A stretch of 56,133 nt of DNA from a virus. Its lineage: Duplodnaviria > Caudoviricetes. The notes beneath the pieces are model-generated. The model ran no database searches, had not been told where the DNA came from, and saw only the letters and a list, made by a program, of their open reading frames with translations. The position numbers were made by a program, and so were the translations under genes. Shown here piece by piece: positions 1 through 56,133 of the stretch. Numbering within the stretch: position 1 is the first letter of the stretch; each line of letters begins with the position of its first letter. The stretch covers positions 1-56,133 of the IMG/VR virus record IMGVR_UViG_3300024232_000014, one strand, 5' to 3'.

Positions 1-233
1 GAGGTGCCCGCGATGCCGCCCAGGAGCGCCACCCAGCCAGCCTGGACCAGCATGTTGCAGTCTTCGTCCAGCGTGACGCTGTACGGGTCCAGGCGCATCT
101 TCCTGAACTCGCCTGGCAGCACCTGGTGATTGCGCGCAGCCGGGTCGAGCCCGAGCCTGCGGATGGCGTACCGGGTCTGGTCCTCGTCCCAGCGCCGGAC
201 CAGGAGCGATGTCTTGACGCCGCCCATGCTCAT
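1..233 (-). CDS. minor tail protein, N-terminal part (runs off left edge)
   Basis: ATG at 233 with GGAGG RBS at 243-247; open to window edge (MSMGGVKTSLLVRRW...NMLVQAGWVALLGGIAG); follows tail genes. Confidence 0.6.
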   Translation of the reverse strand, partial: MSMGGVKTSLLVRRWDEDQTRYAIRRLGLDPAARNHQVLPGEFRKMRLDPYSVTLDEDCNMLVQAGWVALLGGIAGT

Positions 234-246
234 TTCTGCCTGCCTC

Positions 247-1233
247 CTAGCTGGTCACCGCGCGCTGGAGGAACTCGACGTCCATGATGACCAGCGCTCC
301 CTCGGTGACTTCGATTATGCCTGTGTTGGTGCCGTCCGTCGTCTGCGCGAGCTGGAGCGTTTGCGTTGTGTTGCGGACCGCAGCGGGGATGGTGACGTCG
401 GCTGCGCCGCTGATCGACATCACCTCGTACTCGGCCGCACCGCCGCCGAAGTTGATGGACACCAGACGTGACGGGAAAGTCACGTTAGGCGATCCGACCG
501 ATGCGCCGAATACCGGGTAGATGTTGCCGCGTGCGAAGCCGTTGCCGCCGCCGAGGAACACCGCGCTCGTGATGTCCCAGCGCATCTTGACGCCGGTCGC
601 CCACGCTGGCACGGCGATCTGCCAGCTCGCCACGGCTGGCCAGGCAGTCGGTGAGGTGCCGACTGTCCAGTTGGACGGCGAGCCCGGCCCGGCGGCCGTC
701 AGGATGGTCCGCTGCCGCTTGGGGTTAGCCACAGTCCGCAGGTCGGTGATGTAGCTCTGGAGCACAGTGCTGGCCGTGGCAGGCATGTCGATGCGCGCCA
801 GCGCGATGGCGCTCTGCCCGGCCGGTGGCGTGGTCGCGGAGCTGGATACGTTGCTGATGACGCGCGGGAATATCGTCTGCGCGCCGACCGAGCCGCCCCA
901 CGGCGAGCCCGCGAACGTGGGGTCTTCGACGCGGGCGATGATCATGTCCGAGCGCGGCGTGCCGGTGGTCGCCGCGATGGTCAGCGTGGAGTCGTTGCCG
1001 ACGTTGTAGCCGTAGTAGGTGCCCTGGTCGGCGACCTCGATGCCCTCGATCAGGAACTTGCCGTCGCTGATGAGGATGCCGAGGCTGGGGACTACCGTCT
1101 GGTTGACGATGCAGTCGAGCGGCCCGATGACGCCGCCGGGCGTCTCCATCGAGGCGGCTTCGAGCGCCAGCCGCCATAGCTGGCTGGTCTGGTTCCCGCC
1201 GTCGATGACGTAGGTAAGAGCGTTGAAGGTCAC
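247..1233 (-). CDS. minor tail protein
   Basis: Likely GTG start at 1233 overlapping upstream TGA (GTGA); TPRSDMIIARVEDP and IALARIDMPA..TV.QSYITDLR motifs typical of actinophage minor tail proteins. Confidence 0.75.
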   Translation of the reverse strand: MTFNALTYVIDGGNQTSQLWRLALEAASMETPGGVIGPLDCIVNQTVVPSLGILISDGKFLIEGIEVADQGTYYGYNVGNDSTLTIAATTGTPRSDMIIARVEDPTFAGSPWGGSVGAQTIFPRVISNVSSSATTPPAGQSAIALARIDMPATASTVLQSYITDLRTVANPKRQRTILTAAGPGSPSNWTVGTSPTAWPAVASWQIAVPAWATGVKMRWDITSAVFLGGGNGFARGNIYPVFGASVGSPNVTFPSRLVSINFGGGAAEYEVMSISGAADVTIPAAVRNTTQTLQLAQTTDGTNTGIIEVTEGALVIMDVEFLQRAVTS

Positions 1234-2156
1234 GAGCTGCCTCCGATGGACTGCCAGGCGCGACGGTACACGACAGAGCAGGTCGAGGTGGATACGCCCA
1301 GGTAATCGAGGCCTTCGTACTTGACGATGGTCTGCCCGACCGGGAGCTGCATGCCGATCAGCGCAGACGAGCCGAACATGCCCCCGGCCGCTGAGGCGGT
1401 GCCGATCACCATCGAGCGCACCCACGGACGCGTGTCGATGACCAGCGTCTGCCCTGGCCCCACCTTGCCGGTGTAGCCGATGTTGAGCGGGTAGTTCTCG
1501 TACGTCACCGACGGATTCTGGATCGGCCCGGTGATCTGGAAGACGGGCCAGGTAGGCAGGGTGCCGCTGTTGAGCACCGCTACCAGGTTCTGTAGGTTGC
1601 GCGGGATCGTGGTCGTCGGGAGCTTCACCGGCGCGATGATCGAGCTGAAGCCGCGCGCCTGGATCGGGATGACGACCGTGGTGGCCGCGTCGTCGTACCA
1701 GTTGTTGTCGGCGCACTGGAACTGGGCCACGAACGGCACCTGGCCGGTGTAGACCAGGCCCATGGTAGGCGTGATCTTCCGGCCGCGCCCGTAGGCCCTG
1801 CGGATGACGGACGAACCACGGTAGAAGGCGCGCAGCACCTGGTAGGAGTTGTTGACCAGGCGCGTGTACGGGTCGTTCCAGGCGCTTGCCAGGACGCTGT
1901 AGGCATCCAGTGCGAGCGAGCCCTGCGAGGGGCTGGTGTACGCCTTGCCGGTCTGCGTGACCACCATGCCGGGCAGCGTGTCGACGCCGAACAGCAGGCC
2001 GTCATGCCCGACCACCGGCTGGTCCTGGACGTTGACGCTGCCGGAGTCGGGCGTGGTCGAGTCGATCTGGATGAAACCGGCTCCCATACCGTAGGTGACC
2101 GCGCCGGTGCCGTCTGACCGCACGATCTGGTACTGGCCGGAGGTGATGTCCGTCAT
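1230..2156 (-). CDS. distal tail (Dit-like) minor tail protein
   Basis: Directly downstream of tape measure; NSGTLPTWPVFQITGPIQNP and GQTLVIDTRPW motifs. Confidence 0.75.
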   Translation of the reverse strand: MTDITSGQYQIVRSDGTGAVTYGMGAGFIQIDSTTPDSGSVNVQDQPVVGHDGLLFGVDTLPGMVVTQTGKAYTSPSQGSLALDAYSVLASAWNDPYTRLVNNSYQVLRAFYRGSSVIRRAYGRGRKITPTMGLVYTGQVPFVAQFQCADNNWYDDAATTVVIPIQARGFSSIIAPVKLPTTTIPRNLQNLVAVLNSGTLPTWPVFQITGPIQNPSVTYENYPLNIGYTGKVGPGQTLVIDTRPWVRSMVIGTASAAGGMFGSSALIGMQLPVGQTIVKYEGLDYLGVSTSTCSVVYRRAWQSIGGSS

Positions 2157-5047
2157 GCCGGCGCTCCCACGTAGCCCTGCATCTTGGCGACCTGGAGCTG
2201 GTAGTGAAGCTCGGAGAACGCCTGCGCGAGCGTCAGTCCCTCGGGCTGCATGATGTAGATGTTATTGGCGAGCTGGGACACGCCGCCCTGGCCGCTGCTG
2301 CTGCCGAACGGCGTGTTGCCTCCGCCGCTGGTCGGCACCACCCACTCCGGCTCCTTCTCCGCCAGGGTGTACATCTGGCCGGTCCTGGTGCCGTAGCCGA
2401 TAACCGGCTCGGACAGCAGGCCGCCCTTCGCCAGCCCGATGGCGTGCAGCGCCCCGCCGAGGAAGTGGCCGACGGCCGACCCGCCGGGAATGCTGTTCTC
2501 CAGGCCGCTGATCAGGGAGCCGATGGCGTTCTTGGCCAGGTTGTACAGGGCATCCGCCAGCCCGGACAGGGCATTGATGATCTTGCCCGGCAGCGACTCG
2601 AACCAGTCGACGACATCGAACAGGGCGTTGTGCAGCGGCTCGAAGAAATGCGACTCCAGCCAGTTCCACGCGGCGGAACCGGCCTTTGCCACGTCGGTGA
2701 TGATGGTCCGCCAGTGCTGGGCGAACTCGATTGCGCCGAGTGCCAGCAAGCCCGCCGGTCCGAGGAATACCAGGGCGAACTTGAAGTATTTAGTGACGAA
2801 TCCGACGACATCCCCGGTGATTCGCTTGATGGCTCCCCAGGTGACGTCCCAGGCTTTCTTGACCGCATTCAGCGAGTCAACGAAAGCGACCTTCAGATAG
2901 TGACCGATAGGGTCGAACACGTCATTCTTGAGGAAATTCCAGGTCGCTCCTGCTACTTCCTTGATGAACTTCCAGACGGTTCCCCAGTGCTTGACCAGCT
3001 CGACGATGGCGACAACGAGCAGCGCCACCGCAGCGATTACCAGGCCTATCGGGTTGGCTAGCAGCTCAGCGTCGAGAATTGCCTGGACGACTGCCCAGGC
3101 CTTGATTCCGAGGACGATTGCCCCGATTGCCAGGGCTATTGCCGTCAGCACAGGTGCAGGGATGGCGTCGATTATTGCCGTCAGTGCCGTGGCGATGTCA
3201 GTGATCAGGTGCACGACAACAGGGGTGAACAGCCCGAGGAGGGTCGAAAGAATCGGCACCACTGCTGGCAAGACGGCACTCAGGGCAGGAAGGATGGCCA
3301 TTGCCAGCTTGGTCAGCGGCGGGATGAGCTGGGTAATTGCCTGGATTACCGCGCCGGTGAAGGCGTTGAGGAACTGCTCGACGAATGGGATGAGCTGGGG
3401 CAGGATCTTGGCCAGCTCGCGCAGCACGCTCTCCACGAGCTTCGCCAGGGGCGGCAGTAGCTGGCTGACCAGGGCGATGCCGACCTTGGAGAAGATGAAC
3501 ACGATCTGGGAGAACAGGTCGATGACCGGCGGCAGCACGGGCAGCAGGATGCCGACCACGGTGTTGATGAAGGATGCCAGCGGCTTGGCGACCGCCTCGA
3601 TGATGTCGGCGATCTGGGCGAATACGCCCTTGTTCTCCAGCACGGTGAAGACCTGGCCGAACGCGTCGGCGAGCTTGACCAGGGACGGCGAGATGGCGTT
3701 CAGGAGCTGCGCCACGGGTGCCAGCGCGGAGATCAGGTCACCGAGGACGGCACCCGCGAACTCGGCGAAGATCTTGCCTACGACGGCGAGCACCGGCTCC
3801 AGGGACTTGATGATGGAAGCCAGGAGCTTGAAGGCAGGCGCGAGCGCGACCGCCAGTCCCGAGGCAAGGTCGCCGATGATCGGCAGTAGTCCTGTGACTA
3901 CTTTAAGTAGTGCCCCGAGGACAGTCGACGCCGGGCCTATGACCTTGGAGAACGCAGAAAACATCTCTGACAGGCCGGTGCCGATATCGCCCAGGAAGCT
4001 CTTGAATACGGCGAACGCCGGGGCAGCCGCCTTCAGGATCATCGTCAGGCCGGGCAGCAGGTTCTTGACCAGCATCTCCAGTCCGTCGACCAGCGGCTTG
4101 AGCAGCGGCGCGGCAGCGGAGAACACGGACTTGAGCTGGGGCCCTATGCCCGAGAAGAACTTGGGTATCTGGGCGAATACCTGCTGTAGCGGCTTGAGCA
4201 GCGGCTGGGCGGCTGCGGTGAATGTGCTCTCCAGGCTGGACAACATGGACTTGGCTTGTGCCTGGAGCTGGGCGTTGCTCTTGATGAGCAGGGCCGCGCC
4301 GCCGCCGAGCACGCCAGCGCCCGCGCCGATAGCGCCGAGCGCGGGAATGCCGCCGAGTGCCGCGCCGCCGAGGCCGAGGAGCGAGGCCCACTTGGCGTTC
4401 AGCCCGAGGATGCCCGGCGCGGCTGCGTTAAAGAGCTTGCCGCCGACTCCGCCGCCCCCTGGGCCGCCCCCGCCGGGCGGCAGGACGTCTCCGCCGCCGC
4501 CGCCTCCCTTGGTGCGGCGGAAGGAGAAGAACTTGCTCCAGAAGCCGCCTCCGCTGCGCGCAGCCTGGTCGTCGGCTCCCTGCTCGGCTGCCTGCGCTGC
4601 CTGCGCGCCCTTCTCCTTGGCGGTGGTCTTGTCGACGCCGAGCACAGAGTCGACAATCGTGTCCTGCTGCCTGGTCCTGACCGTCCGGGTGACCGGCGCG
4701 TTGATCATGCGCCCGAGCTGGCCCTGGGTGCCGGACTGGAGCGCGGTCGGCGAGCCGGTGACCGGGTGCGGGCTGAACAGCGCGTTCAGGGTGCCGAGGA
4801 CCGAGCCCTGCGGCGAGGACCGCAGCCGGTTCGCCGCGTCGCGCGAGAGCTGGTTGTCGAGCTGGGCGAACAGCGTGCGCGCCCGCCCGATCACCGACCC
4901 CTCGAACGCGGCGGTGATCTTGACCTTGTGCGGCTTGCGCTCGAAGTCCTCTACGCGCGCCTCGATGCGGTCCAGGTCCCTCTCGGCCTGGTCGAGCTTG
5001 ATGACGAGCCGCGCCTCGATCGCCCCTGCATCGAACACGGCCCGCAC
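2153..5047 (-). CDS. tape measure protein
   Basis: 964 aa, Ala/Leu/Gly-rich amphipathic repeats, ANPIGLVIAAVALLV..LVKHW motif, C-terminal LAKGG...AEKEPEWVVP; follows chaperone genes. Confidence 0.93.
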   Translation of the reverse strand: MRAVFDAGAIEARLVIKLDQAERDLDRIEARVEDFERKPHKVKITAAFEGSVIGRARTLFAQLDNQLSRDAANRLRSSPQGSVLGTLNALFSPHPVTGSPTALQSGTQGQLGRMINAPVTRTVRTRQQDTIVDSVLGVDKTTAKEKGAQAAQAAEQGADDQAARSGGGFWSKFFSFRRTKGGGGGGDVLPPGGGGPGGGGVGGKLFNAAAPGILGLNAKWASLLGLGGAALGGIPALGAIGAGAGVLGGGAALLIKSNAQLQAQAKSMLSSLESTFTAAAQPLLKPLQQVFAQIPKFFSGIGPQLKSVFSAAAPLLKPLVDGLEMLVKNLLPGLTMILKAAAPAFAVFKSFLGDIGTGLSEMFSAFSKVIGPASTVLGALLKVVTGLLPIIGDLASGLAVALAPAFKLLASIIKSLEPVLAVVGKIFAEFAGAVLGDLISALAPVAQLLNAISPSLVKLADAFGQVFTVLENKGVFAQIADIIEAVAKPLASFINTVVGILLPVLPPVIDLFSQIVFIFSKVGIALVSQLLPPLAKLVESVLRELAKILPQLIPFVEQFLNAFTGAVIQAITQLIPPLTKLAMAILPALSAVLPAVVPILSTLLGLFTPVVVHLITDIATALTAIIDAIPAPVLTAIALAIGAIVLGIKAWAVVQAILDAELLANPIGLVIAAVALLVVAIVELVKHWGTVWKFIKEVAGATWNFLKNDVFDPIGHYLKVAFVDSLNAVKKAWDVTWGAIKRITGDVVGFVTKYFKFALVFLGPAGLLALGAIEFAQHWRTIITDVAKAGSAAWNWLESHFFEPLHNALFDVVDWFESLPGKIINALSGLADALYNLAKNAIGSLISGLENSIPGGSAVGHFLGGALHAIGLAKGGLLSEPVIGYGTRTGQMYTLAEKEPEWVVPTSGGGNTPFGSSSGQGGVSQLANNIYIMQPEGLTLAQAFSELHYQLQVAKMQGYVGAPA

Positions 5048-5051
5048 CTCC

Positions 5052-5405
5052 CTAGCTAGCTGGCCTTCTTAGCTTCTCCAGGTCTTTCCTGCGCAGCTCT
5101 TCCAGCTCTTCCTTCATCTTCGCAAGGTCGATGACCTTTACGCCAGCGTCCACGTTCTCCCTGATAGTCGGGCCCTGCATGCCCGGCGTCAGGCCCTCCG
5201 CGCCGCTCCCCTCGACCATCCGGAACGGGATGTCCTCGTCCTCGGTCATGCCCTCCAGGTGGACCTGCTGGAGCCACCACGGCATGGCGATCCACTCGTC
5301 ATATGAAATTTTCAGGTACTTCTGTACTGCGTAGATGATGGTCCGGAGGCTTAGCGCTTCTGGCCGTTCGCCTGCGGCGCTCCACCTCCGGACACGACTT
5401 CCGGG
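5052..5405 (-). CDS. tail assembly chaperone, frameshifted C-terminal (GT-like) portion
   Basis: Frame of the 5052..5285 ORF stays open upstream through the chaperone 3' end in the -1 frame (LRTIIYAVQKYLKISYDEWIAMPWW); candidate slip site C CCG GAA at 5405-5399. Confidence 0.7.
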   Translation of the reverse strand, partial: PGSRVRRWSAAGERPEALSLRTIIYAVQKYLKISYDEWIAMPWWLQQVHLEGMTEDEDIPFRMVEGSGAEGLTPGMQGPTIRENVDAGVKVIDLAKMKEELEELRRKDLEKLRRPAS

Positions 5406-5770
5406 TCCATCACCTGCTCTTGCAGCCAGGCGTAGAAGATGTTCCTGATGCGCGGCGGCAGGGCGAGGAGCTGCTCCTCACTCGGCTTGCCCGAGCACAG
5501 GGCCGCGTACAGGACGGCCATCTTCTTGCCCATCGACAGCATGATCTCCGGGTCGAGCGAGTCGATGGCGTCCAGGAGCTGCGCCTGCGTGGCGTTCTCC
5601 GGCAGCGTCGGCACGTCCTTGCGGAGGTCGCTGGCCAGGGTCTTGACCGAGGCCAGGAACGTCGAGATCTGCGCGTCGGTCGGTTCCTTGATCGTCCCCT
5701 CGCACTGCACGAAGGGCATGAGCGTGAAGTCGAGCGGGTCAACGACGTTGCCCGCGTTGAATCCAGACAA
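5351..5770 (-). CDS. tail assembly chaperone (G-like)
   Basis: 139 aa between major tail and tape measure genes; overlapping -1 frame ORF. Confidence 0.8.
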   Translation of the reverse strand: MSGFNAGNVVDPLDFTLMPFVQCEGTIKEPTDAQISTFLASVKTLASDLRKDVPTLPENATQAQLLDAIDSLDPEIMLSMGKKMAVLYAALCSGKPSEEQLLALPPRIRNIFYAWLQEQVMDPEVVSGGGAPQANGQKR

Positions 5771-5791
5771 GGGCGGTGCGCTCCCTTTGGG

Positions 5792-6409
5792 CTAGCTGGT
5801 GGCGACGGCCGTGAGGTCCGTCCAGGTGATCGAGCTGAACTGGCAGATGGCCGACAGCGTGAGGGGGTAGAGCCTCTGCTGCGCGGCGCGACGGTACGCG
5901 GTCTGAACCTGCCCGGCGCTGACCACGACGGGAACGTACAGCACCCGCGCGAAGCCGAGCTGGTTCTTGCCGACCACGGCCATCGTGAGGGTGGCGAAGT
6001 TGGTGGAGAGGGTCAGCACCGACTTGCCGGGCTGGCCTGCGCCAGCCGCCGTGGTGGCGATCGAGCCGCCGTTGCCCCAGGTCAGGTTGATGTTGTTGAG
6101 GGTGTCCTCAGACAGGTTGGTGGTCACCTGAAGCTCGGCGGTCGACACCGAGACGCCGACGGGAGTCGGCTGCTCCTCGATGTTGATGTTCTGGGTCGTC
6201 GGGTTGAAGGTCAAAGTCAGACCGGCTTCGGTCGCTCCGACGTAGCTCCAGCCCAGGCCGAGCCAGGAGGTGCCGACGCCGAGGTTGGCGTCTGACGGGA
6301 CCGTCGCGCCAACGCCCGGCGAGGGGTTGGGCGCGGTGAAGAGGATGCCCGTGCCGTACAGCACGTTGAGCGTGTTGTAGGCCGGTGGGGTGTATGGCAG
6401 CGACGGCAT
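5792..6409 (-). CDS. major tail protein
   Basis: NVLYGTGILF..P, W.YVGATE.GLTLTF.P....I..EE, NLSEDTL.N motifs; position before chaperone. Confidence 0.85.
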   Translation of the reverse strand: MPSLPYTPPAYNTLNVLYGTGILFTAPNPSPGVGATVPSDANLGVGTSWLGLGWSYVGATEAGLTLTFNPTTQNINIEEQPTPVGVSVSTAELQVTTNLSEDTLNNINLTWGNGGSIATTAAGAGQPGKSVLTLSTNFATLTMAVVGKNQLGFARVLYVPVVVSAGQVQTAYRRAAQQRLYPLTLSAICQFSSITWTDLTAVATS

Positions 6410-6412
6410 GGC

Positions 6413-6766
6413 TTAGCCCTGTCCTTCCTCGATGAGCGTCACGCCAGCATCGTGCGCTGCCTGCGTGAGACCGGGAACCAGCAGCGCGTTCACCTGCGTG
6501 AACTCGCTTCCGATGTAGTGGCCGCCGTAGCTGAACGTCTCGTGCGGCGGTCCGACCTTCAGCCGGACCATCCCAGGGGCGAGCGGTGCCGCCGCCAGGA
6601 TGGCCTGCGCCTTGGCGCGCAGCTCGGCTGCCTGCTCGGCGGGAGACTTCTCCACAGGCTTTTCCGCAGCCTGTGGAGACTCCTCGGCCGCCGTGTCTGC
6701 CTGGTCGGGAGCTGGCGGAGCAGCGGGTACTGCCTGCTCGTCGGGTGTTTCCGGCATGGTGGTCAT
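6413..6766 (-). CDS. hypothetical virion-region protein
   Basis: ATG at 6766 (MTTMPETPDEQ) with GAGG RBS; fills gap between neighbours. Confidence 0.6.
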   Translation of the reverse strand: MTTMPETPDEQAVPAAPPAPDQADTAAEESPQAAEKPVEKSPAEQAAELRAKAQAILAAAPLAPGMVRLKVGPPHETFSYGGHYIGSEFTQVNALLVPGLTQAAHDAGVTLIEEGQG

Positions 6767-6770
6767 CCTC

Positions 6771-7256
6771 TCACGGAACCGCAGGAATGAGCTGGCACAG
6801 GCGGACCGTGAGCGTGGTGGTGTTCGTGAAGTCGATGCAGGTGTACCCGACTCCGCCAGCCCCGATGACTCCGCCGGGAGCGGAGCCGTACTGCGTGGAG
6901 TCGGTCTGCGTGAAGTCCTGCACCGAGAACGGCCCGATGATGAGGGGCACCGTGACGCTCGCGCCGATGGTGATGGTGGTGGCTGCCTGGTTGAAGGCGG
7001 GCAGCCCGCCGGGACCGCCGCCCTTGCGGCCGACCAGAACGTTCGCGGCGGTAGGCGTCGCGCCGTTGGTGACCAGCAGGAACTGGGTGCCGTTGTTGAC
7101 GTACTGGACGCCGAGCGGGCTGCCGACGCTGGCCCAGGAGACGAACGCGTTGCCGGTGCCCGTGGCATCGACACCTGGCCCGGACCCCTGCATGACGCTC
7201 AGGCCGCCGAGAGCCTGGGCGTTGATGGTGTACGCCGCGATGGAGAGTCTGGCCAT
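6771..7256 (-). CDS. hypothetical structural protein
   Basis: 161 aa Gly/Thr-rich, beta-rich; tightly packed in tail operon. Confidence 0.65.
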   Translation of the reverse strand: MARLSIAAYTINAQALGGLSVMQGSGPGVDATGTGNAFVSWASVGSPLGVQYVNNGTQFLLVTNGATPTAANVLVGRKGGGPGGLPAFNQAATTITIGASVTVPLIIGPFSVQDFTQTDSTQYGSAPGGVIGAGGVGYTCIDFTNTTTLTVRLCQLIPAVP

Positions 7257-7257
7257 C

Positions 7258-7686
7258 TCAGGCTCCTGTCTGGGAAATGATCATGTACGTGCAGGTGAAA
7301 TCGGTACGGCGGTCGGACGGGTCGAGCGGCATCGCGATCGGCGGGGAGCCGGGGCGGTAGACAAGCTGGATGTTAACGCCATCCACGTTCAGCGGGTAGC
7401 TCGCGTTCAGGATCATCACGTCGAGCTGCTGTGCCGCCAGCTCCGGGGAGAGCGAGTCGTCCGAGGGACCGCGCAGCCGCGACTGGAAGCCCCAGGCATC
7501 GAGCCCGGCCTCCTCGGTGATGAAGCCGGGTCCGGTGGTGGGCGTGAGGGTGATGAGCTTGTCAGGCGACTCGATGATCTCCGGTCCGGGAGACAGGACG
7601 TAGCCGGTCTCCTCGGTGTCGTCCCAGCCGATAACCCGCAGGAAGTCGATCAGCAGCTTGGTCTTGGGTACCGTGGGCAGGCTCAC
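7258..7686 (-). CDS. tail terminator-like protein
   Basis: 142 aa; PDKLITLT...GPG, FQSRLRG, D..DRR..F.C.Y pattern; synteny. Confidence 0.65.
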   Translation of the reverse strand: MSLPTVPKTKLLIDFLRVIGWDDTEETGYVLSPGPEIIESPDKLITLTPTTGPGFITEEAGLDAWGFQSRLRGPSDDSLSPELAAQQLDVMILNASYPLNVDGVNIQLVYRPGSPPIAMPLDPSDRRTDFTCTYMIISQTGA

Positions 7687-8213
7687 CGGCCCCTCCTCGG
7701 CGGAGGCTCAGTGTGGTGCTGCACGTGCCACCAGATCCAGCCCTTGAGCCGGTCCGGGAGGTCCAGGTACCTGATCCGCGACTTGATGCGCAGCTCTTCC
7801 TCGGTCAGCCGGTGCTGTTTCGGCTCGCGGTCGCGCAGGACCTCGCCGCCGGTGCCGTCGCCCAGGTAGCCGCCTGCGTGCACGGACGGGTGCCCGCTGC
7901 GCCGCAGGTCGGAGAACTCGACTGGGGCCAGCACTTCTACCTGGTCGGACAGGTGCTCGGCGTCGTCCATCAGCGCGCCCACGCCGCCATCGTGCAGGAC
8001 CGCCCTGGCGTACCTCTCGATGTAGTCGCGGTAGTGCCGGTTGAGCCCGTCCTCCAGGAACTTGGCCTGGCCGCCGCGCGGGTGCCTGAAGTGCAGGCCC
8101 TCGTGCTGGTAGTGGGCGTACACCTGGTCGACGACCACCGACGCCGTGAGCTTGCCGTCGCGCATGTGCGTCATGCGCCGCAGCTCGGCGAGGCGCTCGG
8201 AGAAGCTGCCCAC
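7683..8213 (-). CDS. neck / tail-completion protein (HK97 gp10-like)
   Basis: GTG at 8213; YAHYQHE..HF.HP.GGQAKFLE and APVE..DLRRSG motifs. Confidence 0.65.
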   Translation of the reverse strand: MGSFSERLAELRRMTHMRDGKLTASVVVDQVYAHYQHEGLHFRHPRGGQAKFLEDGLNRHYRDYIERYARAVLHDGGVGALMDDAEHLSDQVEVLAPVEFSDLRRSGHPSVHAGGYLGDGTGGEVLRDREPKQHRLTEEELRIKSRIRYLDLPDRLKGWIWWHVQHHTEPPPRRGR

Positions 8214-8215
8214 GG

Positions 8216-8755
8216 CTACCCCTGGTAGACGGGACCGCTGACAGGCGGCCAGTCGTTGTGGGGCACCCACATGTCGTACGGGGTGCTCGATTCCAGGGTG
8301 CCGGTCATCCGGTTGATCTGCGTGTTCGAGTCGTACCCGGTGAATACTGGCGGTATCCGGTTGATCACCAGGCCGATCTCCTGGTTGATCCCTCCGGCCG
8401 GTGCCGGGTCGAGCCGCAGCTTGCCGTCGCGCACGTCGTTGAGCATCTGCGTGGCGTTCTGGTACGCGATGAACACGGGATGCGTGTTCGGCATCGCCTT
8501 GTTCTTGAGGTACGTGCGGTAAGCCCAGAACGCAGCGAGGTCGAGCGCGAGATCGTGGAAGACAGGCGGAGGCTGGGCGTTGTCGTTCGACCCGTCCATG
8601 ATCGAGCCGAAGTACACCGAGATACGGCTGGACGCTGCCTGGAGCGCAAGCGTGAGCTGCGCGTCGGTCAGCTTGGCTGCCGTCCCGGTACCGTCGTCAG
8701 TGCCCTGGAGGGCCAGACGCAGGTCGGACACCGGGGCGTACAGCACAGGAGACAT
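8216..8755 (-). CDS. head-to-tail adaptor (Mu gp36/DUF1320-like)
   Basis: YA.VSDLR, AL..ASSRI..Y, LALDLAAFWAY, Y..A..ML.DV.DGK..L motifs. Confidence 0.8.
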   Translation of the reverse strand: MSPVLYAPVSDLRLALQGTDDGTGTAAKLTDAQLTLALQAASSRISVYFGSIMDGSNDNAQPPPVFHDLALDLAAFWAYRTYLKNKAMPNTHPVFIAYQNATQMLNDVRDGKLRLDPAPAGGINQEIGLVINRIPPVFTGYDSNTQINRMTGTLESSTPYDMWVPHNDWPPVSGPVYQG

Positions 8756-8759
8756 GGCG

Positions 8760-9002
8760 TCAGTTCTGCCCTGAGTTGTAGGGCTGCTGGCCGCCGCCCA
8801 TGAGGTTGGAAACGTTGCCGTTGCCGAAGGCGTAGGCCTCGTTGCACTGGGTGGCCGACATCGAGACGATGTTGCCGGACAGCGCGGTCGCCAGCGCCGA
8901 GCCGTTGGGCACGTCGATCACGGTGCCGCGCGGGATCACCTGGGAAACGCCGTCGTAGGTGATCGTGGTCTTGGCGGTGACGAGCTGCGGGTTGGCTGCC
9001 AT
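8760..9002 (-). CDS. small hypothetical virion-region protein (paralog of 9004..9201)
   Basis: RGTVIDVPNGSAL motif shared with neighbour. Confidence 0.6.
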   Translation of the reverse strand: MAANPQLVTAKTTITYDGVSQVIPRGTVIDVPNGSALATALSGNIVSMSATQCNEAYAFGNGNVSNLMGGGQQPYNSGQN

Positions 9003-9003
9003 C

Positions 9004-9201
9004 TCAGTCTCCTAGCGTCGAATGGTCTGCTACGTCGCTGTGCTGGTTGGGCGGCAGCGGCTGGAGGTTGCCTGCTCCCCCGTACGCGGTCCAGAGCGCA
9101 GATCCAGGCTCAACGTCGATGACCGAGCAGGCACGGACGTACCGCGTCTCCCTGTCCCAGGTGAGATTGAATCCGGTCTGGACAACGTACGGGCCTACCA
9201 T
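9004..9201 (-). CDS. small hypothetical virion-region protein
   Basis: SVIDVEPGSAL motif; tight spacing. Confidence 0.55.
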   Translation of the reverse strand: MVGPYVVQTGFNLTWDRETRYVRACSVIDVEPGSALWTAYGGAGNLQPLPPNQHSDVADHSTLGD

Positions 9202-9204
9202 GCG

Positions 9205-9804
9205 CTAGTTCGATACCGCTGCGGCCAGCGTGGACTGGCCTGCCTGGCTGTGCGCCGGGTACGGGAGCTGGGTGTTGTAGTTGACGTTCGCCTGCGTGTT
9301 CGACCCGTAGTAGCCGGGCGAGTATCCCTCGGTGATCGGGTTGCCCCAGGTCCAGGAGGTGGGAACCACCGTGTAGACCAGGGTGACCGTGCAGCCGGGC
9401 GGCAGGATGGTGACCTGCGGAGAGGACAGCGGGTTGCCGCTGATTCCGGCCACCAGGCCGCTCCAGACCCAGGTCGGGGTCGCCACGGTGTACGAGATCG
9501 AGATCGTGCCGCCAGCCGGGACCACGTACGTGCCGGCCGCCGCGCCGACGGCGGAGCCGTTGACCGTGACGGCGGAGATGGTCGCGCCGTTGGCCCCGAT
9601 CACCACCTGGACGGGGAAGCTGTTGTTGTTCGGCGCGGTGACCGTGGTGGCGGGCACTGCCGGGGTCGCGACGACCGGGGCAACCTGCGGGGCCACCAGG
9701 ACGCTCTGCACGGTGCCGCCGGTGATGGTCAGCGAGATCTGCTGGCCGGTGTTGTTCAGGACCGGCGTGCCGCTCGCCGGTAGGGTCGGCGCGGTGATGG
9801 TCAC
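9205..9804 (-). CDS. hypothetical structural protein with internal repeat
   Basis: 199 aa Thr/Val/Pro-rich; internal repeats (VVPAGGTISISYTVATPTWVW / ILPPGCTVTLVYTVVPTSWTW). Confidence 0.65.
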   Translation of the reverse strand: MTITAPTLPASGTPVLNNTGQQISLTITGGTVQSVLVAPQVAPVVATPAVPATTVTAPNNNSFPVQVVIGANGATISAVTVNGSAVGAAAGTYVVPAGGTISISYTVATPTWVWSGLVAGISGNPLSSPQVTILPPGCTVTLVYTVVPTSWTWGNPITEGYSPGYYGSNTQANVNYNTQLPYPAHSQAGQSTLAAAVSN

Positions 9805-9816
9805 GGGTAAGCCTCC

Positions 9817-10149
9817 TCAGTTTCCCAGGGCCGCGTGGCCCGTCTCATCGTTCGCAGTGAAAGCGCGGAGCGTTGCCCCGGCCGCGACGAGTGCCTGGTA
9901 GAGCCTGGCGGGCCCGGTGGACCCGCCGCCGCTGTCCAGGTACATCACGTCGCCGTTACGGAAGGTGACCGGCTGGCCCTCGGCCCAGGCCGAGGACGCG
10001 CCGAGCGTCGAGCCGGTGCCGAAGTTGGCAGGAGCACCGACGCCAGTGGTCGTCGATGGAGTACCGGCGATCACGTCGGGCGTGAACGTGCCCGCCGCAA
10101 TGGTGATGCCTGCCGGTGGTGCTCCGATGACCATCCTGGTCGCTGCCAC
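9817..10149 (-). CDS. hypothetical structural protein
   Basis: GGAGG RBS; tight operon packing. Confidence 0.6.
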   Translation of the reverse strand: MAATRMVIGAPPAGITIAAGTFTPDVIAGTPSTTTGVGAPANFGTGSTLGASSAWAEGQPVTFRNGDVMYLDSGGGSTGPARLYQALVAAGATLRAFTANDETGHAALGN

Positions 10150-10158
10150 GCCTGCCTC

Positions 10159-10578
10159 CTAGAACGCGGTCTGCGGGATCTTCTGGATGTTGGTGAAGGT
10201 AGGTGCCAGTGCTGCCACTGTCACGCCCACCCCGCTGTTGTGGTTGAAGTCGAGATCCGCGATGGGGACGCTCGTCCCGGTGACCGTGCCGTTCACCACG
10301 ACGACTTCGCTGCTCGCGCCGTCGTTGATGAACAGCACCTGGCCGACCGAGAAGATAGTCGCGCCGCTCGCGAACGGCAGGGCCGTGCTGACTCCTGCCG
10401 TCACCGCGCCGTTGGTGCTCAACCCGCCGGTGCCAGCCGCGAACGTGTACTGCCATTCGCAGCCCGAGCACCTGTAGATGGTTTCCGGGCCCGTCGACTG
10501 GAACAGGCGCAGGCACTTGCACTTGGGGCAGGTGACCGTGACGCTGAGCGGCACGCCCGTGCCCGGAATCCATGTCAT
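10159..10578 (-). CDS. hypothetical protein with N-terminal Zn ribbon
   Basis: CPKC...CSGC followed by a beta-rich domain. Confidence 0.6.
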   Translation of the reverse strand: MTWIPGTGVPLSVTVTCPKCKCLRLFQSTGPETIYRCSGCEWQYTFAAGTGGLSTNGAVTAGVSTALPFASGATIFSVGQVLFINDGASSEVVVVNGTVTGTSVPIADLDFNHNSGVGVTVAALAPTFTNIQKIPQTAF

Positions 10579-10581
10579 GAG

Positions 10582-11235
10582 CTATCGGCCTCTCTGCTCC
10601 TGCTCGTCCACGCCAGCCCGTAGCTGGCTGAGGATAGCGGGATCAACCTGGTCGCGGATGTCGGCAGCGGCACGCGACGGCGGGAGGTCGAGCGCGTCTA
10701 CCGTGCGCTGTCCCTGCACCGTCTCCTGCCCGGCCGAGGCCTCGCTGCCGGGAACCGGCGGAGTGGCCTCCGGGATGTTGCGGACCTCGATCGTCGAGCT
10801 TCCCCGAGGGTCCGGCCGCGCGTGCAGCGGCGGGCCGTGCAGCGCCCCGGACATGGCGATCGGAGGCAGCGGAGCTTCCCCGCTGCGGCTCTCCGGACCG
10901 TGCAGCCTGCGCACGGCGGGAGCGCGGCGGCCGTCGCGCCGGGGGTCGCAGCGCGTGTACGTCGCCGCTTCCTCCGGGGTCAGGTAAACCGTCTCGCCCC
11001 TCATCACCAGGTCGGTCTTGTGGTCAGGGTCGTTGCGCCGTGGCACTGCCAGGTTGGCCAGTGCCTCGTACGGCTCGCCGATGCGGATGGCTGGCTGGTG
11101 AACGGTCTGCGTGGCCTGGTAGCGGGCCATCAGCTCGTTCATCACCGCCAGTTCCTGCTCGGACAGGCCGCGCGGCCCGCCAGCCTCCTTGGCTTGAGGC
11201 TGGCGCGGCGCGGTCTTGGTGGCTGGTGCTGCCAT
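10582..11235 (-). CDS. hypothetical protein downstream of capsid
   Basis: 217 aa, ATG with GGAG RBS immediately after capsid stop. Confidence 0.6.
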   Translation of the reverse strand: MAAPATKTAPRQPQAKEAGGPRGLSEQELAVMNELMARYQATQTVHQPAIRIGEPYEALANLAVPRRNDPDHKTDLVMRGETVYLTPEEAATYTRCDPRRDGRRAPAVRRLHGPESRSGEAPLPPIAMSGALHGPPLHARPDPRGSSTIEVRNIPEATPPVPGSEASAGQETVQGQRTVDALDLPPSRAAADIRDQVDPAILSQLRAGVDEQEQRGR

Positions 11236-11241
11236 TCGGGA

Positions 11242-12153
11242 TCAGACTCCGGAGAGAAGGCAGAGCGACAGCGGCTGGTCAAGGCCGATTGCCGATGCGC
11301 GCTGCGTGTCGGAACGCCAGGTCTTGCGCGGCTCGTCGCGGTACAGGGGACCCGCGAGGAACGGCAGCTCGTCTGCGTAGAAGCCCGAGCGGTGGCGCTG
11401 CATGACGATGGCGTTACCCGCAGGGACCTGGCGCGAGACGAGCACGTCCAGGTTGAAGATCTTCTGCGGGAGCACGCCGGTGTACTGGAGGTTCTCCGAC
11501 GCGATGTCGCCGATGTACGGGGCGGCGAACGTGCTGCTCTGGAGCAGGGTGTTCTTCGTCCCGTGGTTGATGATCAAGGTATCGGCTTCAAAGCCGAGCC
11601 ACTGAGTGACGCCAGAAGGCGAAACGATGTTCGCGTTCTCTACCAGGTAGCACGCCTGTGCGAGGTCCGAGCGGATCGTCGCGGCGGCGGTCGACCAGGG
11701 GTTGGAGACCGCCAGCGTCTGGATGTTGGCGTTGGCGACGACGGCCGAGTAGAACGCGGTGTTCCAGGAGTACACCATGGTGTTCTTCACCTGGAGTAGC
11801 TGCCTGGTCACCGGGTCGATCGACTGGCGGCGGCGCATCTCGTCGGAGACCATGATCGCCATGGCCCGCTCGTGCGAGAACACGACGCGGGGCGTGCCGA
11901 TGGAGGTCGGCATGACCGGGACCTCGCCGAACTCGGGCCGCACCTCGGGGAAGTCGTCGGCGTACAGCGGCGTCGACTCCGAGTAGCGGACCGCGCCGGA
12001 GGGAGCAGCGCCGCCCATGCGGAGAACGGAGTCCATGATGAACTCGTTCTCGGTGATGTCCAGAATGAGCGCTGGGATGACCAAGGGGTCCTTCAGCAGC
12101 TCGTTGACGGTTACTCTCGGAGCATCCGAGTAACCCCGTGCGCCCGTGGGCAT
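11242..12153 (-). CDS. major capsid protein
   Basis: 303 aa; VRPEFGEVP, MVSDEMRRR..IDPV.RQL, DTLIIN, AIGLDQP motifs of HK97-fold actinophage capsids; follows protease and decoration genes. Confidence 0.88.
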   Translation of the reverse strand: MPTGARGYSDAPRVTVNELLKDPLVIPALILDITENEFIMDSVLRMGGAAPSGAVRYSESTPLYADDFPEVRPEFGEVPVMPTSIGTPRVVFSHERAMAIMVSDEMRRRQSIDPVTRQLLQVKNTMVYSWNTAFYSAVVANANIQTLAVSNPWSTAAATIRSDLAQACYLVENANIVSPSGVTQWLGFEADTLIINHGTKNTLLQSSTFAAPYIGDIASENLQYTGVLPQKIFNLDVLVSRQVPAGNAIVMQRHRSGFYADELPFLAGPLYRDEPRKTWRSDTQRASAIGLDQPLSLCLLSGV

Positions 12154-12187
12154 TGGTCACTCCCTCATCTCTCTTGTTGACACGCGG

Positions 12188-12688
12188 CTAGACGAGCCGG
12201 GCCCGGCCCAGGAAGTAAGCTGCGCTTCCCTGGCCGCCGATCTGCTGGGTGAGCATTCCGGCGGAAACCCCGCCGGGGTGGGTGCAGATGGCCACCACCT
12301 GGTCCGATGCCGGGCCAGCGCCCGCTGAGACCACCGTGCCGTTGTTAGCGCCGCCGATGATCAGCTTCTTGCCGGGCACCACAGCGCCCGCGTACCAGAC
12401 CCAGATGTCCGCCGGTCCGTACCACACAGGCACGTAGTCCTGGAGGACGGAGATGTCGATCTGCGGCTGGCCGTAGGAGTTAGCGGCAGCGGTCTGCGGC
12501 GTCACCGTGTTGCCGTCCGCGCCGGCCACGCCGAGAACGGTGACTGAGGCGGACAGCGCGAGCGTCACGGTGTAGTCCGTGCTGCCCGCCACCGACGCGT
12601 TCGGCTGGACGAACTGCCCGCCGTAGATCAGGGTCGCCGCCTGGTAGTTGGCAGGACCGGACTTGTAGTGCGGCAGAACTGCCGACAT
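12188..12688 (-). CDS. head decoration / capsid cement protein
   Basis: 166 aa between scaffold and capsid; I.GGQFV, VLGVA..D motifs. Confidence 0.65.
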   Translation of the reverse strand: MSAVLPHYKSGPANYQAATLIYGGQFVQPNASVAGSTDYTVTLALSASVTVLGVAGADGNTVTPQTAAANSYGQPQIDISVLQDYVPVWYGPADIWVWYAGAVVPGKKLIIGGANNGTVVSAGAGPASDQVVAICTHPGGVSAGMLTQQIGGQGSAAYFLGRARLV

Positions 12689-12723
12689 TAGGCTCCCTTT
12701 CCTTTCCTGGGGTCAGATGCCGG

Positions 12724-13899
12724 TCAGAGGCCGGTCTGGTTCCTGTACCGGGCTACCAGCTCGGTGCGCGCCTGGTCGCCTCGCGCGGTGATGTCCGGCT
12801 CGTCGAAAGTCGAGCCCTGCTCGGAGCTGAGATCGAGCATGCTGGTGAGGCGGCCCATCTCGGCCAGCACGCGCCGCATGACGAGCCCGGCGTCCACGCC
12901 CTCCCCGTTGGCCAGCTCGACGACGTGGCCGCTGCCCTCCAGGAGAGGACGAGCCATGTCGACGATGTAGGGCGGCAGGCCGCCGTTGCGCGTGAGCTTC
13001 TGCTTCTCCAGCTCGTAGGAGTCAGCGTCCATCTTGCGCCGCATGACGCCGAGCTGGCGGTTGGTCTCCGCGAGCTGGATGTTAGCCAGCTCCACCGCGT
13101 CCCCGCCGAAGTTCGACAGGCTCGGGCCCGCGCCCGCTCCCGCGAGCTGCTCGGCCTCGAACTCGTCCTGGAGAGCGTCCAGGTCCTCAGCGTCAAGCTC
13201 GTCGACCAGGGCCGCCAGCTCCTCGTCGGTCAGCTCGTCCTCGTCGTACTCGCCGTCGGTGTCCGTGTCCACGACGCCGAGCAGCGCGTCGAGCTGCTCG
13301 TCGGACAGCGACAGCAGACGGTCGAGCCTCGCCTGCTGTGCTTGGGTCAGGCCAGCCATGCCGGTGTCCTCTCCTGCGATTTCCACGTCCGACAGGTCGT
13401 ACACCTGACCGGCGTCGTTTGACATTTCGACGTACTTCCACGGCCCGAGGTCCGGGATGCGCGGGTCGAGCGTGCCGAGGACGTGCTGCACGGCGGCCGG
13501 GAAGAACTTCCCGTCGGCCCGCTCGTACTCCTCGACGATCCTGGCAGACACGCCCAGCTTCGGGTTCTCGGTGAGCACCTGAGTGCCCCTGGCCGTCGGC
13601 TTCATCTTGATGTACAGCCCGTCATCGCCGAGCCGCATCGAGTGGATCTCGCCCCGGAACCGCTCGGGGTCGTTGGTGTGCGTGTTCTGCGCGTCCGCGA
13701 GCTGGAACGGCACCTGGTTGTAGGCCTGCGAGTTGAACGAGGTAACCAGGCTGCTGAGGTAGCTCGGGGTGAAGCTGAGCTTGCGGCCCTTGTAGTTGAT
13801 CTCCCCGATAGGGAGGATGCGCTTCTCCCAGAAGCCGTTGCCCACCGGCCTGGCGGCCGAGAGGTCAATCGGCGTGAGGATGGTCAGCCGCGCGCCCAC
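12724..13899 (-). CDS. capsid maturation protease fused to scaffold (Mu gpI-like)
   Basis: N-terminal ILP.G.I.Y.GR.L.F, H..DPE...G.I, LY......G, VSA.I, HV.GTLDP.I..L..W; acidic coiled-coil C-terminal half. Confidence 0.8.
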   Translation of the reverse strand: MGARLTILTPIDLSAARPVGNGFWEKRILPIGEINYKGRKLSFTPSYLSSLVTSFNSQAYNQVPFQLADAQNTHTNDPERFRGEIHSMRLGDDGLYIKMKPTARGTQVLTENPKLGVSARIVEEYERADGKFFPAAVQHVLGTLDPRIPDLGPWKYVEMSNDAGQVYDLSDVEIAGEDTGMAGLTQAQQARLDRLLSLSDEQLDALLGVVDTDTDGEYDEDELTDEELAALVDELDAEDLDALQDEFEAEQLAGAGAGPSLSNFGGDAVELANIQLAETNRQLGVMRRKMDADSYELEKQKLTRNGGLPPYIVDMARPLLEGSGHVVELANGEGVDAGLVMRRVLAEMGRLTSMLDLSSEQGSTFDEPDITARGDQARTELVARYRNQTGL

Positions 13900-14843
13900 T
13901 AGCTGGCCTTTCGTCCGAAGTTCTGAGCCCGCATGGCCATCTTCCGCGCGACGTCCATCTTCATGCCGCGCTTCATGAGCTTCTTGTAGATGGCCACGCC
14001 CCTGGGCGACAGGCCTCCGGCTCCGTCGTTGTCCGTGTCGCCGGTGGACGAGTCGTCATCATCGCCGTCGTTGTCCGGGTCGGAGGCGAACGCCCGCACG
14101 TTCCCGATCCCGAGCTGTGCCAGCAGCTCGGGCTGGCGCGGCGGTGCCTGGAGGGGCATCGTCGGCCTGGCGGGGTCGAGCGCGGTGCGGTTCCAGGTGC
14201 CGATCAGCTCCTGGAGCGCGGCGCGCTGGTGCGTGTGCGGGGACAGCTCCTTGCCGTCGATCAGCGAGCGCCAGGCGTTGTCCTCGCCTACGCCGATCTC
14301 GCCGATCAGCTCGCCGCCCATGCGGTGGCGGATGACCGCCGTGCCCGAGCCGCTGCGGCTGACGATGATGTCGGCGGCGTTGCGAACCGGGACGCGCGGC
14401 CTGCCGTTCGCCATCAGCAGTGCGCGCGTCCCGGTGTTGGCCAGGCCGACACTCGCTGTCCTGACGCCAATGGACTGCTCCGTGAAACCGGCCCGGCTCG
14501 CCCAGTCACCGCGAGCCTGGGTCTGAAGCTCCGGTGGCTGGCGGGGCGAGGATGTGCCGGACGCTCCGCCGCTGATCGCAAAGTCGGCGTCGTCCGATTC
14601 GTACCCGCAATTGGGGCACCTCGCCGTGCTTCCCGCGAGATCTACTGTTGCCCACGGGGTATTCGAGTGACCGTGGGACCGTCCGTGACTGCTCAACTTG
14701 GCAAATCCCTTCCGGCCGTACTTCTTGCGCCCGATGTAGGCCGCCAGGGCACCGGGGTTGGTCGCTCCGCGAGCTGCGAGCTTGGCAGACAGTGCCTTGA
14801 AATTGGCACCGCTGCCGGGCGGAGCGCCTGCCGTCGTAGGCAT
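13899..14843 (-). CDS. multi-module head-associated protein
   Basis: GGAGG RBS; NPGALAAYIGRKKYG module, CPNCG knuckle, acidic stretch; carries HSN..VDLA and LAN..LLMA motifs. Confidence 0.7.
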   Translation of the reverse strand: MPTTAGAPPGSGANFKALSAKLAARGATNPGALAAYIGRKKYGRKGFAKLSSHGRSHGHSNTPWATVDLAGSTARCPNCGYESDDADFAISGGASGTSSPRQPPELQTQARGDWASRAGFTEQSIGVRTASVGLANTGTRALLMANGRPRVPVRNAADIIVSRSGSGTAVIRHRMGGELIGEIGVGEDNAWRSLIDGKELSPHTHQRAALQELIGTWNRTALDPARPTMPLQAPPRQPELLAQLGIGNVRAFASDPDNDGDDDDSSTGDTDNDGAGGLSPRGVAIYKKLMKRGMKMDVARKMAMRAQNFGRKAS

Positions 14844-14876
14844 AACGCGGTTCCCTCCTGGTCACCTATCGCGACC

Positions 14877-14907
14877 ATAGTAGCTCTAACTGCCTGCCTG
14901 CCTGCAA
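14877..14907 (-). promoter_or_regulatory. possible housekeeping-sigma promoter for head genes
   Basis: TTGCAG-N19-TACTAT in the 80-bp gap; spacer is long; shares TTGCAGGCAGGC with the 45835..45862 site. Confidence 0.35.
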
Positions 14908-14923
14908 TAACATGCCGACAGTT

Positions 14924-17734
14924 TTAAGCCGCGCTCATCGCCAGTCTCGCGAATTGCGCCGCCTCTATTTCATTCAGTCCCAGCACTTCCATCGCAGCTT
15001 GTGCAACGCCTCTCGTGACTTCTCTCAGTGCACGTGAGTAATCCTCGTCCGCTGCGTGGTCCTTGATGCTCTGCGCCTTGGTGGCAATGGCCCTGCGGGT
15101 CTTGGCGATCATGTCGATGAACGCGGGACCGGCTGCTCCGACGGTCGCGGCGATCATCGGCACGACGACCTCCCACAGGTCCTTGCCGGAGATCGCCTCA
15201 CCGCCCGTGTGCACGCCGTAGCGGAAGGCCAGGAATCCGGCGAGGCCGCCCAGGGACGTGCCAAGGGCGATGCGGAAGTTGCTGTTGCGCTCGGAGATAA
15301 GCTCGGAGATCTTCTCGCTGGCCGCCAGCCTCTTCTCGGCTTCCTTGGCGCGCTCGGTCTCGGCCTGCTCCGCCTTCTGGGCGCGCAGCGACTCCATCTT
15401 CGCCAGCCGCTCATTGCGGCGCGTCGCCTGCTGGCTGAGGCTGCTGGCCGTCTGGACAGCCAGGACCGCCTCGGCGAGAGACTTGTTCAGCTCGTCCTGC
15501 CGGGACAGCAGGTCACTGAGCTGCCTGTTCTGCGCGTCGGAGAGGTTCATGCTCGCCGCGAACGCCTTGACGCCCTGGGAGAAGTCCCTGGTGGCGTCCT
15601 CCAGGCCGGTGCTGGAGGCCTTGAAGCTGCCCGGCGAGACGCCAGAGGTGCGGGCGATGTCCTCGGCAGACCTGCCCGGCGTCTTGGTCTTGCCTTCCAT
15701 CGAGGCCCGCATGGCGGCCCTGATGTGCGGGGTCGCGGCCTTGGGCCCGCCCCTGTCCGGCGTTGCCTGGCTGCGCACGGAGTTGAGCGGGTGGTACTCG
15801 CGCCTGGACTGGCGCACCTCGTCCAGGGTCTTGAACGTGCTCTTCCTGGTGCGCGCCGGCAACGGCCCCTCCATCGACGGCATGCTGCCACCAGCCCGCT
15901 CGAACTCGCCGTGCTTGCCGCGCTTGAGGTGAAAGTGACCGAGGAATGCCAGGTCAGACCCGAACCTGGACAGCTCGATCTGCTCGCCTAGCGATCCGGG
16001 CTGCTCCCCAGGGCTTCCTGGAGCTGCGCGGCCATCTTGTCGGCTGCCGCCAGCCGCTCCTCCTCCGGCAAGTCCCAGTACCCCTCCGGCACCAAGACGT
16101 GAGCCTTCTGAGGAGCGCCAGGCGAGGTTGTGGTCGATGATCCGTCCGCCACCGCTGCCTCCGGTGTTAATGGTGCTGAATGTGTTCAAGTCAAAGATAC
16201 CTACCTGGTCGCGCTCCTTGCCCAGGCGCTCCGCTTCTGCACGGTCCTGCACGTTCTGAGACGGGTCCAGCCAGAGATGGCCGTCTTCGACCCAGCCGCC
16301 GATGTACATGTCCTTGCCCTCGAACGAGCTGCGCTCGGACATGAGCATGTCGTCGATGGCCCGCCGTAGCTTGGCGCGGTCGTCGAGGATGGATGCCGGG
16401 TAACGGTGCGTGTGCCCGTCGAGCGCGACCATGTACCCGTGCACCGGCTGGCCGCCGGTCAGCGGGGAGACGGAGAAGCCCTCGCGGTCCTTCTCCATGA
16501 CCTTCACCGCGTCACTGGCCCCGCCGAACTTCGTCCACCGGCCGCGCGAGTCACGCGCCTGCATCGGGTTGAACGCCAGCTCGATCTGCTCGCCGAGGCT
16601 GCCGGAGAACGAGATCGGGTTCTCGTGCACGACGGCCGTGGTGCCCTTGTGCGTGGCGATGGTATGCCCGATGGCGTGCTGCTCCCAGGTGTCCCAGGCG
16701 CGCGAGGCGCGGCTGAACCTGCCCTTGGCCTCCTTCGCGCCTGCTACCTCCGAGAGCTTGCGGCCCTGCTTCACCAGCTCCTCGGCCTGCGCGACCAGGG
16801 CGGCGTCCAGCTCGTTGTTCTTGCGCTGCTGGCGCAGCCAGGTAATCGCCTGGACCTGGTGCGGGGCGATGTCGATACCGTCGCGGCGCGAGATGTCGAG
16901 CGCGGCCTTGCGGTACATGTCGGCCATGTACTGGTAGGTGTACGTCGAGCCGACCGGCGCGGCGGGCAGCTCCGATCGGTAGGCCTTCACCTGGTCTTCG
17001 TTCCAGTCCGGGTGCTCGGCGCGCACGTCGGCGTAGCTCGGGGTGTCCGTCTGGTCCTTGGTGAGCCGCCGCCCGGCCGCAACCGACAGCGCGTGCCGGT
17101 CCATGACGACCAGGCCCTCGGTGTCGTCCGGCGTGTCCCCGCCGTTGCGGATGAGCTGGTAGAACGCGTGCGTCTTGGGTGCCCCGGTCGGGAACAGGTC
17201 GTCGTAGGGCCCGTGGTCGCGCCCCAGGATGGCGTTGGCCTTGGTCTTCACCGCGCCGGTGATGCCCGTGCCGTGCTCGGGCGAGTGCCCCAGCTCCAGC
17301 GCGTGCGCCGCGTTCAGCGCGTTGGTCTGCCAGTCGGTCTGCGGGCTGTAGCAGGCCAGCAGCGCCGCGCCCTTGTCCGCGTCGCCGCCGCCGATCATCC
17401 GGGCCACGGTGTGCGCGTCGGAGTACCAGCGCATACCCTGGTCGCGCTCGTCGGTGTTGGCATCGTCGAACGCCGCGACGATGTTCTTGCTGCTCAGCCC
17501 GTACTTCTTGATGAACGCGTTGTCGCTGGCCTTGGCCTTGTTCGCGGCCACGCGGTCAACGGGAGGCTCCTTGTAGCGCTCGCCCGAGCCCCACTTCATC
17601 CCGGACAGCGTGCCCATGACGGTGCTGCCGTCCCGCGACCACTCGCCGTGGGCGTTGCGGTGCTCCAGCGGGTTGTACCGCCAGCCCAGGTCGATGAGCT
17701 GGCTGCCGAGCGAGTCGTCTGTCATCAGGCTCAT
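14924..17734 (-). CDS. large multi-domain head-associated (polyvalent-type) protein
   Basis: 936 aa; HhH-glycosylase-like region (WY..A, YSPQ..W..N, PKT.AF, V.MDRHA, P.QVQAITW), second domain (GFSV.P..G..P..GYMV, YIGGW, LD.S, A..LG....Q..IFDL), coiled coil plus two hydrophobic helices; three xQ(L)I[ED]L + RxxxGxW/F motifs. Confidence 0.75.
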   Translation of the reverse strand: MSLMTDDSLGSQLIDLGWRYNPLEHRNAHGEWSRDGSTVMGTLSGMKWGSGERYKEPPVDRVAANKAKASDNAFIKKYGLSSKNIVAAFDDANTDERDQGMRWYSDAHTVARMIGGGDADKGAALLACYSPQTDWQTNALNAAHALELGHSPEHGTGITGAVKTKANAILGRDHGPYDDLFPTGAPKTHAFYQLIRNGGDTPDDTEGLVVMDRHALSVAAGRRLTKDQTDTPSYADVRAEHPDWNEDQVKAYRSELPAAPVGSTYTYQYMADMYRKAALDISRRDGIDIAPHQVQAITWLRQQRKNNELDAALVAQAEELVKQGRKLSEVAGAKEAKGRFSRASRAWDTWEQHAIGHTIATHKGTTAVVHENPISFSGSLGEQIELAFNPMQARDSRGRWTKFGGASDAVKVMEKDREGFSVSPLTGGQPVHGYMVALDGHTHRYPASILDDRAKLRRAIDDMLMSERSSFEGKDMYIGGWVEDGHLWLDPSQNVQDRAEAERLGKERDQVGIFDLNTFSTINTGGSGGGRIIDHNLAWRSSEGSRLGAGGVLGLAGGGAAGGSRQDGRAAPGSPGEQPGSLGEQIELSRFGSDLAFLGHFHLKRGKHGEFERAGGSMPSMEGPLPARTRKSTFKTLDEVRQSRREYHPLNSVRSQATPDRGGPKAATPHIRAAMRASMEGKTKTPGRSAEDIARTSGVSPGSFKASSTGLEDATRDFSQGVKAFAASMNLSDAQNRQLSDLLSRQDELNKSLAEAVLAVQTASSLSQQATRRNERLAKMESLRAQKAEQAETERAKEAEKRLAASEKISELISERNSNFRIALGTSLGGLAGFLAFRYGVHTGGEAISGKDLWEVVVPMIAATVGAAGPAFIDMIAKTRRAIATKAQSIKDHAADEDYSRALREVTRGVAQAAMEVLGLNEIEAAQFARLAMSAA

Positions 17735-17943
17735 TGCGTCCTCGTCTCATCGGGAGCCATCCGGCCGAGCACCCGCACCACGTCGCCGACCTCGGCGAGC
17801 GCGGGCTTGTTGCCGGTGCCGAGCAGCCCGATGCCGATCTGGCGCACCTGCTCCATGGCGTCGGCAGACCGGGCAGCCGGATCGTGCCCAGCCCATTCAA
17901 GCAGGCCGTAGGCGCGCTGTCCTTCCGGAGTACGGCCGGTCAC
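17731..17943 (-). CDS. small hypothetical protein
   Basis: GTG at 17943 overlapping upstream TGA; its stop overlaps the next ATG (ATGA). Confidence 0.55.
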   Translation of the reverse strand: MTGRTPEGQRAYGLLEWAGHDPAARSADAMEQVRQIGIGLLGTGNKPALAEVGDVVRVLGRMAPDETRTQ

Positions 17944-19466
17944 GGCTTGGCCCCCTCGCCGTTCTTCTTGATCACCTGGCGGATCTTCTTCCTGGCCAGG
18001 TCGATGGTCACCTGCGGGTGGCCCTCTTTCCACTGGTGCTTCACGATGTCCTCGGCTTCCCCGATCGCTTCCACGACGGTGCTGTCCGTGATCGTCCCAG
18101 GACGGTAGCCCATGGTGCTGAAGATGAGCGCGGCCATGTGGCGCACCTTGCCCGCCGTGCCCTGGCTGTTGATCTGGTCGGCGATCCAGCCGATCTTCTC
18201 CGGGTCTTCCTTGCCGCCGTCGAGCACTGCGATGTACGCGCTGAAGTTGTAGGCGTCGGCTGTCCACTGGTTGTAGTGCTGCCAGGACGTTCCGTTGCGG
18301 ATGCGCTGCGGGCTGGCCATGTCCCTGGCCCACTCGCCGACGTTCTTGTTCGGCACCTCGTACATGTCATCGAGCTTGCGCTTGATGTCCCTGGCGCGCT
18401 CGGTGTAGTGCGGGTCGCCGAGGTGCCTCACGCGGGTCACCGCGTCGCCGATAGTCTCGATGTCCTCGTCCGAGCGCAGGTCGCGGAGAATGGCGCGGAT
18501 TTTCCCGGCCTCCTGCGTCTCAGGCGGGCGGCCGTCTTTCTCCAGCTCACCGGCCAGGTCGCCGAGTGAGGCCATCACCTGGTCCTGCTTGTCCTGGAAT
18601 ACCTGGTCAGCATTGTCGACCGGGAACCGCGTCTTGCGGTCCGCTACTCCGGTAGCCCTGAAGAACTCCTCGGCGTGCTGCGCGGTGCCGAGCTGGGTGA
18701 ATCCCTCTTCGATCGCCCTGACGCTGCTGTCCTTCTCGTTGTAGGCCATGCTGTCGTCAGCGCGGAACTCGTTCGGCTTCTCGTGCTCGCCTTTCGGCTC
18801 GACGGCATGGATCATCTCGTGCAGCGGCACGATCAGCGGGTCAGGGTCGTCTACCGTCTCGCCGGGCTTGTCGAGAATTGCCGTCAGCTCTTTGGCGGTG
18901 TTCTCCTCGATGAACATCTGCCCGTCCCAGCCCATCTGGGCAAGGGCACCTGGATGCTCGTTCTCGCTGAACTCTTCCGGAGGCTTCCCGTTCCAGTAGA
19001 GAGCGGTATTGTCGCCGAAAAGCGCCGGGACGATACGCACGTTCTTCTGCATCCATTCGTGGATGCGCTCTATTTCCGGGCTGTCTCCCGGTATTTCCCC
19101 GCCTGGATTCAATGCCGCGATAGCGTCCTTGTACGCCGCTACCCTGACTCTGGCATCATCGACAACTGACTTATTGGTCGATTCGTGCGTGATCCGGTAG
19201 GCGTACTCGAATGCGCTGGAAAGCGAGTCGGCAGCCTTCTGGTCGTCTCCGTCCCTCAGCGCTTTTATCGCATTGCCGAGGTGCCTGTCCTCGGTGTACC
19301 GGGCACCGGGCAGCTTGCTCAGCCGGTTGACGATCCCCTGGTGCGCCGGTGCATCCAGTGCTGCGCCTGCGCCGTGCACCCAGCGCCCGTCCGGTGCCCG
19401 TACCTCGTGCCGCCATGCGTTCCGCCAGCCGCCCGACAGCTCGATCTGCTGTCCGGGCGTCGTCAC
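17940..19466 (-). CDS. zincin-like metallopeptidase domain protein
   Basis: HEMIH (HExxH) with downstream IEEG third-ligand motif; N-terminal QQIELS...RAPDGRW. Confidence 0.7.
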   Translation of the reverse strand: MTTPGQQIELSGGWRNAWRHEVRAPDGRWVHGAGAALDAPAHQGIVNRLSKLPGARYTEDRHLGNAIKALRDGDDQKAADSLSSAFEYAYRITHESTNKSVVDDARVRVAAYKDAIAALNPGGEIPGDSPEIERIHEWMQKNVRIVPALFGDNTALYWNGKPPEEFSENEHPGALAQMGWDGQMFIEENTAKELTAILDKPGETVDDPDPLIVPLHEMIHAVEPKGEHEKPNEFRADDSMAYNEKDSSVRAIEEGFTQLGTAQHAEEFFRATGVADRKTRFPVDNADQVFQDKQDQVMASLGDLAGELEKDGRPPETQEAGKIRAILRDLRSDEDIETIGDAVTRVRHLGDPHYTERARDIKRKLDDMYEVPNKNVGEWARDMASPQRIRNGTSWQHYNQWTADAYNFSAYIAVLDGGKEDPEKIGWIADQINSQGTAGKVRHMAALIFSTMGYRPGTITDSTVVEAIGEAEDIVKHQWKEGHPQVTIDLARKKIRQVIKKNGEGAKP

Positions 19467-20092
19467 TTCAGTGCCTTGGCCTGGGCAATCGCCGTGGCCG
19501 CTGCCGTCAGGTACTGCTGGATCTGCTTGTTAAGCGCCTGGATCTGCGTCCTGAGCTGGTTCTGCGAGGCGGTGGTGTTGAGGCTGGAGGTAGAGCCCGG
19601 TGCCTGCGTGAGGCTGGACGAGGTGCCTGCCGGGTTAGTTGCCCCGGTCGCTGCGGTCGCCGGTGCAGGCGCGCTCGATGCCGTCGTGGAGCCCGCCTGG
19701 CTGCCGGTGGTCGAGCCCGACTGGCCCATGTTCACCTGGCCGCTCGCGCTGGCCAGCTCCTTCTGGAGCAGGTCGCGCTTGGCGATCAGCTCGTGCGCCT
19801 TCTGCCGGTCGCTGGCTGCCGAGGTGAGCAGTACGTGCTTCTGGTGCTGCACGTGCGCCGCGTGCGCCGAGGCAGGCACCGACTTGGGCAGCGGGACGCC
19901 CTTGACGCCCTTGCCCTTCGGCGCGGGCTTGCTGCCCTTGCCCGCCGTTGCCTGGCCCTGGCCGCCCTTGGTGAACTCGCCCGCGACGTTGCGCGCTTCC
20001 TTCTTGGCGTTAGCCGAGCGCGCGTTGCCGCTGCCCGCCGAGGTCGAGCGCGGTCCGCTTGCGCTGCTGGTGGCCGGAGCCGCGAGCAGCAC
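19463..20092 (-). CDS. low-complexity coiled-coil protein; probable -1 frameshift extension of 20092..22866
   Basis: No well-spaced RBS before GTG; lies in the -1 frame just after C CCA AAA; contains RNVAGEF motif. Confidence 0.6.
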   Translation of the reverse strand: MLLAAPATSSASGPRSTSAGSGNARSANAKKEARNVAGEFTKGGQGQATAGKGSKPAPKGKGVKGVPLPKSVPASAHAAHVQHQKHVLLTSAASDRQKAHELIAKRDLLQKELASASGQVNMGQSGSTTGSQAGSTTASSAPAPATAATGATNPAGTSSSLTQAPGSTSSLNTTASQNQLRTQIQALNKQIQQYLTAAATAIAQAKALK

Positions 20093-22866
20093 TACCCTTT
20101 TGGGAGCAGTACCGCCAGCTCGACAGCTCGGGATGCGTCGTCCCAGTTAGACAGGCCTGCATTGCGCCGCCTGGTAGCCGCCGTGCGCCGCGCTGCCTGG
20201 GCGCTCGTCTCGCCGAACGCGGAGCGCTGCTCCCTGGTCAGGAGCGGCCCGGCCAGGTTCTCCATGTTCCGCCCGCCTGGGTTCTTCATCCTTGGCGGTG
20301 CGGTGTACGGAGCTACCTTGGGCGGCCCGAACGGGTCGCGGGGAGCCTTCGGCACCGAGCGCCGGGCGGGAGCGGTGCGCGCCGCGTACGCCTTGGCGGC
20401 TGCCTCGCGCGCCGCGTTGGCCTTCGGCGAGGTGTCGATGCGCCCTGTGCGGTTGCCGGACGGCAGGCTGCCCAGGGTGCCCGCGTGGCGCTGGATCTGC
20501 TCGCCGAGGCCGCTGTCCGAGCCGTGCGCGAACTCCGACCTGGCCGACTTCCCGGCCGCCGCGACGTGCGCCCTGGCCCGGTCGTAGTCACCGGCCCCGA
20601 TCGCCCTGGCCGCGCTGCGCAGCGAGTTGGCCGAGGAGGACCCGCCGCGCCGCTGGAAGCTGCCGTAGCCCTCGGAGTCGTCCGTGGCGTTGTACAGCGG
20701 GGCACCGACTCCTGCCCGGTCCGGGTCGTTGTTGCGCAGCATGGCCGCCCGCTCCGCCTTGTCGGCGAGGTCGTGGAGCCGCTGCACGTGCTCGGCCGGG
20801 GAGAGCTTGCCGCCCTGGCCCCGGTTGAAGTCGCCCTTGGGCGCGTGCTCGACCTGCGAGTGCCCCTTGACGGTCTGCTTGTAGACCTTGCCGGTGCGCT
20901 CGTGCATCACCCGCAGGGTGACCTTGCTGTTCTTGCCGCTGCCGTGGTGCTCCGCCGACAGCACGCGGTGCGGGCCGAAGCCCGCCCGGCCGCCCTCGAA
21001 GCTCGCCATCAGCCGGTCGCCCGCCTTGACCGCCGAGGCGTGCGTGCTGCGGTGACCGCCCTTGTGCGGCGTCGGGTCGAAGCCTGGGTCGCCTGCGCGC
21101 TTGAAGCCGTGGGACCAGCCTCCGGCACCGACCAGGTTGATCTCGCGGGCGGCGGTGCCGCCGGACAGGTTCCTCAACTTCTTCCCCTTAGCAGTGCGCG
21201 CGGTGTCGTCCGCTGCCTGGTCGATGACAGCCCCGGCGTGCGAGATGTGCTTGCCGAGCGTGTAGGAGTTGCCGATGGCGTTGCGGTAGGTCGCATCGCC
21301 ACGGCCTCCGGCGTAGAACTCGTGACTGCGCAGCGTGTTCTGCGCCGCGCGCAGATGCTGGCCGGCAGTGTCGAAGTCGCCGCGCCGCACAGCGTCGGCT
21401 GCCGTGCGGACGTGATCGCCGAGGCCCTTGCCGGGGTGGTCGCTGTCGAGCTTGCCTGCCAGCTCGCCGAGCGACTTAGCCCATTCGCCGTGGGCACCGC
21501 GCAGCTCGTCCTGCCAGCCCAGCTCAACGGCGCGCTGTCCGGTATTCGAGTACCCGCCCTGGCGGGACGGCGGCAGCGGGCCCGGCTGGTCGTTGCCCAG
21601 CGGGTTCCAGGCCCTGGCGATGGGGTTGCGCTGCCCTGGCTCTTTCACCTTCCCGCGCGAGCGGGCCACCTGCGCGCCGATGGTGTCGATCCGGCGCGCG
21701 TGGATGTCGTCGGCGCTGCCATGGTGCTCGCTGCCGTACGCGCCCCGGCCGATAGCCCCGGACGCGTTGATCAGGTGCCCCCTGGCCTGGGCGAGGTCGC
21801 CCTTGGCCAGCGCCTCGTGCGCCATGCCCAGGTACTGCTGGGTGCTTCTGTGGCTGCCTGCGTGGTCGGATGCGGCGATGCTGGAGCTGACTGCCTTGAC
21901 GGCCGCCGCGAGCTGCCCGCTGGTCCACTTCCCGCCCTTGCCACGGCGCTCGCTCATCCAGGCCGGTGCAAGCTCGATAGCGTCTGCACGCCCGTTTGCG
22001 TGTGCGTGTGCACGTGCCTGGGCGGCGATCTCCATGGCCTCTGCTCCTGTCGCGGCAGCTCTCACCTCGGGGTGCTTGCTCTTGGCACCCCACTTGCGGA
22101 TGGAAGCCCGCGCGATGCCGTAGGCCCTGCCCGGCGGCATGCCGCGCTTCTCGATGAGCGCCTTGACCACCTGCTGGAGGTACGGAGAGTGCTCGTTGCC
22201 CTTGACGCGGTACAGGCCGGGACCGCCTGGCCGCCCTCGCGGTGCGGGGGTGACGGCGAGGCGCGCGGTCTCCGCCGACAGCTCGACCGCCGTGGTGAGG
22301 TCGCCGCTGTTGCTCGCCGCGATCTGCTTGGTGACGTGCCAGCTCGTGACGCTCTTGGGCTTGGCCACGTTCTCGTCGACTCCGCCGGTCGGCAGCTCCG
22401 CAGGCGTCTGCATCGGGTTAGCGCCCTTGCGCGCCGAGGGGATGTCGCTGTTGGGCATCCCTGTCTCGTCGCCCGGCATCTGCCCCATGGCCGTCAGGTT
22501 CTCGTTGTGCGCCTCGTGGTCCTGGATGTCCTTGACCAGCAGCAGGTGCCGGTGCACCGCGTCCATGTGCGCCTTGGCCTGGTGGTACTCGGCGTCCGTG
22601 ACCATTCCGTGACGGTACAGGCTCTGCGGCTGGAAATTGCCGATAGCGGCGTTCAGGTGCCGCACCGCGCCCTCGCTGTTCTGGCGCTCCAGCGCGTTGG
22701 CCGCGTCCTTCAGGTGCTGGTGGGAGCCCATGCGAGGGTGGTGGTCCTCCAGCTCCTTCGCCAGCGCCCGGATCTGCACGACGGTCTCCCGGCGCATCTG
22801 GCCGGTCGGCTTCCAGGCGTTCTGCCTGGCCTGGGGCGGGCGGTACACGCCCTTCCTACCGCTCAC
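20092..22866 (-). CDS. large basic multi-module head-associated protein
   Basis: 924 aa Ala/Gly/His/Arg-rich; repeated helical modules (A..A...GD...A..HL..A) separated by xSN..[VI]EL[ASG] motifs. Confidence 0.75.
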   Translation of the reverse strand: MSGRKGVYRPPQARQNAWKPTGQMRRETVVQIRALAKELEDHHPRMGSHQHLKDAANALERQNSEGAVRHLNAAIGNFQPQSLYRHGMVTDAEYHQAKAHMDAVHRHLLLVKDIQDHEAHNENLTAMGQMPGDETGMPNSDIPSARKGANPMQTPAELPTGGVDENVAKPKSVTSWHVTKQIAASNSGDLTTAVELSAETARLAVTPAPRGRPGGPGLYRVKGNEHSPYLQQVVKALIEKRGMPPGRAYGIARASIRKWGAKSKHPEVRAAATGAEAMEIAAQARAHAHANGRADAIELAPAWMSERRGKGGKWTSGQLAAAVKAVSSSIAASDHAGSHRSTQQYLGMAHEALAKGDLAQARGHLINASGAIGRGAYGSEHHGSADDIHARRIDTIGAQVARSRGKVKEPGQRNPIARAWNPLGNDQPGPLPPSRQGGYSNTGQRAVELGWQDELRGAHGEWAKSLGELAGKLDSDHPGKGLGDHVRTAADAVRRGDFDTAGQHLRAAQNTLRSHEFYAGGRGDATYRNAIGNSYTLGKHISHAGAVIDQAADDTARTAKGKKLRNLSGGTAAREINLVGAGGWSHGFKRAGDPGFDPTPHKGGHRSTHASAVKAGDRLMASFEGGRAGFGPHRVLSAEHHGSGKNSKVTLRVMHERTGKVYKQTVKGHSQVEHAPKGDFNRGQGGKLSPAEHVQRLHDLADKAERAAMLRNNDPDRAGVGAPLYNATDDSEGYGSFQRRGGSSSANSLRSAARAIGAGDYDRARAHVAAAGKSARSEFAHGSDSGLGEQIQRHAGTLGSLPSGNRTGRIDTSPKANAAREAAAKAYAARTAPARRSVPKAPRDPFGPPKVAPYTAPPRMKNPGGRNMENLAGPLLTREQRSAFGETSAQAARRTAATRRRNAGLSNWDDASRAVELAVLLPKG

Positions 22867-23509
22867 TCAGCAGCATCCTTCCCCCAGGCCACGGTCGGCC
22901 CGGATAACAGCGGCAGTGCGGGTGAACTCCGCCGGGGTAACCGATCAGGGGCATGTGGTCTACCAGGAAGTTCTTCCCGTTCGCATGCCTGCATTCTGCC
23001 GAGGTTCGCTTGTCAAGTACAGTGTGCCATCCGAGCAGCCTGCCGTAAGTCATGGCGGCTGAGTCTGCCTGTGCTCCTGCCTGCGACCGTTTCCAGATGG
23101 CCTGGAGGTGCGAGCCGAAGTAGCGCCGCTCGCGGTCGTAGGCCTCGCGCAGCGCCTGCGGCAGGGACACGCCGCGCGAGCGCGCCGTCTTCAGGTCGGT
23201 CATCACGCGCCGCGAGGATGCGATGGCGAACTGGACGCGCCGCATCAGGTTGAGCCGGGCGGTCCGCGCGGTCGCCGCGCCGAAGAATCCCTGCTGCTCG
23301 GGCGGCATGCTCATGATCACGTCGACCGACACGCGCATGGCGCGCGGGGAGATCCCGGCGGTCTTCAGCGCCGCCAGCACCGTGACGGAGCCCAGGATCT
23401 CCGCCGTGGAGACGTACGTGGCCAGGGCAGCCGCCAGCGCCGCTACGAGCTGCGCGTCCTGCTGCGGGCTAGGTGCCTGCTGCGGTGGTGCCGCCGTCGT
23501 TGCTGGCAC
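22856..23509 (-). CDS. MuF-like (SPP1 gp7 family) minor head protein
   Basis: W.TVLD.RTS.EC....G...PG.VHPHCRC C-terminal signature; downstream of portal. Confidence 0.8.
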   Translation of the reverse strand: MPATTAAPPQQAPSPQQDAQLVAALAAALATYVSTAEILGSVTVLAALKTAGISPRAMRVSVDVIMSMPPEQQGFFGAATARTARLNLMRRVQFAIASSRRVMTDLKTARSRGVSLPQALREAYDRERRYFGSHLQAIWKRSQAGAQADSAAMTYGRLLGWHTVLDKRTSAECRHANGKNFLVDHMPLIGYPGGVHPHCRCYPGRPWPGGRMLLSER

Positions 23510-23813
23510 GGGTCCTTCTCTTTCGCTGCGTGCGGAAGATCATCACTGAGCGCCAGGCGAGAACGGCCGGGATAGTGGCCAGGGCTATCACGTCAACCCA
23601 GGCCAGGGACGTGAACGTGACGCCGAAGTCATAGCGCAGGACCAGCGAGAACGTCGCCGCCGCCAGGCAGTAGTCCATGGCGACCATGGTCTGGCCCATC
23701 CAGTCGCGCCACCAGGGCCATACCCAGATGATGAGGAACGGGAAGGCAATGGCAGACCAGAACGCCAGGTTGACAGCCCACTCGACAGCATCAATAAGTG
23801 GCTGGTCGATCAC
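23469..23813 (-). CDS. putative holin-like membrane protein
   Basis: Three hydrophobic segments, WPWWR..GQ motif, basic C-terminus. Confidence 0.55.
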   Translation of the reverse strand: MIDQPLIDAVEWAVNLAFWSAIAFPFLIIWVWPWWRDWMGQTMVAMDYCLAAATFSLVLRYDFGVTFTSLAWVDVIALATIPAVLAWRSVMIFRTQRKRRTRASNDGGTTAAGT

Positions 23814-24028
23814 GTTCTGCCGTACCTCTCCGCCCTGCGCCGGATGATGTCGTTGACTAGCGGCTGTATGTGGTTCTCCTTGTGCATATCACGCAATGGT
23901 ACGGTTACTTCCCCGTGCGTGACAGCAAGGTGCCGCGCGGCTTCAGCTCGCGCTTTCCTGGCTTCTTCGAGCCCGTTCTTGTGGTTCATTGCCCGGCGCA
24001 TCTCCCTGCTCCTACGGAACCACCACAT
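23810..24028 (-). CDS. small hypothetical protein of actinophage membrane-gene trio
   Basis: MWWFRR...ENH motif; between two membrane genes. Confidence 0.55.
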   Translation of the reverse strand: MWWFRRSREMRRAMNHKNGLEEARKARAEAARHLAVTHGEVTVPLRDMHKENHIQPLVNDIIRRRAERYGRT

Positions 24029-24307
24029 TCATTCCAGCTCCTTGCTTGCCTGGCGGAGTCCGGTCATCACATCCCGGACTATCCTGCCGGTGGCCTCACT
24101 GGCATCGCCGCGAGCGCGTTCGAGCTTCCACGCCTCTTTCCACTCGTCGCACTCGGCACTCTTCTGTGCATACCTGATGTTGGCGTCGTCGAGCTGCTTC
24201 TTGGTAGATATCTGCCCGGTAATGAACAAGGCAACGATGACGACGCAAACGCTGACGACGCCAGCCCCCGCGCCGCCGAATAGGTTCGCCAGCTCGACGG
24301 GCGACAA
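24029..24307 (-). CDS. single-pass membrane protein with coiled coil
   Basis: N-terminal TM (VVSVCVVIVALFITG), then W..AW..ER coiled coil. Confidence 0.6.
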   Translation of the reverse strand: MSPVELANLFGGAGAGVVSVCVVIVALFITGQISTKKQLDDANIRYAQKSAECDEWKEAWKLERARGDASEATGRIVRDVMTGLRQASKELE

Positions 24308-24328
24308 CTTTCGCCTCCCTTGCGTTTG

Positions 24329-25978
24329 TCATGCCATCTGTCCAGGTGGGGGTGTCATCGGCGGCTTCGCCGGTGGAGTAGGCGGTCCTGACTGCGGCGC
24401 GAGGCCGGGTGCGCGCTGGCCAGGTGGCGGAGGCTGGCGCAGCGCGCCGGGGTTCTGCGCCCCGGCTCGCTGGGCGATGCTGAACGCCGCGTTCGTCATC
24501 CCCTGCACAGCGCCGAGACCGGCTGCTGCCTCGGGAGGCATGCCGGGCGGCGGGTTGCCCGCGAGCTGCTCGGCTCTCTGGTTGGCGGTGGAGACCAGGG
24601 CATCGTGCACGGCATCCTGGTCGAGCTGGAGGATCGAGGCCATGCGCTCGGTGATCAGGTCGAAGACCGGCAGCGGGATGTGCAGCACCTGGGCGGCCGA
24701 GAGCTGGCCGAACAGGGTGAGCAGCGCCTGCGCCTGCTCGTCCTCCAGCGGGCCGAACTTCCAGGTGGGGAAGGACGCCTTGGTGCCGAAGTTGAGCAGG
24801 ATCAGCGGGCGGATGATGTCGTAGCTGATCGACTCGCTGACTTCCTCGGCGATGGCCTGGCGGGACTTCAGGAAGAAGCTGCTCTGGTCCTGGGACAGGG
24901 CATAGCTGCCCTTGCCGCCGGTCGCGCCGCCGGTCAGCGCGAGGAAGCCCGCCAGGATCGAGTGCGTCTGCCAGCTCTCCAGGAAGTTCATCGCGGCCGA
25001 GAAGAACGCCCCGCCGTCGCCGCTGCTCTCCAGCACCTCGAAGGTCTTCTGGCCGTCGGCCGGCCGGATGAGGCCGACCACGCCGGAGGACTTGAGCGCG
25101 GCTATGTCCGAGGCCTTCGTGTTCGCCTCGGGCTGGTCGTTGCCGTAGACCACGGTCCTGGGCAGCGCCTGGTTCTCCAGGAAGTGATACCAGAGGTACA
25201 GGAGCTTCATCTTGGTCTGGTAGCACCAGTAGCAGACTTCCATCTCCGACGCGCCGGTCAGCGGCTCGCGGTACTTCCCGTGCGTGTAGATGTACGAGCG
25301 CATTTTCGGGATGTCGACGTAGCCCGGTACCTTCTGCTTGCGGTTGAGCATCAGGTTGCCGCCGAAGAGCCAGACCTGCTGACGGAATCCGTTGGCCTGG
25401 CCTGTGCGGTCGTTGTACCTGGCCTGGCAGGTGGACGGCGGCCGGTAGGAGATCCGCTCGTAGATGACCTTCTCGTCGTCGTCCCTGATGGTGAAGGTCT
25501 TCTCGAAGAAGGAACGCCGGTAGAGCTGCGCGGTAGTGATCTGGCCAACCAGGTCGGTGACCGGCGTCTTCATGCCGCCCTCGGTGTCGGGGGTCATCAG
25601 CACGCCGTGGATGAACTCCGCCTCGCCGCTGTCGCCCTTGCCGCCCTGGATCATCCTGCCCGCCTGCCTGATCGGCAGGGTGAGCGCGCTGGACAGCGCA
25701 GCGGAGATGCCGTCGCGGGCGAGCATGACCTTCATGTCGCGAGCGCCCCACGAGCCGTAGTCGAAGACGTCGCCCTCGCCGTAGTACGCGAACAGCCGCT
25801 GCCCCCAGTCGAACTGGGTGCCGATCTCAGCCCCCATCAGGGCGCTCTTGCCGCCGTAGGCGTGACTCCCCTTCGGCGCGAGGTCCGGGAAATCGTAGAC
25901 CTGGGCGGTCTTCCCGTCCTGCTTGACCGTAGAAGTGCCGTTACTGCGTGGTGGCATCTCGTGAACCTCCAGCGTCAA
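24329..25978 (-). CDS. portal protein (Mu gp29/DUF935-like)
   Basis: Follows TerL; M...DG..A.L....LPI, GSYALS..Q..FF, IIRPLI.LNFG....P...F motifs. Confidence 0.88.
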   Translation of the reverse strand: MTLEVHEMPPRSNGTSTVKQDGKTAQVYDFPDLAPKGSHAYGGKSALMGAEIGTQFDWGQRLFAYYGEGDVFDYGSWGARDMKVMLARDGISAALSSALTLPIRQAGRMIQGGKGDSGEAEFIHGVLMTPDTEGGMKTPVTDLVGQITTAQLYRRSFFEKTFTIRDDDEKVIYERISYRPPSTCQARYNDRTGQANGFRQQVWLFGGNLMLNRKQKVPGYVDIPKMRSYIYTHGKYREPLTGASEMEVCYWCYQTKMKLLYLWYHFLENQALPRTVVYGNDQPEANTKASDIAALKSSGVVGLIRPADGQKTFEVLESSGDGGAFFSAAMNFLESWQTHSILAGFLALTGGATGGKGSYALSQDQSSFFLKSRQAIAEEVSESISYDIIRPLILLNFGTKASFPTWKFGPLEDEQAQALLTLFGQLSAAQVLHIPLPVFDLITERMASILQLDQDAVHDALVSTANQRAEQLAGNPPPGMPPEAAAGLGAVQGMTNAAFSIAQRAGAQNPGALRQPPPPGQRAPGLAPQSGPPTPPAKPPMTPPPGQMA

Positions 25979-25988
25979 TCATGCCTGG

Positions 25989-27749
25989 CTAGCGCCAGGA
26001 ATGCACTGCCGCCCGGCTAGGACGAACGTCTTCTCTTTCATCAGCAACAGACTGCGGCGCAAACCCGTCCGTGCTCCAGTCGCCTCCAGCCTGGTTGAGC
26101 GGCCCGCCGGAGGCTTCCTCCAGCCGCCGCGCCATGCGCGAGTCGTGGCTGTCCTCGGGCATCTCGAAGCCGATCCTGCCTCCGGCCGCGTCCAGGATGT
26201 CCCCGCTGTCCAGAGCGTAGTCGTACGACCTGGCTGCCTCTGGCTCGCGGCCGGACAGGTACAGGAACTTGGTCATGCCCCAGACCAGGGAGTCGAGCCG
26301 GTCCGGCGAGCGCTCCTTGGCCGCGCCGGTGAACGTGCACATCTGGTCTTCCAGCTCGACCATCGACTCGACCGCCAGCTCGCCGAACGCGTCCTTGGCC
26401 AGCATCTTGCAGTGCTTGACCTTGTTGCGCTGGTAGAGCGCGGCTACCGGCTCGGCGCGCGTCCGCTTGTTCTGGCTGGACCAGACCTCTTCGACGTACG
26501 GCACCCGGCCGGGCGGCATGACCGGCTCGAACTTGCGGCACTCACACTCCTCGTCGCGGCAGCGCCCTGCCTTGGCGTGCTCGTGCGCGCAGTTCGCGCA
26601 CTCAGCTTGCAACTCCTTGATCACCTGGTGGAACATGGCGACCATCCACTTGCCGCCGTGGTTGCGCTCGACGACGATCCGCGCCTCCCACTCGATCGCC
26701 TTCAGCACGACGCGGCGCGCGAACAGCGGCGGGGACTCCTGGCCGCCCCAGTTCTCGGCGACATACACGGTGTCATCGCCGCCGAAGCCGAGGCCCATGA
26801 TGGTGTAGGCCTGCTCGTCGCTGTTCTCCGAGCCGTCGGACGGGTCGACGCCGATGACCGCGTTCCGCAGGTAGGCCTCGCCCTCGGGCCCGCTGATCAC
26901 CGGCACCTGGATGCGCTCGATCAGCTCGCGCGTCCACAGCGAGTTGGGCACGTCGTCGAGCAGCACGCCTTCCAGCTCCTGCTGCTCCAGTCTCGTGCCC
27001 TTGTTCGCGCCGATGACAGCCCTGTAGAAGGCCTCAGACAGGTGCTTGCGGTTGTCGACGGTCCGCAGCCGCCGCACGATCACGCCGCCGTGCTGCGGCT
27101 CGTCGCGGACCAGGGAGCGGACCAGCTTGGCGGCCGGGCGGGCAGCCTTGGGCGTCCCGGTTGCGATGATCACCGACGCGCCCATACGGACCGCGTACCG
27201 CAGCGACTCGTTCCAGGTAGTGTCCCACTTGTCCCAGAGCCCTACCTCGTCGCACCAGGCAGCCTTCAGGTTGCGGCCCTGGATGCGCAGGCCGCCTTCT
27301 GCGGCCGAGTCGGCGTAGATGATGATGCCGTTGTGCAGGACCACCTGGCCGTACGTCCGCCAGGCACTGCGCACCGTCTTGGAGCGGTGGTCCTTGATCT
27401 CGGCCATCGAGGTGCCGAGCGCCCGCAGGATGCCGCTCTCGCCCTCCACGCACTTGGTCCAGGCGTCGGCGTAGGTGGGCGCGATGATGCCGTACTCGCC
27501 CTCGCCGTCGGTGTCAGCCAGCACGAGGTCCGCTAGCCCCTGCGCGCCTGCCCTGGTCTTCCCGCTGCCACGGCCGCCGGACAGGTAGAGCACCCGCCAG
27601 GTGTTGTCTCTCTCGGGCAGGAGCTGCTCGGGCCTGGCAGTCTGACGCCAGCGCAGCCGGGGGTCCTCCGGAGCGCTGGCGTACCTCGTGCCTACCAGGC
27701 CGAGCGCCGCCACGTCGGAGTGGTGCGCCCCGATGGCGGTAATGCTCAT
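25989..27749 (-). CDS. terL: terminase large subunit
   Basis: Walker A GGRGSGKT, Walker B AWCDE, TGTP, QELEG, nuclease VIGVDP, K..RAEPVAALY, SPDRLDSLVW. Confidence 0.95.
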   Translation of the reverse strand: MSITAIGAHHSDVAALGLVGTRYASAPEDPRLRWRQTARPEQLLPERDNTWRVLYLSGGRGSGKTRAGAQGLADLVLADTDGEGEYGIIAPTYADAWTKCVEGESGILRALGTSMAEIKDHRSKTVRSAWRTYGQVVLHNGIIIYADSAAEGGLRIQGRNLKAAWCDEVGLWDKWDTTWNESLRYAVRMGASVIIATGTPKAARPAAKLVRSLVRDEPQHGGVIVRRLRTVDNRKHLSEAFYRAVIGANKGTRLEQQELEGVLLDDVPNSLWTRELIERIQVPVISGPEGEAYLRNAVIGVDPSDGSENSDEQAYTIMGLGFGGDDTVYVAENWGGQESPPLFARRVVLKAIEWEARIVVERNHGGKWMVAMFHQVIKELQAECANCAHEHAKAGRCRDEECECRKFEPVMPPGRVPYVEEVWSSQNKRTRAEPVAALYQRNKVKHCKMLAKDAFGELAVESMVELEDQMCTFTGAAKERSPDRLDSLVWGMTKFLYLSGREPEAARSYDYALDSGDILDAAGGRIGFEMPEDSHDSRMARRLEEASGGPLNQAGGDWSTDGFAPQSVADEREDVRPSRAAVHSWR

Positions 27750-27753
27750 CGCG

Positions 27754-28014
27754 CTACAGGACCGTCCAGTCGTCCGACAGGAGGTCGATCTGCGCCGCGA
27801 GCCACGGCATGCAGGTGCCGTCGGCGAGCTTCATGTCGATGTGCGGCCGGTAATTGATCTCGGTGCCCGGCTCGTAGATGCCGAGCAGTGGCGGCCGGTT
27901 GACCTTGAACGTGCTGCCGGGCACCAGGTAGAGGAACATCCCCTTGCCGTTCCACCCGCTGCGGCAGACGCGCCCGCCGTTCTTGAGCGCTTCGAGCGCC
28001 TGTCCGAAGTCCAT
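27754..28014 (-). CDS. tad2: DUF2829 family protein, Tad2-like anti-defence sponge
   Basis: MDFGQALEALK.G.RV.R.GWNGKGMFL...PW..Q.DLL.DDW is the DUF2829 signature. Confidence 0.8.
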   Translation of the reverse strand: MDFGQALEALKNGGRVCRSGWNGKGMFLYLVPGSTFKVNRPPLLGIYEPGTEINYRPHIDMKLADGTCMPWLAAQIDLLSDDWTVL

Positions 28015-28023
28015 GACCTGCTC

Positions 28024-28758
28024 CTATGCGACGATCCGTAGGTGGCGGGACAGCGCCTCGCGCGCCGCCTGCTTGCGTTCGAGCGGGATGCCGGATTCCT
28101 CCAGCGCCGCGTCGAGAGCGCGTTCCAGCATGTCGGCGGTCTGCTGGCGAATGCCTGCCAGCCGCTCGTCGATCTTGAGCTTGCTGATGTCGATGAGGAT
28201 CTTCGCGAACCGCTCCATGGCGCGCTCGTAGAGCAGCATCTCGGCGCGGATCTGCTCGCCCGCCTTGCCGCTGTAGCGCATGCGCCCGAGGCCGACCAGC
28301 TCGGCGACCATGCCGCGCATGACCTCCTTGAACGCCTTGACCTCGCCCGCCAGCTCCATCAGCTCGTCCAGCGGGTTGCCGATGTCGTCGGGATTCAGGA
28401 GCTTTTCGCCGTTGGCCCGCATGATCTCGGCCAGGCGCTCGGCCATCCCGTTCTCGATGGCGTTCGTCGCGGCAGCCTGCCGGGCCCAGGGAGCCGACCC
28501 GCCGTGCGTGGTGCACCTTGGCGGGTCGCTGCCGTCCAGGGCCAGGTTGCGGCACTTGCCTGTCTGCTTGCCCTTGCAGAGCCTGATCCCGGTCAGCTCC
28601 TCGGCTTCCTCCAGGTCCTCGTCGCTCACGTGCCGCAGGCACGCGGCCAGGCCGTGGATCTCGCGCTCCTGGCACGGGTCGCCGGTGCGCGTCGGCTGGC
28701 CGCAGGGGTTGGGGCCCTCCCAGGGACGCGGCGCTCGGCTGAAGTGGTCGTACGTCAC
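28024..28758 (-). CDS. terS: terminase small subunit
   Basis: GTG at 28758 (GTGA overlap); CG..TR.G.PC and C..HGG Zn motifs, then helical C-terminus; upstream of terL. Confidence 0.7.
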   Translation of the reverse strand: MTYDHFSRAPRPWEGPNPCGQPTRTGDPCQEREIHGLAACLRHVSDEDLEEAEELTGIRLCKGKQTGKCRNLALDGSDPPRCTTHGGSAPWARQAAATNAIENGMAERLAEIMRANGEKLLNPDDIGNPLDELMELAGEVKAFKEVMRGMVAELVGLGRMRYSGKAGEQIRAEMLLYERAMERFAKILIDISKLKIDERLAGIRQQTADMLERALDAALEESGIPLERKQAAREALSRHLRIVA

Positions 28759-29054
28759 TGGCTTCCCCCGCTCTTGTCGATGTGGTCGGCTGTCAGCCCG
28801 GTGGTGAAGAACGCGAAGACCGAGGCGAACAGCGGGACGATCGTTACCATCATCATCGTCGACAGCAGGTACGCAAGCCAGCCGTGCGGCGCGATATCGC
28901 AGCCTACGGTAGTCGCCGTCCCGGTGGCGCAGTAGATGCCGTGCCCTATTCCGATGCCGTTGACGGAGCCGTACCCGACGCCGAGCGCCAGGTCGAGCAC
29001 GATGGTCGTCCCGAGCACGAACGCAGCGCGGCGGTGGTGCACGTTGACCCTCAT
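28755..29054 (-). CDS. miniature two-TM potassium-channel-family protein with variant filter
   Basis: ATG at 29054 (ATGA overlap), 99 aa; TM1 - GIYCATGTATTVGCDIAP - TM2 aligns to KcsA ALWWSVETATTVGYGDLYP. Confidence 0.75.
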   Translation of the reverse strand: MRVNVHHRRAAFVLGTTIVLDLALGVGYGSVNGIGIGHGIYCATGTATTVGCDIAPHGWLAYLLSTMMMVTIVPLFASVFAFFTTGLTADHIDKSGGSQ

Positions 29055-29404
29055 GACCGCTGCTCCAGCAGCTCGATGACACGTTCCAGCAGCTCGGTGA
29101 CGGACTTCTCCGGCCGCGCCTGCGCCTCGTGCCTGCTGCACCATGGCGTGCCGTTGATGACGTGCTTGCCGATCCGCCAGCAGCGGCTCTTGTGGCAGTT
29201 CTTCAGGTGGTAGAGGGACCAGACCGACCCGAGGAGGGTCAGCACGGTCAGTGCCGGGATGAACCCGGATTCGAGCTGGTAGGTCCAGGGCGTGCCTGAC
29301 GGCACCGGCCAGGTGCCCATGGCGAAGCGCCAGGCCAGCGGGTGGTGCGCAACCGACCACCCGACTGCGCCTAGCAGCAGTAGCGGGAGGAACAGGCGTC
29401 TCAT
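29051..29404 (-). CDS. membrane protein with C-terminal Cys/His cluster
   Basis: ATG at 29404; two hydrophobic segments; NCH..RCWR.G......WC..H. Confidence 0.65.
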   Translation of the reverse strand: MRRLFLPLLLLGAVGWSVAHHPLAWRFAMGTWPVPSGTPWTYQLESGFIPALTVLTLLGSVWSLYHLKNCHKSRCWRIGKHVINGTPWCSRHEAQARPEKSVTELLERVIELLEQRS

Positions 29405-29428
29405 GGGCCTATTGTGCCACGCAAAGCA

Positions 29429-29459
29429 AGAGGCAGGCACCGGGGCGATGCCTGCCTCT
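29429..29459 (-). terminator. hairpin, probable terminator
   Basis: AGAGGCAGGCA / TGCCTGCCTCT 11-bp inverted repeat followed by TGCTTT on minus strand. Confidence 0.55.
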
Positions 29460-29572
29460 GCCCGACCGGGCCTACTCTGCGTTGTGTGCCCGGTCTCATC
29501 CGTACAGGCCGGTCCTGGAGACCACGGCTGCCTACGGGGGCGGGCAGCCTGGTCGCGGCCTGACGGGCTAAA

Positions 29573-30421
29573 TTAGCTGGTTTTCGTGAACGTCCAGGTT
29601 ACGTCAACGTCGTAGTAGTCGCTAGCCGGGACGGTGATCTCGGTTGCGGTGCCGCCAGCCGGGTAAGCCTGCGAGCTGCCGCAGTCCAGCGTGCCGCCGA
29701 TGCCGAGCGTGACCGCCGTCGCGGAGGTCCCGAGCGGTGCTGAGGAGCCGTTGTTGTCCGCGCCGTCCCCGTACTCGCAGTAGGCCATCGAGCCGTCGGC
29801 GAGCTGCTTGTGGATGAGCACGCGGGGGTAGGCCTGGTAGCCGGTGACGGTCGCGTACGCCTGGACGCTGACCTGGCAGTCGGTGGTCTTGCAAGTGAAG
29901 CGGAACGACCCGCCGGTGGTGTCTCCGACGGGGGAGCCGAGCGTGGTGCTCAGCGTCTGCCAGACGGCTGCCCCGCTGCCACGGTCGACGAGCACCTGGC
30001 CGATGCCGTACGGAAGAGCCTGGGCGTTAGTGCCCGCAGGCCCGGTGTCCCCCTTCGGTCCCTGCGGCCCGGTCGCTCCCGTGTCGCCCTTCGGCCCGGC
30101 TGCCCCGGTGTCGCCCTTGGGACCCTGCGCACCGTCAGCTCCGGTCGCGCCGGTCAGCCCTGTAGCGCCGGTCAGTCCCGTGGCTCCAGTCGGGCCCGGA
30201 ACACCGCCCACGATCACGTCGTGCATGCCTGCCGGGCAGGTCTGCGCGTGCTCGGTGAGCGCGGTCTTGAGGGTGCGCGTGCTGTTCTCGCACGAGTGCA
30301 CCGCGATGCTCCGGGGAGCAGCAGTGCTGCTTGCCGCGTACGCGGCACCGGCCGTCATCACGCCCGCCGCAACGACCGAAGTCGCAACGATGGCCGCTGC
30401 CCGGCTCTTTATCTTGATCAT
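29573..30421 (-). CDS. secreted collagen-like protein
   Basis: N-terminal signal peptide ([23 protein letters not shown]), long G-X-Y run, Cys-containing C-terminal domain. Confidence 0.8.
30035..30200 (-). repeat. collagen G-X-Y repeat
   Basis: [55 protein letters not shown]. Confidence 0.9.
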
Positions 30422-30446
30422 CTTCCTGTTGCCTCTCGTTGTGCCC

Positions 30447-30707
30447 CTATGAGCAGTGTAGTGCGATGAACGCGTCTGTTCTCGACTTGATTCCCGCCAG
30501 CCACTCGTTGTCGTCGTCCGCAGCGTACACCGCCGTCTCCGGTGGCAGGTCCCCGGACGGAGCGCTGCCCGCGTCCCAGGAGTCGTCCAGGTGGCGCTCC
30601 CAGCGGCCCTTGCGCACTCCCTGCCGGTGTCCCAGCAGGTAGAAGACGATAGCGGTAGGTCCTGCCGTCATCAGGGCGACCCCGATGGCGAAAGTTGCCG
30701 TGATCAT
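30447..30707 (-). CDS. small membrane protein
   Basis: N-terminal hydrophobic helix; GGAGG RBS. Confidence 0.6.
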
Positions 30708-30719
30708 TTCGTAATCCTC

Positions 30720-31301
30720 CTAGCAGCCGTCGTACGGGGTCCAGTCGCTGTAGCCGTCGTCATGGACGGTCTGCCAGAAGACAGCCGTCTGCTCGGCCGG
30801 GCCCGCCTTGCCGAAGTCGGCCGGCGCACCGCCGTGCGCGCTCCAGGTGGACGCGCTGAACTGGTAGAGGCCCCAGTGCCCGGTCGCATTCCAGATGTAC
30901 GGGTTGCCGCCGCTCTCGCGGCTGATGATGCACTGCTGCATCACGGTCGAGCCCTGGTAGGAGATGACGTGCTGGCTAGCGAGCTGCGTGCCCGCTGCGG
31001 CTGTCGCGGGCATGGCCGCGAGCTTCTGCCGCTCCTCGGCCGCAGCCGCCAGCGCGGCAAGCCGCTTGAGGTGCGCCAGGTGGGCCAGGTGCTTGAGGTG
31101 CAGTACGTGGTTCTGCTGCCAGGTCAGCGCGGGTATCGTCTGGTAGTCAGGCTGCGTGTACGACACGTAGCGGATGACCTGCGGGTTTGCCGAGCCCGCG
31201 AAGATGAAGCCGAAGGCCAGGAGAGGCGTGCACACTGCGGTGCAAATTGCGGCGAAAGTTGCCCGGAATTTACGGGTCGCCCCATGTCGCCAGGTGAGCA
31301 T
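30720..31301 (-). CDS. Rpf-like lytic transglycosylase, membrane-anchored or secreted
   Basis: ATG at 31301 with AAGGA RBS; N-terminal TM; CI..RESGGN...GLYQF..STW...GG...A...EQ catalytic signature. Confidence 0.8.
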   Translation of the reverse strand: MLTWRHGATRKFRATFAAICTAVCTPLLAFGFIFAGSANPQVIRYVSYTQPDYQTIPALTWQQNHVLHLKHLAHLAHLKRLAALAAAAEERQKLAAMPATAAAGTQLASQHVISYQGSTVMQQCIISRESGGNPYIWNATGHWGLYQFSASTWSAHGGAPADFGKAGPAEQTAVFWQTVHDDGYSDWTPYDGC

Positions 31302-31430
31302 GTGTGTATCCTTGCTCTCGTTGATAGTTCGCCGCCTGGCGAGGGGACTGCCAGGTACCAGCCTCGCCTGCGGCACGCTTCGCCGACGATAACAGCCCGG
31401 TCTCGTCCTTGGCCACAAAATCGCCGAATG

Positions 31431-31462
31431 AGAAACCCCCGGATGGGTCTCCGGGGGTTTCT
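31431..31462. terminator. intrinsic terminator
   Basis: Perfect 13-bp inverted repeat AGAAACCCCCGGA / TCCGGGGGTTTCT with 6-nt loop, just after the 31474 stop. Confidence 0.8.
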
Positions 31463-31473
31463 TGCTGTTTCTG

Positions 31474-31749
31474 TTACTCCTGTGGCTGCACCTTGATCCG
31501 GCTGACGCGCATCGGAGCGTCCGACCAGACGGTCACCGAGTATTTCCCCCCGGTCTCCTTGACGCTCACGAGCTGCTGCCTTAGCGCTTCTGCCTCGGCT
31601 TTTGCCTCGCGCACCGCCTCGATCAGGTCCGGCACGTCGATGTTGACCAGCCGGGCGACGTCCTCGTGGTGCATCGCACGAGCGTTCTGGAGAGTCACCT
31701 TGGCCCGCTCCAGCCGCGCCGCGACCTTAGTCAGGTGAACCGCCTTCAC
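31474..31749 (-). CDS. hypothetical protein
   Basis: Overlapping start/stop chain; coiled coil. Confidence 0.6.
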   Translation of the reverse strand: MKAVHLTKVAARLERAKVTLQNARAMHHEDVARLVNIDVPDLIEAVREAKAEAEALRQQLVSVKETGGKYSVTVWSDAPMRVSRIKVQPQE

Positions 31750-32018
31750 TGCCTGCCTCCCTCCGAGAACGGCGTCCAGTTAGTGCCCCGGTCAGGGAAC
31801 ATGCCCTGGTTGTCCTGCATGAACTCGCTGATCTGCTCGTGCAGGTCCGCTAGCTCCTCCGGACTGAGCCGGATCACCACCCGGTTGCCGAGGGGCATTC
31901 CGGGGTGCCCGTGCGAGATGAAGTTCAGGCCCACCGCCTCGCCCTCGGGCGAGGGGACGGTGCCTAGCGCGTGCTCAGAGATCCGCAGCACCTCGCTGTG
32001 CTCAAACGTCCTTTCCAT
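31746..32018 (-). CDS. hypothetical protein
   Basis: Overlapping chain with RBS. Confidence 0.6.
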   Translation of the reverse strand: MERTFEHSEVLRISEHALGTVPSPEGEAVGLNFISHGHPGMPLGNRVVIRLSPEELADLHEQISEFMQDNQGMFPDRGTNWTPFSEGGRQ

Positions 32019-32310
32019 CGCTCTTGCCCTCCTCCCACTCGGTCAGCTCGCGCATGAGATCCGTCGCGTCGTACTTCCAGGCATCCTCATCGATGACCAG
32101 GGACCTGGACTTGAGGCCGGGCGGCAGCTCCTTGCCATCGACGGTGTAGTACCTGGTGAACTCGTTCCAGGTGACCTCGAACTTGCACCAGGCCGCCGAA
32201 GCGTAGGCCGCCGCGTCGATGAAGAACTCGACCGACTCCTCGATGACCTCGCCATGGTCCTTGACGTGCTTCTCGACCCAGGCCTTAGCCGCCTTGTCGA
32301 ATCTGCTCAT
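32002..32310 (-). CDS. hypothetical protein
   Basis: Overlapping chain with GGAGG RBS. Confidence 0.6.
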   Translation of the reverse strand: MSRFDKAAKAWVEKHVKDHGEVIEESVEFFIDAAAYASAAWCKFEVTWNEFTRYYTVDGKELPPGLKSRSLVIDEDAWKYDATDLMRELTEWEEGKSDGKDV

Positions 32311-32530
32311 CGAGCGCCGCCTCCCTCGCCAGCTTCTCCAGCGCCTGCTTGGCCTGCCGCAGTCCGCTCTCCCTGCCGCCGACCGGCTTGTTGTCCTTGA
32401 CGGGCTGGTAGTACGGGAACTTGCCGCTGCGGTCGTGCAGCACGCGCCGCAGGCTCCAGCCCTCCAGCTCCGGGTCGTTCGGCGTGTACACGAGGGTGCT
32501 GCCCTCCCAGTGCTGCCGGTAGGTGCTCAT
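32285..32530 (-). CDS. hypothetical protein
   Basis: ATGA overlap; ends L.QAK..LE like 32813..33043. Confidence 0.55.
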   Translation of the reverse strand: MSTYRQHWEGSTLVYTPNDPELEGWSLRRVLHDRSGKFPYYQPVKDNKPVGGRESGLRQAKQALEKLAREAALDEQIRQGG

Positions 32531-32823
32531 CCGTGGTCTCCGTTCCAGGGGCAGTTCTTGCAGCAGCAGCCCTTGCCGTGATCGGTCACGGACTGCACGT
32601 ACGGCCGGTTGACCAGGAGCAGCGACAGCTCGGCGGTCTTGTCCGCGTCGACCTCGACCAGCAGGACGTCGGTCGGCTTCTTCTCCGGCGGCTTTCTCTC
32701 GCCGGTGAACCTGTAGGTGACGACCGGCATGCCGTCGTCACCGATCGTGACCTTCTCCAGCTCCATCGTGTATGGCTTGCCGGGGTCCAGGCCCGGCGGG
32801 ATGCCGAGGATCTCAGTCCTCAT
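32527..32823 (-). CDS. hypothetical protein
   Basis: Overlapping chain; C-terminal GCCCKNCPW. Confidence 0.55.
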   Translation of the reverse strand: MRTEILGIPPGLDPGKPYTMELEKVTIGDDGMPVVTYRFTGERKPPEKKPTDVLLVEVDADKTAELSLLLVNRPYVQSVTDHGKGCCCKNCPWNGDHG

Positions 32824-33043
32824 CTCTGCCCTCTCTCAGAACGTGCGCCTTGGCCTGGCCGAGCGTGGGGTACGGCTTGCCGCTCGGGCTGTCGTGGTAC
32901 ATCGCCTGGTATTTCCACTGGCGCGGCCTGCCGGTAGGCAGCCTGTCGATGTACCAGGCCGCCCACTCGCGGCCGACGGGCATCCGGACCGTGATCGGCT
33001 CCTCGTACCCGTCGACCCTGATGTACATCCGACGCCACCTCAC
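32813..33043 (-). CDS. hypothetical protein
   Basis: GTGA overlap; YPTLGQAKAHV. Confidence 0.55.
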   Translation of the reverse strand: MRWRRMYIRVDGYEEPITVRMPVGREWAAWYIDRLPTGRPRQWKYQAMYHDSPSGKPYPTLGQAKAHVLREGRDED

Positions 33044-33582
33044 GGCCGCGCCCTCAGCAGCTCCATGAGCCTGAGCGCGTCGCTCTCCAGGATCTCGACC
33101 GTGTTGCCGTGGACGTAGGCGCGGACGCCGTGCTTCGCCAGCTCCTCCTTGACCTCTCCGAGGCGCGCTGCCAGGTCGTTCCTGGCCTTCTCGTCGCGCT
33201 CGCGCTTGTCCTGGAGTACCTGCCGCTCCGCTTCGACCGCCGCGACGGTCTCCTCGTACGGGCCGAGCACATTCGCCATGTTAGTGAGGATGCGGTAGTT
33301 GAAGTCGGGGATGTTGCCCCAGTTCACGCCCGTCTTCAGGGCGTCCTCCAGGCTCGCGCCGCTCACGTCCCGGCCGATCGCCACGAGGTACCCGTCGGCC
33401 GGGTAGAAGCTCCTGGAATTCGGCTTGGCTGCGGTCGAGCGCCTGATGGCGTGCGACTTCTCGCCGTAGGTATACAGGTCGGAGACCGGGGCGACGAACA
33501 CGACCTGGTAAACGTGATCGTAGAGGTGCCTGCCCTCGCGGTACGCGTAGACCTTGCCGGTCTCTACTTCCTTAGACTTCAT
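33040..33582 (-). CDS. hypothetical protein
   Basis: MK.KEV..G.VYAY N-terminus typical of SH3-like actinophage early proteins. Confidence 0.6.
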   Translation of the reverse strand: MKSKEVETGKVYAYREGRHLYDHVYQVVFVAPVSDLYTYGEKSHAIRRSTAAKPNSRSFYPADGYLVAIGRDVSGASLEDALKTGVNWGNIPDFNYRILTNMANVLGPYEETVAAVEAERQVLQDKRERDEKARNDLAARLGEVKEELAKHGVRAYVHGNTVEILESDALRLMELLRARP

Positions 33583-33928
33583 CGCTGGTTCCCTCCGTCG
33601 CAGTGATCTTGCCGTGGCTGTCGGCCGCCAGCCTGAACCAGCGCCTGCCGACGCCGGTGCCGTAGCTGCCCAGCCTGTCGACCTGCGCGAGCTTCATCTC
33701 CGCCGTGTCCGGGTGCACGCCCTCGCTGACCATCCAGGCCCAGGCCTCGCTGCGCGTCATCGGCCGGTGAGGCGTGCTGACCTTGGAGGTGCTTACCCTG
33801 GCGTTCATGCCGAGCAGGCCCGTCTCGGGGCGGCCCAGCGCCAGCTCGACGGCTTTCTGGACGTCGGCGGCGGGCACCACGTCGAACGGGTCTTCCAGCT
33901 CCACGGTGACCGTGAACTTCGTGCTCAT
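33572..33928 (-). CDS. hypothetical protein
   Basis: ATG at 33928 with AGGGAGA RBS, downstream of promoter motif. Confidence 0.6.
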   Translation of the reverse strand: MSTKFTVTVELEDPFDVVPAADVQKAVELALGRPETGLLGMNARVSTSKVSTPHRPMTRSEAWAWMVSEGVHPDTAEMKLAQVDRLGSYGTGVGRRWFRLAADSHGKITATEGTSDEV

Positions 33929-33973
33929 GATCTTCTCCCTCGTCCGGGACGCCCTGTCCCGTACGTCATTGTA

Positions 33974-33999
33974 AACGCAAAGGGACCGGGAAATGTTCC
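33974..33999 (-). promoter_or_regulatory. ECF-sigma (SigR/SigH-type) promoter
   Basis: GGAAC-N17-CGTT in intergenic gap; overlaps AGGGACCGGG/CCCGGTCCCT hairpin. Confidence 0.65.
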
Positions 34000-34013
34000 C
34001 CGGTCCCTCGCGC

Positions 34014-34211
34014 CTAGCGCCTGCTGGCGAACTTCTCGGCCGTCTCCCAGTCATCCGGGCGGCCGAGCACGATGGTCAGCGCGAGCAGCAAGCCGTGGAT
34101 GACCAGCTCCAGCTCGCGCTTCTCGTGCTGGTTCGCCTTGTCGGTCAGGTTGCGCCGCATGACGATCTCGTCGGCGATCTGCCTGGCAGCCTTCTCGGCT
34201 TCGGGCGTCAT
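34014..34211 (-). CDS. hypothetical protein
   Basis: ATG at 34211 overlapping upstream stop. Confidence 0.55.
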   Translation of the reverse strand: MTPEAEKAARQIADEIVMRRNLTDKANQHEKRELELVIHGLLLALTIVLGRPDDWETAEKFASRR

Positions 34212-34384
34212 CAGTAGGCCTCGTCGTGAGCTGCGAAGACGCGTTCTGCGCCTTCCTGGCCGAGCGCGATGACCACGGCCCGCTTGAGACCGCTGATGTA
34301 GGCCTCCTCCTCGCGGGTCTCGCCGTTGACCTCGCGCCGGTGCTTGATCAGCGCCATGACCCGCTCCGCGAACTCTTCCATCAT
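34211..34384 (-). CDS. hypothetical protein
   Basis: ATG at 34384 with GGAGG RBS. Confidence 0.55.
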   Translation of the reverse strand: MMEEFAERVMALIKHRREVNGETREEEAYISGLKRAVVIALGQEGAERVFAAHDEAY

Positions 34385-34896
34385 GCCTCCTTGCAGTTGC
34401 AGTGCTGCGGTCCGTTGCCGGTGATCCGCGACTGGCACAGGGCCGCATGATCCCTCAGCAGCTCCTTGGCCTGCGGGTGGTCGAACACCTTGGTCACGGC
34501 CGTGTGCGCCAGGTCACTCCACTGGACGGCCGTCTGGATGCCTGCCGCCAGCCTCATCGTGCGGTCAGCGAACTTGTCCAGGTCGGCCTTGCGCAGCCCG
34601 CGCGAACCCTTGGCGGCGTCTGCCGCGTCGCGGCCGTCACGGGCCAGGTCGGATATCTCACTGAGCTGGCGGGCCAGCGAGGCGAACCTGTCGTACACCT
34701 GCTCCAGGCTGATCTCCAGGTCGAGCGCGTTGCCGTTGGCCCTGGCGGTGACGTTCAGGGACTTCGCCGGGACCACGAAGGTCCGGGTGTCGTCCTCCCA
34801 GCGCACCGCTACCTGGCCGTCGTCGAGCACCTCGTCGACCACGACCGTCTCGTCTACTCCGTGCGAGGCGTAGACCGCCCTGTCGCCCTGCTTCAT
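34381..34896 (-). CDS. hypothetical protein with SH3-like N-terminus
   Basis: ATG at 34896 (MKQGDRAVY..V.V.W.D...VPA..L). Confidence 0.55.
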   Translation of the reverse strand: MKQGDRAVYASHGVDETVVVDEVLDDGQVAVRWEDDTRTFVVPAKSLNVTARANGNALDLEISLEQVYDRFASLARQLSEISDLARDGRDAADAAKGSRGLRKADLDKFADRTMRLAAGIQTAVQWSDLAHTAVTKVFDHPQAKELLRDHAALCQSRITGNGPQHCNCKEA

Positions 34897-35057
34897 CGCT
34901 GGTCCTCTCCGGCCTTGTCCTGGTAGTCCTTGCGCCACGCCTGCGCCGCAGCGCGGCCCTGGCGGGTGTTGCTGAACGGCCCTGCGACGATGCCCTGGCG
35001 GTCGCTGTACACGACCGGGCCCTGCGAGGTGGGCTTTACCTCGAAGATCTCCGTCAT
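34893..35057 (-). CDS. small hypothetical protein
   Basis: AGGGAGACGGTGATG start context; GPF.....A..AA motif. Confidence 0.55.
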   Translation of the reverse strand: MTEIFEVKPTSQGPVVYSDRQGIVAGPFSNTRQGRAAAQAWRKDYQDKAGEDQR

Positions 35058-35100
35058 CACCGTCTCCCTCGGACCGGCTCCCTGCCGGTCTACCACTGTA

Positions 35101-35126
35101 AACGCACTCCCCCTGGCGGGTATTCC
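35101..35126 (-). promoter_or_regulatory. ECF-sigma (SigR/SigH-type) promoter
   Basis: GGAAT-N17-CGTT in divergent intergenic region; overlaps palindrome GGCGGG-TATT-CCCGCC. Confidence 0.65.
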
Positions 35127-35181
35127 CGCCCGGCGTAGACTGGCTGCCTGATCATCTCCCGCACCAGGCAGAGGACTGAAA

Positions 35182-35268
35182 ATGACCACTCCGGAACCCG
35201 TAGACCCGCCGCCGAACCCCGAGCCGCCCGTCGAGCGCCAGACCGAGAACTGGGCGAAGGACGAATGA
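35182..35268 (+). CDS. 28-aa Pro-rich leader ORF coupled to amidase
   Basis: GAGGA RBS, MTTPEPVDPPPNPEPPVERQTENWAKDE, ATGA overlap with amidase start. Confidence 0.45.
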   Translation: MTTPEPVDPPPNPEPPVERQTENWAKDE

Positions 35269-36032
35269 CGCTGCACCGCGACTGGATCGGGTCGCCGAAC
35301 TACTCAAGCCGCGCCGGCGCATCCGTCCGGCTCATCGTGCTGCACACCTCCGAGGGTGCGCAGACCTACCAGAGCCTCGGCGAGTACTTCCAGGGCAACG
35401 TCGAGGTCAGCTCGCACACGGGCATCGACAACCACGTGCGCGGCACCATCGGCGAGTACGTGAAGAGGTCGAACAAGGCCTGGACGGTGGCGAACGCCAA
35501 CCCGGTGGCGGTGTCCGCCGAGCTGTGCACGCCGCTGGGAGCCGCAGCCAACTGGACGCGCGACTTCTGGCTGAACACCCAGAAGACCATGCTCGACAAC
35601 GCGGCTGACTGGGTAGCCGAGGAGGCTGCCGCGCTCGGCATTCCTGTCGTCGGCCTGACTCCATCGCAGGCCCAGGGCAGCGGGCGGGGTGTCTGCCAGC
35701 ACTCCGACCTCGGTGCCTGGGGCGGCGGTCACTACGACTGCGGTCCTGGCTTCCCGCTCGACTACGTGCTGGAGAAGGCCTCGGGCAGCGCGCTTGTCAT
35801 CCCGCCGCTGCACGTCGACTACTTCAGCATCTCGCACAACAGCCAGGTCGCCGACGTGCGGACCTGGCAGCAGCAGATGGGCAAGCGCGGCTGGACGATC
35901 ACCGTGGACGGCGACTTCGGGAAGCAGTCGGACACCGTGTGCCGACAGTTCCAGGACGAGAAGGGTCTGGGCGTGGACGGCAAGGTCGGCCCGGACACCT
36001 GGAAGGCCTCCTGGTCCGCGCCGGTCACCTGA
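35265..36032 (+). CDS. N-acetylmuramoyl-L-alanine amidase with peptidoglycan-binding domain (endolysin-like)
   Basis: SPNYS.R, IVLHTSEG, SSH, AW, ELC, H.D...H.DCG..FP; C-terminal VDGDFG..S...V/C..FQ...GL.VDG.VGP.TW. Confidence 0.9.
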   Translation: MTLHRDWIGSPNYSSRAGASVRLIVLHTSEGAQTYQSLGEYFQGNVEVSSHTGIDNHVRGTIGEYVKRSNKAWTVANANPVAVSAELCTPLGAAANWTRDFWLNTQKTMLDNAADWVAEEAAALGIPVVGLTPSQAQGSGRGVCQHSDLGAWGGGHYDCGPGFPLDYVLEKASGSALVIPPLHVDYFSISHNSQVADVRTWQQQMGKRGWTITVDGDFGKQSDTVCRQFQDEKGLGVDGKVGPDTWKASWSAPVT

Positions 36033-36047
36033 CCAGCCCAGGACACG

Positions 36048-36085
36048 GCAAGAGCCGCCCAGGAGAGATCCTGAGCGGCTCTTGC
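36048..36085. terminator. bidirectional terminator between convergent genes
   Basis: GCAAGAGCCGC / GCGGCTCTTGC inverted repeat extended by CAGGA/TCCTG. Confidence 0.7.
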
Positions 36086-36087
36086 GC

Positions 36088-36222
36088 CTACTTGCCGTTC
36101 TTGCTGCCCGAGCCGTTGCTGCCGCTGCCCGAGCCGCCTGGCTTCTCGTGCTTGCCGCCGCCGTTGCCGTTGCCGCCCTGCTTGGTGTCAGGAGCCTTGC
36201 CGTCTCCGTGCTTTCCCGCCAT
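36088..36222 (-). CDS. 44-aa Gly/Lys-rich peptide
   Basis: GGAGGTGA RBS; MAGKHGDGKAPDTKQGGNGNGGGKHEKPGG... Confidence 0.5.
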   Translation of the reverse strand: MAGKHGDGKAPDTKQGGNGNGGGKHEKPGGSGSGSNGSGSKNGK

Positions 36223-36409
36223 CGCTGGTCACCTCCCTTCCCGGTAGCAGTGGCCATCCCAGGCCGCGAGCGCACTTGCCCCTGTCGCGGCGCTCGGCCT
36301 GCTTCCTGGAGTGCGCGTTCAGGCACCCGTTGCAGGGCACGGTGCGCGACCGTATGTGCTGGTGGTAGCCGCGCTCCGTGCCGTGCTCCCGAGGGATCAG
36401 GCTAGGCAC
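36188..36409 (-). CDS. small Zn-binding protein
   Basis: HGT..GY..H.R....C..C..A motif common in actinophages. Confidence 0.6.
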   Translation of the reverse strand: MPSLIPREHGTERGYHQHIRSRTVPCNGCLNAHSRKQAERRDRGKCARGLGWPLLPGREVTSDGGKARRRQGS

Positions 36410-36923
36410 CCGCCGCCCGCTTCACCTCATCGTCGAGCTTCCAGCCCCGGTTCATGCCCCCGTCGCCGAGGATCTCCCGCTGTATGGCCTTGTACGCGTC
36501 GGCCGCGTCCCGGCTGCCCTTGTGCGCCCTGGTCAGGATGTCCGCCTGGCCGGTGGTCAGTCGCGGGAAGAAGACCAGGTTGTAGAAGCTGCCCGAGAGC
36601 TGCTCCTTGCGCCCGTCTTCCCAGGTGACCAGCTTGTTGCCGTTGGCCGCGTGCAGCCCGGTGACGGTGCCGTTGCGGACGGTGGACCTGTTAGTGTCCA
36701 GGGCGGAGAACCTGACGTCGAGCTTCGCGCGCCTGGCCAGGATGATCTTGCCGAGCTTCTCCTTGACCTCTTCGAGCGTGAAGCCCTCGACCACGGTCTC
36801 CTTCTCGCCGTCCTCGCCGCCTTCCTCGCGCCGGGCGCGGAAGGTGCCTGCGCCGGTGAGCCAGCTCACGCACTTGACGCCGTACAGCGTGAACGGCGGT
36901 CCTGGGTATGTCGTGTCTGCCAT
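36402..36923 (-). CDS. hypothetical protein
   Basis: AGGAGA RBS; 173 aa. Confidence 0.6.
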   Translation of the reverse strand: MADTTYPGPPFTLYGVKCVSWLTGAGTFRARREEGGEDGEKETVVEGFTLEEVKEKLGKIILARRAKLDVRFSALDTNRSTVRNGTVTGLHAANGNKLVTWEDGRKEQLSGSFYNLVFFPRLTTGQADILTRAHKGSRDAADAYKAIQREILGDGGMNRGWKLDDEVKRAAGA

Positions 36924-36932
36924 CTGCTTCTC

Positions 36933-37313
36933 CTAGTTGTACAGAGCGTGGTGAAGGGTGACTGTGAGTGCTGCGTCGCCGTTGGCGTCGGCCCGGCAGT
37001 CGCGGTAGTCGCTCACCGCGCCGATCCAGCGCACCGCGTCACTGCGCGAGGCGCGGTTGCCGTCCTCGCGGACAGCTACCCAGGCACCGAACTGCGCGTC
37101 CCAGAGCACGACCCCTGAATGCCGGTAGTCCCTGGCGCGGCCGTCCCACTCCTCGATCCGGTAGCGGTCGTCGTCGCTGCTGCGGAACACGCGACCGGCC
37201 TCGCTGACGCGGGTGTGCACGTGCGAGACGCGGACCCCTCGCGCCTGGCTGACCGCCAGCCGCTCGTCGATGATCATCTTGATGCGCTGGTAGCCGCCGT
37301 CGGTCTCTTCCAT
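36933..37313 (-). CDS. hypothetical protein
   Basis: ATG at 37313 with GGGGAGA RBS, downstream of promoter motif. Confidence 0.6.
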   Translation of the reverse strand: MEETDGGYQRIKMIIDERLAVSQARGVRVSHVHTRVSEAGRVFRSSDDDRYRIEEWDGRARDYRHSGVVLWDAQFGAWVAVREDGNRASRSDAVRWIGAVSDYRDCRADANGDAALTVTLHHALYN

Positions 37314-37358
37314 ATCGTCTCCCTGGCTGGCCGCTCCCTGCGGCCTCCGTGCGTTTAC

Positions 37359-37384
37359 AACAGCTAGCGGACCGGCGGCATTCC
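37359..37384 (-). promoter_or_regulatory. ECF-sigma (SigR/SigH-type) promoter
   Basis: GGAAT-N18-GTT spanning the end of 37364..37741. Confidence 0.6.
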
Positions 37385-37741
37385 CGTCGGCTGCCAGGCG
37401 TCCCCGTCCCAGGTGAAACCGGCGTCCGGCCGGTCGGTGAACCTGATGCGGGTGCCCGGCGCGACCGGCTCCAGCGACAGGTGCGCCTTGATCGTGTCCG
37501 CGTTCCGCTCCATGCACAGGAACTCGGGCCCGTCGCCCGCAGCGCCGTCCAGGTCAATGGCGATCTTCATGATGTCCCGCCAGGTGACCAGGCCGGGAGA
37601 CTGCTCTCGTGAGATGCCGAGCGCCTCGCGCAGCGCGCCGTAGGGCGCGGTCGCGATGCCGAGCACCCCGGCTCTCCAGCGCTCGTCCAGCGTGTACATG
37701 AGATTGCCGAGCCGGTCGGCCAGTTCTCCGTCGCGCATCAC
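37364..37741 (-). CDS. hypothetical protein
   Basis: AGGGAGA RBS; overlap with upstream stop. Confidence 0.6.
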   Translation of the reverse strand: MMRDGELADRLGNLMYTLDERWRAGVLGIATAPYGALREALGISREQSPGLVTWRDIMKIAIDLDGAAGDGPEFLCMERNADTIKAHLSLEPVAPGTRIRFTDRPDAGFTWDGDAWQPTGMPPVR

Positions 37742-37950
37742 TGTTCTCCCTTCTGATCAGGTCTCACCCAAATGTACTTCAGTTTCCCTGACAGCGTGCA
37801 CACCAGCGGCTCGGACGGCCGGTAGGTGCCGATGCAGGACAGCCTGCCGGTGGCCGTGGGCACCCCGCCGACGTCGATCTCGGGGAAGTCTTCGGTAATC
37901 TCCTGCACGCGCCCGTCGTGCGGGCCGCCTACCAGCTCTATCGTGAGCAT
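37738..37950 (-). CDS. small hypothetical protein
   Basis: IELVGGPHDG motif common in phage small proteins. Confidence 0.6.
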   Translation of the reverse strand: MLTIELVGGPHDGRVQEITEDFPEIDVGGVPTATGRLSCIGTYRPSEPLVCTLSGKLKYIWVRPDQKGEQ

Positions 37951-38289
37951 ATGACTACTCCTGTACCCGGTATGGGGACCGCCTCTCCGCCAGGCAGCAC
38001 CCCCGTCCTGTGCATCGCGCTCCAGGTGCTGCGGCGGGAGACCTGGGCCATGAGGATCGCTGACGTCCAGGTCGGGCAGCCGTTCTGGGCCCGGCTCGAC
38101 CAGGTGCCGTGGCTGGTGGCCGACGGCTTCGCCGAGCTGGCCCCGGTAGATACCGTACCGCCGCTGCCCGAGCCCGACCTGACCGCCAACCAGCTCCCCG
38201 GCGTGGCAGCGGCGACCCGCAACGCGTCTCCGGGCTGGACGCCCGCAAGGTACGCTACTGAGTCGCCGCCGCCGCGCAGCCAGTGCTGA
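37951..38289 (+). CDS. hypothetical protein
   Basis: ATG at 37951, GC-rich third positions; stop abuts convergent stop at 38290. Confidence 0.5.
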   Translation: MTTPVPGMGTASPPGSTPVLCIALQVLRRETWAMRIADVQVGQPFWARLDQVPWLVADGFAELAPVDTVPPLPEPDLTANQLPGVAAATRNASPGWTPARYATESPPPRSQC

Positions 38290-39438
38290 CTAGTCGGTCT
38301 GGAGCGTCTTCCAGTCCATGCCGGTCACGATCTCGGTCCAGCCCTTGGGCGGGCCGAGGTCAGCCTCGCGCCACTTCATCGGGTACGAGGTGGCCGAGGC
38401 CTTCAGGTGCTCGGGCATGATCAGGAAATACGGCTTCTTGTTCACCTGGTCGGTGACGCTGATGCGCCAGTGCCCGTGCTTGTCCTGGAGGAAGGCGATC
38501 AGCGCATTGTCGCCGTGGCGGTAGTCACGGGAGACAAAGCAGACCGGCTCCTTGCGGTTATGCCGGCCGAGCACGTAGTTCGTGTTGGCATGCAGGAACA
38601 TCTGCCCGACCGCGCTGAGCCGCGCCCCGTGCCAGTACTCTCCGGCCTCGGGATGGCCCTTGACCGACTTGCACTTCTCCAGGACGACCGGCTCTCCCAG
38701 GATGATCGCGGTGCGCTCCGTGGGGTTGCCGTAGAAGCACCAGTGCGGGTTGCCGTACGGGTGCACCGCGCCGTCGAAGTACCAGGCACGAGGCGGCGGG
38801 TTAGCCGCCGCCGTGGTGCTCGCCGCCAGCTCCTTCTCGACCACGTTGGGCACGTGCTTGACGTGTATCCACTTGATGTTCCACTCCTGGTTGGCCTTGG
38901 CCGAGGAGATCCCCGGTGACCAGGTAGGCACGTACGGCTTGGTGCTCTTGACGCTCATGTGCACCGGGACCGTGAGGAACAGCGCCTTCTTCTTCGGAGT
39001 CAGGTAGTAGATCTGGTAACCCTTCTCGTAGTGAAGAAAGTGGAACGTGATGTAGAAGGTCTTCGATGGCGCGTCGGTCTCCTTGAACAGCCGCGCCTGG
39101 TTCGACATCCCCTTCTTCCCGATGTTGTAGTTCGGGTTGTAGCCGATCGTCTGCACCTGGCCGACGCCGTGGACCATCCACATGATCCAGCTCGTCTGGA
39201 GCGTGTTGCCGCCCTTGACGCACGGCAGCATGAAGACCCGCGCGCCCTCCTGGTGCTGGAACGGCATGGTGACGCACCAGTGCGGGTTGTCCGTCGGCGT
39301 CAGGATGCCCTCGTAGTAGTAGCCTTCCACGGCAGGCGCGGCTGGCTGTACCGAGGCACTGGCTGACGCGGCTCCCGGTACGAGCAGGGCGGCTGCCGCC
39401 AGCGCTGATGCCAGCGCGTTTCTCCACCTCATCTGCAT
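38290..39438 (-). CDS. secreted protein with two tandem ricin-B-like domains
   Basis: ATG at 39438 with AGGGAGA RBS; signal peptide ending ASA; duplicated Y.[ED]G...P..NPHWC...G..V....C...W units. Confidence 0.7.
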   Translation of the reverse strand: MQMRWRNALASALAAAALLVPGAASASASVQPAAPAVEGYYYEGILTPTDNPHWCVTMPFQHQEGARVFMLPCVKGGNTLQTSWIMWMVHGVGQVQTIGYNPNYNIGKKGMSNQARLFKETDAPSKTFYITFHFLHYEKGYQIYYLTPKKKALFLTVPVHMSVKSTKPYVPTWSPGISSAKANQEWNIKWIHVKHVPNVVEKELAASTTAAANPPPRAWYFDGAVHPYGNPHWCFYGNPTERTAIILGEPVVLEKCKSVKGHPEAGEYWHGARLSAVGQMFLHANTNYVLGRHNRKEPVCFVSRDYRHGDNALIAFLQDKHGHWRISVTDQVNKKPYFLIMPEHLKASATSYPMKWREADLGPPKGWTEIVTGMDWKTLQTD

Positions 39439-39493
39439 CTTCTCCCTTGCGCGACCCGTGAGTTTGTGACCGGCCCTGCGGTGGGTCGAGGGG

Positions 39494-39650
39494 CCGCAGG
39501 GCCGGAGCACAGGGGGAGGGATTCGAACACCTCAAGCACGCATCTGCTGTCACGTGCGTGCGTCGCCGTCAGCATGCCCGTCTCTCGGCGGTCAGCGACA
39601 CCGGATGGCCTGGCTACGTCTACCGGCTCTTCCCCTGTACCTGCCTGCGG
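39494..39650 (-). ncRNA. enlarged tRNA-like structured RNA (candidate)
   Basis: Acceptor-like stem GTACAGGGG/CCCCTGTGC, T-arm GAGGtGTTCGAATCCCTC, three internal hairpins; intergenic. Confidence 0.55.
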
Positions 39651-39809
39651 CAGCAGACCTCGGGAGCGGCCCGGAGGGTTGTGGCCCTGGCCGCTTCCGC
39701 AGGCAAGCTCTTCAGTTAGCGTGCTTGCGCACGTAGTGCCGCCGCCACCTGGCCGGGGTCAGGCACTTCGCCCCGCAGGTACGGCAGAACACGCGGCTGC
39801 CGCCGCGCT

Positions 39810-40325
39810 TCATGCCTTCTCGACAGCGCTCAGCGCGTCGATCAGGCCCTGGACGAACACGCGGTCCAGCTCGGGGTGGTTGTGCGCGAACCGCGCCACG
39901 CCCATGATGACGTGCTCGAACTTGACCAGCGCGCCGGTGCCTGCCGCCTGGATGGCGCGAGTGGCCATGCCGTGGACCTGCGGGTCGTGCGCGGGCGGCG
40001 TCTCCGGCGGGGCGAAGAAGTCCGGCACGACGTTGCCGTCCGCGTCCAGCGTGCGCGGGTCCGGCTCGCCGGTCGTCTCCACCGGCTTGCTCTCGCCGTC
40101 GTCCGCCGGGTCTGGCTCCGGCTCACCAGGTCCAGACGGGGGGACGGTAGGGTCCTGTTCGACGTGCACCTCGCCGGTGACGGTCGTGCCCTCGCCCTTG
40201 TCCACGGTGATCGTGTCCGAGGCGGCGTTGGCGTCGTCCGGAGGAGCCGGTACCGGCGCGTTCGGGTCGGCGTAGGTGTTGGAGGGCGCGGGGGCCGCGC
40301 CCGTCTCTGCTGGCTGCTCGCTCAT
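39810..40325 (-). CDS. acidic Pro-rich hypothetical protein
   Basis: AGGGAGA RBS; disordered N-terminus, helical C-terminus. Confidence 0.6.
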   Translation of the reverse strand: MSEQPAETGAAPAPSNTYADPNAPVPAPPDDANAASDTITVDKGEGTTVTGEVHVEQDPTVPPSGPGEPEPDPADDGESKPVETTGEPDPRTLDADGNVVPDFFAPPETPPAHDPQVHGMATRAIQAAGTGALVKFEHVIMGVARFAHNHPELDRVFVQGLIDALSAVEKA

Positions 40326-40388
40326 CGCGTTCTCCCTCTGTGGTCTGCCTGCTAACGGTACTGCTTCTGCTTCCCAGGCGCTGCCGTC

Positions 40389-40700
40389 CTACCCCTTGCC
40401 GCTGGCCAGGTTCTCCAGCAGGCCGGGCGGTGCGTCCATCGGTCCCGCCAGCCCCGTGGACTTGGCGAACTTCGCGCCCATCAGGTGCGTCCAGCAGACG
40501 GGCACCGGCATGTTGAGCAGCCCGTTGCCGCCCATGAACTGCGGTCCTATCCCGGCTGCGAAGCCGATCACCACGGCGTCCTGGATGTCCTGGCTCTTGA
40601 TGATGCCGCTCTCTGCGGCGTTGCCCAGCTCGCCCTTGGCGAGCAGGCAGCAGATGAAGCAGAAGCCGAGGTCAGCCTCGGGCTGGGGTCCTGAGATCAT
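40389..40700 (-). CDS. hypothetical protein
   Basis: ATG at 40700 (ATGA overlap); C..C...PVC..H. Confidence 0.55.
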   Translation of the reverse strand: MISGPQPEADLGFCFICCLLAKGELGNAAESGIIKSQDIQDAVVIGFAAGIGPQFMGGNGLLNMPVPVCWTHLMGAKFAKSTGLAGPMDAPPGLLENLASGKG

Positions 40701-41056
40701 GGTGCCTTCCCGTCGAATATCCGTTCCATCATTGCGTCGACCACGGCGTCCTGGCCGTTCAGGAACCGCCTGGCCTTGATCATCATCGGCTTCATGAACT
40801 GGCTGGGCTGCGGCTTGTCCCGCTGGCAGCGCCCGCACCAGAACGGCCCGTGCAGGTGCTTCGCGCAGTAGCCGAACTCGCCGATGTGCTCGCCCGCCGT
40901 GCATCCGAGGGTGAGCACCACGACAGAGGCGTTACCGCAGCCCGTGCAGCACACCGAGAAGTCCCCGGCTGGCTCCTCGGGATGGCCGCTGGAACGCCGC
41001 TGCCCCGCCGCGCCGTAACCGGCGGGCGGGGCGAGCGGGTCGTCGCGGTCGCTCAA
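40697..41056 (-). CDS. Cys-rich hypothetical protein
   Basis: Several CxxC/CxxH motifs; TTGA overlap. Confidence 0.55.
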   Translation of the reverse strand: MSDRDDPLAPPAGYGAAGQRRSSGHPEEPAGDFSVCCTGCGNASVVVLTLGCTAGEHIGEFGYCAKHLHGPFWCGRCQRDKPQPSQFMKPMMIKARRFLNGQDAVVDAMMERIFDGKAP

Positions 41057-41175
41057 CGCTTGACCGGCCGGTATCCGGGGCAGTACCAGGGACTGCCGTC
41101 AGCCGGGTCCTCGTACGGGTGCCCGTCGTGCGGCTTAGTCGAGCCGCACCAGCCGGTCTGCGTCTCAGCGCGCAT
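41053..41175 (-). CDS. 40-aa Cys/His peptide
   Basis: MRAETQTGWCGSTKPHDGHPY...WYCPG; not in ORF track; fills gap. Confidence 0.5.
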   Translation of the reverse strand: MRAETQTGWCGSTKPHDGHPYEDPADGSPWYCPGYRPVKR

Positions 41176-41302
41176 GAACGGGGCAGTCCTCCCGGTAGTT
41201 GGCGCACATCGGGATCAGGCAGTGACCGCCGCTGACGTGCGAGCACGCCACGGACGTGCACTTGGCCTTGGACCTGACTACAGGATCGCTCTTCTTGCTC
41301 AC
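41165..41302 (-). CDS. 45-aa Cys-rich peptide
   Basis: GTGA overlap; C...AC.H....HC....C......CP.H. Confidence 0.5.
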   Translation of the reverse strand: MSKKSDPVVRSKAKCTSVACSHVSGGHCLIPMCANYREDCPVHAR

Positions 41303-41841
41303 TGTTCATCATCTCCCTCGTGCACCACGGTACCAGAAACGATCCCCATATCGTTCTTGCCCCGCTCGATCTGCTCGGGCGTCATCTTCGACGGCACGAG
41401 CGACATGGCGACGGCCCTGGCTGCCTCAAGTTCCCGCAGGTCAGCGAGGTCGCGCCGCAGGTCGTCGGTCAGCGAGGTGCCGCCGAGGTCTGCCTTGGGC
41501 ATGGCGATGACCGCGCGCATCTGCTGGTGATGGCGCTCCAGTGCCTTGGCAGCCGCTATCTCGTTCGCTGCCTTGTCGTGGTTCGCCCAGATCTCGAACG
41601 CGCGTGCGAACGCCTCGCCCCAGGTGTCCTTGTCGATGATCAGCACGTTTTCCAGGTCGGTGTCCAGGTGCCAGTACACGGGCCCGTAGCCGCCCTTCGG
41701 CTCGCGCTGCCCCCAGCCGATGTCCCTGGGCAGGTCGCGGGAGGCGTACAGCCGCACCCCGCCGCCCGGCCGGCGTATCCCGGTCATGACGAACTCCGGC
41801 TTGCCGTTGCTCGGCACGCGGACGCTCTCGTCTACCTTCAT
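41299..41841 (-). CDS. hypothetical protein
   Basis: 180 aa, ATGA overlap. Confidence 0.6.
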   Translation of the reverse strand: MKVDESVRVPSNGKPEFVMTGIRRPGGGVRLYASRDLPRDIGWGQREPKGGYGPVYWHLDTDLENVLIIDKDTWGEAFARAFEIWANHDKAANEIAAAKALERHHQQMRAVIAMPKADLGGTSLTDDLRRDLADLRELEAARAVAMSLVPSKMTPEQIERGKNDMGIVSGTVVHEGDDEQ

Positions 41842-41936
41842 CGCAGGTGCCCTTCCCGCTGATGGGCGCGCAGCTCCTCAGCGCTGTCGAACTCGGCCTG
41901 GCAGATATGGCACTTGTAGCCGCGCTCAGTTGTCAT
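41838..41936 (-). CDS. 32-aa classical C2H2 zinc-finger protein
   Basis: MTTERGYKCHICQAEFDSAEELRAHQREGHLR; overlaps both neighbours. Confidence 0.65.
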   Translation of the reverse strand: MTTERGYKCHICQAEFDSAEELRAHQREGHLR

Positions 41937-42336
41937 CCGGGACCTGCACCTCCCGCGCCGGGTGGCGGAGCTTGGCGAGGGCGTGCTGAAGCTCGCCCAT
42001 GCCGCGCACGGCCGTCATGGGCAGCGCCTCGGCCTCGGCCTTGGTCAGCGAGCGGAACAATGACTCAGCGTGAGCGACGTCCGCTATGAACGTCATCACG
42101 TCGCGGAGCTGGTCTTCCAGGGTGACGGCCTGGGCGCGCTCGCGCTCGATCTTCGCCACGGTGGCCAGGATCGTCGACTTGCCGCTGCCCCGCCCGAATC
42201 CGGGCAGCATGACTGCGCCGTCGGTGTTGTGGCTCTCCGCCCAGTCCAGGAGGTCCTTCACCACGATCTCCTGGTGAGCCGACAGCTCGACCTCACGGCC
42301 GTCCATCGTCCAGCCCTTCATCAGACGGTCACGCAA
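41926..42336 (-). CDS. hypothetical protein with isolated P-loop
   Basis: L..HQ...GRGSGKST; start uncertain (42336, 42321 or 42309). Confidence 0.55.
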   Translation of the reverse strand: MRDRLMKGWTMDGREVELSAHQEIVVKDLLDWAESHNTDGAVMLPGFGRGSGKSTILATVAKIERERAQAVTLEDQLRDVMTFIADVAHAESLFRSLTKAEAEALPMTAVRGMGELQHALAKLRHPAREVQVPDDN

Positions 42337-42905
42337 GTTCCGTTAGGCCAGGCAGGAGGAGTGACCAGCGCCCAGTGGGACGGGTGCAGGGTGGTGGCCA
42401 CCGGATCGGCCCACAGGTAGGTGCTGGCTACCTGGTCGGGCGAGTCCATGAAGTACGACCCGCTGTTGTCCGTGTAGGACCAGTTGAAGCCGGACAGGTC
42501 GTGCAGGCTGAGGTACCAGCCGGTAACCCCGGATTCGAGCTTGAACTTGCCTGGGCTGTTGCCGCTGAAGCCGAGGGCGTGGAAGTTGCCGTCGTTGCCG
42601 TCGATCACGAACTGGATGCCCGTTCCACTGCCGACGTAGCGGTACCACCAGTAGAAATCGTCGCGGATCGGGCAGTCCGACTGCTCGGCTACCGGGTCGA
42701 GCACGGTACCGCTGGACTGGACTGCGTAGTCGAAGCCGCTGGTGTGATGGACGATCCACACCTCGATCCAGCCTGGCCCTGGGTTGCAGTTCGGGTCGAG
42801 CCCGTTTGCGCAGGTCGACGAGGCGTGCGCCGTCCCGGCAGAACCGGCGGCGAACGACGCGGCCAGCGCCAGCGCGGCTGCCGCTAGCCTGATCTTCTTC
42901 TTCAT
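42321..42905 (-). CDS. secreted protein
   Basis: ATG at 42905 with AGGAGA RBS; MKKKIRLAAAALALAASFAAG..AHA signal peptide; aromatic-rich mature part. Confidence 0.7.
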   Translation of the reverse strand: MKKKIRLAAAALALAASFAAGSAGTAHASSTCANGLDPNCNPGPGWIEVWIVHHTSGFDYAVQSSGTVLDPVAEQSDCPIRDDFYWWYRYVGSGTGIQFVIDGNDGNFHALGFSGNSPGKFKLESGVTGWYLSLHDLSGFNWSYTDNSGSYFMDSPDQVASTYLWADPVATTLHPSHWALVTPPAWPNGTCVTV

Positions 42906-42916
42906 GTTTCTCCTGG

Positions 42917-43051
42917 TCAGGAGCCTGTGTTGGTGAGGAATGTCCACGCTGAGGTGATCACCTCGTGGACGGTGTGCCCGGCACCTGCCGGGTCACGGAA
43001 CACGGCGACCGCGCCGAGGATGCCGAGGACCCACCACGCCCACTTCGGCAT
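42917..43051 (-). CDS. small membrane peptide
   Basis: MPKWAWWVLGILGAVAVFRDPAGAG... Confidence 0.55.
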   Translation of the reverse strand: MPKWAWWVLGILGAVAVFRDPAGAGHTVHEVITSAWTFLTNTGS

Positions 43052-43182
43052 CAGAGGTACTTCGCGACGATGTAGACGAAGCCAAGCGCGCCGAGCGCGC
43101 AGATCGCCACGACTACGACGTCCTGCCAGGTCATGGGCGGGTCAGCGGCTGCCTTGTGCGCCGCTGCCAGCAGGTGCTCCAT
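43051..43182 (-). CDS. small membrane peptide
   Basis: TAATG overlap; ...VVVVAICALGALGFVYIVAKYL. Confidence 0.5.
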   Translation of the reverse strand: MEHLLAAAHKAAADPPMTWQDVVVVAICALGALGFVYIVAKYL

Positions 43183-43286
43183 TACTTGCCTCCGCTGGCA
43201 ATGTGGTACACGGTGTCCGCGATGATGCACGCGGCGATGATGAACGCGATGATGACCAGCGCGTTATCCCGGAGGAATTTTCCCAT
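43182..43286 (-). CDS. small membrane peptide
   Basis: AGGGAGA RBS; MGKFLRDNALVIIAFIIAACIIADTVYH. Confidence 0.5.
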   Translation of the reverse strand: MGKFLRDNALVIIAFIIAACIIADTVYHIASGGK

Positions 43287-43623
43287 CTGAATCTTCTCCC
43301 TGTGGTTCGTCTGGTACTGGTGCGACTACAGTGTAACCGCGCTCGCGCAGCATCTGCTCCACGGCCGCCAGCCGCTGCGCCCTGATCCGCTCTGCCTCGG
43401 CCTCGGTGATCGTCAGGTCGCGCAGCTCGGGGTCGGGCAGCACCAGGCCCTCTCGCCAGTCCCTGACGTGCAGCTTCATCTCCAGCACAGGCGGCCCGAA
43501 CACTGCCGGGTCGACTTCCAGGTTGAGCTTGACCGGGATCTCGCCACGGTCGAGCCGGGGCGGGTTCTTGACAGCGCGCACGAATCCCTGCCGCGTGCAC
43601 ACCAGCCAGATGATCTCCTTCAC
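43264..43623 (-). CDS. hypothetical protein
   Basis: GTG at 43623 with GGAG RBS; P.L..GE..VKL.L.V...VF motif. Confidence 0.6.
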   Translation of the reverse strand: MKEIIWLVCTRQGFVRAVKNPPRLDRGEIPVKLNLEVDPAVFGPPVLEMKLHVRDWREGLVLPDPELRDLTITEAEAERIRAQRLAAVEQMLRERGYTVVAPVPDEPQGEDSDGKIPPG

Positions 43624-43841
43624 GACGGCCACTCCTCCTTGATGATGTTCACGCTGTGCGCGGCTGTCATCGATCCGTCTACGTCTCCGTACCAGACCCG
43701 GTGGTCGGAGTTGGCCGGGTTCTTCAGGTGGTCCCTCACCTGGCGGAGAAGATCGTCTTCCGGGCTGACCTGCGACCCCATCTGCTGTGCCGTCCCGCTG
43801 GACTTGCAGGAGCAGGCCCATACGATCAGCCGCACGTTCAC
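43620..43841 (-). CDS. hypothetical protein
   Basis: GTGA overlap; W.CSC...H. Confidence 0.5.
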   Translation of the reverse strand: MNVRLIVWACSCKSSGTAQQMGSQVSPEDDLLRQVRDHLKNPANSDHRVWYGDVDGSMTAAHSVNIIKEEWPS

Positions 43842-44101
43842 GGCAGCGTCTCCCCGTCCGGTCCCATCAGGAGCTGGCCGTGCACCGGGCAGCGTCCGGT
43901 GCCTGCGTCTGCGGTGCCGTCCAGCCAGCCCCTGGCGAACCTGGTGCACGTGCAGAACACGCTCGCGAACTTCACCAGCGCGGCGCGCTCGCGGCGCACC
44001 ATCTCGTTCACCGCATCGTGGTACTGCGCCGCAGCCAGCAGGTACTCGGCGCTCGGCGGTGCCTGCGGTCCCTGCTGGCCGAACAGGCTAGCGAGGTCCA
44101 T
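43838..44101 (-). CDS. hypothetical protein
   Basis: CTC...CPVHG motif. Confidence 0.55.
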   Translation of the reverse strand: MDLASLFGQQGPQAPPSAEYLLAAAQYHDAVNEMVRRERAALVKFASVFCTCTRFARGWLDGTADAGTGRCPVHGQLLMGPDGETLP

Positions 44102-44204
44102 CGGGCCCGCTCCTGCGGTACACGATCAGCGCGGCGGTCATGATGATCAGCGCCGTGCCGCACAGCATGCCGGTGCAGATGACCAGCGCATCCGACCAGC
44201 TCAT
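44088..44204 (-). CDS. small membrane peptide
   Basis: MSWSDALVICTGMLCGTALIIMTAALIVYRR; ATGA overlap. Confidence 0.5.
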   Translation of the reverse strand: MSWSDALVICTGMLCGTALIIMTAALIVYRRSGPDGPR

Positions 44205-44650
44205 AGCCCCTCCCCGAGCACCCGGACGGCCTCGCGCATGTCGGCCGCCGCAACCTCGGGATCGTCCCAGCGCCGCGCAATCTCGTCGCGGACGACGACC
44301 TTCGGGTTCCTGCCCGGCATGCGCAGCGCCGCGCCCTTCATCTGCTCCCAGGTCTCGGTCATGCCGTCCCAGTACAGGACCCCGCCGTGCTGGGACATCT
44401 GGAGCTTCACGCCCGGCCTGATCGGCAGGTTGCGCAGGATCGTGCGGTTCTGCTCGATGTCCTTCTCGGACGCTGCTGCCACGGCGATCTCGGACAGCGG
44501 GTTACGGCTGCGGTAGTGCTTCGCTATCCGCGCCCTGGACTTCTTCTCTGACCTGCGCCTCTGCGGCCCGGTCAGGGTGCGGCTCTGCCCGTTCTGGTGC
44601 GCGTACCGGATCTCCCGGTCGAACGTCCCGAGCCCTGTCGCTGTGCTCAC
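44201..44650 (-). CDS. hypothetical protein
   Basis: GTG at 44650 with GGGAGA RBS. Confidence 0.55.
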   Translation of the reverse strand: MSTATGLGTFDREIRYAHQNGQSRTLTGPQRRRSEKKSRARIAKHYRSRNPLSEIAVAAASEKDIEQNRTILRNLPIRPGVKLQMSQHGGVLYWDGMTETWEQMKGAALRMPGRNPKVVVRDEIARRWDDPEVAAADMREAVRVLGEGL

Positions 44651-44778
44651 CTGATCATCTCCCGTAACATCCTGGTTTCCCGTGAAACGATGTCGCCGCA
44701 CGAGCACGCCCACAGGGTGCTGAACTCGTCGTCCGGGTCCGGCTCGCCGCTGTCGGTGTACTCGTGCTCGTGCGCCAT
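44647..44778 (-). CDS. small hypothetical protein
   Basis: MAHEHEY...WACSCG; GGAGG-like RBS. Confidence 0.5.
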   Translation of the reverse strand: MAHEHEYTDSGEPDPDDEFSTLWACSCGDIVSRETRMLREMIR

Positions 44779-44779
44779 G

Positions 44780-45811
44780 CTACGCGTCCGCCTCGCTGAA
44801 GTCAGCCAGCGTGTACAGCCGCTCCCAGTCGACCGGCCAGGCCCACTGCTGGAACTCCTCCTTGCCGGGCTCGGACAGGTAGGCAAGTTGCCCGGATGTC
44901 ACGTTGGCCACCTGCACGAACGTCCGCAGCAGCTCCGACAGCTCGTCGATCTTGCGCTCGATGCGGTCGAGCACCGTCTCCGGCGGCATCTTCTGGAACA
45001 GCTCCGCTACCGGCATCAGGGGAGCCGTGGACGGCTGGACAGGCGGCGCGGTCTCCCCGGCCCGGCCGATGTACGGCAGGCCGCGCTCGTCGGTGTTCAG
45101 CACGTACTGCTGATTGCCCGGCAGTTGCGGGGTGCCGAACAGCTCGTACTGCGTCTGGCCGCCGGGCGGCGGGCTGGCTGGCCCCTGGATCGATCCAGGA
45201 GCGGTCAGGGCGGCCTCGGGCGGTGCGGGCGAGGGGAACGGGAGGACCTGGGCAGCCTCGGCGGCCCTGGAGCGCTCTGTGCTGCCCGTGGGCTGCGGCC
45301 GGTCCGGGCGGTTGTCATAGGCCGCGACGACGCGCGGGTGGATCTCCAGCGCGAGCACGGCGCTCTTGAACGCCTGGTGCTTCTCGTGGGCGGGGTCCTC
45401 GGCTCCGGCTTCCTTCAGCTCGGTCCTGTGCCTCGCCAGCGCGGCCTCGATGCCCTGCGGCGAGCTGATCCGGCCGGGGGTGATGGCCCGCCAGTGCCTG
45501 GCGTACCAGCCGGTCTCGTTGTCCTGCTCGGTGAACTTCTCCAGCCACTGCCGGAACGTCTCTGCCACTTGTATGTCCTTCTTCCATTGGCCCCACAAGA
45601 ACACAAGGTTCTCGTGGAGAACATCGTAGCGGTCCGGGAACTTCCGCTTGATGAATTTGTCCAGGTTGGCGAGGCCAGCGGCCTGCGGCGGCGGCGTGCC
45701 GTAGCTGTGCGGCCACCGCAGGCTTCCCTCGTTCGAGGCCCGCCCGAGCGGGCTGTCCGGCCAGTAGTCGCGCACGTACGGAATGAACCACTGCTTCCTG
45801 AAGTCTCCCAC
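44780..45811 (-). CDS. hypothetical protein
   Basis: 343 aa; AGGGAGACGGTG start context; Pro-rich linker, C-terminal coiled coil. Confidence 0.65.
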   Translation of the reverse strand: MGDFRKQWFIPYVRDYWPDSPLGRASNEGSLRWPHSYGTPPPQAAGLANLDKFIKRKFPDRYDVLHENLVFLWGQWKKDIQVAETFRQWLEKFTEQDNETGWYARHWRAITPGRISSPQGIEAALARHRTELKEAGAEDPAHEKHQAFKSAVLALEIHPRVVAAYDNRPDRPQPTGSTERSRAAEAAQVLPFPSPAPPEAALTAPGSIQGPASPPPGGQTQYELFGTPQLPGNQQYVLNTDERGLPYIGRAGETAPPVQPSTAPLMPVAELFQKMPPETVLDRIERKIDELSELLRTFVQVANVTSGQLAYLSEPGKEEFQQWAWPVDWERLYTLADFSEADA

Positions 45812-45834
45812 CGTCTCCCTCCGATCTCAGGGCC

Positions 45835-45862
45835 AGTCTACCCGCATCTGGCCTGCCTGCAA
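45835..45862 (-). promoter_or_regulatory. housekeeping-sigma promoter
   Basis: TTGCAG-N16-TAGACT upstream of 45811. Confidence 0.55.
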
Positions 45863-45879
45863 ATACTTGCACGTGCATA

Positions 45880-46158
45880 CAGTTCTTCCGCTTTTCACCT
45901 CGACATATATTTATTTATTACCCCTCTCTCTTCTCCTCTACTTTCTCTACTCTTGGGTTACAAACCGAAAAAAGGAGACAGAAGGTATATAAGACCATGT
46001 TACTGACCAGTAGAGTTGTGTGTAAACCGCAAAAACTGTAGACAGACGAGCAGATGAGCAGGCAGACGAGCAGATCTGCTCACAGTTTTTTCGGTTACAG
46101 GCAGAATGAAAAAGGCCGCACCCAGATGAGCACGGCCTTCTGAAACGGGCAAAACGGA
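45880..46158. other. AT-rich non-coding region, candidate replication origin
   Basis: Most AT-rich stretch in the window; CAGACGAGCAGAT direct repeats, GGTTACA/TGTAAACC motifs; just downstream of helicase. Confidence 0.5.
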
Positions 46159-46401
46159 CTAATCGGGCGGCCTGAACGCTCCGCTGCGCAGCAGCACGGT
46201 CTCCGCGAGCTTGGCCATGCCATACGCCTCGACCGTGGTCAGCCCGTCGGTAGCCCGCACCAGGTAGTTGCAGCCCGCCTCGTTGTCCGGGTCGAACACC
46301 TTCACAATGACGAGCGCGGCCACCGGCTGGATGTCCTCGTCCCCGCTGGCGGTGCGCAGCTCCATGCCGAACACCTCCGCCGCGCTCACCGGACCGACCA
46401 T
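46159..46401 (-). CDS. hypothetical protein
   Basis: P.AALVIVK.......R.TDGL...EA.GM motif. Confidence 0.6.
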   Translation of the reverse strand: MVGPVSAAEVFGMELRTASGDEDIQPVAALVIVKVFDPDNEAGCNYLVRATDGLTTVEAYGMAKLAETVLLRSGAFRPPD

Positions 46402-47903
46402 TCAAGGTTGAGGCGGATGCCGGTGAAGCGCCTCCGGCTCGGCTCGTAGCGGACCCCGTGGTCGGCGAGCTTGGCGTAGAACTCGTTGCGGCCGAGGTAC
46501 GCCAGCCCCTTGGCCCAGTCGCGGTAGGAGTCCCACATCTTGCTGGCTGTGACCTCCCAGAGCTGGTCGCCCTTCTCGCAGCACTCGGCCAGGAAAGCGG
46601 CCACGGTGTCCTGCCCGGCGATGTACTTCTCGGTCTCCATCTCGACGCTCAGCGGCTTCGGTATCCCCGCGTCCCGGAAGTAGCGGATGCACGAGTTGAC
46701 CAGCAGCGCCAGGATGGCCTCGCTCTCCGCCGCGATGACCTGCCGGTCGATGTCCTTGATCATCTCCCATGGCTCAAGCCCCGGACCTCCGGGTATGACC
46801 GCGAACCGCCTGCGCAGCCCGCCGTCGAAGTTGGCAACCGATGGCAAGTCGTTGGTGCACAGGAACAGCAGCCAGCTAACCGGAGTGTCTATCTCCATTT
46901 TTGCGTAGTGCTGATTCACACTGATCACAGGCTCACCAGTAAGACGTTTAACCTGCGCCTCGTCCAATTTCAAACGCGAGGACAGTTCCGATAGCGTAAC
47001 AAGACGTTTACCTCGAACAGAGTTTTCAACACGGGCGTTACGAGCGTGCTGCGTGTGCACGATGAGATCAGACTGAGAGTTATGAGCCAAAGGACCCAGT
47101 ATCTCCGAAACTATCGCCAGCACTTTCGATTTACCGCTACCGGCAGGACCTGCGAGAACAGGAATCAGGTGCTCGCGGTTATCCCCGAGCAGCGAGTACC
47201 CGAGTACCCGCAGCAGGTACTCCGCACTGTCACTGTCTGCGCACACCCGCAGCACCATGCCCCAGAATCGCCGCGCCTCGCAAGCTTTCGAACGCACGTA
47301 CGGGATGTCCAGGCAGTAGCTGATCATGTCGGCCGGATTGTGCCGGCGCACCTCGCCGGTGGCCAGGTTGACGGTGCCGTTGGAGCAGTTGAGGAACCCG
47401 CGCCCGGCGAACTCGAACACCTTGCCGTCCATGCCGCAGATGTCGCGCAGGTAGCTTTTCAGGGCGTTCAGCCCGGCGCTGTTCATGCACCTGTCGGCGA
47501 CCTTCTGCGCAGCCGCCCAGCCGCCTGCCGCCCACCGCTGGCCGAACTCGCGCTCTACCGCGCTCTCCGCAGGCGGGCGGTCCCCGCCTTCCAGGTCCCG
47601 GCGGACCAGCGTCGTGATCTGCGCCTTCGCCCAGCGGAGCATCTCGCGGTACCGCGACGCCCACTCGACCACGATCTTGCCGATCTCGCCGGACATGTCC
47701 GGCCGGTGGCACTTTCCGTCCCAGACGTACCACTTGTCGTCGCCGGGCACGTAGTTCAGCTCCCCGGTACGCTCCCCGATGATCAGGTAGGCGGCGTCCC
47801 GGTCCGATCCGGCCAGCGAGGCGCTCGTGCGTTCCAAGGCCATCTCCCCGTTCTCCCAGAACGCCAGGTACTGCCAGGTGAATCTGGGACCGCGCTCGCT
47901 CAC
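46386..47903 (-). CDS. D5/P4-family primase-associated SF3 helicase
   Basis: WYVWDG, LNC.NG.VNL.TG....H.P, GYSL.G, Walker A GPAGSGKS, G.RLV..SE, K.LTG..I, TN.LP, RR. Confidence 0.9.
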   Translation of the reverse strand: MSERGPRFTWQYLAFWENGEMALERTSASLAGSDRDAAYLIIGERTGELNYVPGDDKWYVWDGKCHRPDMSGEIGKIVVEWASRYREMLRWAKAQITTLVRRDLEGGDRPPAESAVEREFGQRWAAGGWAAAQKVADRCMNSAGLNALKSYLRDICGMDGKVFEFAGRGFLNCSNGTVNLATGEVRRHNPADMISYCLDIPYVRSKACEARRFWGMVLRVCADSDSAEYLLRVLGYSLLGDNREHLIPVLAGPAGSGKSKVLAIVSEILGPLAHNSQSDLIVHTQHARNARVENSVRGKRLVTLSELSSRLKLDEAQVKRLTGEPVISVNQHYAKMEIDTPVSWLLFLCTNDLPSVANFDGGLRRRFAVIPGGPGLEPWEMIKDIDRQVIAAESEAILALLVNSCIRYFRDAGIPKPLSVEMETEKYIAGQDTVAAFLAECCEKGDQLWEVTASKMWDSYRDWAKGLAYLGRNEFYAKLADHGVRYEPSRRRFTGIRLNLEWSVR

Positions 47904-48114
47904 GCCTCAGCGCCAGCCCGCCCGGACACGGGCAATGGTATGTTTCGCATTGTCAAGTTGCCTTCCCGGTGCAGAGGGCGGCTGGCGGGAGAGCGCCGTT
48001 TCTCGATCGCGGCGCTCTCCTGCCGCCCTCGAAGACGGCCAGTGGAGCGATCTTACGCTTTGCCCGGCGTGCAGTCCTCGCAGGCGTAACCGGCCCCGCC
48101 GGGCATTCTCGCGA

Positions 48115-48354
48115 TCAGGTCTCCCGGCTCGATGACGTGCCTTCGGTCCGCCGCGCACAGCCCGTAGTACCGGGCCTCGATCGGCCTGCCTCCGTGAACG
48201 AGGCCCCGTACATGTCGAGCGCGACGCCGACCGCCTCGGTGACTTTCCCTTCCAGGGCAGGTGAGAATTGCGCCGCTCCTTGTCTGTCCAGCGCGTTCCA
48301 GAAGCCCTGCACCGCTGCGGCCTTTGCCGTCCCGCCGCTGCTCTCTTCTTCCAT
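48115..48354 (-). CDS. hypothetical protein (3' end uncertain)
   Basis: TAATG overlap with Prim-Pol; an alternative frame takes over near 48180. Confidence 0.45.
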   Translation of the reverse strand: MEEESSGGTAKAAAVQGFWNALDRQGAAQFSPALEGKVTEAVGVALDMYGASFTEAGRSRPGTTGCARRTEGTSSSRET

Positions 48355-49292
48355 TACCCGTTCTCCCTCTGCCGGAGGTAGCCGAGCACGGAGCGCTCGA
48401 CCGCCGTATCCTCTTCCTCGCGCCGCTTGATGTAGCGGTGCGCGTGCCGTATCACCGTGAGCACCTCTGACCAGGTGAAGCCGCCGCTCTTGTCAGTGGC
48501 CTCCCAGATCTCGCGCATCTCTTCAGTTACCTTACGGTATCCCTCCGCACTCGTGCCCCATTTGCGGAACAGTGAAGCCGCCAGCCGCGACGACACCTCA
48601 TTGCGCGACCCGACGGCCAGCCCGGTCTTCTTCAGCGCCTCCGCCTCGGGCACCTCGGACGTTACTCCCTGCATTCCGGTCGTGCCGGTGCCCGGCGCGT
48701 TCGCCGTCCACTTCTCCGTCCAGTCTGGTGCCGCAGGCAGGGTGCAGGGGCAGCCGGTTTCCCACAGGTACGGTACGATCCGCTCGGTCCCGGCCTGACC
48801 TTCCTCCAGGCGCGGCATCACCAGGCCGGACGGCGGCGCGACGACGTAGCCGCCGTCCGACTTCACGTCCAGGCCGGGCAGCAGGCCGGTCCTGCCCGTC
48901 GCGGAGCCCGCCAGCCACGCGTGCATCCCTCCGCTCGGCGTAGATGACAGCGGTGCCTCCTTCAGGGCCAGCAGCCCGGCTTCCGGAGCCGGGGGCGGCC
49001 CGAGCAGGAACTTCCCGAACTCCTCCATGCCGTTCGCGCCGCCCTTGACGTCGAAGTCGAGCACCACCAGGCCGTCGCCGGTAGCCAGCCCGATGTTGGC
49101 GTGCGGGGTGCGTCCCCACAGGGAGATGATGTCCCAGGGGTTCGAGGTCGCCTCAAGCACCCCCGACCCGCCGCCCATCGGCCTCTTCGAGCCCCTGGCC
49201 AGCGGGAATACCCGGTAGCCCATCTCGGCGTACAGCCGGGCGAAGTCCCCGAGGGTCCTCCGCCCGGCTGCATGCTCCTCGAACGTGTGCAC
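48354..49292 (-). CDS. bifunctional DNA primase/polymerase (Prim-Pol)
   Basis: G.RVFPL...SKRP, ANIGLATG..LVVLDFDVK, TPSGG.H.W, GLDVK..GGYVVAPPS; C-terminal G.RN PriCT-like. Confidence 0.9.
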   Translation of the reverse strand: MHTFEEHAAGRRTLGDFARLYAEMGYRVFPLARGSKRPMGGGSGVLEATSNPWDIISLWGRTPHANIGLATGDGLVVLDFDVKGGANGMEEFGKFLLGPPPAPEAGLLALKEAPLSSTPSGGMHAWLAGSATGRTGLLPGLDVKSDGGYVVAPPSGLVMPRLEEGQAGTERIVPYLWETGCPCTLPAAPDWTEKWTANAPGTGTTGMQGVTSEVPEAEALKKTGLAVGSRNEVSSRLAASLFRKWGTSAEGYRKVTEEMREIWEATDKSGGFTWSEVLTVIRHAHRYIKRREEEDTAVERSVLGYLRQRENG

Positions 49293-49304
49293 GGTTACCC
49301 GAGC

Positions 49305-49526
49305 CTAGACACTGAAGATCGCTTCCAGGTGCAGGTTCTTTCCGGCCCTGATGTGCTCCTCCAGCTTCGCGATGGCCTCCGGGCTGACGCCTTCGGCCGC
49401 CTTGACCAGGCCCGCGATGACCAGCGAGTACATGTCCGCGTCATCGTCGAGCGCCTTGACGGCGGCCTCCGCCGGTACGGTCATGTCCAGGCCGAACCCG
49501 TAAATCCGGTCTTTGGCCATCCTCAT
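49305..49526 (-). CDS. hypothetical protein
   Basis: Fills gap in minus-strand operon. Confidence 0.55.
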   Translation of the reverse strand: MRMAKDRIYGFGLDMTVPAEAAVKALDDDADMYSLVIAGLVKAAEGVSPEAIAKLEEHIRAGKNLHLEAIFSV

Positions 49527-49531
49527 CGCCG

Positions 49532-50464
49532 TTACTCCTCGTCGCCGTCGGTGTCCGGCACCCAGGCGACCAGGCGCTCGCGGATTTCCGCTGACTCCTC
49601 GTCGACCACCTGGAGCTGGAGCATGTCGGTGACGCCCTCGCAGGCCTCCCTGATGGCGTCGGCCAGGTCCTGCGGCTGCATGGCCTCCGCCTGGACCGTC
49701 TCGTCCATGTGCTCGCCACGGTTGTCGGTGGCCTTCTGCGGCGCGCTCGGCAGCCCGAACTCCTCGATCTGCTCCGGGGTGACGGCGATCCGCTTGAACT
49801 CCGGCTCATGGTAGGAGCCGAGACCGTCCATGAACGCGGTGATGTCGGCCGCCAGGGCGTCCAGGATGGACAGGCCGGACGGGTCGTAGTCGCCTACGTG
49901 CAGGATGGTGACCGGCTTGCGGGCCCGGTAGAGCCGCTGCGCGGTCATGAACTTGTCGGTGACCGAGTTGAATCCCCCGGCCGAGTAGACGTTGATGCCG
50001 AAGTCGCGCGCTACCCGCGCGGCCTGGCCGACCATGCCGGAGGCCTTCACCCACAGCTCGGCGTGCGTTGCCTGGCCGTTGCGCTTGTGCAGCTCGAAGC
50101 TCTCCGCCCAGGACCTGACCGAGGCGTAGAAGCTGCCCTCCGACGACCAGCCGCCTGCTGCCTCGCTAGCCGTCCCGTCGTCGCGGATGGCGAACCAGTC
50201 GATCATGCCCGCGCGCCGCGCCCGGTTCAGCTTCTCGCACAGCGCGGCGTAGCTCTGCTCGGTCTTCGGGTAGTGGTACTGGCCGACCAGGTAGTAGAAG
50301 ATCTGCCGGGCGGTCAGCGGCAGGAACTCGCGGTAGCTGCGCAGGATGGCGTTCACCTGCGCCACCAGCGCGAGCGTGTCCTCCTTCGGCGACCAGGGCG
50401 CGAACCCGCGCACCCGCGCCGAGGTGTAGGTCCGCCCTGAGACGGTCTCCTCGTAAGCTGGCAT
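49532..50464 (-). CDS. Topo VI-A/Spo11-like winged-helix plus TOPRIM protein
   Basis: LT.RQIFY.LV, AR..G.I.W..I.D, ELWV(K), GF.S, ILH.GDYDPSG, RIA.T.EQI....LP. Confidence 0.75.
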   Translation of the reverse strand: MPAYEETVSGRTYTSARVRGFAPWSPKEDTLALVAQVNAILRSYREFLPLTARQIFYYLVGQYHYPKTEQSYAALCEKLNRARRAGMIDWFAIRDDGTASEAAGGWSSEGSFYASVRSWAESFELHKRNGQATHAELWVKASGMVGQAARVARDFGINVYSAGGFNSVTDKFMTAQRLYRARKPVTILHVGDYDPSGLSILDALAADITAFMDGLGSYHEPEFKRIAVTPEQIEEFGLPSAPQKATDNRGEHMDETVQAEAMQPQDLADAIREACEGVTDMLQLQVVDEESAEIRERLVAWVPDTDGDEE

Positions 50465-50947
50465 CTAGCTCTCCTTCTCTGCGGTCAGCGGCCCGGACAC
50501 CAGGCGGCCCTCGCCAGCCCAGCCGGGATTTACCTGGTACCACTGCCCGGCGAACTCCTCATCGGAAGGACCGGGCACCTCTCTGATCATGATCTCGGCG
50601 TAGAACCTGCCGAGCTTCCTGTGGTCTTGCCGCAGGTTGGGCTGGGCGGTCCACTGCTCGGCGACCGCCAGCGCCCTGCCCGGCCCGAAGAACTGCCGGG
50701 CCTCCCAGAACGCGGTGTGCAGGATCTGCTCGCGGGTGTCGCCGCTCCCGCGCACGTGCACCCAGTCCTGCCCTGGCGCGTACGGGACGGACTCCAGCGA
50801 CTTGGCCTGGCTGATGTGCGCGGCCAGCAGGCCGTGCAAGAGCAGCTCTATGGTGATGTTGGGAGCGTCCGGGTGGCTTTTGGTGCCGTGTTCGTTGACA
50901 AGCTGCCAGACCTGCTCGGCCTCGTCTATGTATTTGAAGTTGGTCAT
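50465..50947 (-). CDS. hypothetical protein
   Basis: ATG at 50947 (ATGA overlap). Confidence 0.55.
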   Translation of the reverse strand: MTNFKYIDEAEQVWQLVNEHGTKSHPDAPNITIELLLHGLLAAHISQAKSLESVPYAPGQDWVHVRGSGDTREQILHTAFWEARQFFGPGRALAVAEQWTAQPNLRQDHRKLGRFYAEIMIREVPGPSDEEFAGQWYQVNPGWAGEGRLVSGPLTAEKES

Positions 50948-51351
50948 CTCTCTGTGCCGTCTCCGAGTGAGTAGTAGTGCTTGTATCCCTGGTAGCGGCG
51001 CTGGATCATGCCGCGCTTCAGCATGTGACTGAACAGCCACCGCCCGTAGCTGCGGGCAACGGGCGAATCAGGGAAGAAGAGCCTGTTCAGCTCCCTGACC
51101 TCTGTCTCGCCGTGCAGCCGCAGGTGCTCGGTGATGTGGCGCGGATCGCACCCGGCGTGCCGAAACTCGTGCTCGTCGGCCTTCCGCTCGGCTTCGCGCC
51201 TGGTAGCCAGGTCGCTCGCGATAATCGGTTCCTGCTCCTGGTCGAAGCACCAGCCGCAGTAGGCGAACCAGGTGCCGTTGCTCTCCTGCGCGACGTCGGC
51301 AGGCGGGCGGATGCCGTGGTATCCGTTACGGAATGTAGCGTCCCGTACCAA
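50944..51351 (-). CDS. hypothetical protein, possible C-terminal winged helix
   Basis: W.A.C..C...A...A..H module, then I..HL...GE...L..M.KRG.I......Y.L. Confidence 0.55.
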   Translation of the reverse strand: MVRDATFRNGYHGIRPPADVAQESNGTWFAYCGWCFDQEQEPIIASDLATRREAERKADEHEFRHAGCDPRHITEHLRLHGETEVRELNRLFFPDSPVARSYGRWLFSHMLKRGMIQRRYQGYKHYYSLGDGTER

Positions 51352-51453
51352 TTCATCATCTCCCTGTGCGGTGCTCGTGCGGCCTGCCGCACTACCAAGC
51401 TACAGGCCGCAGGGCGTATGATGCAAACAGGCAAGTAAGGGAGAGGATGAGGC

Positions 51454-52011
51454 TTGAGCGACCTGTTCGTTTACGAGAACCGGCGTCCTGGCAGCACTCG
51501 CGGCGAGCCGCTGGAGCGGTTCGAGATCGAGGGCACGCTGATCGGCCACGGCGACAACCGTGACGAGGAACGCACCCACTGGGTTGACGTCGATGTGTTC
51601 CGGCTGTCCGAGAGCGGCAAGCTGGCGACGCACCGCGCCGGCATGTCCCTGGTCTACCACCGCTACGGCAACGACACCTGCAAGCTGGCCAACGGCAGGC
51701 CCAAGGGCCTCCAGGCGCTGCCGGAGGACCTGCCCGAGGGCGCGGTGAGCTGCGATGTGTGCAAGCCGCCGTGGCCGGAGGACCTGACCGGGGGCGACGA
51801 GATCTGGTTCGAGTTCCCCAGGCACTCGGTCAAGGTCCTGGCCACGGCCGAGGAAACGGTGCGCGACCTGTTCGAGATCCGGGGCAAGAGCGCGGTTGCA
51901 GGGGCATCGCGCGCTATCCAGTTCGGCTCCCCGGCACTGCGGGCGCTGGCGCAGTGCAGGGAGAACGACCCGGAGTTCGCCACCATCGAAGATGTCATCA
52001 GGATCAGCTAG
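51454..52011 (+). CDS. hypothetical protein
   Basis: First gene of rightward operon; GGGAGAGG RBS. Confidence 0.6.
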   Translation: MSDLFVYENRRPGSTRGEPLERFEIEGTLIGHGDNRDEERTHWVDVDVFRLSESGKLATHRAGMSLVYHRYGNDTCKLANGRPKGLQALPEDLPEGAVSCDVCKPPWPEDLTGGDEIWFEFPRHSVKVLATAEETVRDLFEIRGKSAVAGASRAIQFGSPALRALAQCRENDPEFATIEDVIRIS

Positions 52012-52029
52012 CAAAGGGAGAAGATACCC

Positions 52030-52293
52030 ATGGGCAACCCCACCAACTGCAAGCACGAGGACTGCGAGAACCAGGCCACCGAGGTCCTGGTCACCATGCC
52101 GAGCATGGACATGGTGCTCGACGGCGCGGTCACCGCGAACTTCCTGTGCGGGAAGGACGGCCACACCGCCAAGAACCTGGCCGCCTCGATCCGCCACTAC
52201 GACAAGAACGCCCTGGTCTGGGTCTTCATGGTGGCCGAGCCGGTCACCGACGGGACGGTGTACGCGGCACTAGCGACAGGCGCGACGGCATGA
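52030..52293 (+). CDS. hypothetical protein
   Basis: AGGGAGA RBS; C....C...A.....LC..H. Confidence 0.55.
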   Translation: MGNPTNCKHEDCENQATEVLVTMPSMDMVLDGAVTANFLCGKDGHTAKNLAASIRHYDKNALVWVFMVAEPVTDGTVYAALATGATA

Positions 52294-52913
52294 GGCCCTC
52301 ACCTAACCCCGCGCGGGCCCAGAAGGGACTGTACGACTTCCCGCGTCCGGGCGATTTCGCGGTCATCAACACCGGGACGAGCACCACCGGGCTGATCACC
52401 GGGCTGGAGAAGCTCGATGACCTGGTGGAGCACCGGCCGCTCGACTACAGCGACTTCGACCATGCCGTGGTGTGCACCGCGCCGGGCGAGCGCAATGCGG
52501 ACGGCACCTGGCTGAAGGTCCCGGCGATCGTCGAGGCCGAGCCGCACGGCGCGGTGCTGCGCGGCTGGCACTACGAGAACCGGCCGCACATGTGGTCGGC
52601 CGGGCTGATCACGCTGACCGCCAGCCAGCGGATGGACATCGCCGTCTCGGCCGCGCACAAGGCTGACGCGCACGTCGGCTACGGCTGGCTTGACTACGGC
52701 GCGCTGGTGGCGCACGCGCTGCACCTGCCCGTCCCCGGCCTGCGCGGCTTCATCAAGCGGTCCGACCGGCTGATCTGCTCCCAGCTCGTGGACGTCTGCT
52801 ACCAGGAGGCGGGCGTCGAGCTGTTCGACGACAAGCGCTGGAACGGCTACGTCAAGCCGTCCGACCTGGGCATGCTGCTCAACAAGCTGCGCAGGCAGTA
52901 CTTCCTGTCATGA
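52290..52913 (+). CDS. permuted papain-like (NlpC/P60, YaeF/YiiX-type) hydrolase
   Basis: ATG at 52290; PGD, DHA, IVEA...G, Y...Y, ICSQLV..CY..AG, V.P.DL (His precedes Cys). Confidence 0.8.
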   Translation: MRPSPNPARAQKGLYDFPRPGDFAVINTGTSTTGLITGLEKLDDLVEHRPLDYSDFDHAVVCTAPGERNADGTWLKVPAIVEAEPHGAVLRGWHYENRPHMWSAGLITLTASQRMDIAVSAAHKADAHVGYGWLDYGALVAHALHLPVPGLRGFIKRSDRLICSQLVDVCYQEAGVELFDDKRWNGYVKPSDLGMLLNKLRRQYFLS

Positions 52914-53107
52914 TCACCTGCGCGGTCCACGAGACGCTGATGGAGCGCGACGAGCCGCGCTGCCGGTGGAAGTGCACCGCGCCTGGCTGCCCGGCATACC
53001 TGGACGACGAGGAGCTGCGCGAGCTGAAGGCGGAGAACCCAGGCGTGACCGCGTTCAACGTCGGCCCGCCTCCGGCGGGGACACTGCGCTCGCGCAGGAT
53101 GAAGTGA
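52910..53107 (+). CDS. small Zn-ribbon protein
   Basis: C..H...M.....W.C....C. Confidence 0.5.
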   Translation: MITCAVHETLMERDEPRCRWKCTAPGCPAYLDDEELRELKAENPGVTAFNVGPPPAGTLRSRRMK

Positions 53108-53176
53108 CTGCCTCCGCCAGCCTTAGCAGCACCGTGCGGGGCTGGCGGAGGTCATTTCTAGTACAGGGAGACGGTA

Positions 53177-53599
53177 ATGATAGGTCCTTTCACCGGCGGT
53201 TACTCGTGGCTTTCGAATTTCTATGAACGACCGTTCGTTATGGGCAACCAGTTCTTCACTTACCTGACGGTTGAGCACTACTACCAGGCGATGAAGGCGG
53301 ACACCGCTGTCGCGGAGTGCTGGATAAGGACGGCTCCCACTCCCGGCGAGGCCAAGAAGCGCGGACGGGGCATTCAGATGCGGCCGGGCTTCGAGCGGGA
53401 CAAGCGGGCGGTCATGCTGCGCGGCCTGATGGGCAAGTTCATGCAGCACGAGGACCTGCGGAGCATGCTCACCGCCACCGGGGACCAGGAGCTGGTCGAG
53501 GTCAATACCTGGGGCGACCGATACTGGGGACGGGTCAGCGGCCAGGGCGAGAACTGGCTCGGCAAGACGCTGATGATGACGAGGGAGCTACTGTCGTGA
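53177..53599 (+). CDS. NADAR (YbiA-like) family protein
   Basis: F...Y.WLSNFY, TVEHYYQA.K, P.EAK..GR, M......KF.Q...L...L..TG...LVE....DRYWG...G.N.LG..LM..R. Confidence 0.9.
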   Translation: MIGPFTGGYSWLSNFYERPFVMGNQFFTYLTVEHYYQAMKADTAVAECWIRTAPTPGEAKKRGRGIQMRPGFERDKRAVMLRGLMGKFMQHEDLRSMLTATGDQELVEVNTWGDRYWGRVSGQGENWLGKTLMMTRELLS

Positions 53600-53718
53600 A
53601 GGGCTTTACCTACCTGGTCGGCCGCGCCTTCTGGCACGTGCGGAAGGTCGACGCCGGTACCTGGTTCCTGCTGCTGTTCTGCGCTTTCTGCATGGTGCTG
53701 GGTGCCGCGCTAGTCTGA
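53596..53718 (+). CDS. small membrane peptide
   Basis: GTGA overlap; C-terminal hydrophobic helix. Confidence 0.5.
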   Translation: MKGFTYLVGRAFWHVRKVDAGTWFLLLFCAFCMVLGAALV

Positions 53719-53740
53719 TGCACATGTTACTGTAGGGGAC

Positions 53741-54001
53741 ATGACACACTCACAAGCAAACCAGTGGCCCGAGTTCCTGGTCGTCTCCGAAGTAGCGGCG
53801 ATTCTCAGGGTCAGCAAGATGACTGTCTACCGCCTGCTGCACAACGGTGACCTGGAGTCCACCCGCGTCGGGCGGTCCTTCCGGGTGAAGAGCCCGAGCC
53901 TGCGCAGCTACATCGCGAACAACCCAGGCGGCACCGGCGGGCCCGATGACGGCGAAGACGACGTGATCGGCCGCGTAGCCAGGGAGATAGCCTCGCGATG
54001 A
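53741..54001 (+). CDS. excisionase-family (HTH_17) DNA-binding protein
   Basis: FL.V.EVA..LRVSKMTVYRL.H.G.L...RVGRSFRV. Confidence 0.85.
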   Translation: MTHSQANQWPEFLVVSEVAAILRVSKMTVYRLLHNGDLESTRVGRSFRVKSPSLRSYIANNPGGTGGPDDGEDDVIGRVAREIASR

Positions 54002-55761
54002 GCGGGCCGCTCGACAACGTGCGCCTCCACCTCGTGGACAGCCTCGCGGCTCTCGACGAGAGCAGGCGCTGGCTCGGGCAGCAGCGCAGCGTCCCGCTGT
54101 TCTTCGACACCGAGTCAGCGGGACTGTCTCCCTACCACGATAAGCTGCGGCTCGTCCAGCTAGGCGACCTGACCGACGGCTGGGCGTTCCCCGAGGGATG
54201 GCACGGGGCCGCTGTCGAGATGCTGCTCGCCTACAAGGGCGAGCTGGGCGCGCACAACCACGGCTACGACTGGCGGGTGCTCAACCGCTGGACGCCGGGC
54301 GGCGTCCGCATTCCCTGGCACAAGACCCACGACACGCTGACCATGGGGCACCTGGTCAACTCGCTGCTGCTCGCGGGCCTGAAGGAGCGCGCGGAGATCG
54401 AGGTCGACCCGAGGGCAGCGCGCGGCCAGGAGGTGATGCGCGAGGGCATGAAGGCCAACCGCTGGACCTGGGGGACCGTGCCTGACCGCTGGGCCCCGTA
54501 CTGGACCTACGGCGCGCTCGACCCGGTGCTTTCGGCGCACCTGTTCACCAAGTTCGCGCCGGCCATTTTCGGGAAGTACCGCGAGGCCTACGACCTGGAG
54601 CGGGCGGTCATCCGGATCTGCTCGGCGATGATGGACAAGGGCATGGCGGTCGATATTCCCTTCATCGAGGGAAAGATCGCCGAGATCAACCGCTTCCACC
54701 ATCAGGCGACCGGCTGGCTGTACGACACGTTCGGCCTGGACACCGTGAACAGCGGGCCCAAGGTGATGGCGATGCTCAACCAGGTAGGAATCCCTACCCA
54801 GGTGCTCACCGAGAGCGGCAACCCGTCCATCTCCAAGGAGGCGCTCAAGTTCTACGCGACCGCCTACCCCGAGCACGCGCACCTGATCAACACCGTGCGG
54901 CTGTGCCGCAAGGCAGGCGACTTGACCGGCAAGTACCTGGGCAAGTTCCTGGATCTCCAGGTCGACGGCATCATGCACTACTCGATCTGGACCTGCCGGG
55001 CCCGAACCTCGCGCATGAGCGTCACCGATCCGCCGATGCAGACCTACGACCGCGACGAGCCGGTAGTGCGCGGCGCGTACATCCCGCGCGAGGGCTTCAA
55101 GCTGGCCAGCATGGACGCTGACCAGGTGGAGATGCGGCTCACCGCGCACTCCAGCCAGGACCCGCAGCTAATCCAGGACTTCTACGACGCCGAGCGCCTC
55201 GGGCAGAGCTTCTTCATCCTGGCGGCCGGGCGAATATTCCGCGAGGAGATCAGCAAGAAGGACCTGCGGTACGCGCGCACCAAGAACGCCAGCTACGGGC
55301 AGGTGTACGGCTCAGGGCTGGAGAAGGCGGCGGCCACGGCAGGCGTCCCGGTGGAGGAGATGCGCGGGCCCTACTACGGCTTCCAGCAGCGCTACCCGCG
55401 CGTCAAGGCGTACATGAATGCCCTGATCAACAAGGGCAAGTACCAGGGCCAGCGGTACGCGAAGATCATCGACGGCCGCCAGCTCCAGGTGCGGCGCGGT
55501 CACGAGTACGCCATCCTCAACACCGAGATCCAGGGCAACGCCGCCGTCATCATGAAGCGGGACATCGTGGCCCTGGACGCGGCGGGCTTCACCCCCTACA
55601 TGTGCCTGCCGGTGCACGACGAGCTGCTGTTCGAGTTCCCTGAGTCCGACGCGCAGCGCATGCTCGACGAGGCCGTGGCCATCTGCACCGACCGTACGGG
55701 TTTCCGGGTGCCGATCACCTGGGCCGGGTCGGTGCTCGACCACCGCTGGGTGAAAACGTAA
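53998..55761 (+). CDS. polA: DNA polymerase, family A (3'-5' exonuclease plus polymerase)
   Basis: Exo DTES, HN..YD, HDT, Y.A.D; T.R.S..DP..Q; motif A DADQVEMR; motif B R...K...YG..YG; motif C PVHDELLF. Confidence 0.93.
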   Translation: MSGPLDNVRLHLVDSLAALDESRRWLGQQRSVPLFFDTESAGLSPYHDKLRLVQLGDLTDGWAFPEGWHGAAVEMLLAYKGELGAHNHGYDWRVLNRWTPGGVRIPWHKTHDTLTMGHLVNSLLLAGLKERAEIEVDPRAARGQEVMREGMKANRWTWGTVPDRWAPYWTYGALDPVLSAHLFTKFAPAIFGKYREAYDLERAVIRICSAMMDKGMAVDIPFIEGKIAEINRFHHQATGWLYDTFGLDTVNSGPKVMAMLNQVGIPTQVLTESGNPSISKEALKFYATAYPEHAHLINTVRLCRKAGDLTGKYLGKFLDLQVDGIMHYSIWTCRARTSRMSVTDPPMQTYDRDEPVVRGAYIPREGFKLASMDADQVEMRLTAHSSQDPQLIQDFYDAERLGQSFFILAAGRIFREEISKKDLRYARTKNASYGQVYGSGLEKAAATAGVPVEEMRGPYYGFQQRYPRVKAYMNALINKGKYQGQRYAKIIDGRQLQVRRGHEYAILNTEIQGNAAVIMKRDIVALDAAGFTPYMCLPVHDELLFEFPESDAQRMLDEAVAICTDRTGFRVPITWAGSVLDHRWVKT

Positions 55762-55801
55762 GAAAACACACAGATACACAAACACGCACAGGGAGACGGT
55801 A

Positions 55802-56133
55802 ATGATCGAACCGGAGAACCTTCCGCAGGCTGTCATGGAAGCGCAGCGGGCCAAGGACCAGGCGTACACCGAGCGCAACCGGCTGGTGGCGGCACTGTCC
55901 AAGCAGTACCCCTCGCACCTGATCTGGCATCAGGACGCGGCCGACTCGCCCGAGCCGTGGGACCCCGAGTGGCGCACCATCGTGTGCGTGCACGGCGGCG
56001 CGGACACCGGGCAGATGACCTGGCACGTGCACGACAGCGAGCGGAGCCTGTTCGCCCACCTGGAGAACGTCGACATCCCCTCTTGCCCCGGCTGGGACGG
56101 GCACACCACCGAGAAGGAGAAGTACGAGCGGCT
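55802..56133 (+). CDS. WDGH-motif phage protein (runs off right edge)
   Basis: AY.ERN.LVA.L, GQMTWH, GWDGHTT.EKYER. Confidence 0.7.
   Translation, partial: MIEPENLPQAVMEAQRAKDQAYTERNRLVAALSKQYPSHLIWHQDAADSPEPWDPEWRTIVCVHGGADTGQMTWHVHDSERSLFAHLENVDIPSCPGWDGHTTEKEKYER

Follow-up and report, generated by a model that had tools for sequence, protein, structure and literature searches.

A shared acidic motif at the module borders of phage head-region proteins may be the cutting site of the phage's own prohead protease

What do the long genes between the MuF and capsid genes of this tailed phage encode, and why do they share a short acidic motif with the protease-scaffold protein encoded beside them? 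The window (the whole stretch of DNA analysed, 56,133 nucleotides) derives from an uncultured soil phage, and all genes of its head region lie on the minus strand (Table 1). The first-pass annotation had read these genes as polyproteins that are packaged and then cut at the motif, by a Mu gpI-like protease, into separate effectors. A literature search for protein-level data on this phage or its cultured relatives (the nearest being Streptomyces phages) returned none. On comparative grounds, we consider it fairly probable that the region encodes modular head cargo in which the phage's own prohead protease recognises the motif.

Table 1. Head-region genes of the window and their motif cores (residues, with window positions in brackets).
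Feature	Coordinates	Strand	Motif cores	Evidence and content
Major capsid protein	11242..12153	-	none	phrog_1650 3.5e-69; downstream border of cargo block
391-aa protease-scaffold fusion	12724..13899	-	11-14 (13858-13869), 167-170 (13390-13401), 269-272 (13084-13095), 327-330 (12910-12921)	AF2 model, Foldseek, homologue alignment
314-aa cargo ORF	13899..14843	-	67-70 (14634-14645)	
936-aa cargo polyprotein	14924..17734	-	14-17 (17684-17695), 384-387 (16574-16585), 586-589 (15968-15979)	DUF7178, alpha/beta domain, C-terminal helical part
508-aa cargo ORF	17940..19466	-	8-11 (19434-19445), 488-491 (17994-18005)	N-terminal motif-plus-tag header, HEMIH zincin motif
209-aa basic low-complexity ORF	19463..20092	-	none	pI 10.8
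924-aa basic cargo polyprotein	20092..22866	-	194-197 (22276-22287), 297-300 (21967-21978), 447-450 (21517-21528), 915-918 (20113-20124)	pI 10.2; helical hairpin in four repeats
MuF-like head morphogenesis protein	22856..23509	-	none (motif scan)	Pfam Phage_Mu_F 4.7e-8; upstream border of cargo block

All peptides listed by the first-pass annotation were located in minus-strand ORFs of the window, and one further copy (IDLA, residue 488 of the 508-aa ORF) was missing from its list. The core pattern [VI][ED]L[ASG], which was defined once the motif had been seen, has 13 matches in the six head ORFs (3282 aa; shuffle mean 0.72, with none of 500 shuffles reaching 13) versus 3 in the 66 other ORFs (12612 aa; shuffle mean 3.23) called by our own GC3-based heuristic (Fisher p = 3.5e-7). 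The longer pattern proposed earlier (6 versus 0) and QIEL[AS] (3 versus 0) were likewise found in head ORFs only, where four permuted control patterns gave 0 to 1 matches. YDLS at residue 167 of the 391-aa protein lies outside the strict core, and a relaxed pattern further matches a helix within DUF7178 that is no linker site (LELG, residue 146 of the 936-aa ORF). Non-head ORFs of the window hold about as many motifs as expected (3 versus 3.2), unlike the enriched head ORFs. The confinement of the motif to the protease-scaffold protein and the ORFs flanked by the MuF and capsid genes holds in the window (13 versus 3) and in relatives.

Among related loci with full flanks (26 loci, every ORF counted once, 100 shuffles), the strict motif was counted 92 times in cargo ORFs (shuffle mean 12.0, highest of 100 shuffles 21), 69 times in protease-scaffold ORFs (4.6), 22 times in downstream ORFs (12.3) and never in capsid (2.0) or portal (1.2) proteins; as the relatives have common ancestry, these counts are not independent events. 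Expressed per 1000 aa (80 loci, those with the protease gene called), its density was 6.99 in the protease, 1.33 in cargo, 0.45 in downstream ORFs and 0 in capsid and portal, and 60 capsid homologues (17058 aa) held no strict motif. The relaxed pattern gave 48 downstream matches (shuffle 26.9), mostly a conserved LDLA within a head-tail protein and another from a small ORF. The motif falls within the first 25 residues in 35 of the 227 cargo ORFs with a complete N-terminus, versus 2 of 527 downstream ORFs. Because the loci were chosen by their protease gene, they are unable to show that the motif is absent where this gene is missing, a point that the tag-bearing contigs alone address (below). 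More distant DUF7178 proteins (P0145-P0148) carried no motif.

The positions of the motif agree with the earlier claim that it falls at domain boundaries. In the AF2 model of the 936-aa protein (confident domains 51-370 and 392-542) all three sites lie in stretches under pLDDT 50 (1-50, 371-391 and 543-605), and of the 1119 distinct internal starts of BLAST alignments between cargo proteins, 241 are no more than 8 residues from a motif (random placement: mean 51.6, at most 73 in 200 trials). That these domains are unrelated is true of the 936-aa ORF, with two confident unrelated domains and a helical tail, and less so of the 924-aa ORF, which consists partly of repeats of one helical hairpin. 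Modules are shuffled at the motif: residues 193-300 of the 924-aa ORF, with a motif at both borders, recur in many relatives at varied positions (including ORF ends and starts), the 508-aa module is fused within larger proteins (residues 572-1074 of 1086 in locus L004, 1541-2067 of 2127 in L031), and the 209-aa ORF has a homologue fused in frame downstream of a motif in L004. When the start of a motif-less ORF aligned inside another cargo protein (209 pairs, with ORF starts set by our own first-start-codon rule), residue 1 fell exactly on the residue after the motif's E/D in 35 pairs (12 distinct ORFs), the next fullest bins holding 5. Similarly, the N-terminus of the 314-aa ORF aligns with the residue directly after an internal motif of its relatives, and relatives of this ORF begin with a short leader and LDLA. 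Linker position, homology-block starts, stand-alone module starts and the pairing of a tag with the protease family (below) are four comparative results that support the motif as a putative cut site, used after its acidic residue.

A candidate enzyme is the 391-aa protein, which combines a protease domain (about aa 1-147, confidently modelled) with an acidic helical scaffold part (about aa 180-391), segments 148-182 and 254-265 being under pLDDT 50. The only PDB matches of its AF2 model at E <= 0.001 in Foldseek were three T4 gp21 chains (5jbl; E 7.9e-5, probability 1.00, TMt 0.58), followed by herpesvirus proteases (assemblin; E 2e-3 and above). The fold hence supports its naming as a prohead protease. 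The label 'Mu gpI-like' fails at the sequence level, since no protease family was matched: the window had no match at E <= 10 to Pfam Mu-like_Pro (PF10123), nor to S77 (PF03420), S78, ClpP or S49, the protein itself had no Pfam (E <= 0.01) or PHROG protease match, and a profile built from its homologue alignment matched nothing in the PDB at E <= 1. It is in its fold that the protein resembles T4 gp21. H74, S118, H139, D168 and L169 are the same in all 30 aligned homologues, and conservation makes the first three candidate catalytic residues; D168-L169 lies in the low-confidence segment directly after the protease domain. The conserved scaffold-part site at aa 323-331 is placed inside a confident beta-hairpin (pLDDT about 90) and may have a structural role instead of being cut. 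The family is large (at least 832 homologues at E <= 0.001), and 193 of 202 candidate IMG/VR stretches were confirmed to carry it.

Protease-scaffold fusions with an N-terminal protease and a C-terminal scaffold, encoded by one gene beside the capsid gene, are exemplified by P2 gpO, Mu gpI/gpZ and lambda gpC/Nu3. The 391-aa gene shares this layout, including a possible nested internal start, and differs from the Mu gpI and lambda gpC type in that neither Mu-like_Pro nor Peptidase_S49 is matched in the window.

The motif travels together with a second peptide, the widespread tag R-x3-G-x-W (x-R-H-G-W in some modules), as an N-terminal module header; in the 936-aa ORF an R-x3-G-x-W/F tag follows each of the three cores. 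Across 48 viral contigs with the tag form NPxQxRDxxGRW, the motif co-occurs with the protease family: it directly precedes the tag in 6 of 6 contigs that encode this family (near-identical pairs among them), versus 2 of 42 that lack it and 0 of the 12 of those that are >= 90% complete. The Streptomyces phages LazerLemon and Marky show a parallel change, as their ADP-ribosyltransferase protein has VLDFA before an HGW tag and their protease-scaffold proteins have the corresponding VLDFS and VDF[SA] sites. The tag itself (NPxQxRDxxGRW or WxHExRxxxGxW) is present in contigs of 42 to 75% GC, and in other tag-bearing contigs it is preceded by a Lys-x-[FY] junction or simply by the ORF start. We tentatively raise the possibility, which we would not yet favour, of a two-part modular cargo code in tailed phages, in which the cut site differs between types of head protease and the tag is near-universal. 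Under such a code any enzyme module with the header would enter the capsid, be trimmed and be delivered along with the DNA; this would account for the way in which polyvalent proteins are assembled and shuffled.

We class the putative cargo proteins with the polyvalent proteins as defined by Iyer et al. 2017 (PMC5512222). The accessible part of that account describes large multi-domain proteins in a virion-gene setting, and its repertoire shares ADP-ribosyltransferase, 2H phosphoesterase, GNAT, ParB and metallopeptidase domains with the relatives of this phage; the 936-aa ORF, between the MuF and capsid genes, likewise unites several unrelated domains. That account proposes autoproteolysis by a metallopeptidase domain of the proteins themselves, acting prior to packaging, within the head or once injected, whereas here the head protease is proposed to act at a shared linker motif; in the same accessible text 'head protease' occurs 0 times and 'prohead' once, and a shared linker motif goes unmentioned. 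The earlier description of the products as effectors is borne out by the relatives, whose cargo proteins (up to 2127 aa, with DUF7178 and a hydrolase) include ADP-ribosyltransferase, 2H phosphoesterase, zeta-toxin, GNAT and ParB domains (of 53 cargo ORFs, DUF7178 in 14, 2H ligase-like in 5, zeta toxin in 2, ADP-ribosyltransferase in 2, others in 1 each). In the window itself the only recognisable domains are DUF7178 (Pfam 1.2e-31, aa 82-229 of the 936-aa ORF) and a zincin HExxH motif; the C-terminal helical part of the 936-aa ORF has a hydrophobic window near aa 855. The MuF-fused polymorphic toxin type (Jamet et al. 2017, PMC5576092), with the toxin at the MuF C-terminus, differs from the window, in which MuF is a stand-alone protein of 217 aa whose Pfam match extends to about residue 201.

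We reason that the five ORFs flanked by the MuF and 391-aa genes would be head cargo of the polyvalent-protein kind, built as chains of modules, each headed by a two-part peptide: x-[VIL]-[ED]-[LM]-[ASG], followed by R-x3-G-x-W or x-R-H-G-W. The former would be recognised by the gp21/assemblin-fold N-terminal domain of the 391-aa protein and probably cut after its acidic residue, the sites inside the protease-scaffold protein would allow it to cut itself and exit from the head, and the tag would come to lie close to the new N-terminus and may act in loading or ejection. Because the modules are marked by an acidic motif that also fills the phage's own head protease, the cargo proteins probably enter the capsid and are separated into their modules inside it; from these comparisons we infer that they are packaged, cleaved and delivered to the host, and also which bond is cut.

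We regard the system as a variant of the protease-processed head cargo exemplified by T4 and phiKZ. According to the accessible parts of the sources, T4 gp21 cuts after Glu in L/I-X-E and phiKZ cuts in S/A-X-E, a 10-residue targeting leader being removed (PMC9026906), and SPN3US gp245 behaves similarly (PMC10052503). With T4 gp21 and the internal proteins IPI-III and Alt, which bear a capsid targeting sequence, the present system shares the protease fold, a short site whose presumed cut position is acidic, N-terminal leaders that are short and end with this site (as in the 508-aa and 936-aa ORFs) and, in relatives, an ADP-ribosyltransferase like Alt among the cargo. It differs in a protease that lies outside Peptidase_S77 by sequence and is fused to a scaffold, in a site that reads [VIL]-[ED] then [LM]-[ASG] (L/I-X-E in T4), in cargo made of long multi-module chains with internal sites (small single proteins in T4), and in being the head module of a phage with a Mu-type portal and MuF. 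From what could be consulted on phiKZ gp175 and SPN3US gp245, likenesses are that the protease cuts many head proteins at a short motif, on the C-terminal side of Glu and at several sites per protein, and that it processes itself; these are giant myoviruses whose sites mostly remove propeptides, whereas here the sites separate shuffled modules and are each followed by a second conserved tag.

Could the motif instead be bound and left uncut? As a docking or targeting signal, or a conserved first strand of the module header, held by the scaffold, the protease or another head part, it would stand at module borders through cassette shuffling. Such a role fits the joint movement of motif and tag, the scaffold-part copy in a confident hairpin, the loading function exemplified by the T4 targeting leader (in the accessible part of PMC9026906) and the co-variation with the protease-scaffold family, which suits binding as well as cutting. 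We nevertheless judge it unlikely: stand-alone modules begin one residue past the acidic position in a sharp peak (35 of 209 pairs), as a mature N-terminus predicts, and would have lost the binding strand, the invariant D-L sits in a disordered linker directly after the protease domain, and T4 gp21, to which the protease is structurally closest, cuts after Glu.

Cutting by a cargo-encoded zincin (508-aa ORF, HEMIH), with the head protease uninvolved, appears very improbable. The HExxH motif does exist, the ORF gave weak metallopeptidase leads in Atlas (all below 0.9), and autoproteolysis by such domains was proposed by Iyer et al. (accessible part of PMC5512222), but a homologue occurs in only 6 of the 17 related loci whose cargo block is delimited by MuF and protease, 7 of the 17 have >= 2 strict motifs without it (5 of these 7 without any HExxH), and motif density is highest in the protease-scaffold protein itself. 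It is scarcely credible that a short motif, even one defined post hoc, reflects chance, the composition of Ala/Glu/Leu-rich proteins or remnants of recent duplications. About 25 nt at the three QIEL sites are alike (84%), but the window holds no long DNA repeats, and recent DNA duplication did not produce the motif; composition-keeping shuffles (0.72 against 13 observed), permuted controls and the same confinement in relatives already contradict this explanation.

If processing of modular cargo by the phage's own prohead protease is the true reading, the records of three cultured Streptomyces phages need correction, as the protease homologue is a 'hypothetical protein' in 3 of 3 and the MuF gene a 'capsid maturation protease' in 1 of 3 (a 'capsid morphogenesis protein' in 2 of 3). 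It would also offer a testable route to the release of polyvalent proteins, for which the accessible text of Iyer et al. (PMC5512222) left several options. More broadly, a large family of uncultured high-GC phages would use the head protease to process multi-enzyme cargo at a site that can be read. Mature cargo proteins would then be predictable from sequence by rule, and in each genome genes totalling about 9 kb that are otherwise blank would gain a function.

The head genes of the window (56133 bases, 67% G+C and an estimated completeness of 63% in the IMG/VR virus record) all lie on the minus strand, in the order listed from terminase to capsid.

Head genes of the window in transcriptional order, with other features and sub-regions mentioned in the text
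Feature	Coordinates	Strand
Terminase	25989-27749	minus
Mu-type portal	24329-25978	minus
MuF-like protein	22856-23509	minus
Cargo ORF, 924 aa	20092-22866	minus
Cargo ORF, 209 aa		minus
Cargo ORF, 508 aa	17940-19466	minus
Cargo ORF, 936 aa		minus
Cargo ORF, 314 aa		minus
Protease-scaffold ORF, 391 aa	12724-13899	minus
166-aa ORF		minus
Major capsid protein	11242-12153	minus
924-aa/209-aa ORF junction	20061-20124	minus
C-terminal part of 936-aa ORF (aa ~800-936)	14924-15400	minus
Region of the Met181 codon in 391-aa gene (ATG at 13359)	13330-13400	minus
86-aa ORF adjoining the terminase gene, Tad2-like (Thoeris anti-defence 2) Pfam match, E 8e-25	27754-28014	minus
232-aa ORF, Rpf-type transglycosylase-like domain at C-terminus (PF06737, E 7.4e-7)	30720-31418	minus

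The peptides that the first-pass annotation had taken for a shared motif were all recovered in the window ORFs, and the six head ORFs (the five cargo ORFs and the protease-scaffold ORF, 3282 aa in all) contain their core, [VI][ED]L[ASG], 13 times (shuffle mean 0.72, with 13 or more in none of 500 shuffles). The supposed confinement of the motif to the head region was borne out in the window, where the 66 other ORFs (12612 aa) hold 3 matches where shuffling gives 3.23 on average (Fisher p = 3.5e-7 for head against other ORFs), while four permuted control patterns gave 0 to 1 matches each in the head ORFs. Six of the cores have a tag peptide, R-x3-G-[EKR]-[WF], among the next 22 residues. Repeats in the DNA do not account for the motif. 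The likeness among sites at the DNA level is limited to ~25 nt at three QIEL sites, and the idea of a DNA-level recombination linker was dropped, because this likeness comprises the motif's own codons only and the residues vary (V/I/L, E/D, A/S/G). The placement of the motif at domain borders agrees with the structure model of the 936-aa ORF, in which sites 14, 384 and 586 all fall in stretches with pLDDT < 50, outside the confident domains (51-370 and 392-542); a relaxed match at 146, inside a DUF7178 helix, was rejected as a site.

For the 391-aa protein neither Pfam nor PHROGs returned a protease family, and the Mu-like_Pro, S77, S78, ClpP and S49 profiles had no match anywhere in the window; the protein, previously called Mu gpI-like, is thus by sequence not a member of the Mu gpI family. 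Its AlphaFold2 model, built from 30 homologues, is confident over an N-terminal domain (aa 1-147), and Foldseek against PDB matched the model at E <= 0.001 to three chains of T4 gp21 only, followed by herpesvirus assemblins; the profile of the homologue alignment gave 0 matches to PDB sequences at E <= 1. H74, S118 and H139 are invariant among the 30 aligned homologues, and the C-terminal half is acidic, helical and scaffold-like. Considering the modelled fold, these residues and the character of the C-terminal half, we read the protein as a protease-scaffold fusion with a predicted gp21/assemblin fold. The invariant pair D168-L169 sits in a disordered linker behind the protease domain (pLDDT < 50 for 148-182) and LSN-x-AIELAN at a second disordered stretch (254-265), whereas a further copy (323-331) lies within a confidently modelled hairpin and may be structural. 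Complex prediction for the protease-scaffold alignment with residues 366-415 of the 936-aa ORF (as an alignment) scored 0.24, against a mark of 0.32, and is weighed neither for nor against the reading. The scaffold half starts at Met181, a position occupied by Met or Val in most of the 30 aligned homologues, and a purine-rich GGAGAGGA stands ~8 nt upstream of its codon, so a nested scaffold gene may begin here. Nested scaffold gene starts are found in Mu I/Z and lambda C/Nu3.

The protease-scaffold family comprises at least 832 proteins at E <= 0.001 (8000 candidates scored). Searching with the single 391-aa sequence retrieved no related loci, and an alignment query was needed for those in IMG/VR, where 193 of 202 stretches were confirmed and 80 loci were kept. 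The nearest cultured relatives (38-45% identity) are 11 Streptomyces phages and Microcystis phage Mwe-JY05, a name that we did not find in the literature searched; in every cultured record among the matches listed the homologue is annotated as "hypothetical protein". This holds for the gp21-fold protein of the Streptomyces griseus phages Crosby, LazerLemon and Marky, in whose records the MuF gene is named "capsid morphogenesis protein" or "capsid maturation protease" and the homologue of the window's 166-aa ORF "scaffolding protein".

Counting every ORF once in the 26 loci whose upstream flank spans the full 10 kb, we observed the strict motif 92 times in cargo ORFs (shuffle mean 12.0, maximum 21), 69 times in the protease-scaffold (4.6) and 22 times in downstream ORFs (12.3), versus none in capsid (2.0) or portal (1.2). 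Across the fetched loci with a called protease gene, this amounts to 1.33 motifs per 1000 aa in cargo, 6.99 in the protease and 0.45 in downstream ORFs, with 0 in 17058 aa of capsid and 0 in 5408 aa of portal homologues. Two sources account for most of the downstream excess of relaxed matches: one conserved LDLA in a head-tail protein, and a small ORF that follows the protease. The latter (64-78 aa, directly behind the protease gene in L010, L020, L027, L042, L052, L058, L077 and L081) has a conserved [VL][ED]LS at about residue 30 and is absent from the window.

A degenerate DNA pattern search located the longer tag NPxQxRDxxGRW in 92 IMG/VR stretches, on contigs of 42-75% G+C, and what precedes it differs between phage groups, frequent cases being Lys-x-[FY] and the start codon. 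On very different viral contigs (L084-L174) the form [FYW]-NP-x-Q-x-RD-x-x-GRW often opens an ORF, and in one case, L129, it directly follows the C-terminal end of a MuF domain. The protease profile was searched on 48 of the tag-bearing contigs: all six protease-bearing ones carry the motif right before the tag, against 2 of the 42 without protease (one being a 27%-complete fragment) and 0 of the 12 that lack the protease and are at least 90% complete (Fisher p = 2.3e-6, the six positives including close pairs). The cargo site of LazerLemon and Marky is VLDFA, and VLDFS and VDF[SA] are found in the protease-scaffold proteins of these two phages.

Module borders fall near the motif more often than random placement predicts. 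When cargo proteins from different loci are aligned with one another, 241 of 1119 distinct internal start points lie no more than 8 residues from a motif (random mean 51.6, maximum 73), as do 109 of 1102 end points (random mean 54.3). A given module can occur in relatives both fused and as an ORF of its own: the module of the 508-aa ORF forms part of a 1086-aa and a 2127-aa protein, and the 924-aa ORF's module at aa 193-300 takes internal positions as well as ORF ends and an ORF start. A short leader plus motif opens 35 of 227 cargo ORFs, versus 2 of 527 downstream ORFs. The 924-aa ORF ends 7 residues past a motif, and its TAG shares one base with the GTG that opens the 209-aa ORF; the reading frame of the latter stays open for ~19 codons upstream, a CCCAAAA run precedes the 924-aa stop, and in locus L004 the 209-aa homologue is fused in frame behind a motif. 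The junction could reflect translational coupling or a frameshift.

Within the window's cargo only DUF7178 and a HEMIH motif are recognisable, and both the 924-aa protein (pI 10.2) and the 209-aa protein (pI 10.8) are basic. The 924-aa ORF contains four copies of a helical hairpin of ~35 residues (L..A..A[LI]..GD...A..H[LV]..A) and the 508-aa ORF a single one, mostly placed ~40 residues behind a tag; Pfam gave a weak YfdX match below cut-off. Atlas leads for the 508-aa ORF were all < 0.9, and residues 449-916 of the 924-aa ORF yielded nothing usable there. The 936-aa model had no match by Foldseek at E <= 0.001 (weak DUF2419 and 8-oxoguanine glycosylase rows, E 0.5 to 1); its C-terminal part is long and helical, has a hydrophobic segment around aa 855, and recalls by analogy the membrane-active proteins that other phages eject. 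The DUF7178 module matched four cultured phage records by tblastn, all cyanophages (25-28% identity), which were of no help as a co-occurrence test. Additional domains seen in full-length homologues of the 936-aa ORF are ADP-ribosyltransferase, alpha/beta hydrolase, PI3/PI4-kinase-like and GNAT, and Pfam on 53 cargo ORFs of relatives returned DUF7178 (14), 2H ligase-like (5), zeta toxin (2), ADP-ribosyltransferase (2), and ParB, TROVE, GNAT and others (1 each). The same domain repertoire characterises the polyvalent proteins of Iyer et al. 2017.

Where the cut would fall was approached conversely, by aligning motif-less ORF starts inside other cargo proteins (209 pairs). The first residue lies exactly on the residue after E/D in 35 pairs (12 distinct ORFs, among them the window's 314-aa ORF), and every other offset is represented by at most 5; such a peak is expected if a cut after the acidic residue makes the mature N-terminus. 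As these starts were set by our own start rule, the position is suggestive. A pure docking role of the motif, without cutting, would fit its co-variation with the protease equally well, but it leaves the ORF starts exactly after E/D unexplained, and we regard it as unlikely. Processing by a cargo-encoded zincin is still less probable, indeed very improbable, given that, of 17 delimited cargo blocks, just 6 encode a zincin homologue and 7 without one still contain at least 2 motifs. Chance can practically be dismissed, being ruled out by the shuffle counts in the window (13 against 0.72) and in the cargo of relatives (92 against 12.0).

In the literature searched (main texts) we found no description of the motif or of this family as a protease, nor of the tag, and supplements, including that of Iyer et al. 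2017, may describe linkers or small domains; no virion proteomics of the cultured relatives was found, the relevant literature there concerning endolysins. It is already known in general that prohead proteases cleave head cargo bearing targeting leaders at short acidic sites. According to PMC9026906, the T4 protease cuts after the acidic residue in L/I-X-E and that of phiKZ after the one in S/A-X-E; the likeness lies in this position, which here is predicted from sequence. By such a cut, after the acidic residue of the motif, each module would acquire its mature N-terminus.

Follow-up and report, generated by a model that had tools for sequence, protein, structure and literature searches.

The window, by which we mean the whole 56,133-nucleotide stretch of viral DNA analyzed here, encodes head genes in the order terminase, Mu-type portal, MuF, cargo ORFs, scaffold, and capsid, an order that is alike in related loci. 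The cargo ORFs carry a short peptide, hereafter the tag, with a core of ~14 residues ([FYW][ND]PxE/QxR[DG]xxG[RKE]W[TS]) and, after it, a Gly-rich linker. The genes concerned are as follows.

11242..12153, minus strand: major capsid protein (phrog_1650, 3.5e-69), with neither the tag nor the motif found upstream of it
12724..13899, minus strand: 391-aa scaffold whose N-terminal domain is probably a Mu-I-like protease; no tag
14924..17734, minus strand: 936-aa cargo protein, comprising tag, DUF7178, tag, Syn5-gp45-like domain, Gly-rich stretch, and decayed tag
17940..19466, minus strand: 508-aa cargo protein, an N-terminal tag and a helical domain with a HEMIH...EEGFT zincin-type motif
20092..22866, minus strand: 924-aa cargo protein, tagged twice internally, with a start that overlaps the MuF gene's end
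22856..23509, minus strand: MuF/SPP1 gp7-like minor head protein (PF04233, 4.7e-08), free-standing, 217 aa, without a tag
24329..25978, minus strand: Mu-type portal protein (PF06074, 6.8e-33; phrog_113)

Megablast of the cargo region against cultured phages gave no match. Beyond the decayed tag, the C-terminal part of the 936-aa protein is coiled-coil and hydrophobic; a single-sequence AF2 model of its residues 1–474 had a pLDDT of 37.8 and was unusable. The 508-aa protein had no match in Pfam, PHROG, or NCBIfam, nor in cultured phages by tblastn, and within its family 14 homologues all share residues H216, E217, H220, E253, and E254. Its AF2 model reached an overall pLDDT of 85.3, and a Foldseek search of that model against the PDB returned nothing at E ≤ 1e-3, the top entry being oligoendopeptidase F (E 0.22). 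Residues 1–38 fall below about 55, and the tag is neither packed nor docked on its own domain, making it a flexible segment in this prediction. We dropped the idea that the tag forms part of the following domain's fold, as the domains behind it are unrelated and it is free in the model.

Among the head proteins, the MuF protein also matches TIGR01641 at 1.3e-07, which is under that family's curated cutoff. The 391-aa scaffold contains four [VIL][ED]L[ASG] sites against 0.43 expected. Its nearest ESM Atlas clusters are annotated PF10123 Mu-like_Pro (score 0.95), and hhalign of its family against Mu gpI found no similarity; its N-terminal domain is only a lead as the head protease of this phage.

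Tag copies in the window

A preliminary description of this DNA had reported seven copies of an R-x3-G-x-[WF] tag in four ORFs. All of the quoted peptides are present on the minus strand where they were reported, and the tag is real, though the bare pattern is insufficient proof of it: R...G.[WF] matches 33 times in six-frame segments of at least 60 aa, including in terminase, in off-frame ORFs, and at one non-tag site inside the 936-aa ORF. Because the pattern is so loose, we built a 21-column tag profile exclusively on 35 tags from other loci, leaving out the window's own copies, and scored it against 920 six-frame window segments (97,647 aa) with 20 shuffles as background. Five matches reached 10 bits or more, against 0.05 expected, and all five sit in the 936-, 508-, and 924-aa ORFs. 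No further match of at least 8 bits was found in the six-frame window, the scaffold, capsid, and tail genes all being empty, which bears out the earlier statement that scaffold and tail genes lack the tag. The sixth- and seventh-ranked matches are the 209-aa ORF copy (5.0 bits) and the third copy of the 936-aa ORF (4.3 bits); at 5 bits or more there were 6 matches against 3.15 expected, and neither rank is significant alone. Five of the seven reported copies are thus significant, one more is degenerate, and the copy in the 209-aa ORF is indistinguishable from a chance match. Each is listed below, as a composite of upstream motif and tag where both are present.

17630..17704, minus strand: first composite of the 936-aa protein (residues 11–35), SQLIDLG and the tag WRYNPLEHRNAHGEW; 21.3 bits with the window-free profile
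16520..16594, minus strand: second composite of the 936-aa protein (residues 381–405), GEQIELA and FNPMQARDSRGRWTKFGG; 21.9 bits
15890..15988, minus strand: third, degenerate composite of the 936-aa protein, GEQIELS ... FHLKRGKHGEF; 4.3 bits
19374..19454, minus strand: N-terminal composite of the 508-aa protein, GQQIELSGG and WRNAWRHEVRAPDGRW; 10.2 bits
21919..21981, minus strand: composite A of the 924-aa protein, AIELAPA and WMSERRGKGGKW; 11.0 bits
21466..21534, minus strand: composite B of the 924-aa protein, RAVELG and WQDELRGAHGEW; 16.4 bits
19961..20002, minus strand: doubtful copy in the 209-aa ORF, KEARNVAGEFTKGG, without the upstream motif; 5.0 bits, in the chance range

The tag variant of the first composite stands before DUF7178 both here and in many protein representatives, and the second composite heads residues 411–527 of the 936-aa protein, which resemble the Syn5 gp45/P60 "internal virion protein." We accept the third composite as a decayed copy because its GEQIEL pre-motif is exact and the 14-mer DNA repeat described next is present too. 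The N-terminal composite of the 508-aa protein is kept in loci L001, L007, and L012 and in protein P0002.

The 14-mer CAGCTCGATCTGCT occurs exactly at 15971, 16577, and 19437 (0.05 expected), with a fourth copy at 41362 that has one mismatch. The three exact copies lie where they had first been reported, but the suggestion that the tag was duplicated with them needs amending: the 14-mer reads QIEL on the coding strand and is therefore part of the upstream motif, with the tag not included.

Spread of the tag and its genomic setting

Among 1.84 billion searched, we found 822 tag-bearing protein representatives at E ≤ 1e-3, of which 159 reach E ≤ 1e-10; they are mostly of 0.5–3.8 kaa with 2–7 copies each. 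The best 150 of the 822 hold 561 tags (2–7 per protein) with a median spacing of 267 aa, and in these the last tag is never closer than 51 aa to the C-terminus. At the other end, 66 of the 150 have their first tag among roughly the first 30 residues; some of these proteins open M-A/T-F-N-P, and others retain the full upstream motif after the initiator Met. Across 549 tags, R and G never vary and W is found in 95%, figures that are partly imposed by the way tags were picked, and G follows the core at +9, +10, and +11 in 46%, 53%, and 41%. Most tags have an aromatic residue at position −6 or −5. Two chemistries suggested by the motif were dropped: autocleavage at N-P or D-P, as the residue at −5 is asparagine in just 30% of tags and aspartate in 29%, and a threonine nucleophile after W, as T stands there in only 58%.

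The domains behind the tags are unrelated to one another. DUF7178 was found in 45 of 107 proteins scanned and ADP-ribosyltransferase families in 27, and others include zeta-toxin kinase, PI3/4-kinase-like, GNAT, NUDIX, ParB_N, Acb1, LigT, and S78 protease domains; zincins are also among the effector domains headed by tag copies. Relatives combine 2–4 Pfam families per chain. The survey that the preliminary description had proposed therefore shows a peptide portable across 822 representatives. No PDB chain carries the tag (best E-value 0.81), and a word-index search using a tag profile of 42 aa returned 19 of the 8000 candidates that it scored, all metagenome-derived. P0009 has no relative in IMG/VR, and the relatives of P0032 at 53% identity have a single weak HPRG-type copy. 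In cultured phages, no tag of at least 8 bits was found in the Salgado, Tierra, Jera, BetterKatz, REQ2, and Mwe-JY05 regions, nor did the profile match at that level in the large polyvalent protein of Pag-Yong1 or in Tunturi_5 gp225.

The residues just upstream vary between phage lineages. In this phage the motif is [ST]xGxQ(I/V/L)(E/D)L[AGS], and other lineages have h-x-K or R-A; in 107 of the 150 proteins at least 75% of the tags fall in one upstream class, and the two head types found have different classes. Within this phage the motif is enriched only in the scaffold and the cargo, and 9 of its 15 sites have no tag. Its recurrence in the scaffold, which agrees with the earlier remark that the tag follows a putative cleavage motif, makes it look like a head-protease site, with each lineage apparently using its own. 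The form Q-x-x-L-x-F resembles a sliding-clamp-binding motif; this likeness was dropped, as it holds for one lineage only.

In viral contigs the tag is found in the interval from portal to capsid genes. Of 63 viral loci found by pattern, 39 had a head or packaging gene in the same ORF or within 2 kb, 24 had no head gene within 2 kb on each side, and none was situated in a replication or conjugation module, which supports the proposed tie to head modules. The tag often directly follows a portal, MuF, or protease domain of the same chain: portal then tag share an ORF at 10 loci, 8 of the 107 scanned proteins combine MuF and tag in one chain (with the tag directly after MuF in P0065 and P0086), and the tag also occurs ahead of protease-capsid fusion ORFs. 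At least eight portal and at least five capsid PHROG families accompany it, on contigs of 37–73% GC, which implies very different hosts. Three of 13 related loci have the same zincin yet no tag (L005, L009, and L014, on short or truncated contigs), and the tag would therefore be dispensable in some relatives.

Cargo is heavily shuffled in this setting. Related loci have capsid proteins 88–93% identical against 24–34% for the zincin module, and at L001 the cargo modules are fused or split differently. Together with the three exact 14-mers, this would fit a tag without protein-level function, a linker or recombination joint kept because its DNA promotes the shuffling of cargo cassettes. We consider such a joint highly improbable: the peptide is kept across the full GC range, so that the DNA itself is not conserved, its R, G, and W are near-fixed with the reservation about tag picking given above, and the 14-mer codes for the upstream motif rather than the tag.

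Candidate roles of the tag

Judged from the sequences, the tag is a portable header of cargo modules in phage-type polyvalent proteins and labels putative capsid cargo. As the preliminary description proposed, the tag could be a loading address: during assembly it would dock cargo on a procapsid part (scaffold, portal, MuF, or the inner face of the capsid), acting like the T4 and P1 capsid-targeting signals or an encapsulin cargo-loading peptide, with several copies providing avidity. The architecture of conserved short peptide, flexible Gly linker, and cargo is consistent with this role, as are the confinement of the tag to head-gene neighborhoods, the presence of at least one tag on each of the three large cargo ORFs of this phage, none of which is fused to MuF or portal, and the N-terminal packaging signals proven for P1 DarB in the cited passages of PMC9024508. 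The tag is, however, equally present on modules fused to portal, MuF, and protease-capsid chains, and cargo already fused in this way would therefore need no loading address. It also stands after, not before, the presumed cut site, co-occurs with the many portal and capsid families counted above, and is missing from three phages with the window's capsid family. Co-folding of the tag (profile A2) with the scaffold/protease, capsid, and MuF scored 0.00 against a mark of 0.32, a result that speaks neither for nor against docking. We regard a loading address as rather unlikely.

The tag could instead be purely a processing signal, a recognition element or exosite for a protease with no later role, the protease being either the zincin-like metallopeptidase common in polyvalent proteins or the head protease. 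Of the 150 tag-bearing representatives, 78 contain HExxH (11.65 expected), P0030 combines six tags with six HExGH units, the 508-aa ORF of the window has HEMIH, and processing by zincin peptidases was predicted by Iyer et al. 2017 (cited passages of PMC5512222). Against this, HExxH is found in a tag ORF within 2 kb at only 6 of the 63 pattern-found loci (2.26 expected), some compact tagged head modules have no visible zincin (for example, L057 and L058), and the 66 proteins tagged at the very N-terminus have nothing to cut off. The nine untagged upstream-motif sites of this phage and the AF2 model, in which the tag is undocked from the zincin of its own chain, also count against a processing signal, which we judge quite unlikely.

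A host-side function seems a little less probable still. Here an injected N-terminal tag would bind a common bacterial component or set effector lifetime, for instance as an aromatic N-degron; the very different hosts implied by the GC range, the aromatic residue at −6 or −5, and the ORFs opening M-A/T-F-N-P are all compatible with it. An N-degron leaves the strongly conserved R-D-x-x-G-R-W unexplained, though, and searches suggested no host partner.

Our preferred reading, held tentatively and at somewhat less than even odds, is that a two-part junction opens every cargo module of this phage, with the tag as its constant half serving as an in-capsid handle acting in trans. It builds on the observed motif, its placement, portability, and restriction to head genes, and its presence on fused modules. 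The junction would run from a lineage-variable head-protease cut site to the constant ~14-residue tag, the Gly-rich linker, and the effector domain. Since the tag is downstream of the presumed cut, it would remain on the mature protein, and after maturation each released module would start with a tag on a flexible tether. That the chain is cut at the upstream motif, that the product keeps its tag, and that the tag acts as a handle are our inferences. Every freed module inside the capsid would need this handle, which would hold or position it for exit with the DNA, primary loading not being its role. Cassette shuffling could also have left tags behind at N-termini and on fused modules, in which case they would not mark a function of each module.

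An unlikely but more general version is that the tag is an exit signal, whereby the N-terminal tag, once exposed by the head protease, engages a part common to all tailed phages, either the packaged DNA end or the portal channel, and the module is threaded out with the genome. If true, this would be a secretion signal for capsid cargo, common to phages of hosts spanning 37–73% GC, and it could be used for finding new injected effectors and delivering foreign proteins. More broadly, how phages choose, organize, and eject injected proteins is known for few model phages. A header common to hundreds of uncultured phages offers a sequence handle for cataloguing injected effectors, and the catalogue behind it includes ADP-ribosyltransferases, kinases, Acb1-type nucleases, and many domains of no known kind. 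With one peptide, loading, processing, and exit all become testable, and if sufficient, the tag may serve to package foreign proteins.

Comparison with known systems

Literature searches by motif strings or topic found no description of the tag, and the terms looked up in the texts of PMC5512222, PMC5576092, and PMC11699363 gave none either. Five known systems come closest to it.

Like encapsulin cargo-loading peptides, the tag is a conserved short peptide with a flexible linker, attached to diverse enzymes that are, or here would be, cargo of an HK97-fold shell; a 14-residue core, glycines, and low pLDDT are what we found here. Encapsulin peptides are mostly C-terminal, one per cargo, with a known binding site on the shell, whereas the present tag is N-terminal or internal and occurs in many copies. 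The capsid targeting sequence of T4 internal protein IPIII is likewise a short, portable N-terminal peptide on head cargo adjoining a head-protease site. It stands before the cut and is removed on maturation. The phage tag comes after the presumed cut, is repeated in polyproteins, and is kept across many lineages, so the T4 analogy drawn in the preliminary description does not extend to an upstream, removed peptide: the tag lies downstream of a motif common to the scaffold, at which the cut is presumed.

The T4 IPIII sequence is cited in PMC9024508, whose cited passages also report that 30 N-terminal residues of P1 DarB suffice to send a reporter into the capsid. The likeness lies in these residues being the N-terminal end of a giant anti-defence protein that is injected (PMC9024508). 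No consensus is reported there for Dar N-termini, whereas the present tag is a sharp consensus in 822 protein representatives. In MuF polymorphic toxins (Jamet et al. 2017, PMC5576092), toxin and effector domains enter capsids by MuF fusion, and that text has nothing on motifs, linkers, or cleavage under the terms looked up. The window differs in that its MuF is free-standing and untagged; an N-terminal MuF fusion is seen only in the 8 of 107 tag-bearing representatives noted above.

The phage-type polyvalent proteins described by Iyer, Burroughs, Anand, de Souza, and Aravind 2017 (PMC5512222) resemble the tagged proteins in being large, encoded in head modules, and built of several unrelated effector domains in series. 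According to the cited passages, their domains include ART-PolyVal, LPD1, MuF, zincin peptidase, ParB, NUDIX, GNAT, and InPase, and they are predicted to be packaged, processed by zincin peptidases, and injected; the main text makes no mention of this junction peptide. The 936-aa ORF likewise joins unrelated domains, DUF7178 and the Syn5-gp45-like domain, in one chain, and it is encoded among the head genes of a portal-terminase phage. The difference is that this phage splits its cargo over several ORFs and keeps MuF separate.

Tag copies and head genes of the window

The head genes of the window (the whole virus record; 56,133 bp, GC ~67%) lie on the minus strand, where terminase, portal and MuF are followed by ORFs of 924, 209, 508, 936 and 314 aa, a scaffold-like gene, a 166-aa ORF and the capsid gene.

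Head genes of the window
25989-27749, minus strand: large terminase
24329-25978, minus strand: Mu-type portal (PF06074, 6.8e-33)
22856-23509, minus strand: free-standing MuF/SPP1-gp7-like protein (PF04233)
between the MuF and scaffold-like genes, minus strand: cargo-region ORFs of 924, 209, 508, 936 and 314 aa
12724-13899, minus strand: scaffold-like protein of 391 aa, preceding the 166-aa ORF
11242-12153, minus strand: major capsid protein (phrog_1650, 3.5e-69)

Seven copies of an R-x3-G-x-[WF] tag had been quoted in the preliminary description as a portable docking peptide, and all seven peptides were found in the window sequence. The bare pattern proves nothing, since the six-frame translation contains 33 matches to it, some of them in terminase and off-frame ORFs. 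An independent 21-column profile, derived from 35 tags taken exclusively from other phages, was run on all 920 six-frame segments. It gave five matches at ≥10 bits against 0.05 expected (20 shuffles), every one within the 936-, 508- or 924-aa ORF. The next-ranked scores, 5.0 bits for the 209-aa copy and 4.3 bits for the third 936-aa copy, fell in the chance range; the latter was accepted as a decayed tag because it keeps its GEQIEL pre-motif, and the 209-aa copy is doubtful. The recurrence of a DNA sequence, also noted earlier, held up, with a 14-mer exact at 15971, 16577 and 19437 (0.05 expected), but its association with the tag did not: the 14-mer encodes QIEL and is part of the upstream motif.

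That motif, [VIL][ED]L[ASG], exceeded expectation in the scaffold (4 vs 0.43) and in the 936-aa (4 vs 0.40), 924-aa (4 vs 0.24), 508-aa (2 vs 0.16) and 314-aa (1 vs 0.10) proteins, and was absent from the window capsid, portal, terminase and MuF. Reading the tag as simply a protease site was rejected, as 9 of the 15 upstream-motif sites in the window have no tag. Conservation of the 391-aa scaffold-like protein is high over its N-terminal 175 residues, which adjoin PF10123 Mu-like_Pro clusters in the ESM Atlas (score 0.95); the protein had no Pfam, PHROGs or NCBIfam match, and hhalign against Mu gpI was negative. A head protease in this domain is thus only a lead.

Within the 936-aa protein, DUF7178 occupies residues 82-229, and a similarity to the 'internal virion protein' of Synechococcus phages Syn5 and P60 spans residues 411-527 (34.5% identity, E 4e-8). 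Its C-terminal third (14924-15880, minus strand), after the decayed tag, is a long charged coiled-coil-like stretch followed by two hydrophobic segments that look membrane-spanning. The 508-aa protein had no family match and carries a HEMIH...EE zincin-type motif, invariant across 14 homologues. The 924-aa ORF has a GTG start and shares 11 bases (22856-22866) with the end of the MuF gene, and its first 295 residues are the sole large cargo segment of the window without a preceding tag, which together suggests coupling to MuF.

Spread of the tag and the domains behind it

Across 1.84 billion protein representatives, a profile made from 38 tags recovered 822 tag proteins (E≤1e-3), of which 159 reached E≤1e-10. 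The best 150 of the 822 were 409-3849 aa long and held 561 tags, 2-7 per protein, with the exact R-x3-G-x-aromatic core in 549; the consensus of these was [KL][AK][FY][ND]-P-x-[EQ]-P-R-D-x-[HR]-G-[RKE]-W-T-x-G-G-G. Among the same 150, median spacing between tags was 267 aa, 66 had their first tag in roughly the first 30 residues, and the last tag always lay ≥51 aa from the C-terminus. One metagenome protein, P0030, had six tags and six HE[FY]GH zincin motifs with a period of ~250 aa, so that tag-plus-peptidase units repeat in tandem along it. The 19 tag proteins retrieved by a word-index search were all metagenome-derived, and no cultured phage examined carried the tag, which may be why literature searches with motif strings and topics found no description of it.

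In line with the survey of following domains proposed in the preliminary description, a Pfam scan covered 107 of the best 150 proteins and placed unrelated domains behind the tag. DUF7178 was found in 45, ADP-ribosyltransferase families in 27, MuF in 8 and S78 protease in one, alongside Zeta_toxin, PI3_PI4_kinase, GNAT, NUDIX, ParB_N, Abhydrolase_8, Acb1, 2_5_RNA_ligase2, His_Phos_1, InPase, Topoisom_I, Tpt1 and LPD1; none of the 107 had a conjugation domain. This content is typical of phage-type polyvalent proteins. We also rejected the tag as part of the following fold, given these unrelated domains and an AF2 model built for the 508-aa protein from a 14-row alignment (pLDDT 85.3), in which residues 39-508 were confident and residues 1-38, below about 55, formed at most an undocked two-strand hairpin.

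Genomic context and relatives

A degenerate DNA pattern for [EQ]PRDxxGRWT matched at least 133 stretches in IMG/VR. We examined 80 with 2 kb per side; 73 had an in-frame tag, with GC from 0.37 to 0.73 among the matches listed. Dropping 10 contig-repeating loci left 63, whose 160 same-strand ORFs of ≥150 aa were scanned, nested alternative-frame ORFs being excluded by eye. Among the matches listed, a head or packaging family lay in the tag ORF or ≤2 kb away at 39 of 63 loci (24/37 in the first batch, 15/26 in the second), and a replication or conjugation module within 2 kb per side at none. A portal domain directly preceded the tag in the same ORF at ten of the loci listed, the tag lay inside MuF-bearing ORFs at three, and it stood ahead of protease-capsid fusion ORFs at two; at least eight portal and five capsid PHROG families co-occur with it. 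At two loci, L064 (1139-2218) and L102 (1848-2891), a variant lacking the aromatic-N-P part, ...GQPRDERGRWTKAQ..., occurs in an ORF directly between portal and capsid genes (both genes seen in L064, the capsid gene alone in L102), the expected scaffold/protease place.

The few homologues aligned to the 508-aa protein led to 13 related loci, 12 of them in IMG/VR and one on a MAG contig. Ten of these 13 had tags at ≥8 bits, up to eight per locus; the short or truncated contigs L005, L009 and L014 had none at that threshold. Where a related contig bore both portal and capsid genes, tags lay in the intervening ORFs. The residues before the tag differ between two head types: ...Q(I/V/L)(E/D)L[AGS] with Mu-type portal phrog_113 and capsid phrog_1650, and R-[AR] with portal phrog_12, S78/phrog_80 protease and capsid phrog_10. 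Cultured BetterKatz, REQ2 and Mwe-JY05, which share the window's capsid family, had no tag. Capsid proteins of L001, L006-L009 and L012 were 88-93% identical to that of the window, the scaffold ~50% and the zincin cargo module just 24-34%; judged by these identities, cargo (17940-19466) turns over far faster than shell (11242-12153).

The 314-aa protein (13899-14843, minus strand) has a CPNCGY zinc-ribbon-like motif, basic ends and no tag in the window; its homologues in L006 (12664-14679) and L007 (4685-6358) are the C-terminal part of ORFs opening with two tags. A short frame at ~17731-17945 (minus strand), between the 508- and 936-aa genes, contains ...TGRTPEGQRAYGLLEWAGHD...; its match in L001 is the N-terminal part of a 368-aa ORF (2898-4004), where the matching segment continues directly into a ...GLELDLAW... 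junction. The same modules are thus split in the window and fused in L001.

A proposed two-part junction and its rivals

The upstream residues are lineage-specific, with ≥75% of tags in one class in 107 of the best 150 proteins, unlike the tag core, which is constant across lineages. A loading address, as first proposed, is a less probable explanation, because modules covalently tied to portal, MuF or capsid need no address and retain the tag. A pure processing signal would agree with HExxH in 78 of the 150 tag proteins (11.65 expected), but among the matches listed only 6 of 63 loci had HExxH within 2 kb (2.26 expected), and compact head modules exist with the tag and no visible zincin; the link with zincins is genuine for proteins as a whole and weak locally. 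Many ORFs, moreover, keep the tag at their extreme N-terminus, some beginning M-A/T-F-N-P and others with the complete upstream motif directly after Met, so that there is nothing to cut off, and we consider this explanation unlikely. A host-side function seems slightly less likely still, and a tag without function highly improbable.

Tags both on fused modules and at N-termini favour a two-part junction, which we put forward tentatively as the leading reading. Its variable upstream residues would be the cut site, and its constant header, the tag, would remain on each released module, held on a Gly tether and read in trans; we infer the cleavage, the tag's retention and its function as a handle.

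Term searches of the main text of PMC5512222 turned up no reference to the tag. N-terminal packaging signals exist, as for P1 DarB, and PMC9024508 reports no consensus among the Dar proteins. The tag-bearing proteins fit the phage-type polyvalent proteins as PMC5512222 presents them.

Follow-up and report, generated by a model that had tools for sequence, protein, structure and literature searches.

The analysed stretch (hereafter the window) comprises 56,133 nucleotides and derives from an uncultured soil phage, the host group of which is high-GC and probably actinobacterial. Its head region shows the gene order TerL, Mu-like portal, MuF-like protein and a 924-aa ORF, continuing to the major head protein, whereby the MuF-like protein is a separate protein of 217 aa. 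The 924-aa ORF is modular, with [VI]-[ED]-L motifs delimiting each of its modules, i.e., an N-module (approximately aa 1-200), module B (approximately aa 190-300) and further ones. Both the N-module and module B are common to 83 homologues, in which DZR, PG-binding, ADP-ribosyltransferase (ADPrib_exo_Tox), Zeta_toxin, Arr-ms and 2H phosphoesterase domains were found. A search of the 924-aa protein against Pfam and PHROGs gave no significant family. The 924-aa ORF and its homologues thus show the features of MuF-linked head cargo or polyvalent proteins, namely a site in the head module beside portal and MuF, multiple modules and exchangeable enzyme domains.

The sequence at the 3’ end of the 924-aa ORF is CTC CCA AAA GGG TAG, as described in the original prediction. 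C CCA AAA is an in-frame heptamer of the X XXY YYZ type within an 18-codon overlap of two open frames. In the -1 frame, AGG GTA GTG CTG CTC GCG leads into a 209-aa ORF, here termed the C-module (Table 1). The final A-V-E-L motif is close to the end of the 924-aa ORF, the protein ending seven residues past it. Stop and downstream start overlap as TAGTG (20094-20090), in which the G of TAG also opens the GTG of the 209-aa ORF. The -1 frame extends no more than 18 open codons upstream of this GTG, hence, any shift is confined to the overlap. A slip at the heptamer would join 923 and 211 residues to a fusion of 1,134 residues, the size predicted originally. The layout of heptamer, one codon and stop is also found in the related loci L026, L028 and L031.

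Table 1. Features of the frame junction (feature, position in the window, strand, remark).
924-aa ORF, 0 frame	20092..22866	(-)	modular head-module protein, immediately after the MuF-like gene
Last W-D-D...A-V-E-L-A inter-module motif, W908-A918 of the 924-aa ORF	20113..20145	(-)	
Putative slippery heptamer C CCA AAA, 0 frame	20098..20104	(-)	AAA is the penultimate sense codon
0-frame stop TAG	20092..20094	(-)	one codon past the heptamer
Hairpin, 32 nt, GC-rich	20061..20092	(-)	5-nt spacer from the heptamer; buries the GTG
209-aa ORF (C-module), -1 frame	19463..20092	(-)	
Overlap with both frames open	20095..20146	(-)	18 codons of the -1 frame upstream of the GTG

The split between the two ORFs was found in at least four assemblies of different sources, in which proteins ending in ...LLPKG (918 or 924 aa) are accompanied by 209-aa partners with small differences. 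Two contigs bridge the junction with 0 gaps, namely record 14 of run X4 (19950-20247) and record 16 of run X5 (19576-20248), both of them other runs. The latter carries 23 substitutions, and the region 20055-20148 is free of them. No insertion or deletion was listed in any of four runs, the contigs of which were compared; at contig level, the check for an assembly indel demanded by the original prediction shows the split to be genuine. The contigs of the runs X2 and X3 terminate inside the site, within 20080-20102, so that a minority variant with an indel is conceivable. A fused variant of high identity was absent from the 83 matches of 508-1,617 aa.

The 209-aa frame is under purifying selection. 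In the X5 variant, 13 synonymous changes and one non-synonymous codon change were counted in this frame, whereas the other frames gave 0:14 each. Synonymous changes include codons 13, 24 and 25 (CGC -> AGG, Arg -> Arg), which are upstream of the recognizable module core. The frame is intact in all five protein variants. Together with the ratio of 13:1, this indicates that it is expressed and selected. In the encoded protein, the N-terminal part is disordered and bears an R-x3-G-x-F tag; a His-rich stretch and two long helices (74-118 and 173-207) are also present; in the structure model, the mean pLDDT is 62.7 and exceeds 90 for both helices. Our guess is that the C-module forms a capsid-binding or scaffold-like helical hairpin.

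In 12 homologues of the 924-aa protein, the 209-aa module is found in frame at the C-terminus. A profile search with the C-module gave 123 matches. The module begins more than 60 residues into the protein in 137 of 155 module-bearing proteins and ends at most 15 residues from the C-terminus in 133 of the 155; the 18 proteins in which it begins within 60 residues of the N-terminus include some fragments. Of 54 related loci with the module, 34 have 90 or more residues ahead of it in its open frame, whereas its start in the window is residue 43 of a 227-codon frame. When the 209-aa ORF was searched for proteins of similar length, just the window’s own cluster and one relative of 167 aa were obtained. 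In the relatives, the W-D-D...V-E-L motif is contiguous and in frame with the C-module. A frame break between this motif and the module core was seen in the window only, among the relatives compared. Stand-alone C-modules retain the motif in the same ORF, including that of L013. There, an HNH-type gene is inserted ahead of the module, which is a separate ORF, and the junction is again GGGTAGTG. The GTG of this ORF is preceded by AAGGGGG at a distance of 9 nt. In L003, a family split occurs via an ordinary ATGA overlap.

CCCAAAA occurs once on both strands of the 56-kb window, at the junction, with 1.33 copies expected window-wide. Both of its codons are rare (CCA, 8.9% of the proline codons; AAA, 5.2% of the lysine codons), and just one of 20 Pro-Lys pairs is spelled CCA AAA. 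Among 18,943 codon positions in the window’s high-GC3 ORFs, 19 hold an X XXY YYZ heptamer in frame, which gives approximately 0.018 expected heptamers per 18-codon overlap. A -1 arrangement is also present in the G/T-like pair of the window (5351-5791 / 5052-5477), the overlap of which was searched and is without a canonical heptamer.

For the 54 related viral loci, a junction was defined by an ORF of at least 150 codons, a 0-frame stop no more than 7 codons off and a -1 frame without a stop over 100 or more codons. CCCAAAA is at such junctions in 5 of 16 distinct sites (6 of 17 including the window), compared to 28 of 2,199 for other X XXY YYZ heptamers (Fisher’s exact test, p = 2e-6). L026 and L028 have a common upstream ORF, hence, the independent recurrences number about four. 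In L026, the 0-frame and -1 parts are collinear with the single-ORF homologue P0040 at 75% identity each, and ATG, GTG and TTG are absent for 38 codons past the heptamer, inside the conserved module B. Possible downstream starts are present in L016 and L031. Pro-Lys is encoded as CCA-AAA in 15 of 340 cases in the related loci, an approximately fivefold excess over the 2.8 expected (p = 2e-7). A C precedes 13 of these 15 in-frame pairs, and 7 of the 13 C-CCA-AAA sites are 0-3 residues past a V/I/T/E-x-L motif, as in the window. In L002, L003 and L031, the heptamer is in frame and a -1 stop follows 2-4 codons later. Two topologies are proposed, slip-to-continue for the window, L026, L028 and L043, and slip-to-stop for L002, L003 and L031. 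Conservation of the exact site is limited to strain-level variants, with identities from about 96.6% upwards, and searches for a deeper relative that has the window’s junction gave none.

The predicted 8-bp stem 5 nt downstream of the heptamer is present; the outer stem has one G-U pair, and inner pairs are added. Folded alone (36 nt), the hairpin has an energy of -21.7 kcal/mol (z = -4.2), which was equalled by none of 200 shuffles. In a context of 68 nt, the total energy is no better than that of shuffles (z = -0.1, 89/200). Thus, the hairpin is significant only on local assessment. An equally good 36-nt fold 1-8 nt downstream exists at 2.1% of positions, and no comparable hairpins or conserved structure were obvious at the CCCAAAA sites of relatives. 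Regarding the GTG, the claim that it is without a properly spaced ribosome binding site was borne out: AAAGGG is just 2-3 nt upstream, and other starts of the operon have GGAG/AGGA-type sites 5-10 nt upstream. That the 209-aa ORF is devoid of a convincing start of its own holds only weakly, as it does have a GTG, albeit one which the hairpin buries and the SD of which is badly spaced.

The best reading of the junction is a programmed -1 frameshift yielding the 1,134-aa fusion, to which we assign a probability of roughly 0.7. The interpretation put forward originally is supported by the split, the constrained downstream frame, the fused homologues, the rare codons and the recurrence of the heptamer. 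When ribosomes on the 924-aa gene arrive at C CCA AAA, tRNA-Pro would occupy the P site and tRNA-Lys the A site. The hairpin 5 nt downstream, perhaps together with the stop one codon further on, would slow the ribosomes, and some of them would slip one base back, re-pair on CCC AAA and continue with AGG GTA GTG into the 209-aa frame. Without a slip, the 924-aa protein would be made, and with a slip a 1,134-aa protein bearing the C-terminal helical module usual for the family. The slipping, its efficiency and its setting of the number of copies with the C-module are inferred, as is the fixed ratio or dose proposed originally. Reinitiation at the overlapping GTG could take place alongside.

Two ordinary coupled genes are an unlikely, though the most serious, alternative. 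In that case, ribosomes would terminate at TAG and restart at GTG, the 924-aa and 209-aa proteins would be separate, and heptamer and hairpin would be coincidental, or the hairpin would merely gate the restart. The one-base overlap TAGTG is a classic coupling arrangement, stop-start overlaps are widespread in the operon (e.g., GTGA at 19463-19466 and at 17940), and, if frameshifting alone were at work, the chance of finding a start exactly on the stop would be roughly 5%, as estimated from base composition. Furthermore, the stand-alone ORF of L013 starts from a GTG in the same context, the split in L003 is ATGA-coupled, and divergent relatives have approximately 12-18 short proteins in which the C-module stands alone. 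However, the SD is too close to the GTG for the usual distance of about 5-10 nt and the GTG is buried in a hairpin of -20 to -22 kcal/mol, whereas the other coupled starts of the operon and L013 have well-spaced sites. The stand-alone C-modules keep the W-D-D...V-E-L motif, which the window alone separates from the module. Coupling would also require the rare-codon heptamer, its position and the hairpin to coincide by chance, with a joint probability of about 4e-4, and it does not explain why CCCAAAA is enriched at frame junctions across the family.

A recent one-base deletion in a formerly continuous gene, e.g., in an A or G run, is improbable. In that event, the 924-aa protein would be a truncated remainder, and the C-module would be unexpressed or reached only by adventitious low-level slipping. 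The family is normally fused, the break is within the short homopolymers CCC-AAAA-GGG, and the arrangement is confined to near-identical strains, all of which would fit a deletion. Against it stand the synonymous to non-synonymous ratio and the intactness of the 209-aa frame; moreover, relatives have the heptamer in either topology, as is more in keeping with a signal in use than with an accident. An assembly or sequencing indel in a genome which truly has one continuous ORF of approximately 1,134 aa is very improbable: short homopolymers and the contig ends of X2 and X3 at the site would fit, but the same split recurs across assemblies and is bridged by the two gapless contigs.

To our knowledge, few phage frameshifts are established, tail chaperones aside. 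In Lactobacillus phage A2, the major head protein (gp5A/gp5B) and the major tail protein each gain a C-terminal extension, and the heptamer is reportedly CCCAAAA at the penultimate codon with a stem-loop after it. That -1 frameshifting acts in structural genes of A2, as stated in the original prediction, is confirmed for virion genes in PMC5009743. The window resembles A2 in that a -1 slip near the end of a virion-module gene would give a longer second product from one mRNA. It differs in the gene, which encodes a 924-aa modular protein after MuF instead of the major capsid protein; in the added part, a helical module in frame in relatives instead of an Ig-like domain; in the host group, which is high-GC and probably actinobacterial; and in being known from sequence alone. 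According to the same review, a fixed fraction of ribosomes shifts -1 near the 0-frame stop in gene 10A/10B of T7/T3 and in the lambda-type tail chaperone G/GT (PMC5009743). Short and long forms with a common N-terminus would be shared with the window, whereas gene family and presumed role differ.

In the E. coli dnaX gene (tau/gamma), slipping takes place on A AAA AAG with the aid of an SD-like element located upstream, in contrast to CCCAAAA in the phages. Slipping at L002, L003 and L031 would truncate the protein, as in dnaX, and the same two products as in the window would result with inverted ratios. MuF-associated polymorphic toxins and phage polyvalent proteins (PMC5576092) provide a further comparison. 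Common to both are a head-module gene beside MuF and swappable enzyme or toxin modules; in the window, however, MuF is separate and the 924-aa protein is outside Pfam and PHROG families. In a one-sentence computational remark, the PRFect publication lists pairs of MuF-like and VIP2 ADP-ribosyltransferase genes among predicted actinophage frameshifts and suggests that such pairs may use frameshifting (PMC10885494).

Somewhat short of even odds, we consider it possible that C CCA AAA cassettes after the inter-module [VI]-E-L-A motif constitute a family-wide recoding system for head-module cargo polyproteins of soil actinophage-like viruses, with two topologies and graded modules. If true, successive modules would be made in graded amounts from one mRNA. 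Capsid cargo would thereby be dosed in a Gag/Gag-Pol-like manner, and single-base indels could rewire the system. As the rare-codon heptamer is over-represented in the gene family, the results suggest that a codon-usage anomaly alone can reveal recoding signals in high-GC phages. Should slipping take place, a single joined gene with two products would be the appropriate annotation for the 924-aa and 209-aa ORFs, and likewise in relatives such as L026 and L028. Slipping would then set the dose of a conserved helical module at the C-terminus of a large modular head protein, and the way in which phages control how many copies of internal or ejected proteins they have would become directly testable.

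The 924-aa ORF ends in CTC CCA AAA GGG TAG, and the candidate slippery site C CCA AAA, of the X XXY YYZ type, lies in its 0 frame. In the -1 frame the same bases are read as AGG GTA GTG CTG and onwards into the 209-aa ORF, whose GTG has one base in common with the TAG; upstream of this GTG, the -1 frame is open for 18 codons only. A 32-nt hairpin begins 5 nt past the heptamer. All these elements of the original prediction were found in the sequence as described. A slip at the heptamer gives a product of 1,134 residues. We take programmed -1 frameshifting at C CCA AAA, with predicted products of 924 aa and 1,134 aa, to be the best explanation of the junction (probability about 0.7). The mechanism would be of a known kind, since -1 frameshifting is known in head and tail genes of phage A2, in gene 10 of T7/T3 and in tail chaperones (PMC5009743).

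Positions of the features discussed (window coordinates unless a related viral locus, L0xx, is named)
Feature	Position	Strand	Remark
Large terminase	25989-27749	minus	head module
Mu-like portal	24329-25978	minus	head module
MuF-like protein, 217 aa	22856-23509	minus	head module
924-aa ORF	20092-22866	minus	head module, after the MuF-like gene
Heptamer C CCA AAA	20104-20098	minus	0 frame of the 924-aa ORF
Hairpin	20092-20061	minus	32 nt
209-aa ORF	19463-20092	minus	head module, after the 924-aa ORF
508-aa ORF, then 936-aa DUF7178 protein	after the 209-aa ORF	minus	head-module order
Small ORF, about 69 aa	17731-17942	minus	occupies the gap behind the 508-aa gene
Major head protein	11242-12153	minus	after the 936-aa DUF7178 protein and further genes
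Tail-assembly-chaperone-like pair	5052-5791	minus	open frames of 146 and 141 codons; precedes a 964-aa tape-measure-like gene
In-frame C CCA AAA in long polyprotein ORFs	L002:1907, L003:2883, L031:10903, L017:7791, L023:7805, L043:7583		directly behind V-I-E-L-A or in R-x-P-K-G-x-W tags

In-frame X XXY YYZ heptamers occupy 19 of the 18,943 codons in the window (about 0.001 per codon), and CCCAAAA is present as a single copy in 56 kb. Both of its codons are rare in the window (AAA, 15/290 Lys codons; CCA, 41/461 Pro codons), and Pro-Lys is spelled CCA AAA in one of 20 pairs. The phage A2 frameshift reportedly uses exactly this heptamer. Folded alone, the hairpin has an energy of -21.7 kcal/mol (z = -4.2), and 2.1% of window positions have an equally good fold beginning 1-8 nt downstream, on a scale of our own; in its 68-nt context the energy is ordinary and not better than that of shuffles. 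The tail-assembly-chaperone-like pair was examined as a positive control; it shows a classic -1 overlap at 5351-5477, in which no X XXY YYZ heptamer was found.

The 924-aa protein belongs to no Pfam or PHROG family. Its N-terminal modules were found in 83 homologues in shuffled architectures, some of which bear zinc-ribbon, peptidoglycan-binding or ADP-ribosyltransferase domains. In 12 homologues, the counterpart of the 209-aa ORF (the C-module) is in frame at the C-terminus, immediately behind a W-D-D...[VI]-E-[LM] motif. A C-module profile matched 123 proteins among 1.84 billion representatives. On rescoring, the module was present in 155 of 187 proteins collected from outside the window; it ends at most 15 residues from the C-terminus in 133 and is preceded by more than 60 residues in 137, while the protein is short or the module N-terminal in 18, some of these being fragments. 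Among the 54 related viral loci holding a C-module, it begins at least 90 residues into the open frame in 34. A search for proteins of near length with the 209-aa ORF returned nothing beyond the cluster of the window itself and a single relative of 167 aa; this closest non-identical C-module protein (P0093) is about 69-75% identical. Stand-alone C-modules retain a V-E-L-type motif within the same ORF, and only the window divides motif and module core between two frames. A structure model of the C-module gives two confident long helices, disordered linkers and little else.

Conservation of heptamer and overlap had been proposed as a check. The same heptamer is enriched at other frame junctions of the family, but the exact junction of the window was not found in deeper relatives. 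A site was counted as a junction if it stands at the end of an ORF of 150 codons or more, with a 0-frame stop 3-7 codons from the CCA of the heptamer, and if the -1 frame stays open over 100 codons or more. In the related loci, 5 of 16 distinct CCCAAAA sites are such junctions, compared to 28 of 2,199 X XXY YYZ sites of other sequence (p = 2e-6, Fisher test); adding the window changes the counts to 6/17 and 30/2,320. Three loci (L026, L028 and L031) have the geometry of the window, CCA AAA followed by one codon and the stop. The cleanest case is L026, in which the N-module is in the 0-frame ORF and module B through the C-module are in the -1 frame. Each part aligns collinearly with P0040, a homologue with a single ORF (75% identity), and the 38 codons past the heptamer, within a conserved module, contain no ATG, GTG or TTG. 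The -1 frame of L043 contributes a Zeta-toxin domain. About four of the recurrences count as independent, given the possible downstream starts of L016 and L031 and the upstream ORF common to L026 and L028.

In 296 long ORFs from 44 loci, 15 of 340 Pro-Lys pairs use CCA-AAA (2.8 expected, p = 2e-7), and a C precedes 13 of the 15. Seven of these 13 copies stand 0-3 residues behind a V/I/T/E-x-L motif, like that of the window, and three are within R-x-P-K-G-x-W tags.

A deeper relative with the window's junction was not found in the related-locus search with the 924-aa protein, in C-module alignment searches of metagenome and viral contigs, in a 37-nt exact-match search of viral contigs or in the genome-contig scan, which yielded one locus (L004) only. 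L004, the sole match among 185,579 species genomes, is a scaffold of 15.9 kb from a MAG with the label Bacillota, a strange one given that the family otherwise occurs in high-GC viral contigs. A search with the 19-nt junction of L026 matched nothing other than L026 itself and the contig that carries L028.

Ribosomes might instead restart at the GTG of the 209-aa ORF, alongside the frameshift or as the sole route. Such plain coupling is less probable than the frameshift, but it stays a rival: the family is split in ordinary ways at two loci. At L003 the pair is coupled by ATGA and has a good SD, and an ADP-ribosyltransferase domain ends the upstream ORF. At L013, an HNH-type gene is inserted ahead of the C-module: a 354-aa, zinc-ribbon-rich ORF without Pfam match lies between module B, which ends in ...MHGH and a stop, and the C-module ORF (L013:5263-6324 and 6225-7094), with one in-frame stop (5260-5262) between module B and the insert. 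The insertion splits the gene of the family in the manner of a homing endonuclease. The C-module ORF of L013 starts with GTG in the same GGGTAGTG context as in the window, which favors a restart; this evidence was down-weighted, since L013, unlike the window, has a well-spaced AAGGGGG nine bases upstream and retains motif and module together.

That the 209-aa ORF is a dead remnant is unlikely because, in the variant from soil metagenome run X5, its frame has 13 synonymous and one non-synonymous codon changes, whereas each other frame has 0:14. Codons 13, 24 and 25 are among the synonymous changes, all upstream of the recognisable module core. The pattern argues that the 209-aa frame is used.

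An assembly indel, likewise unlikely, was checked on contigs of four other soil runs (X2-X5). At this level the split is real, with no insertion or deletion listed. Proteins of 918/924 aa with the same stop, together with 209-aa partners, are recorded in NCBI, JGI, ENA and Logan assemblies and differ by 1-3 residues between assembly variants; no fused variant of high identity was present among the 83 homologues. The junction is spanned without gap by X4 record 14 and X5 record 16, and none of the 23 of 673 positions at which X5 differs from the window falls in 20055-20148. Four Logan contigs (X2 records 3 and 4, X3 records 9 and 10; depth 2.5-5) terminate within 20080-20102, in the hairpin/heptamer region, for which shallow coverage, the hairpin or a minority variant may be responsible. 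Transcriptional slippage was dismissed on general grounds, the run of four A being too short.

The window corresponds to a linear virus record of IMG/VR, 56,133 bp long, with about 67% G+C and an estimated completeness of 63%. Its major head protein matches only actinophages, of Gordonia, Mycobacterium, Corynebacterium, Arthrobacter and Streptomyces, at less than 60% identity (191 records), and its DNA was found in soil metagenome runs; thus, the host is probably a soil actinobacterium. Megablast and tblastn searches with both ORFs gave zero matches in 50,697 phage records, so no close cultured relative was detected. The small ORF of about 69 aa begins with a GTG that overlaps the TGA of the 508-aa gene (GTGA), and GGAGAGGGGG lies a few bases ahead of it; coupling is thus well signalled here, within the same operon as the 924- and 209-aa ORFs. 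A [VI]-[ED]-L-[SAG] motif followed by R-x3-G-x-[WF] is repeated in the 924-, 508-, 936- and 391-aa proteins (12724-19466 and 20092-22866, minus strand) and in relatives; these pairs may be candidate protease sites and targeting tags.

Apart from one sentence in the PRFect paper, which places MuF-like/VIP2 ADP-ribosyltransferase pairs among predicted actinophage frameshifts (PMC10885494), no description of frameshifting in the 924-aa gene family was found in the literature searched. The remark is the sole printed hint found for a gene neighbourhood like that of the window.

Several of the in-frame copies of the heptamer (L002, L003, L031) are followed by a -1 stop 2-4 codons later and are possible truncating frameshift sites of the dnaX kind; slipping there would truncate the product at the same point where the 0-frame product of the window ends. 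Modules of relatives match ADPrib_exo_Tox (E = 4e-13, L003:2224-4479), Zeta_toxin (E = 1e-28, L043:10138-10956) and Arr-ms plus 2H phosphoesterase (L016:11432-12565), so the gene family carries exchangeable enzyme/toxin cargo. In a bolder reading, cargo modules would be dosed by frameshifting in two topologies, as a property of the whole family.

What the first reader, a model, noticed from the sequence alone, without database searches (positions are those of the whole stretch)
28755..29054. Phage-encoded 99-aa KcsA-like ion channel with a non-canonical filter (TTVGC-D)
Seen: hidden inside a longer spurious ORF, the 99-aa protein has TM1, a pore helix and filter GIYCATGTATTVGCDIAP, and TM2. 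It aligns with KcsA (ETATTVGYGDLYP...VMVAG), but GYG is replaced by GC with a one-residue deletion. It is as small as chlorovirus Kcv and is coupled by start/stop overlaps to an upstream membrane protein and to terS. Established: filter changes of this kind (NaK, CNG channels) remove K+ selectivity. Inference: a non-selective cation channel that depolarises the host for superinfection exclusion, lysis timing or countering ion-sensing defences.
Basis: partly seen in the sequence, partly recalled or inferred. Interest (0 to 1): 0.85.

Follow-up and report, generated by a model that had tools for sequence, protein, structure and literature searches.

The report
Phage mini cation channel, shortened filter
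An uncultured high-GC phage encodes a real 99-residue potassium-channel-type pore whose ion filter is one residue shorter (TTVGC-D instead of TTVGYGD), a change conserved across many relatives, and the gene always travels with a small zinc-knuckle membrane protein of unknown function.

Summary
Window 28755-29054 (-) encodes the 99-aa protein as written, and codon bias shows this is the gene, not the 201-aa ORF. It alone misses Pfam Ion_trans_2 (11.3 bits against a cutoff of 22.5). Relatives 44-74% identical include 23 of 70 with canonical TTVGYGD, and 25 of 70 carry PF07885. A family profile hits only K+/NaK-type channels in the PDB. The AlphaFold model is TM1, pore helix, loop, TM2, and matches NaK and KcsA.

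G-C-D is not decay. It occurs in 40 of 70 close relatives and 68 of 213 wider ones, always with Cys42 and nearly always His38. TTVGCDI is the filter of the engineered NaK "C-DI" mutant, which conducts K+ at about 66 pS.

New here: a 2-TM protein with an invariant CCCH knuckle lies directly upstream of the channel in 30 of 30 usable loci, whatever the filter type.

Selectivity, tetramer, partner binding and biological role are untested. Depolarisation late in infection is inference. The "terS" label rests on position only.

This scan reached the same reading on other phage genomes (e1-6075171, e1-6000800, e1-6103588).

Verdict: a new variant of a known kind, of moderate to high interest.

The parts
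28755..29054 (-). Gene for the 99-aa 2-TM pore-loop channel protein (P0001): TM1 about residues 5-32, pore helix 36-47, filter loop 48-58, TM2 59-96
   Evidence: Translation; GC3 0.89; 70 relatives; AF2 model pLDDT 87.5; Foldseek NaK/KcsA; profile against PDB
28887..28919 (-). Codons of the filter stretch T46-A-T-T-V-G-C-D-I-A-P56: short filter, Cys52 in place of Tyr-Gly
   Evidence: Read; conservation; 8 of 9 residues of TTVGCDIAP match the TTVGCDISP stretch of engineered NaK C-DI chains 7pa0/7oor
28929..28943 (-). Codons of His38-Gly-Ile-Tyr-Cys42 at the start of the pore helix; His38 and Cys42 co-vary with the G-C-D filter
   Evidence: Cys42 in 68 of 68 G-C-D sequences and 0 of 88 G[YF]GD sequences; His38 in 66 of 68 against 2 of 88
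29051..29404 (-). Gene for the 117-aa partner (P0002): two TM helices, conserved outer loop (GTPWTYQLESGF), cytoplasmic C70-x4-C75 ... C89-x2-H92 zinc knuckle, C-terminal helix; its stop overlaps the channel start (ATGA)
   Evidence: alignments A2/A3; AF2 pLDDT 91.5; directly upstream of the channel in 30 of 30 usable loci
28024..28758 (-). Downstream 244-aa gene (P0003), GTG start overlapping the channel stop (GTGA); two N-terminal Cys-x-Cys-x-Cys-x2-His motifs and a helical C-terminus; putative small terminase by position only
   Evidence: no significant Pfam or PHROG hit; homologs precede TerL in L001, L007, L029, L030, L034; Atlas lead 0.83 to a Terminase_4 cluster

Best explanation
P0001 is a functional member of the tetrameric cation-channel superfamily: a minimal pore module (TM1, pore helix, filter, TM2) descended from canonical TTVGYGD mini K+ channels that are common in uncultured high-GC phages. 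In its branch the filter lost one residue and became TTVGC-D. The lower sites formed by T-T-V should remain, and the two outer K+ sites should be replaced by a wider vestibule, as in NaK and the engineered NaK C-DI mutant. The channel should therefore pass monovalent cations with little K+/Na+ discrimination (inferred). It is made from one translationally coupled message with a 2-TM CCCH zinc-knuckle membrane protein that accompanies every member of the family. I take that protein to be an auxiliary or gating subunit (inferred, not shown). In this phage both genes head the operon that continues into the packaging genes, so they are late genes. The most likely physiological effect is a controlled cation leak that lowers the host membrane potential late in infection, either helping to time or trigger lysis or blocking entry of other phages (speculative). 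Shown: gene, homology, fold, conservation of the variant filter, gene linkage. Inferred: tetramer, conduction, non-selectivity, partner binding, role.
For: - **Homology:** 70 proteins of 95-141 aa match at E 1e-17 to 1e-58, the query itself among them. Of these 70, 25 carry precomputed PF07885, including a TVGC-D member, P0029. Scanned afresh, 36 of 70 hit Ion_trans_2 at E<=0.01, best 1.7e-15.
- **Profile against PDB:** 42 distinct sequences match at E<=0.001. All are K+/NaK-type channel chains by name except 'Lmo2059 protein' and one 'Transporter'. The best is NaK C-DI at 1.6e-07.
- **Fold:** AF2 pLDDT is 87.5 with helices 5-32, 36-47 and 59-96. All listed Foldseek hits are NaK or KcsA chains, TMq 0.66-0.76, prob 1.00, although E is only 5e-3 and weaker.
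- **Conservation of the variant:** G-C-D occurs in 40 of 70 close relatives and in 68 of 213 sequences when the best representatives are added. Within those 68, pairwise identity has a median of 0.42 and a minimum of 0.20, yet Gly51, Cys52, Asp53 and Cys42 are 100% conserved.
- **Same filter works in an engineered channel:** NaK C-DI (TTVGCDI) is tetrameric in crystals, binds K+/Rb+/Cs+ at S3 and S4, and shows about 66 pS in bilayers (preprint 10.1101/2022.08.08.502946, sections 2.1, 2.2, 2.4 and Discussion).
- **Partner linkage:** a partner homolog lies directly upstream in 30 of 30 loci that hold the channel's 5' end and upstream DNA (about 22 distinct loci). Three further loci are cut inside the channel. 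Four-nucleotide overlaps are frequent.
- **Late-operon position:**
- **Lysis link:** a GH25 lysozyme gene overlaps the channel stop in L006. An Rpf-type transglycosylase lies 1.7 kb upstream in the window, and its homolog lies about 1.8 kb upstream of the channel in L001.
Against: - P0001 itself is below the Pfam threshold (11.3 against 22.5 bits, E 0.32).
- Foldseek found no hit at E<=0.001.
- No tetramer was scored and no current has been measured for any family member.
- In the NaK C-DI paper, Na+ permeation was barely seen in simulations and bi-ionic currents in both directions were seen in one recording only. Non-selectivity of this filter is therefore not firmly measured even in the model system.
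- The neighbourhood of the cassette varies: packaging genes in 5 distinct contexts, group-1 glycosyltransferase about 1 kb downstream in 7, and lysozyme adjacent in only 1. No single role is implied by context.
- The FastTree tree does not make G-C-D one clade (12 changes on the best tree, at least 4 forced by well-supported branches). It rests on only 97 columns and is poorly resolved.
- No cultured phage in the 50,697-record collection carries either gene, so nothing is known about phenotype.
Confidence: 0.6

Rival explanations
1. It is still an essentially K+-selective channel. The T-T-V-G backbone sites, with Asp53 at the mouth, suffice, and the phage uses it like canonical phage or chlorovirus K+ channels to move K+.
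For: Sister proteins with TTVGYGD share the same scaffold, the same partner and the same genomic places, which suggests one common job. In NaK C-DI crystals only K+, Rb+ and Cs+, not Na+, occupied S3 and S4, and simulations conducted K+ but hardly any Na+.
Against: Only two contiguous sites are expected to remain. From my own recall of work on NaK and NaK2K, four contiguous sites are needed for K+ selectivity. The authors of the C-DI study treat it as a non-selective channel (abstract). The change is fixed together with two other residues, which suggests a new property and not neutrality.
Confidence: 0.12
2. His38, Cys42, Cys52 and Asp53 form a metal-binding or redox (disulfide) site behind or at the filter. 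The protein would then be a metal- or redox-gated pore, or a divalent or thiophilic metal pathway, and not a plain monovalent leak.
For: Co-variation is perfect: Cys42 in 68 of 68 G-C-D sequences against 0 of 88 G[YF]GD sequences, and His38 in 66 of 68 against 2 of 88. Positions 42 and 52 align with the KcsA Trp68 and Tyr78 positions (numbering recalled, not from a call), residues that contact each other behind the filter. Variants with Asp or Glu at the Val50 position (T[DE]GCD, 6 of 70) add more acidic ligands. The partner has its own CCCH site and conserved His residues.
Against: Cys42 is also kept in 15 of 22 G-G-D sequences that lack Cys52, so Cys42 does not need Cys52. No coordinates were available to measure distances. 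Small residues may simply fill the space left by the missing Tyr.
Confidence: 0.12
3. The pair is a lysis-control (holin or antiholin-like) membrane device in which the channel fold serves as a scaffold. Ion conduction as such would not be the point.
For: The partner has the layout of a class II holin: two TM helices, both ends predicted inside, and a charged C-terminal tail (topology inferred from charge distribution). A GH25 lysozyme gene overlaps the channel stop in L006. A muralytic Rpf-like gene and an 86-aa membrane protein lie just upstream in the window. Earlier scan notes on other genomes place relatives beside an endolysin or holin (unchecked leads).
Against: Filter residues T49, G51 and D53 are 98-100% conserved in both the G-C-D and G[YF]GD classes, which is what a working pore predicts. 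Most loci have no lysis enzyme next to the pair. No holin family matched: PHROGs gave only E 0.016-0.41 hits of other kinds.
Confidence: 0.1
4. It is a decayed, non-functional copy of a K+ channel gene.
For: Loss of the GYG signature; Pfam score below threshold.
Against: Intact reading frame with GC3 0.89. G-C-D is invariant in 68 sequences with median pairwise identity 0.42. Translational coupling is conserved on both sides. The model is confident.
Confidence: 0.02

Closest known systems
Engineered NaK C-DI mutant of the Bacillus cereus NaK channel (PDB 7OOR, 7PA0, 8AYP and others; Minniberger et al., bioRxiv 10.1101/2022.08.08.502946)
   Same: The filter is the same length and TTVGCDI is shared; across TTVGCDISP and TTVGCDIAP 8 of 9 residues match. 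It is the best sequence hit (E 0.0037 for P0001 alone; 1.6e-07 for the family profile) and the best fold hit. Both are 2-TM pores of about 96-99 residues.
   Different: The mutant is man-made, designed to mimic the AMPA-receptor filter. Overall identity is only 15-20%. NaK has Phe, not Cys, at the position of Cys42, and no His38 (alignment). NaK has no zinc-knuckle partner gene known to me.
Canonical minimal 2-TM K+ channels: KcsA, and phage or algal-virus K+ channels (Kcv type; mycobacteriophage Myrna, Streptomyces phage BillNye and others, in Greiner et al. 2018, PMC6163359)
   Same: The same TM1, pore helix, filter, TM2 module, similar size, encoded by viruses. Direct homologs with TTVGYGD are 44-60% identical to P0001. 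KcsA chains match the family profile at E 1e-5 to 9e-4 and the fold at TMq 0.72-0.76.
   Different: The G(Y/F)GD signature, which Greiner et al. required for inclusion (passages read), is absent. The aromatic residue at position 42 is replaced by Cys. No hit to any of 50,697 deposited phage records, so it is not close to the published phage channels.
Pore loop of eukaryotic ionotropic glutamate receptors (GluA2 ...MQQGCDI...)
   Same: It shares G-C-D-I after the pore helix and the short filter length (GluA2 motif as quoted). One of 70 relatives gives a marginal Pfam Lig_chan hit (E 0.0057).
   Different: No ligand-binding domains and no third TM helix. TTV stands in place of QQ. The orientation is presumably that of K+ channels. 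P0001 has no Lig_chan hit at E<=10. The resemblance is probably convergent.
NaK and CNG-type non-selective tetrameric channels
   Same: T-V-G is kept and the outer half of the filter is remodelled. Only the inner sites are expected to remain.
   Different: NaK has TVGDGN (same length as K+ channels) and CNG has other motifs. Here one residue is deleted and a Cys is fixed.

Membership tests
Pfam Ion_trans_2 (PF07885), 2-TM K+ channel-type pore | Score at or above the curated gathering threshold (22.5 bits) | tested here: not met
   P0001 scores 11.3 bits, E 0.32, residues 31-85 on profile 20-75 of 79. Relatives do pass: 25 of 70 have precomputed PF07885, and 36 of 70 hit at E<=0.01, best 1.7e-15.
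Pfam Ion_trans_2 (PF07885), 2-TM K+ channel-type pore | Demonstrable homology to bona fide members | tested here: met
   P0001 is 44-60% identical (E 1e-17 to 1e-27) to TTVGYGD proteins carrying PF07885. The family profile hits 42 distinct PDB channel sequences at E<=0.001.
Tetrameric cation-channel superfamily | TM1, re-entrant pore helix, filter loop, TM2 fold | tested here: met
   AF2 pLDDT 87.5, helices 5-32, 36-47, 59-96. Foldseek top hits are all NaK or KcsA, TMq 0.66-0.76, prob 1.00, best E 5e-3.
Tetrameric cation-channel superfamily | Homotetramer with a central pore | not tested
   The single complex job scored only the partner chain, so no tetramer score was obtained.
K+-selective channels (KcsA, Kcv) | Signature T-x-G-[YF]-G-D giving four contiguous K+ sites | tested here: not met
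   P0001 has T-T-V-G-C-D, one residue shorter.
K+-selective channels (KcsA, Kcv) | Aromatic pair in the pore helix (KcsA W67/W68; numbering recalled) | tested here: not met
   P0001 has Tyr41-Cys42. Cys42 is present in 68 of 68 G-C-D sequences, while 86 of the 88 G[YF]GD relatives have F, W or Y there and the other 2 are gapped.
Non-selective two-site channels (NaK; engineered NaK C-DI) | Inner T-T-V-G sites kept and outer filter remodelled or shortened | tested here: met
   TTVGCDI is shared with NaK C-DI chains 7pa0 and 7oor.
Non-selective two-site channels (NaK; engineered NaK C-DI) | Measured conduction of both Na+ and K+ | not testable with these tools
   This needs bilayer or cell electrophysiology. 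For NaK C-DI itself, about 66 pS is reported.
Ionotropic glutamate receptor pore (Pfam Lig_chan PF00060) | Lig_chan profile match, ligand-binding S1/S2 domains, M3 and M4 helices | tested here: not met
   P0001 has no Lig_chan hit at E<=10. The protein is 99 aa with two TM helices only. One of 70 relatives hits at E 0.0057.
Holins | Small membrane protein encoded next to the endolysin, matching a holin family | tested here: inconclusive
   No holin family appears in the PHROG or Pfam scans. A lysozyme is adjacent in 1 distinct locus, L006. In the window the nearest muralytic gene is 1.7 kb upstream.
Small terminase (for the downstream gene P0003) | Match to a terS family | tested here: inconclusive
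   Pfam gives nothing at E<0.01. The PHROG hit is phrog_3678, unknown function, E 9.6e-4. The Atlas gives 0.83 to a Terminase_4 cluster, a lead only. Its position before TerL is conserved in 4 loci where TerL follows within about 350 nt (L001, L007, L029, L030) and in L034, where it abuts TerL.

The most novel reading that the evidence does not exclude
The partner and channel are a previously undescribed two-component depolarising switch of high-GC phages. In it, a tetrameric pore has a His38/Cys42/Cys52 staple (disulfide or metal site) that replaces the aromatic cuff of K+ channels and creates a natural glutamate-receptor-like short filter. Opening would be controlled from the cytoplasm by the CCCH zinc-knuckle subunit, through zinc, redox or pH sensing. 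Conserved His6, His7 and His91 at the inner gate fit this idea. The phage would thereby set the moment of membrane collapse, and so lysis timing or exclusion. It would also be a natural intermediate form between K+-channel and iGluR filters.
Probability: 0.15. Interest if true: 0.85.

Novelty: new variant of a known kind. Interest (0 to 1): 0.6.

Why it matters
- **Published surveys excluded this kind of protein.** Phage-encoded K+ channels are known, but published surveys kept only proteins with G(Y/F)GD and set others aside (Greiner 2018, passages).
- **A fixed short filter.** Here a whole lineage of phage mini-channels has fixed a one-residue-shorter filter. In the held literature that filter appears only in an engineered mimic of AMPA receptors: 'TTVGCD' occurs in one paper.
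- **A test system for channel biophysics.** It offers natural, very small, easily expressed proteins with matched TTVGYGD sisters. These could be used to test how filter length and the residues behind it set selectivity.
- **A conserved module for phage biology.** The universal pairing with a zinc-knuckle membrane protein defines a conserved two-gene module of unknown role. It sits at late-gene boundaries and is a candidate for control of host membrane potential during lysis or exclusion.

Tried and rejected
- **Complex prediction (collected).** I sent four channel copies plus one partner, with the partner scored. The outcome was no verdict (score 0.00, mark 0.32, controls not run). This is neither for nor against binding, and it gave no information on the tetramer.
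I used the search for related loci instead, as the tool's message advised.
- **Deposited phages.** No tblastn match for the channel or the partner. A TTVGYGD relative, P0054, gave only weak hits (36-43% identity, E 4e-6 to 3e-3) to Lactobacillus and Listeria phage ion transporters. No cultured phage carrying this module was found.
- **Partner identity.** No Pfam family in 15 of 15 members at E<=0.01. No PDB sequence match (best E 0.69). Foldseek best E was 3.3 against PDB and 0.37 against BFVD. VIA-align wide gave best Z 3.5 and none at 5 or more among 48,161 chains. The only hints were weak RING- or LIM-like zinc-finger matches over residues about 52-102. The Atlas gave only 'hypothetical protein' clusters from Uroviricota and Actinomycetota.
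- **Promoter and terminator scan of 27600-31900.** It found 0 promoter-like sites and 2 terminator-like sites on the + strand (shuffles average 1.7), none upstream of the partner gene on the minus strand.
- **Single origin of G-C-D.** The FastTree tree of 210 rows and 97 columns was too poorly resolved to decide. From the 218 sequences I left out those longer than 230 aa before aligning, which left 213. I then dropped 3 rows with fewer than 70 filled columns.
- **A first attempt to read filter columns failed.** One search printed empty segments and one search used wrong indexing after trimming. I corrected these, and only the corrected counts are used.
- **Genome-contig scan.** It found one locus (L024, an Acidobacteriaceae MAG contig of 6.6 kb), so presence in cellular genomes or prophages is barely sampled.
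- **Literature.** The motif search 'TTVGCD' found 1 paper, the NaK mutant preprint. The searches found no description of a phage channel with this filter or of the partner. Supplements are closed, so Tables S2-S4 of Greiner 2018, which list phage channels and set-aside non-canonical ones, were not seen and could bear on the novelty claim.
- **Papers as seen.** For 10.1101/2022.08.08.502946 I read the abstract, outline, sections 2.1, 2.2 and 2.4, and the Discussion. For PMC6163359 I read 12 passages found by term search. PMC13715775 was seen in a search listing only. KcsA residue numbers, the size of Kcv and the rule that four contiguous sites are needed for K+ selectivity are recalled, not from calls.
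Full report
**1. The observation**

It is the 3' third of a 201-aa ORF.

GC at the third codon position is 0.89 in the 99-aa part. In the 5' extension of the same frame it is only 0.51, while the overlapping 117-aa gene in another frame has 0.89. All relatives begin at the equivalent start. So the short gene is real and the long ORF is spurious.

The start ATG overlaps the TGA of the upstream gene (ATGA, 29051-29054). The stop TGA overlaps the GTG of the downstream gene (GTGA, 28755-28758), as read.

The record is an IMG/VR virus record, linear, 63% complete by CheckV, with 67% GC. Reading 5' to 3' on the minus strand, the genes are:
- Rpf-type transglycosylase (PF06737, 7.4e-07)
- 86-aa membrane protein
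- collagen-repeat protein (PF01391)
- 168-nt gap
- partner
- channel
- P0003
- Tad2-like protein (PF11195, 8e-25)
- TerL (PF03237/PF17289)
- Mu-type portal

**2. What it is**

Alone, P0001 is a weak match to Ion_trans_2 (E 0.32, 11.3 bits, cutoff 22.5). It is also a weak match to PHROGs (best E 0.016; one hit is a 'Kef-type K+ transporter' family at E 0.035).

A word-indexed search of 5.8 billion proteins returned 70 proteins of 95-141 aa (E 1e-17 to 1e-58), the query itself among them. Of these 70, 25 carry precomputed PF07885. Scanned afresh, 36 of 70 hit Ion_trans_2 at E<=0.01.

Filter types in the alignment of the 70 are:

| Filter | Count of 70 |
|---|---|
| TVGYGD (canonical) | 23 |
| VGC-D | 33 |
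| [DE]GC-D | 6 |
| LGC-D | 1 |
| VGA-D | 2 |
| DGC-P | 1 |
| xGNSx | 4 |

So P0001 is 44-60% identical to textbook-signature K+ channel proteins.

A profile of the family finds 1059 proteins at E<=1e-3 and 182 at E<=1e-10 among 1.84 billion representatives. In the PDB it finds 42 distinct sequences at E<=1e-3. All are K+/NaK-type channels by name, apart from 'Lmo2059 protein' and one 'Transporter'.

AlphaFold2 with the 70-row alignment gives pLDDT 87.5. It shows TM1 (5-32), a pore helix (36-47), a loop (48-58) and TM2 (59-96). Every listed Foldseek hit in the PDB is a NaK or KcsA chain (TMq 0.66-0.76, prob 1.00), though E-values are only 5e-3 and weaker.

Membership of the tetrameric cation-channel superfamily is therefore well supported. 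The K+ signature itself is not met.

**3. The filter variant is selected, not decayed**

I pooled the 70 with the 150 best representatives and left out proteins longer than 230 aa, which gave 213 sequences. Of these, 68 have G-C-D, 88 have G[YF]GD, 22 have G-G-D, 5 have G-A-D and 30 have other forms.

Within the 68 G-C-D sequences, pairwise identity has a median of 0.42 and a minimum of 0.20 over 2278 pairs. Even so, Gly51, Cys52, Asp53 and Cys42 are 100% conserved and Thr49 is 99% conserved.

Two further residues switch together with the filter:
- Cys42 is present in 68 of 68 G-C-D sequences and 0 of 88 G[YF]GD sequences. The latter have Trp 61, Phe 24, Tyr 1 and gap 2.
- His38 is present in 66 of 68 G-C-D sequences against 2 of 88.
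- Cys42 also occurs in 15 of 22 G-G-D sequences.

By my recalled KcsA numbering, positions 42 and 52 correspond to Trp68 and Tyr78, which pack together behind the filter. That makes a Cys-Cys (or His/Cys metal) replacement of the aromatic cuff an attractive idea, but it is untested. No model coordinates were available to measure distances.

A FastTree tree that left the trait columns out shows the filter labels clustered (27 changes against 102.9 in shuffles). It does not make G-C-D a single clade (12 changes, at least 4 forced by supported branches). With 97 columns for 210 rows the tree is poorly resolved, so the number of origins stays open.

**4. The closest functional model**

The best PDB hits by sequence and by fold are the engineered NaK 'C-DI' mutants (7PA0, 7OOR, 8AYP and others). 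Their filter TTVGCDISP differs from TTVGCDIAP at one residue.

I read the abstract, sections 2.1, 2.2 and 2.4, and the Discussion of the preprint. DGNF of NaK was replaced by C-DI to mimic the GluA2 filter MQQGCDI. The findings were:
- The filter, one residue shorter, straightens and loses the outer constriction.
- K+, Rb+ and Cs+ bind at S3 and S4.
- Single-channel conductance is about 66 pS.
- The authors treat the channel as non-selective, although Na+ permeation was barely seen in simulation and bi-directional bi-ionic currents were seen in one recording.
- They state that the GluA2 filter sequence resembles no other tetrameric channel.

The phage family is thus a natural counterpart of that construct. 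Overall identity to NaK is only 15-20%, so the similarity is confined to the filter. The resemblance to glutamate receptors is probably convergent. P0001 has no Lig_chan hit, and 1 of 70 relatives has a marginal one.

**5. The conserved partner**

tblastn and ORF reading covered 33 related loci: 23 from viral contigs, 1 from a MAG and 9 from metagenomes. A homolog of the upstream 117-aa protein lies directly before the channel gene in all 30 loci that contain the channel's 5' end and upstream DNA. After collapsing near-identical contigs this is about 22 distinct loci. The other 3 loci are cut inside the channel gene.

The pairing holds for G-C-D, GYGD, G-G-D, G-A-D and GNSP channels alike. Stop/start overlaps of 4 nt are common, for example in L001-L005, L007, L011, L017 and L024.

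The partner family has 78 proteins at E<=1e-3, none with a Pfam domain. It has invariant Cys70 and Cys75. Cys89 and His92 are invariant in 15 of 15 sequences and conserved at 90% or more in 73. It also has a conserved outer loop around Tyr42, Ser46 and Gly47.

AlphaFold2 (pLDDT 91.5) predicts two TM helices, a small beta-hairpin knuckle and a C-terminal helix. No Pfam, PDB-sequence, Foldseek or VIA-align match identifies it.

I infer that the knuckle is cytoplasmic, from its positive charge and Zn-type ligands. I take the protein to be an auxiliary or regulatory subunit of the channel, but binding was not shown.

**6. Context and role**

The only constant neighbour is the partner. Downstream neighbours fall into recurrent types:
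- **Packaging genes (P0003-like, TerL, portal):** the window, L001, L007/L029/L030, L033 and L034.
- **Group-1 glycosyltransferase about 1 kb away:** L002, L008, L011/12, L014, L016, L021-23 and L024.
- **GH25 lysozyme:** its start overlaps the channel stop in L006, and a second one lies 3.2 kb away in L016.

In the window, a muralytic Rpf-like gene and a small membrane protein lie 1.4-1.7 kb upstream.

This pattern fits a self-contained late-expressed cassette. It is compatible with, but does not establish, a role in lysis timing through membrane depolarisation. Exclusion of other phages and interference with host responses are equally untested.

Nearly invariant His6, His7, Arg9 and His91, near the predicted inner ends of TM1 and TM2 in both filter classes, suggest a cytoplasmic pH or metal sensor at the gate. 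That is speculation.

**7. Comparison and novelty**

Phage K+ channels have been catalogued, but only those with G(Y/F)GD. Non-canonical ones were set aside (passages of PMC6163359; its supplementary tables could not be opened).

Neither the channel nor the partner matches any of 50,697 deposited phage records. The motif TTVGCD occurs in the held literature only in the NaK-mutant preprint.

I file it as a new variant of a known kind: a member of the K+-channel-type pore superfamily, not of the K+-selective class, with a fixed short filter and an obligatory partner of no known family.

The same scan has already reached this reading on other phage genomes (e1-6075171, e1-6000800 and e1-6103588). 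A first-reader note exists on a 95-aa relative (e1-6208692). My calls reproduce their main points independently on this window, but those notes are not independent evidence.

**8. Verdict**

Interest is 0.6.

Noticed in passing
window 27754-28014 (-): An 86-aa Tad2-like (DUF2829, PF11195, E 8e-25) gene sits between P0003 and TerL. It is a candidate sponge for Thoeris-type signalling molecules, placed inside the packaging operon.
   Followed up: partly
window 30720-31418 (-), 30447-30707 (-), 29573-30421 (-): An Rpf-type transglycosylase-like protein (PF06737, 7.4e-07), an 86-aa protein with an N-terminal hydrophobic stretch, and a 282-aa collagen-repeat protein (PF01391, 2.4e-09) lie just upstream of the cassette. 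They may form a lysis or cell-wall module.
   Followed up: partly
window 29427-29457 (minus-strand intergenic region 29405-29572): A perfect 11-bp GC-rich stem with a 9-nt loop, followed by TGCTTTGCG, lies between the collagen-like gene and the partner gene (read). The terminator scan missed it because its loop limit is 8. It may end the upstream transcript.
   Followed up: no
P0160 (421 aa) and P0197 (514 aa), representatives: Each chain carries four pore loops (TTVGYGD / STVGYGA / TTVGYGD / TTVGYGD). That would be a single-chain four-pore-domain K+ channel. No taxonomy or context is available.
   Followed up: no
P0003, window 28024-28758 (-); partner 29051-29404 (-): The putative terS carries two N-terminal Cys...Cys...Cys-x2-His motifs of the same general pattern as the partner's CCCH knuckle. 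A relation between them was not tested.
   Followed up: no
L011:2466-4553: An NAD-dependent epimerase/dehydratase gene is interrupted by an intein with a LAGLIDADG domain (PF14890 6.4e-17, PF14528 4.3e-12). It lies in a viral contig next to the cassette, with glycosyltransferase genes nearby.
   Followed up: no
L017:7392-8030: A sortase gene (PF04203, 7.4e-26) and an Ig-domain protein lie directly downstream of the partner-channel pair in a viral contig.
   Followed up: no
Alignment A1 and representatives: Further conserved filter variants exist in the same mini-channel family: T[DE]GC-D (an acidic residue at the Val position), TVGG-D, TAGA-D, and T[ST]GNSP[YF][YF]P. Each recurs in several sequences, which suggests repeated retuning of the filter.
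   Followed up: partly
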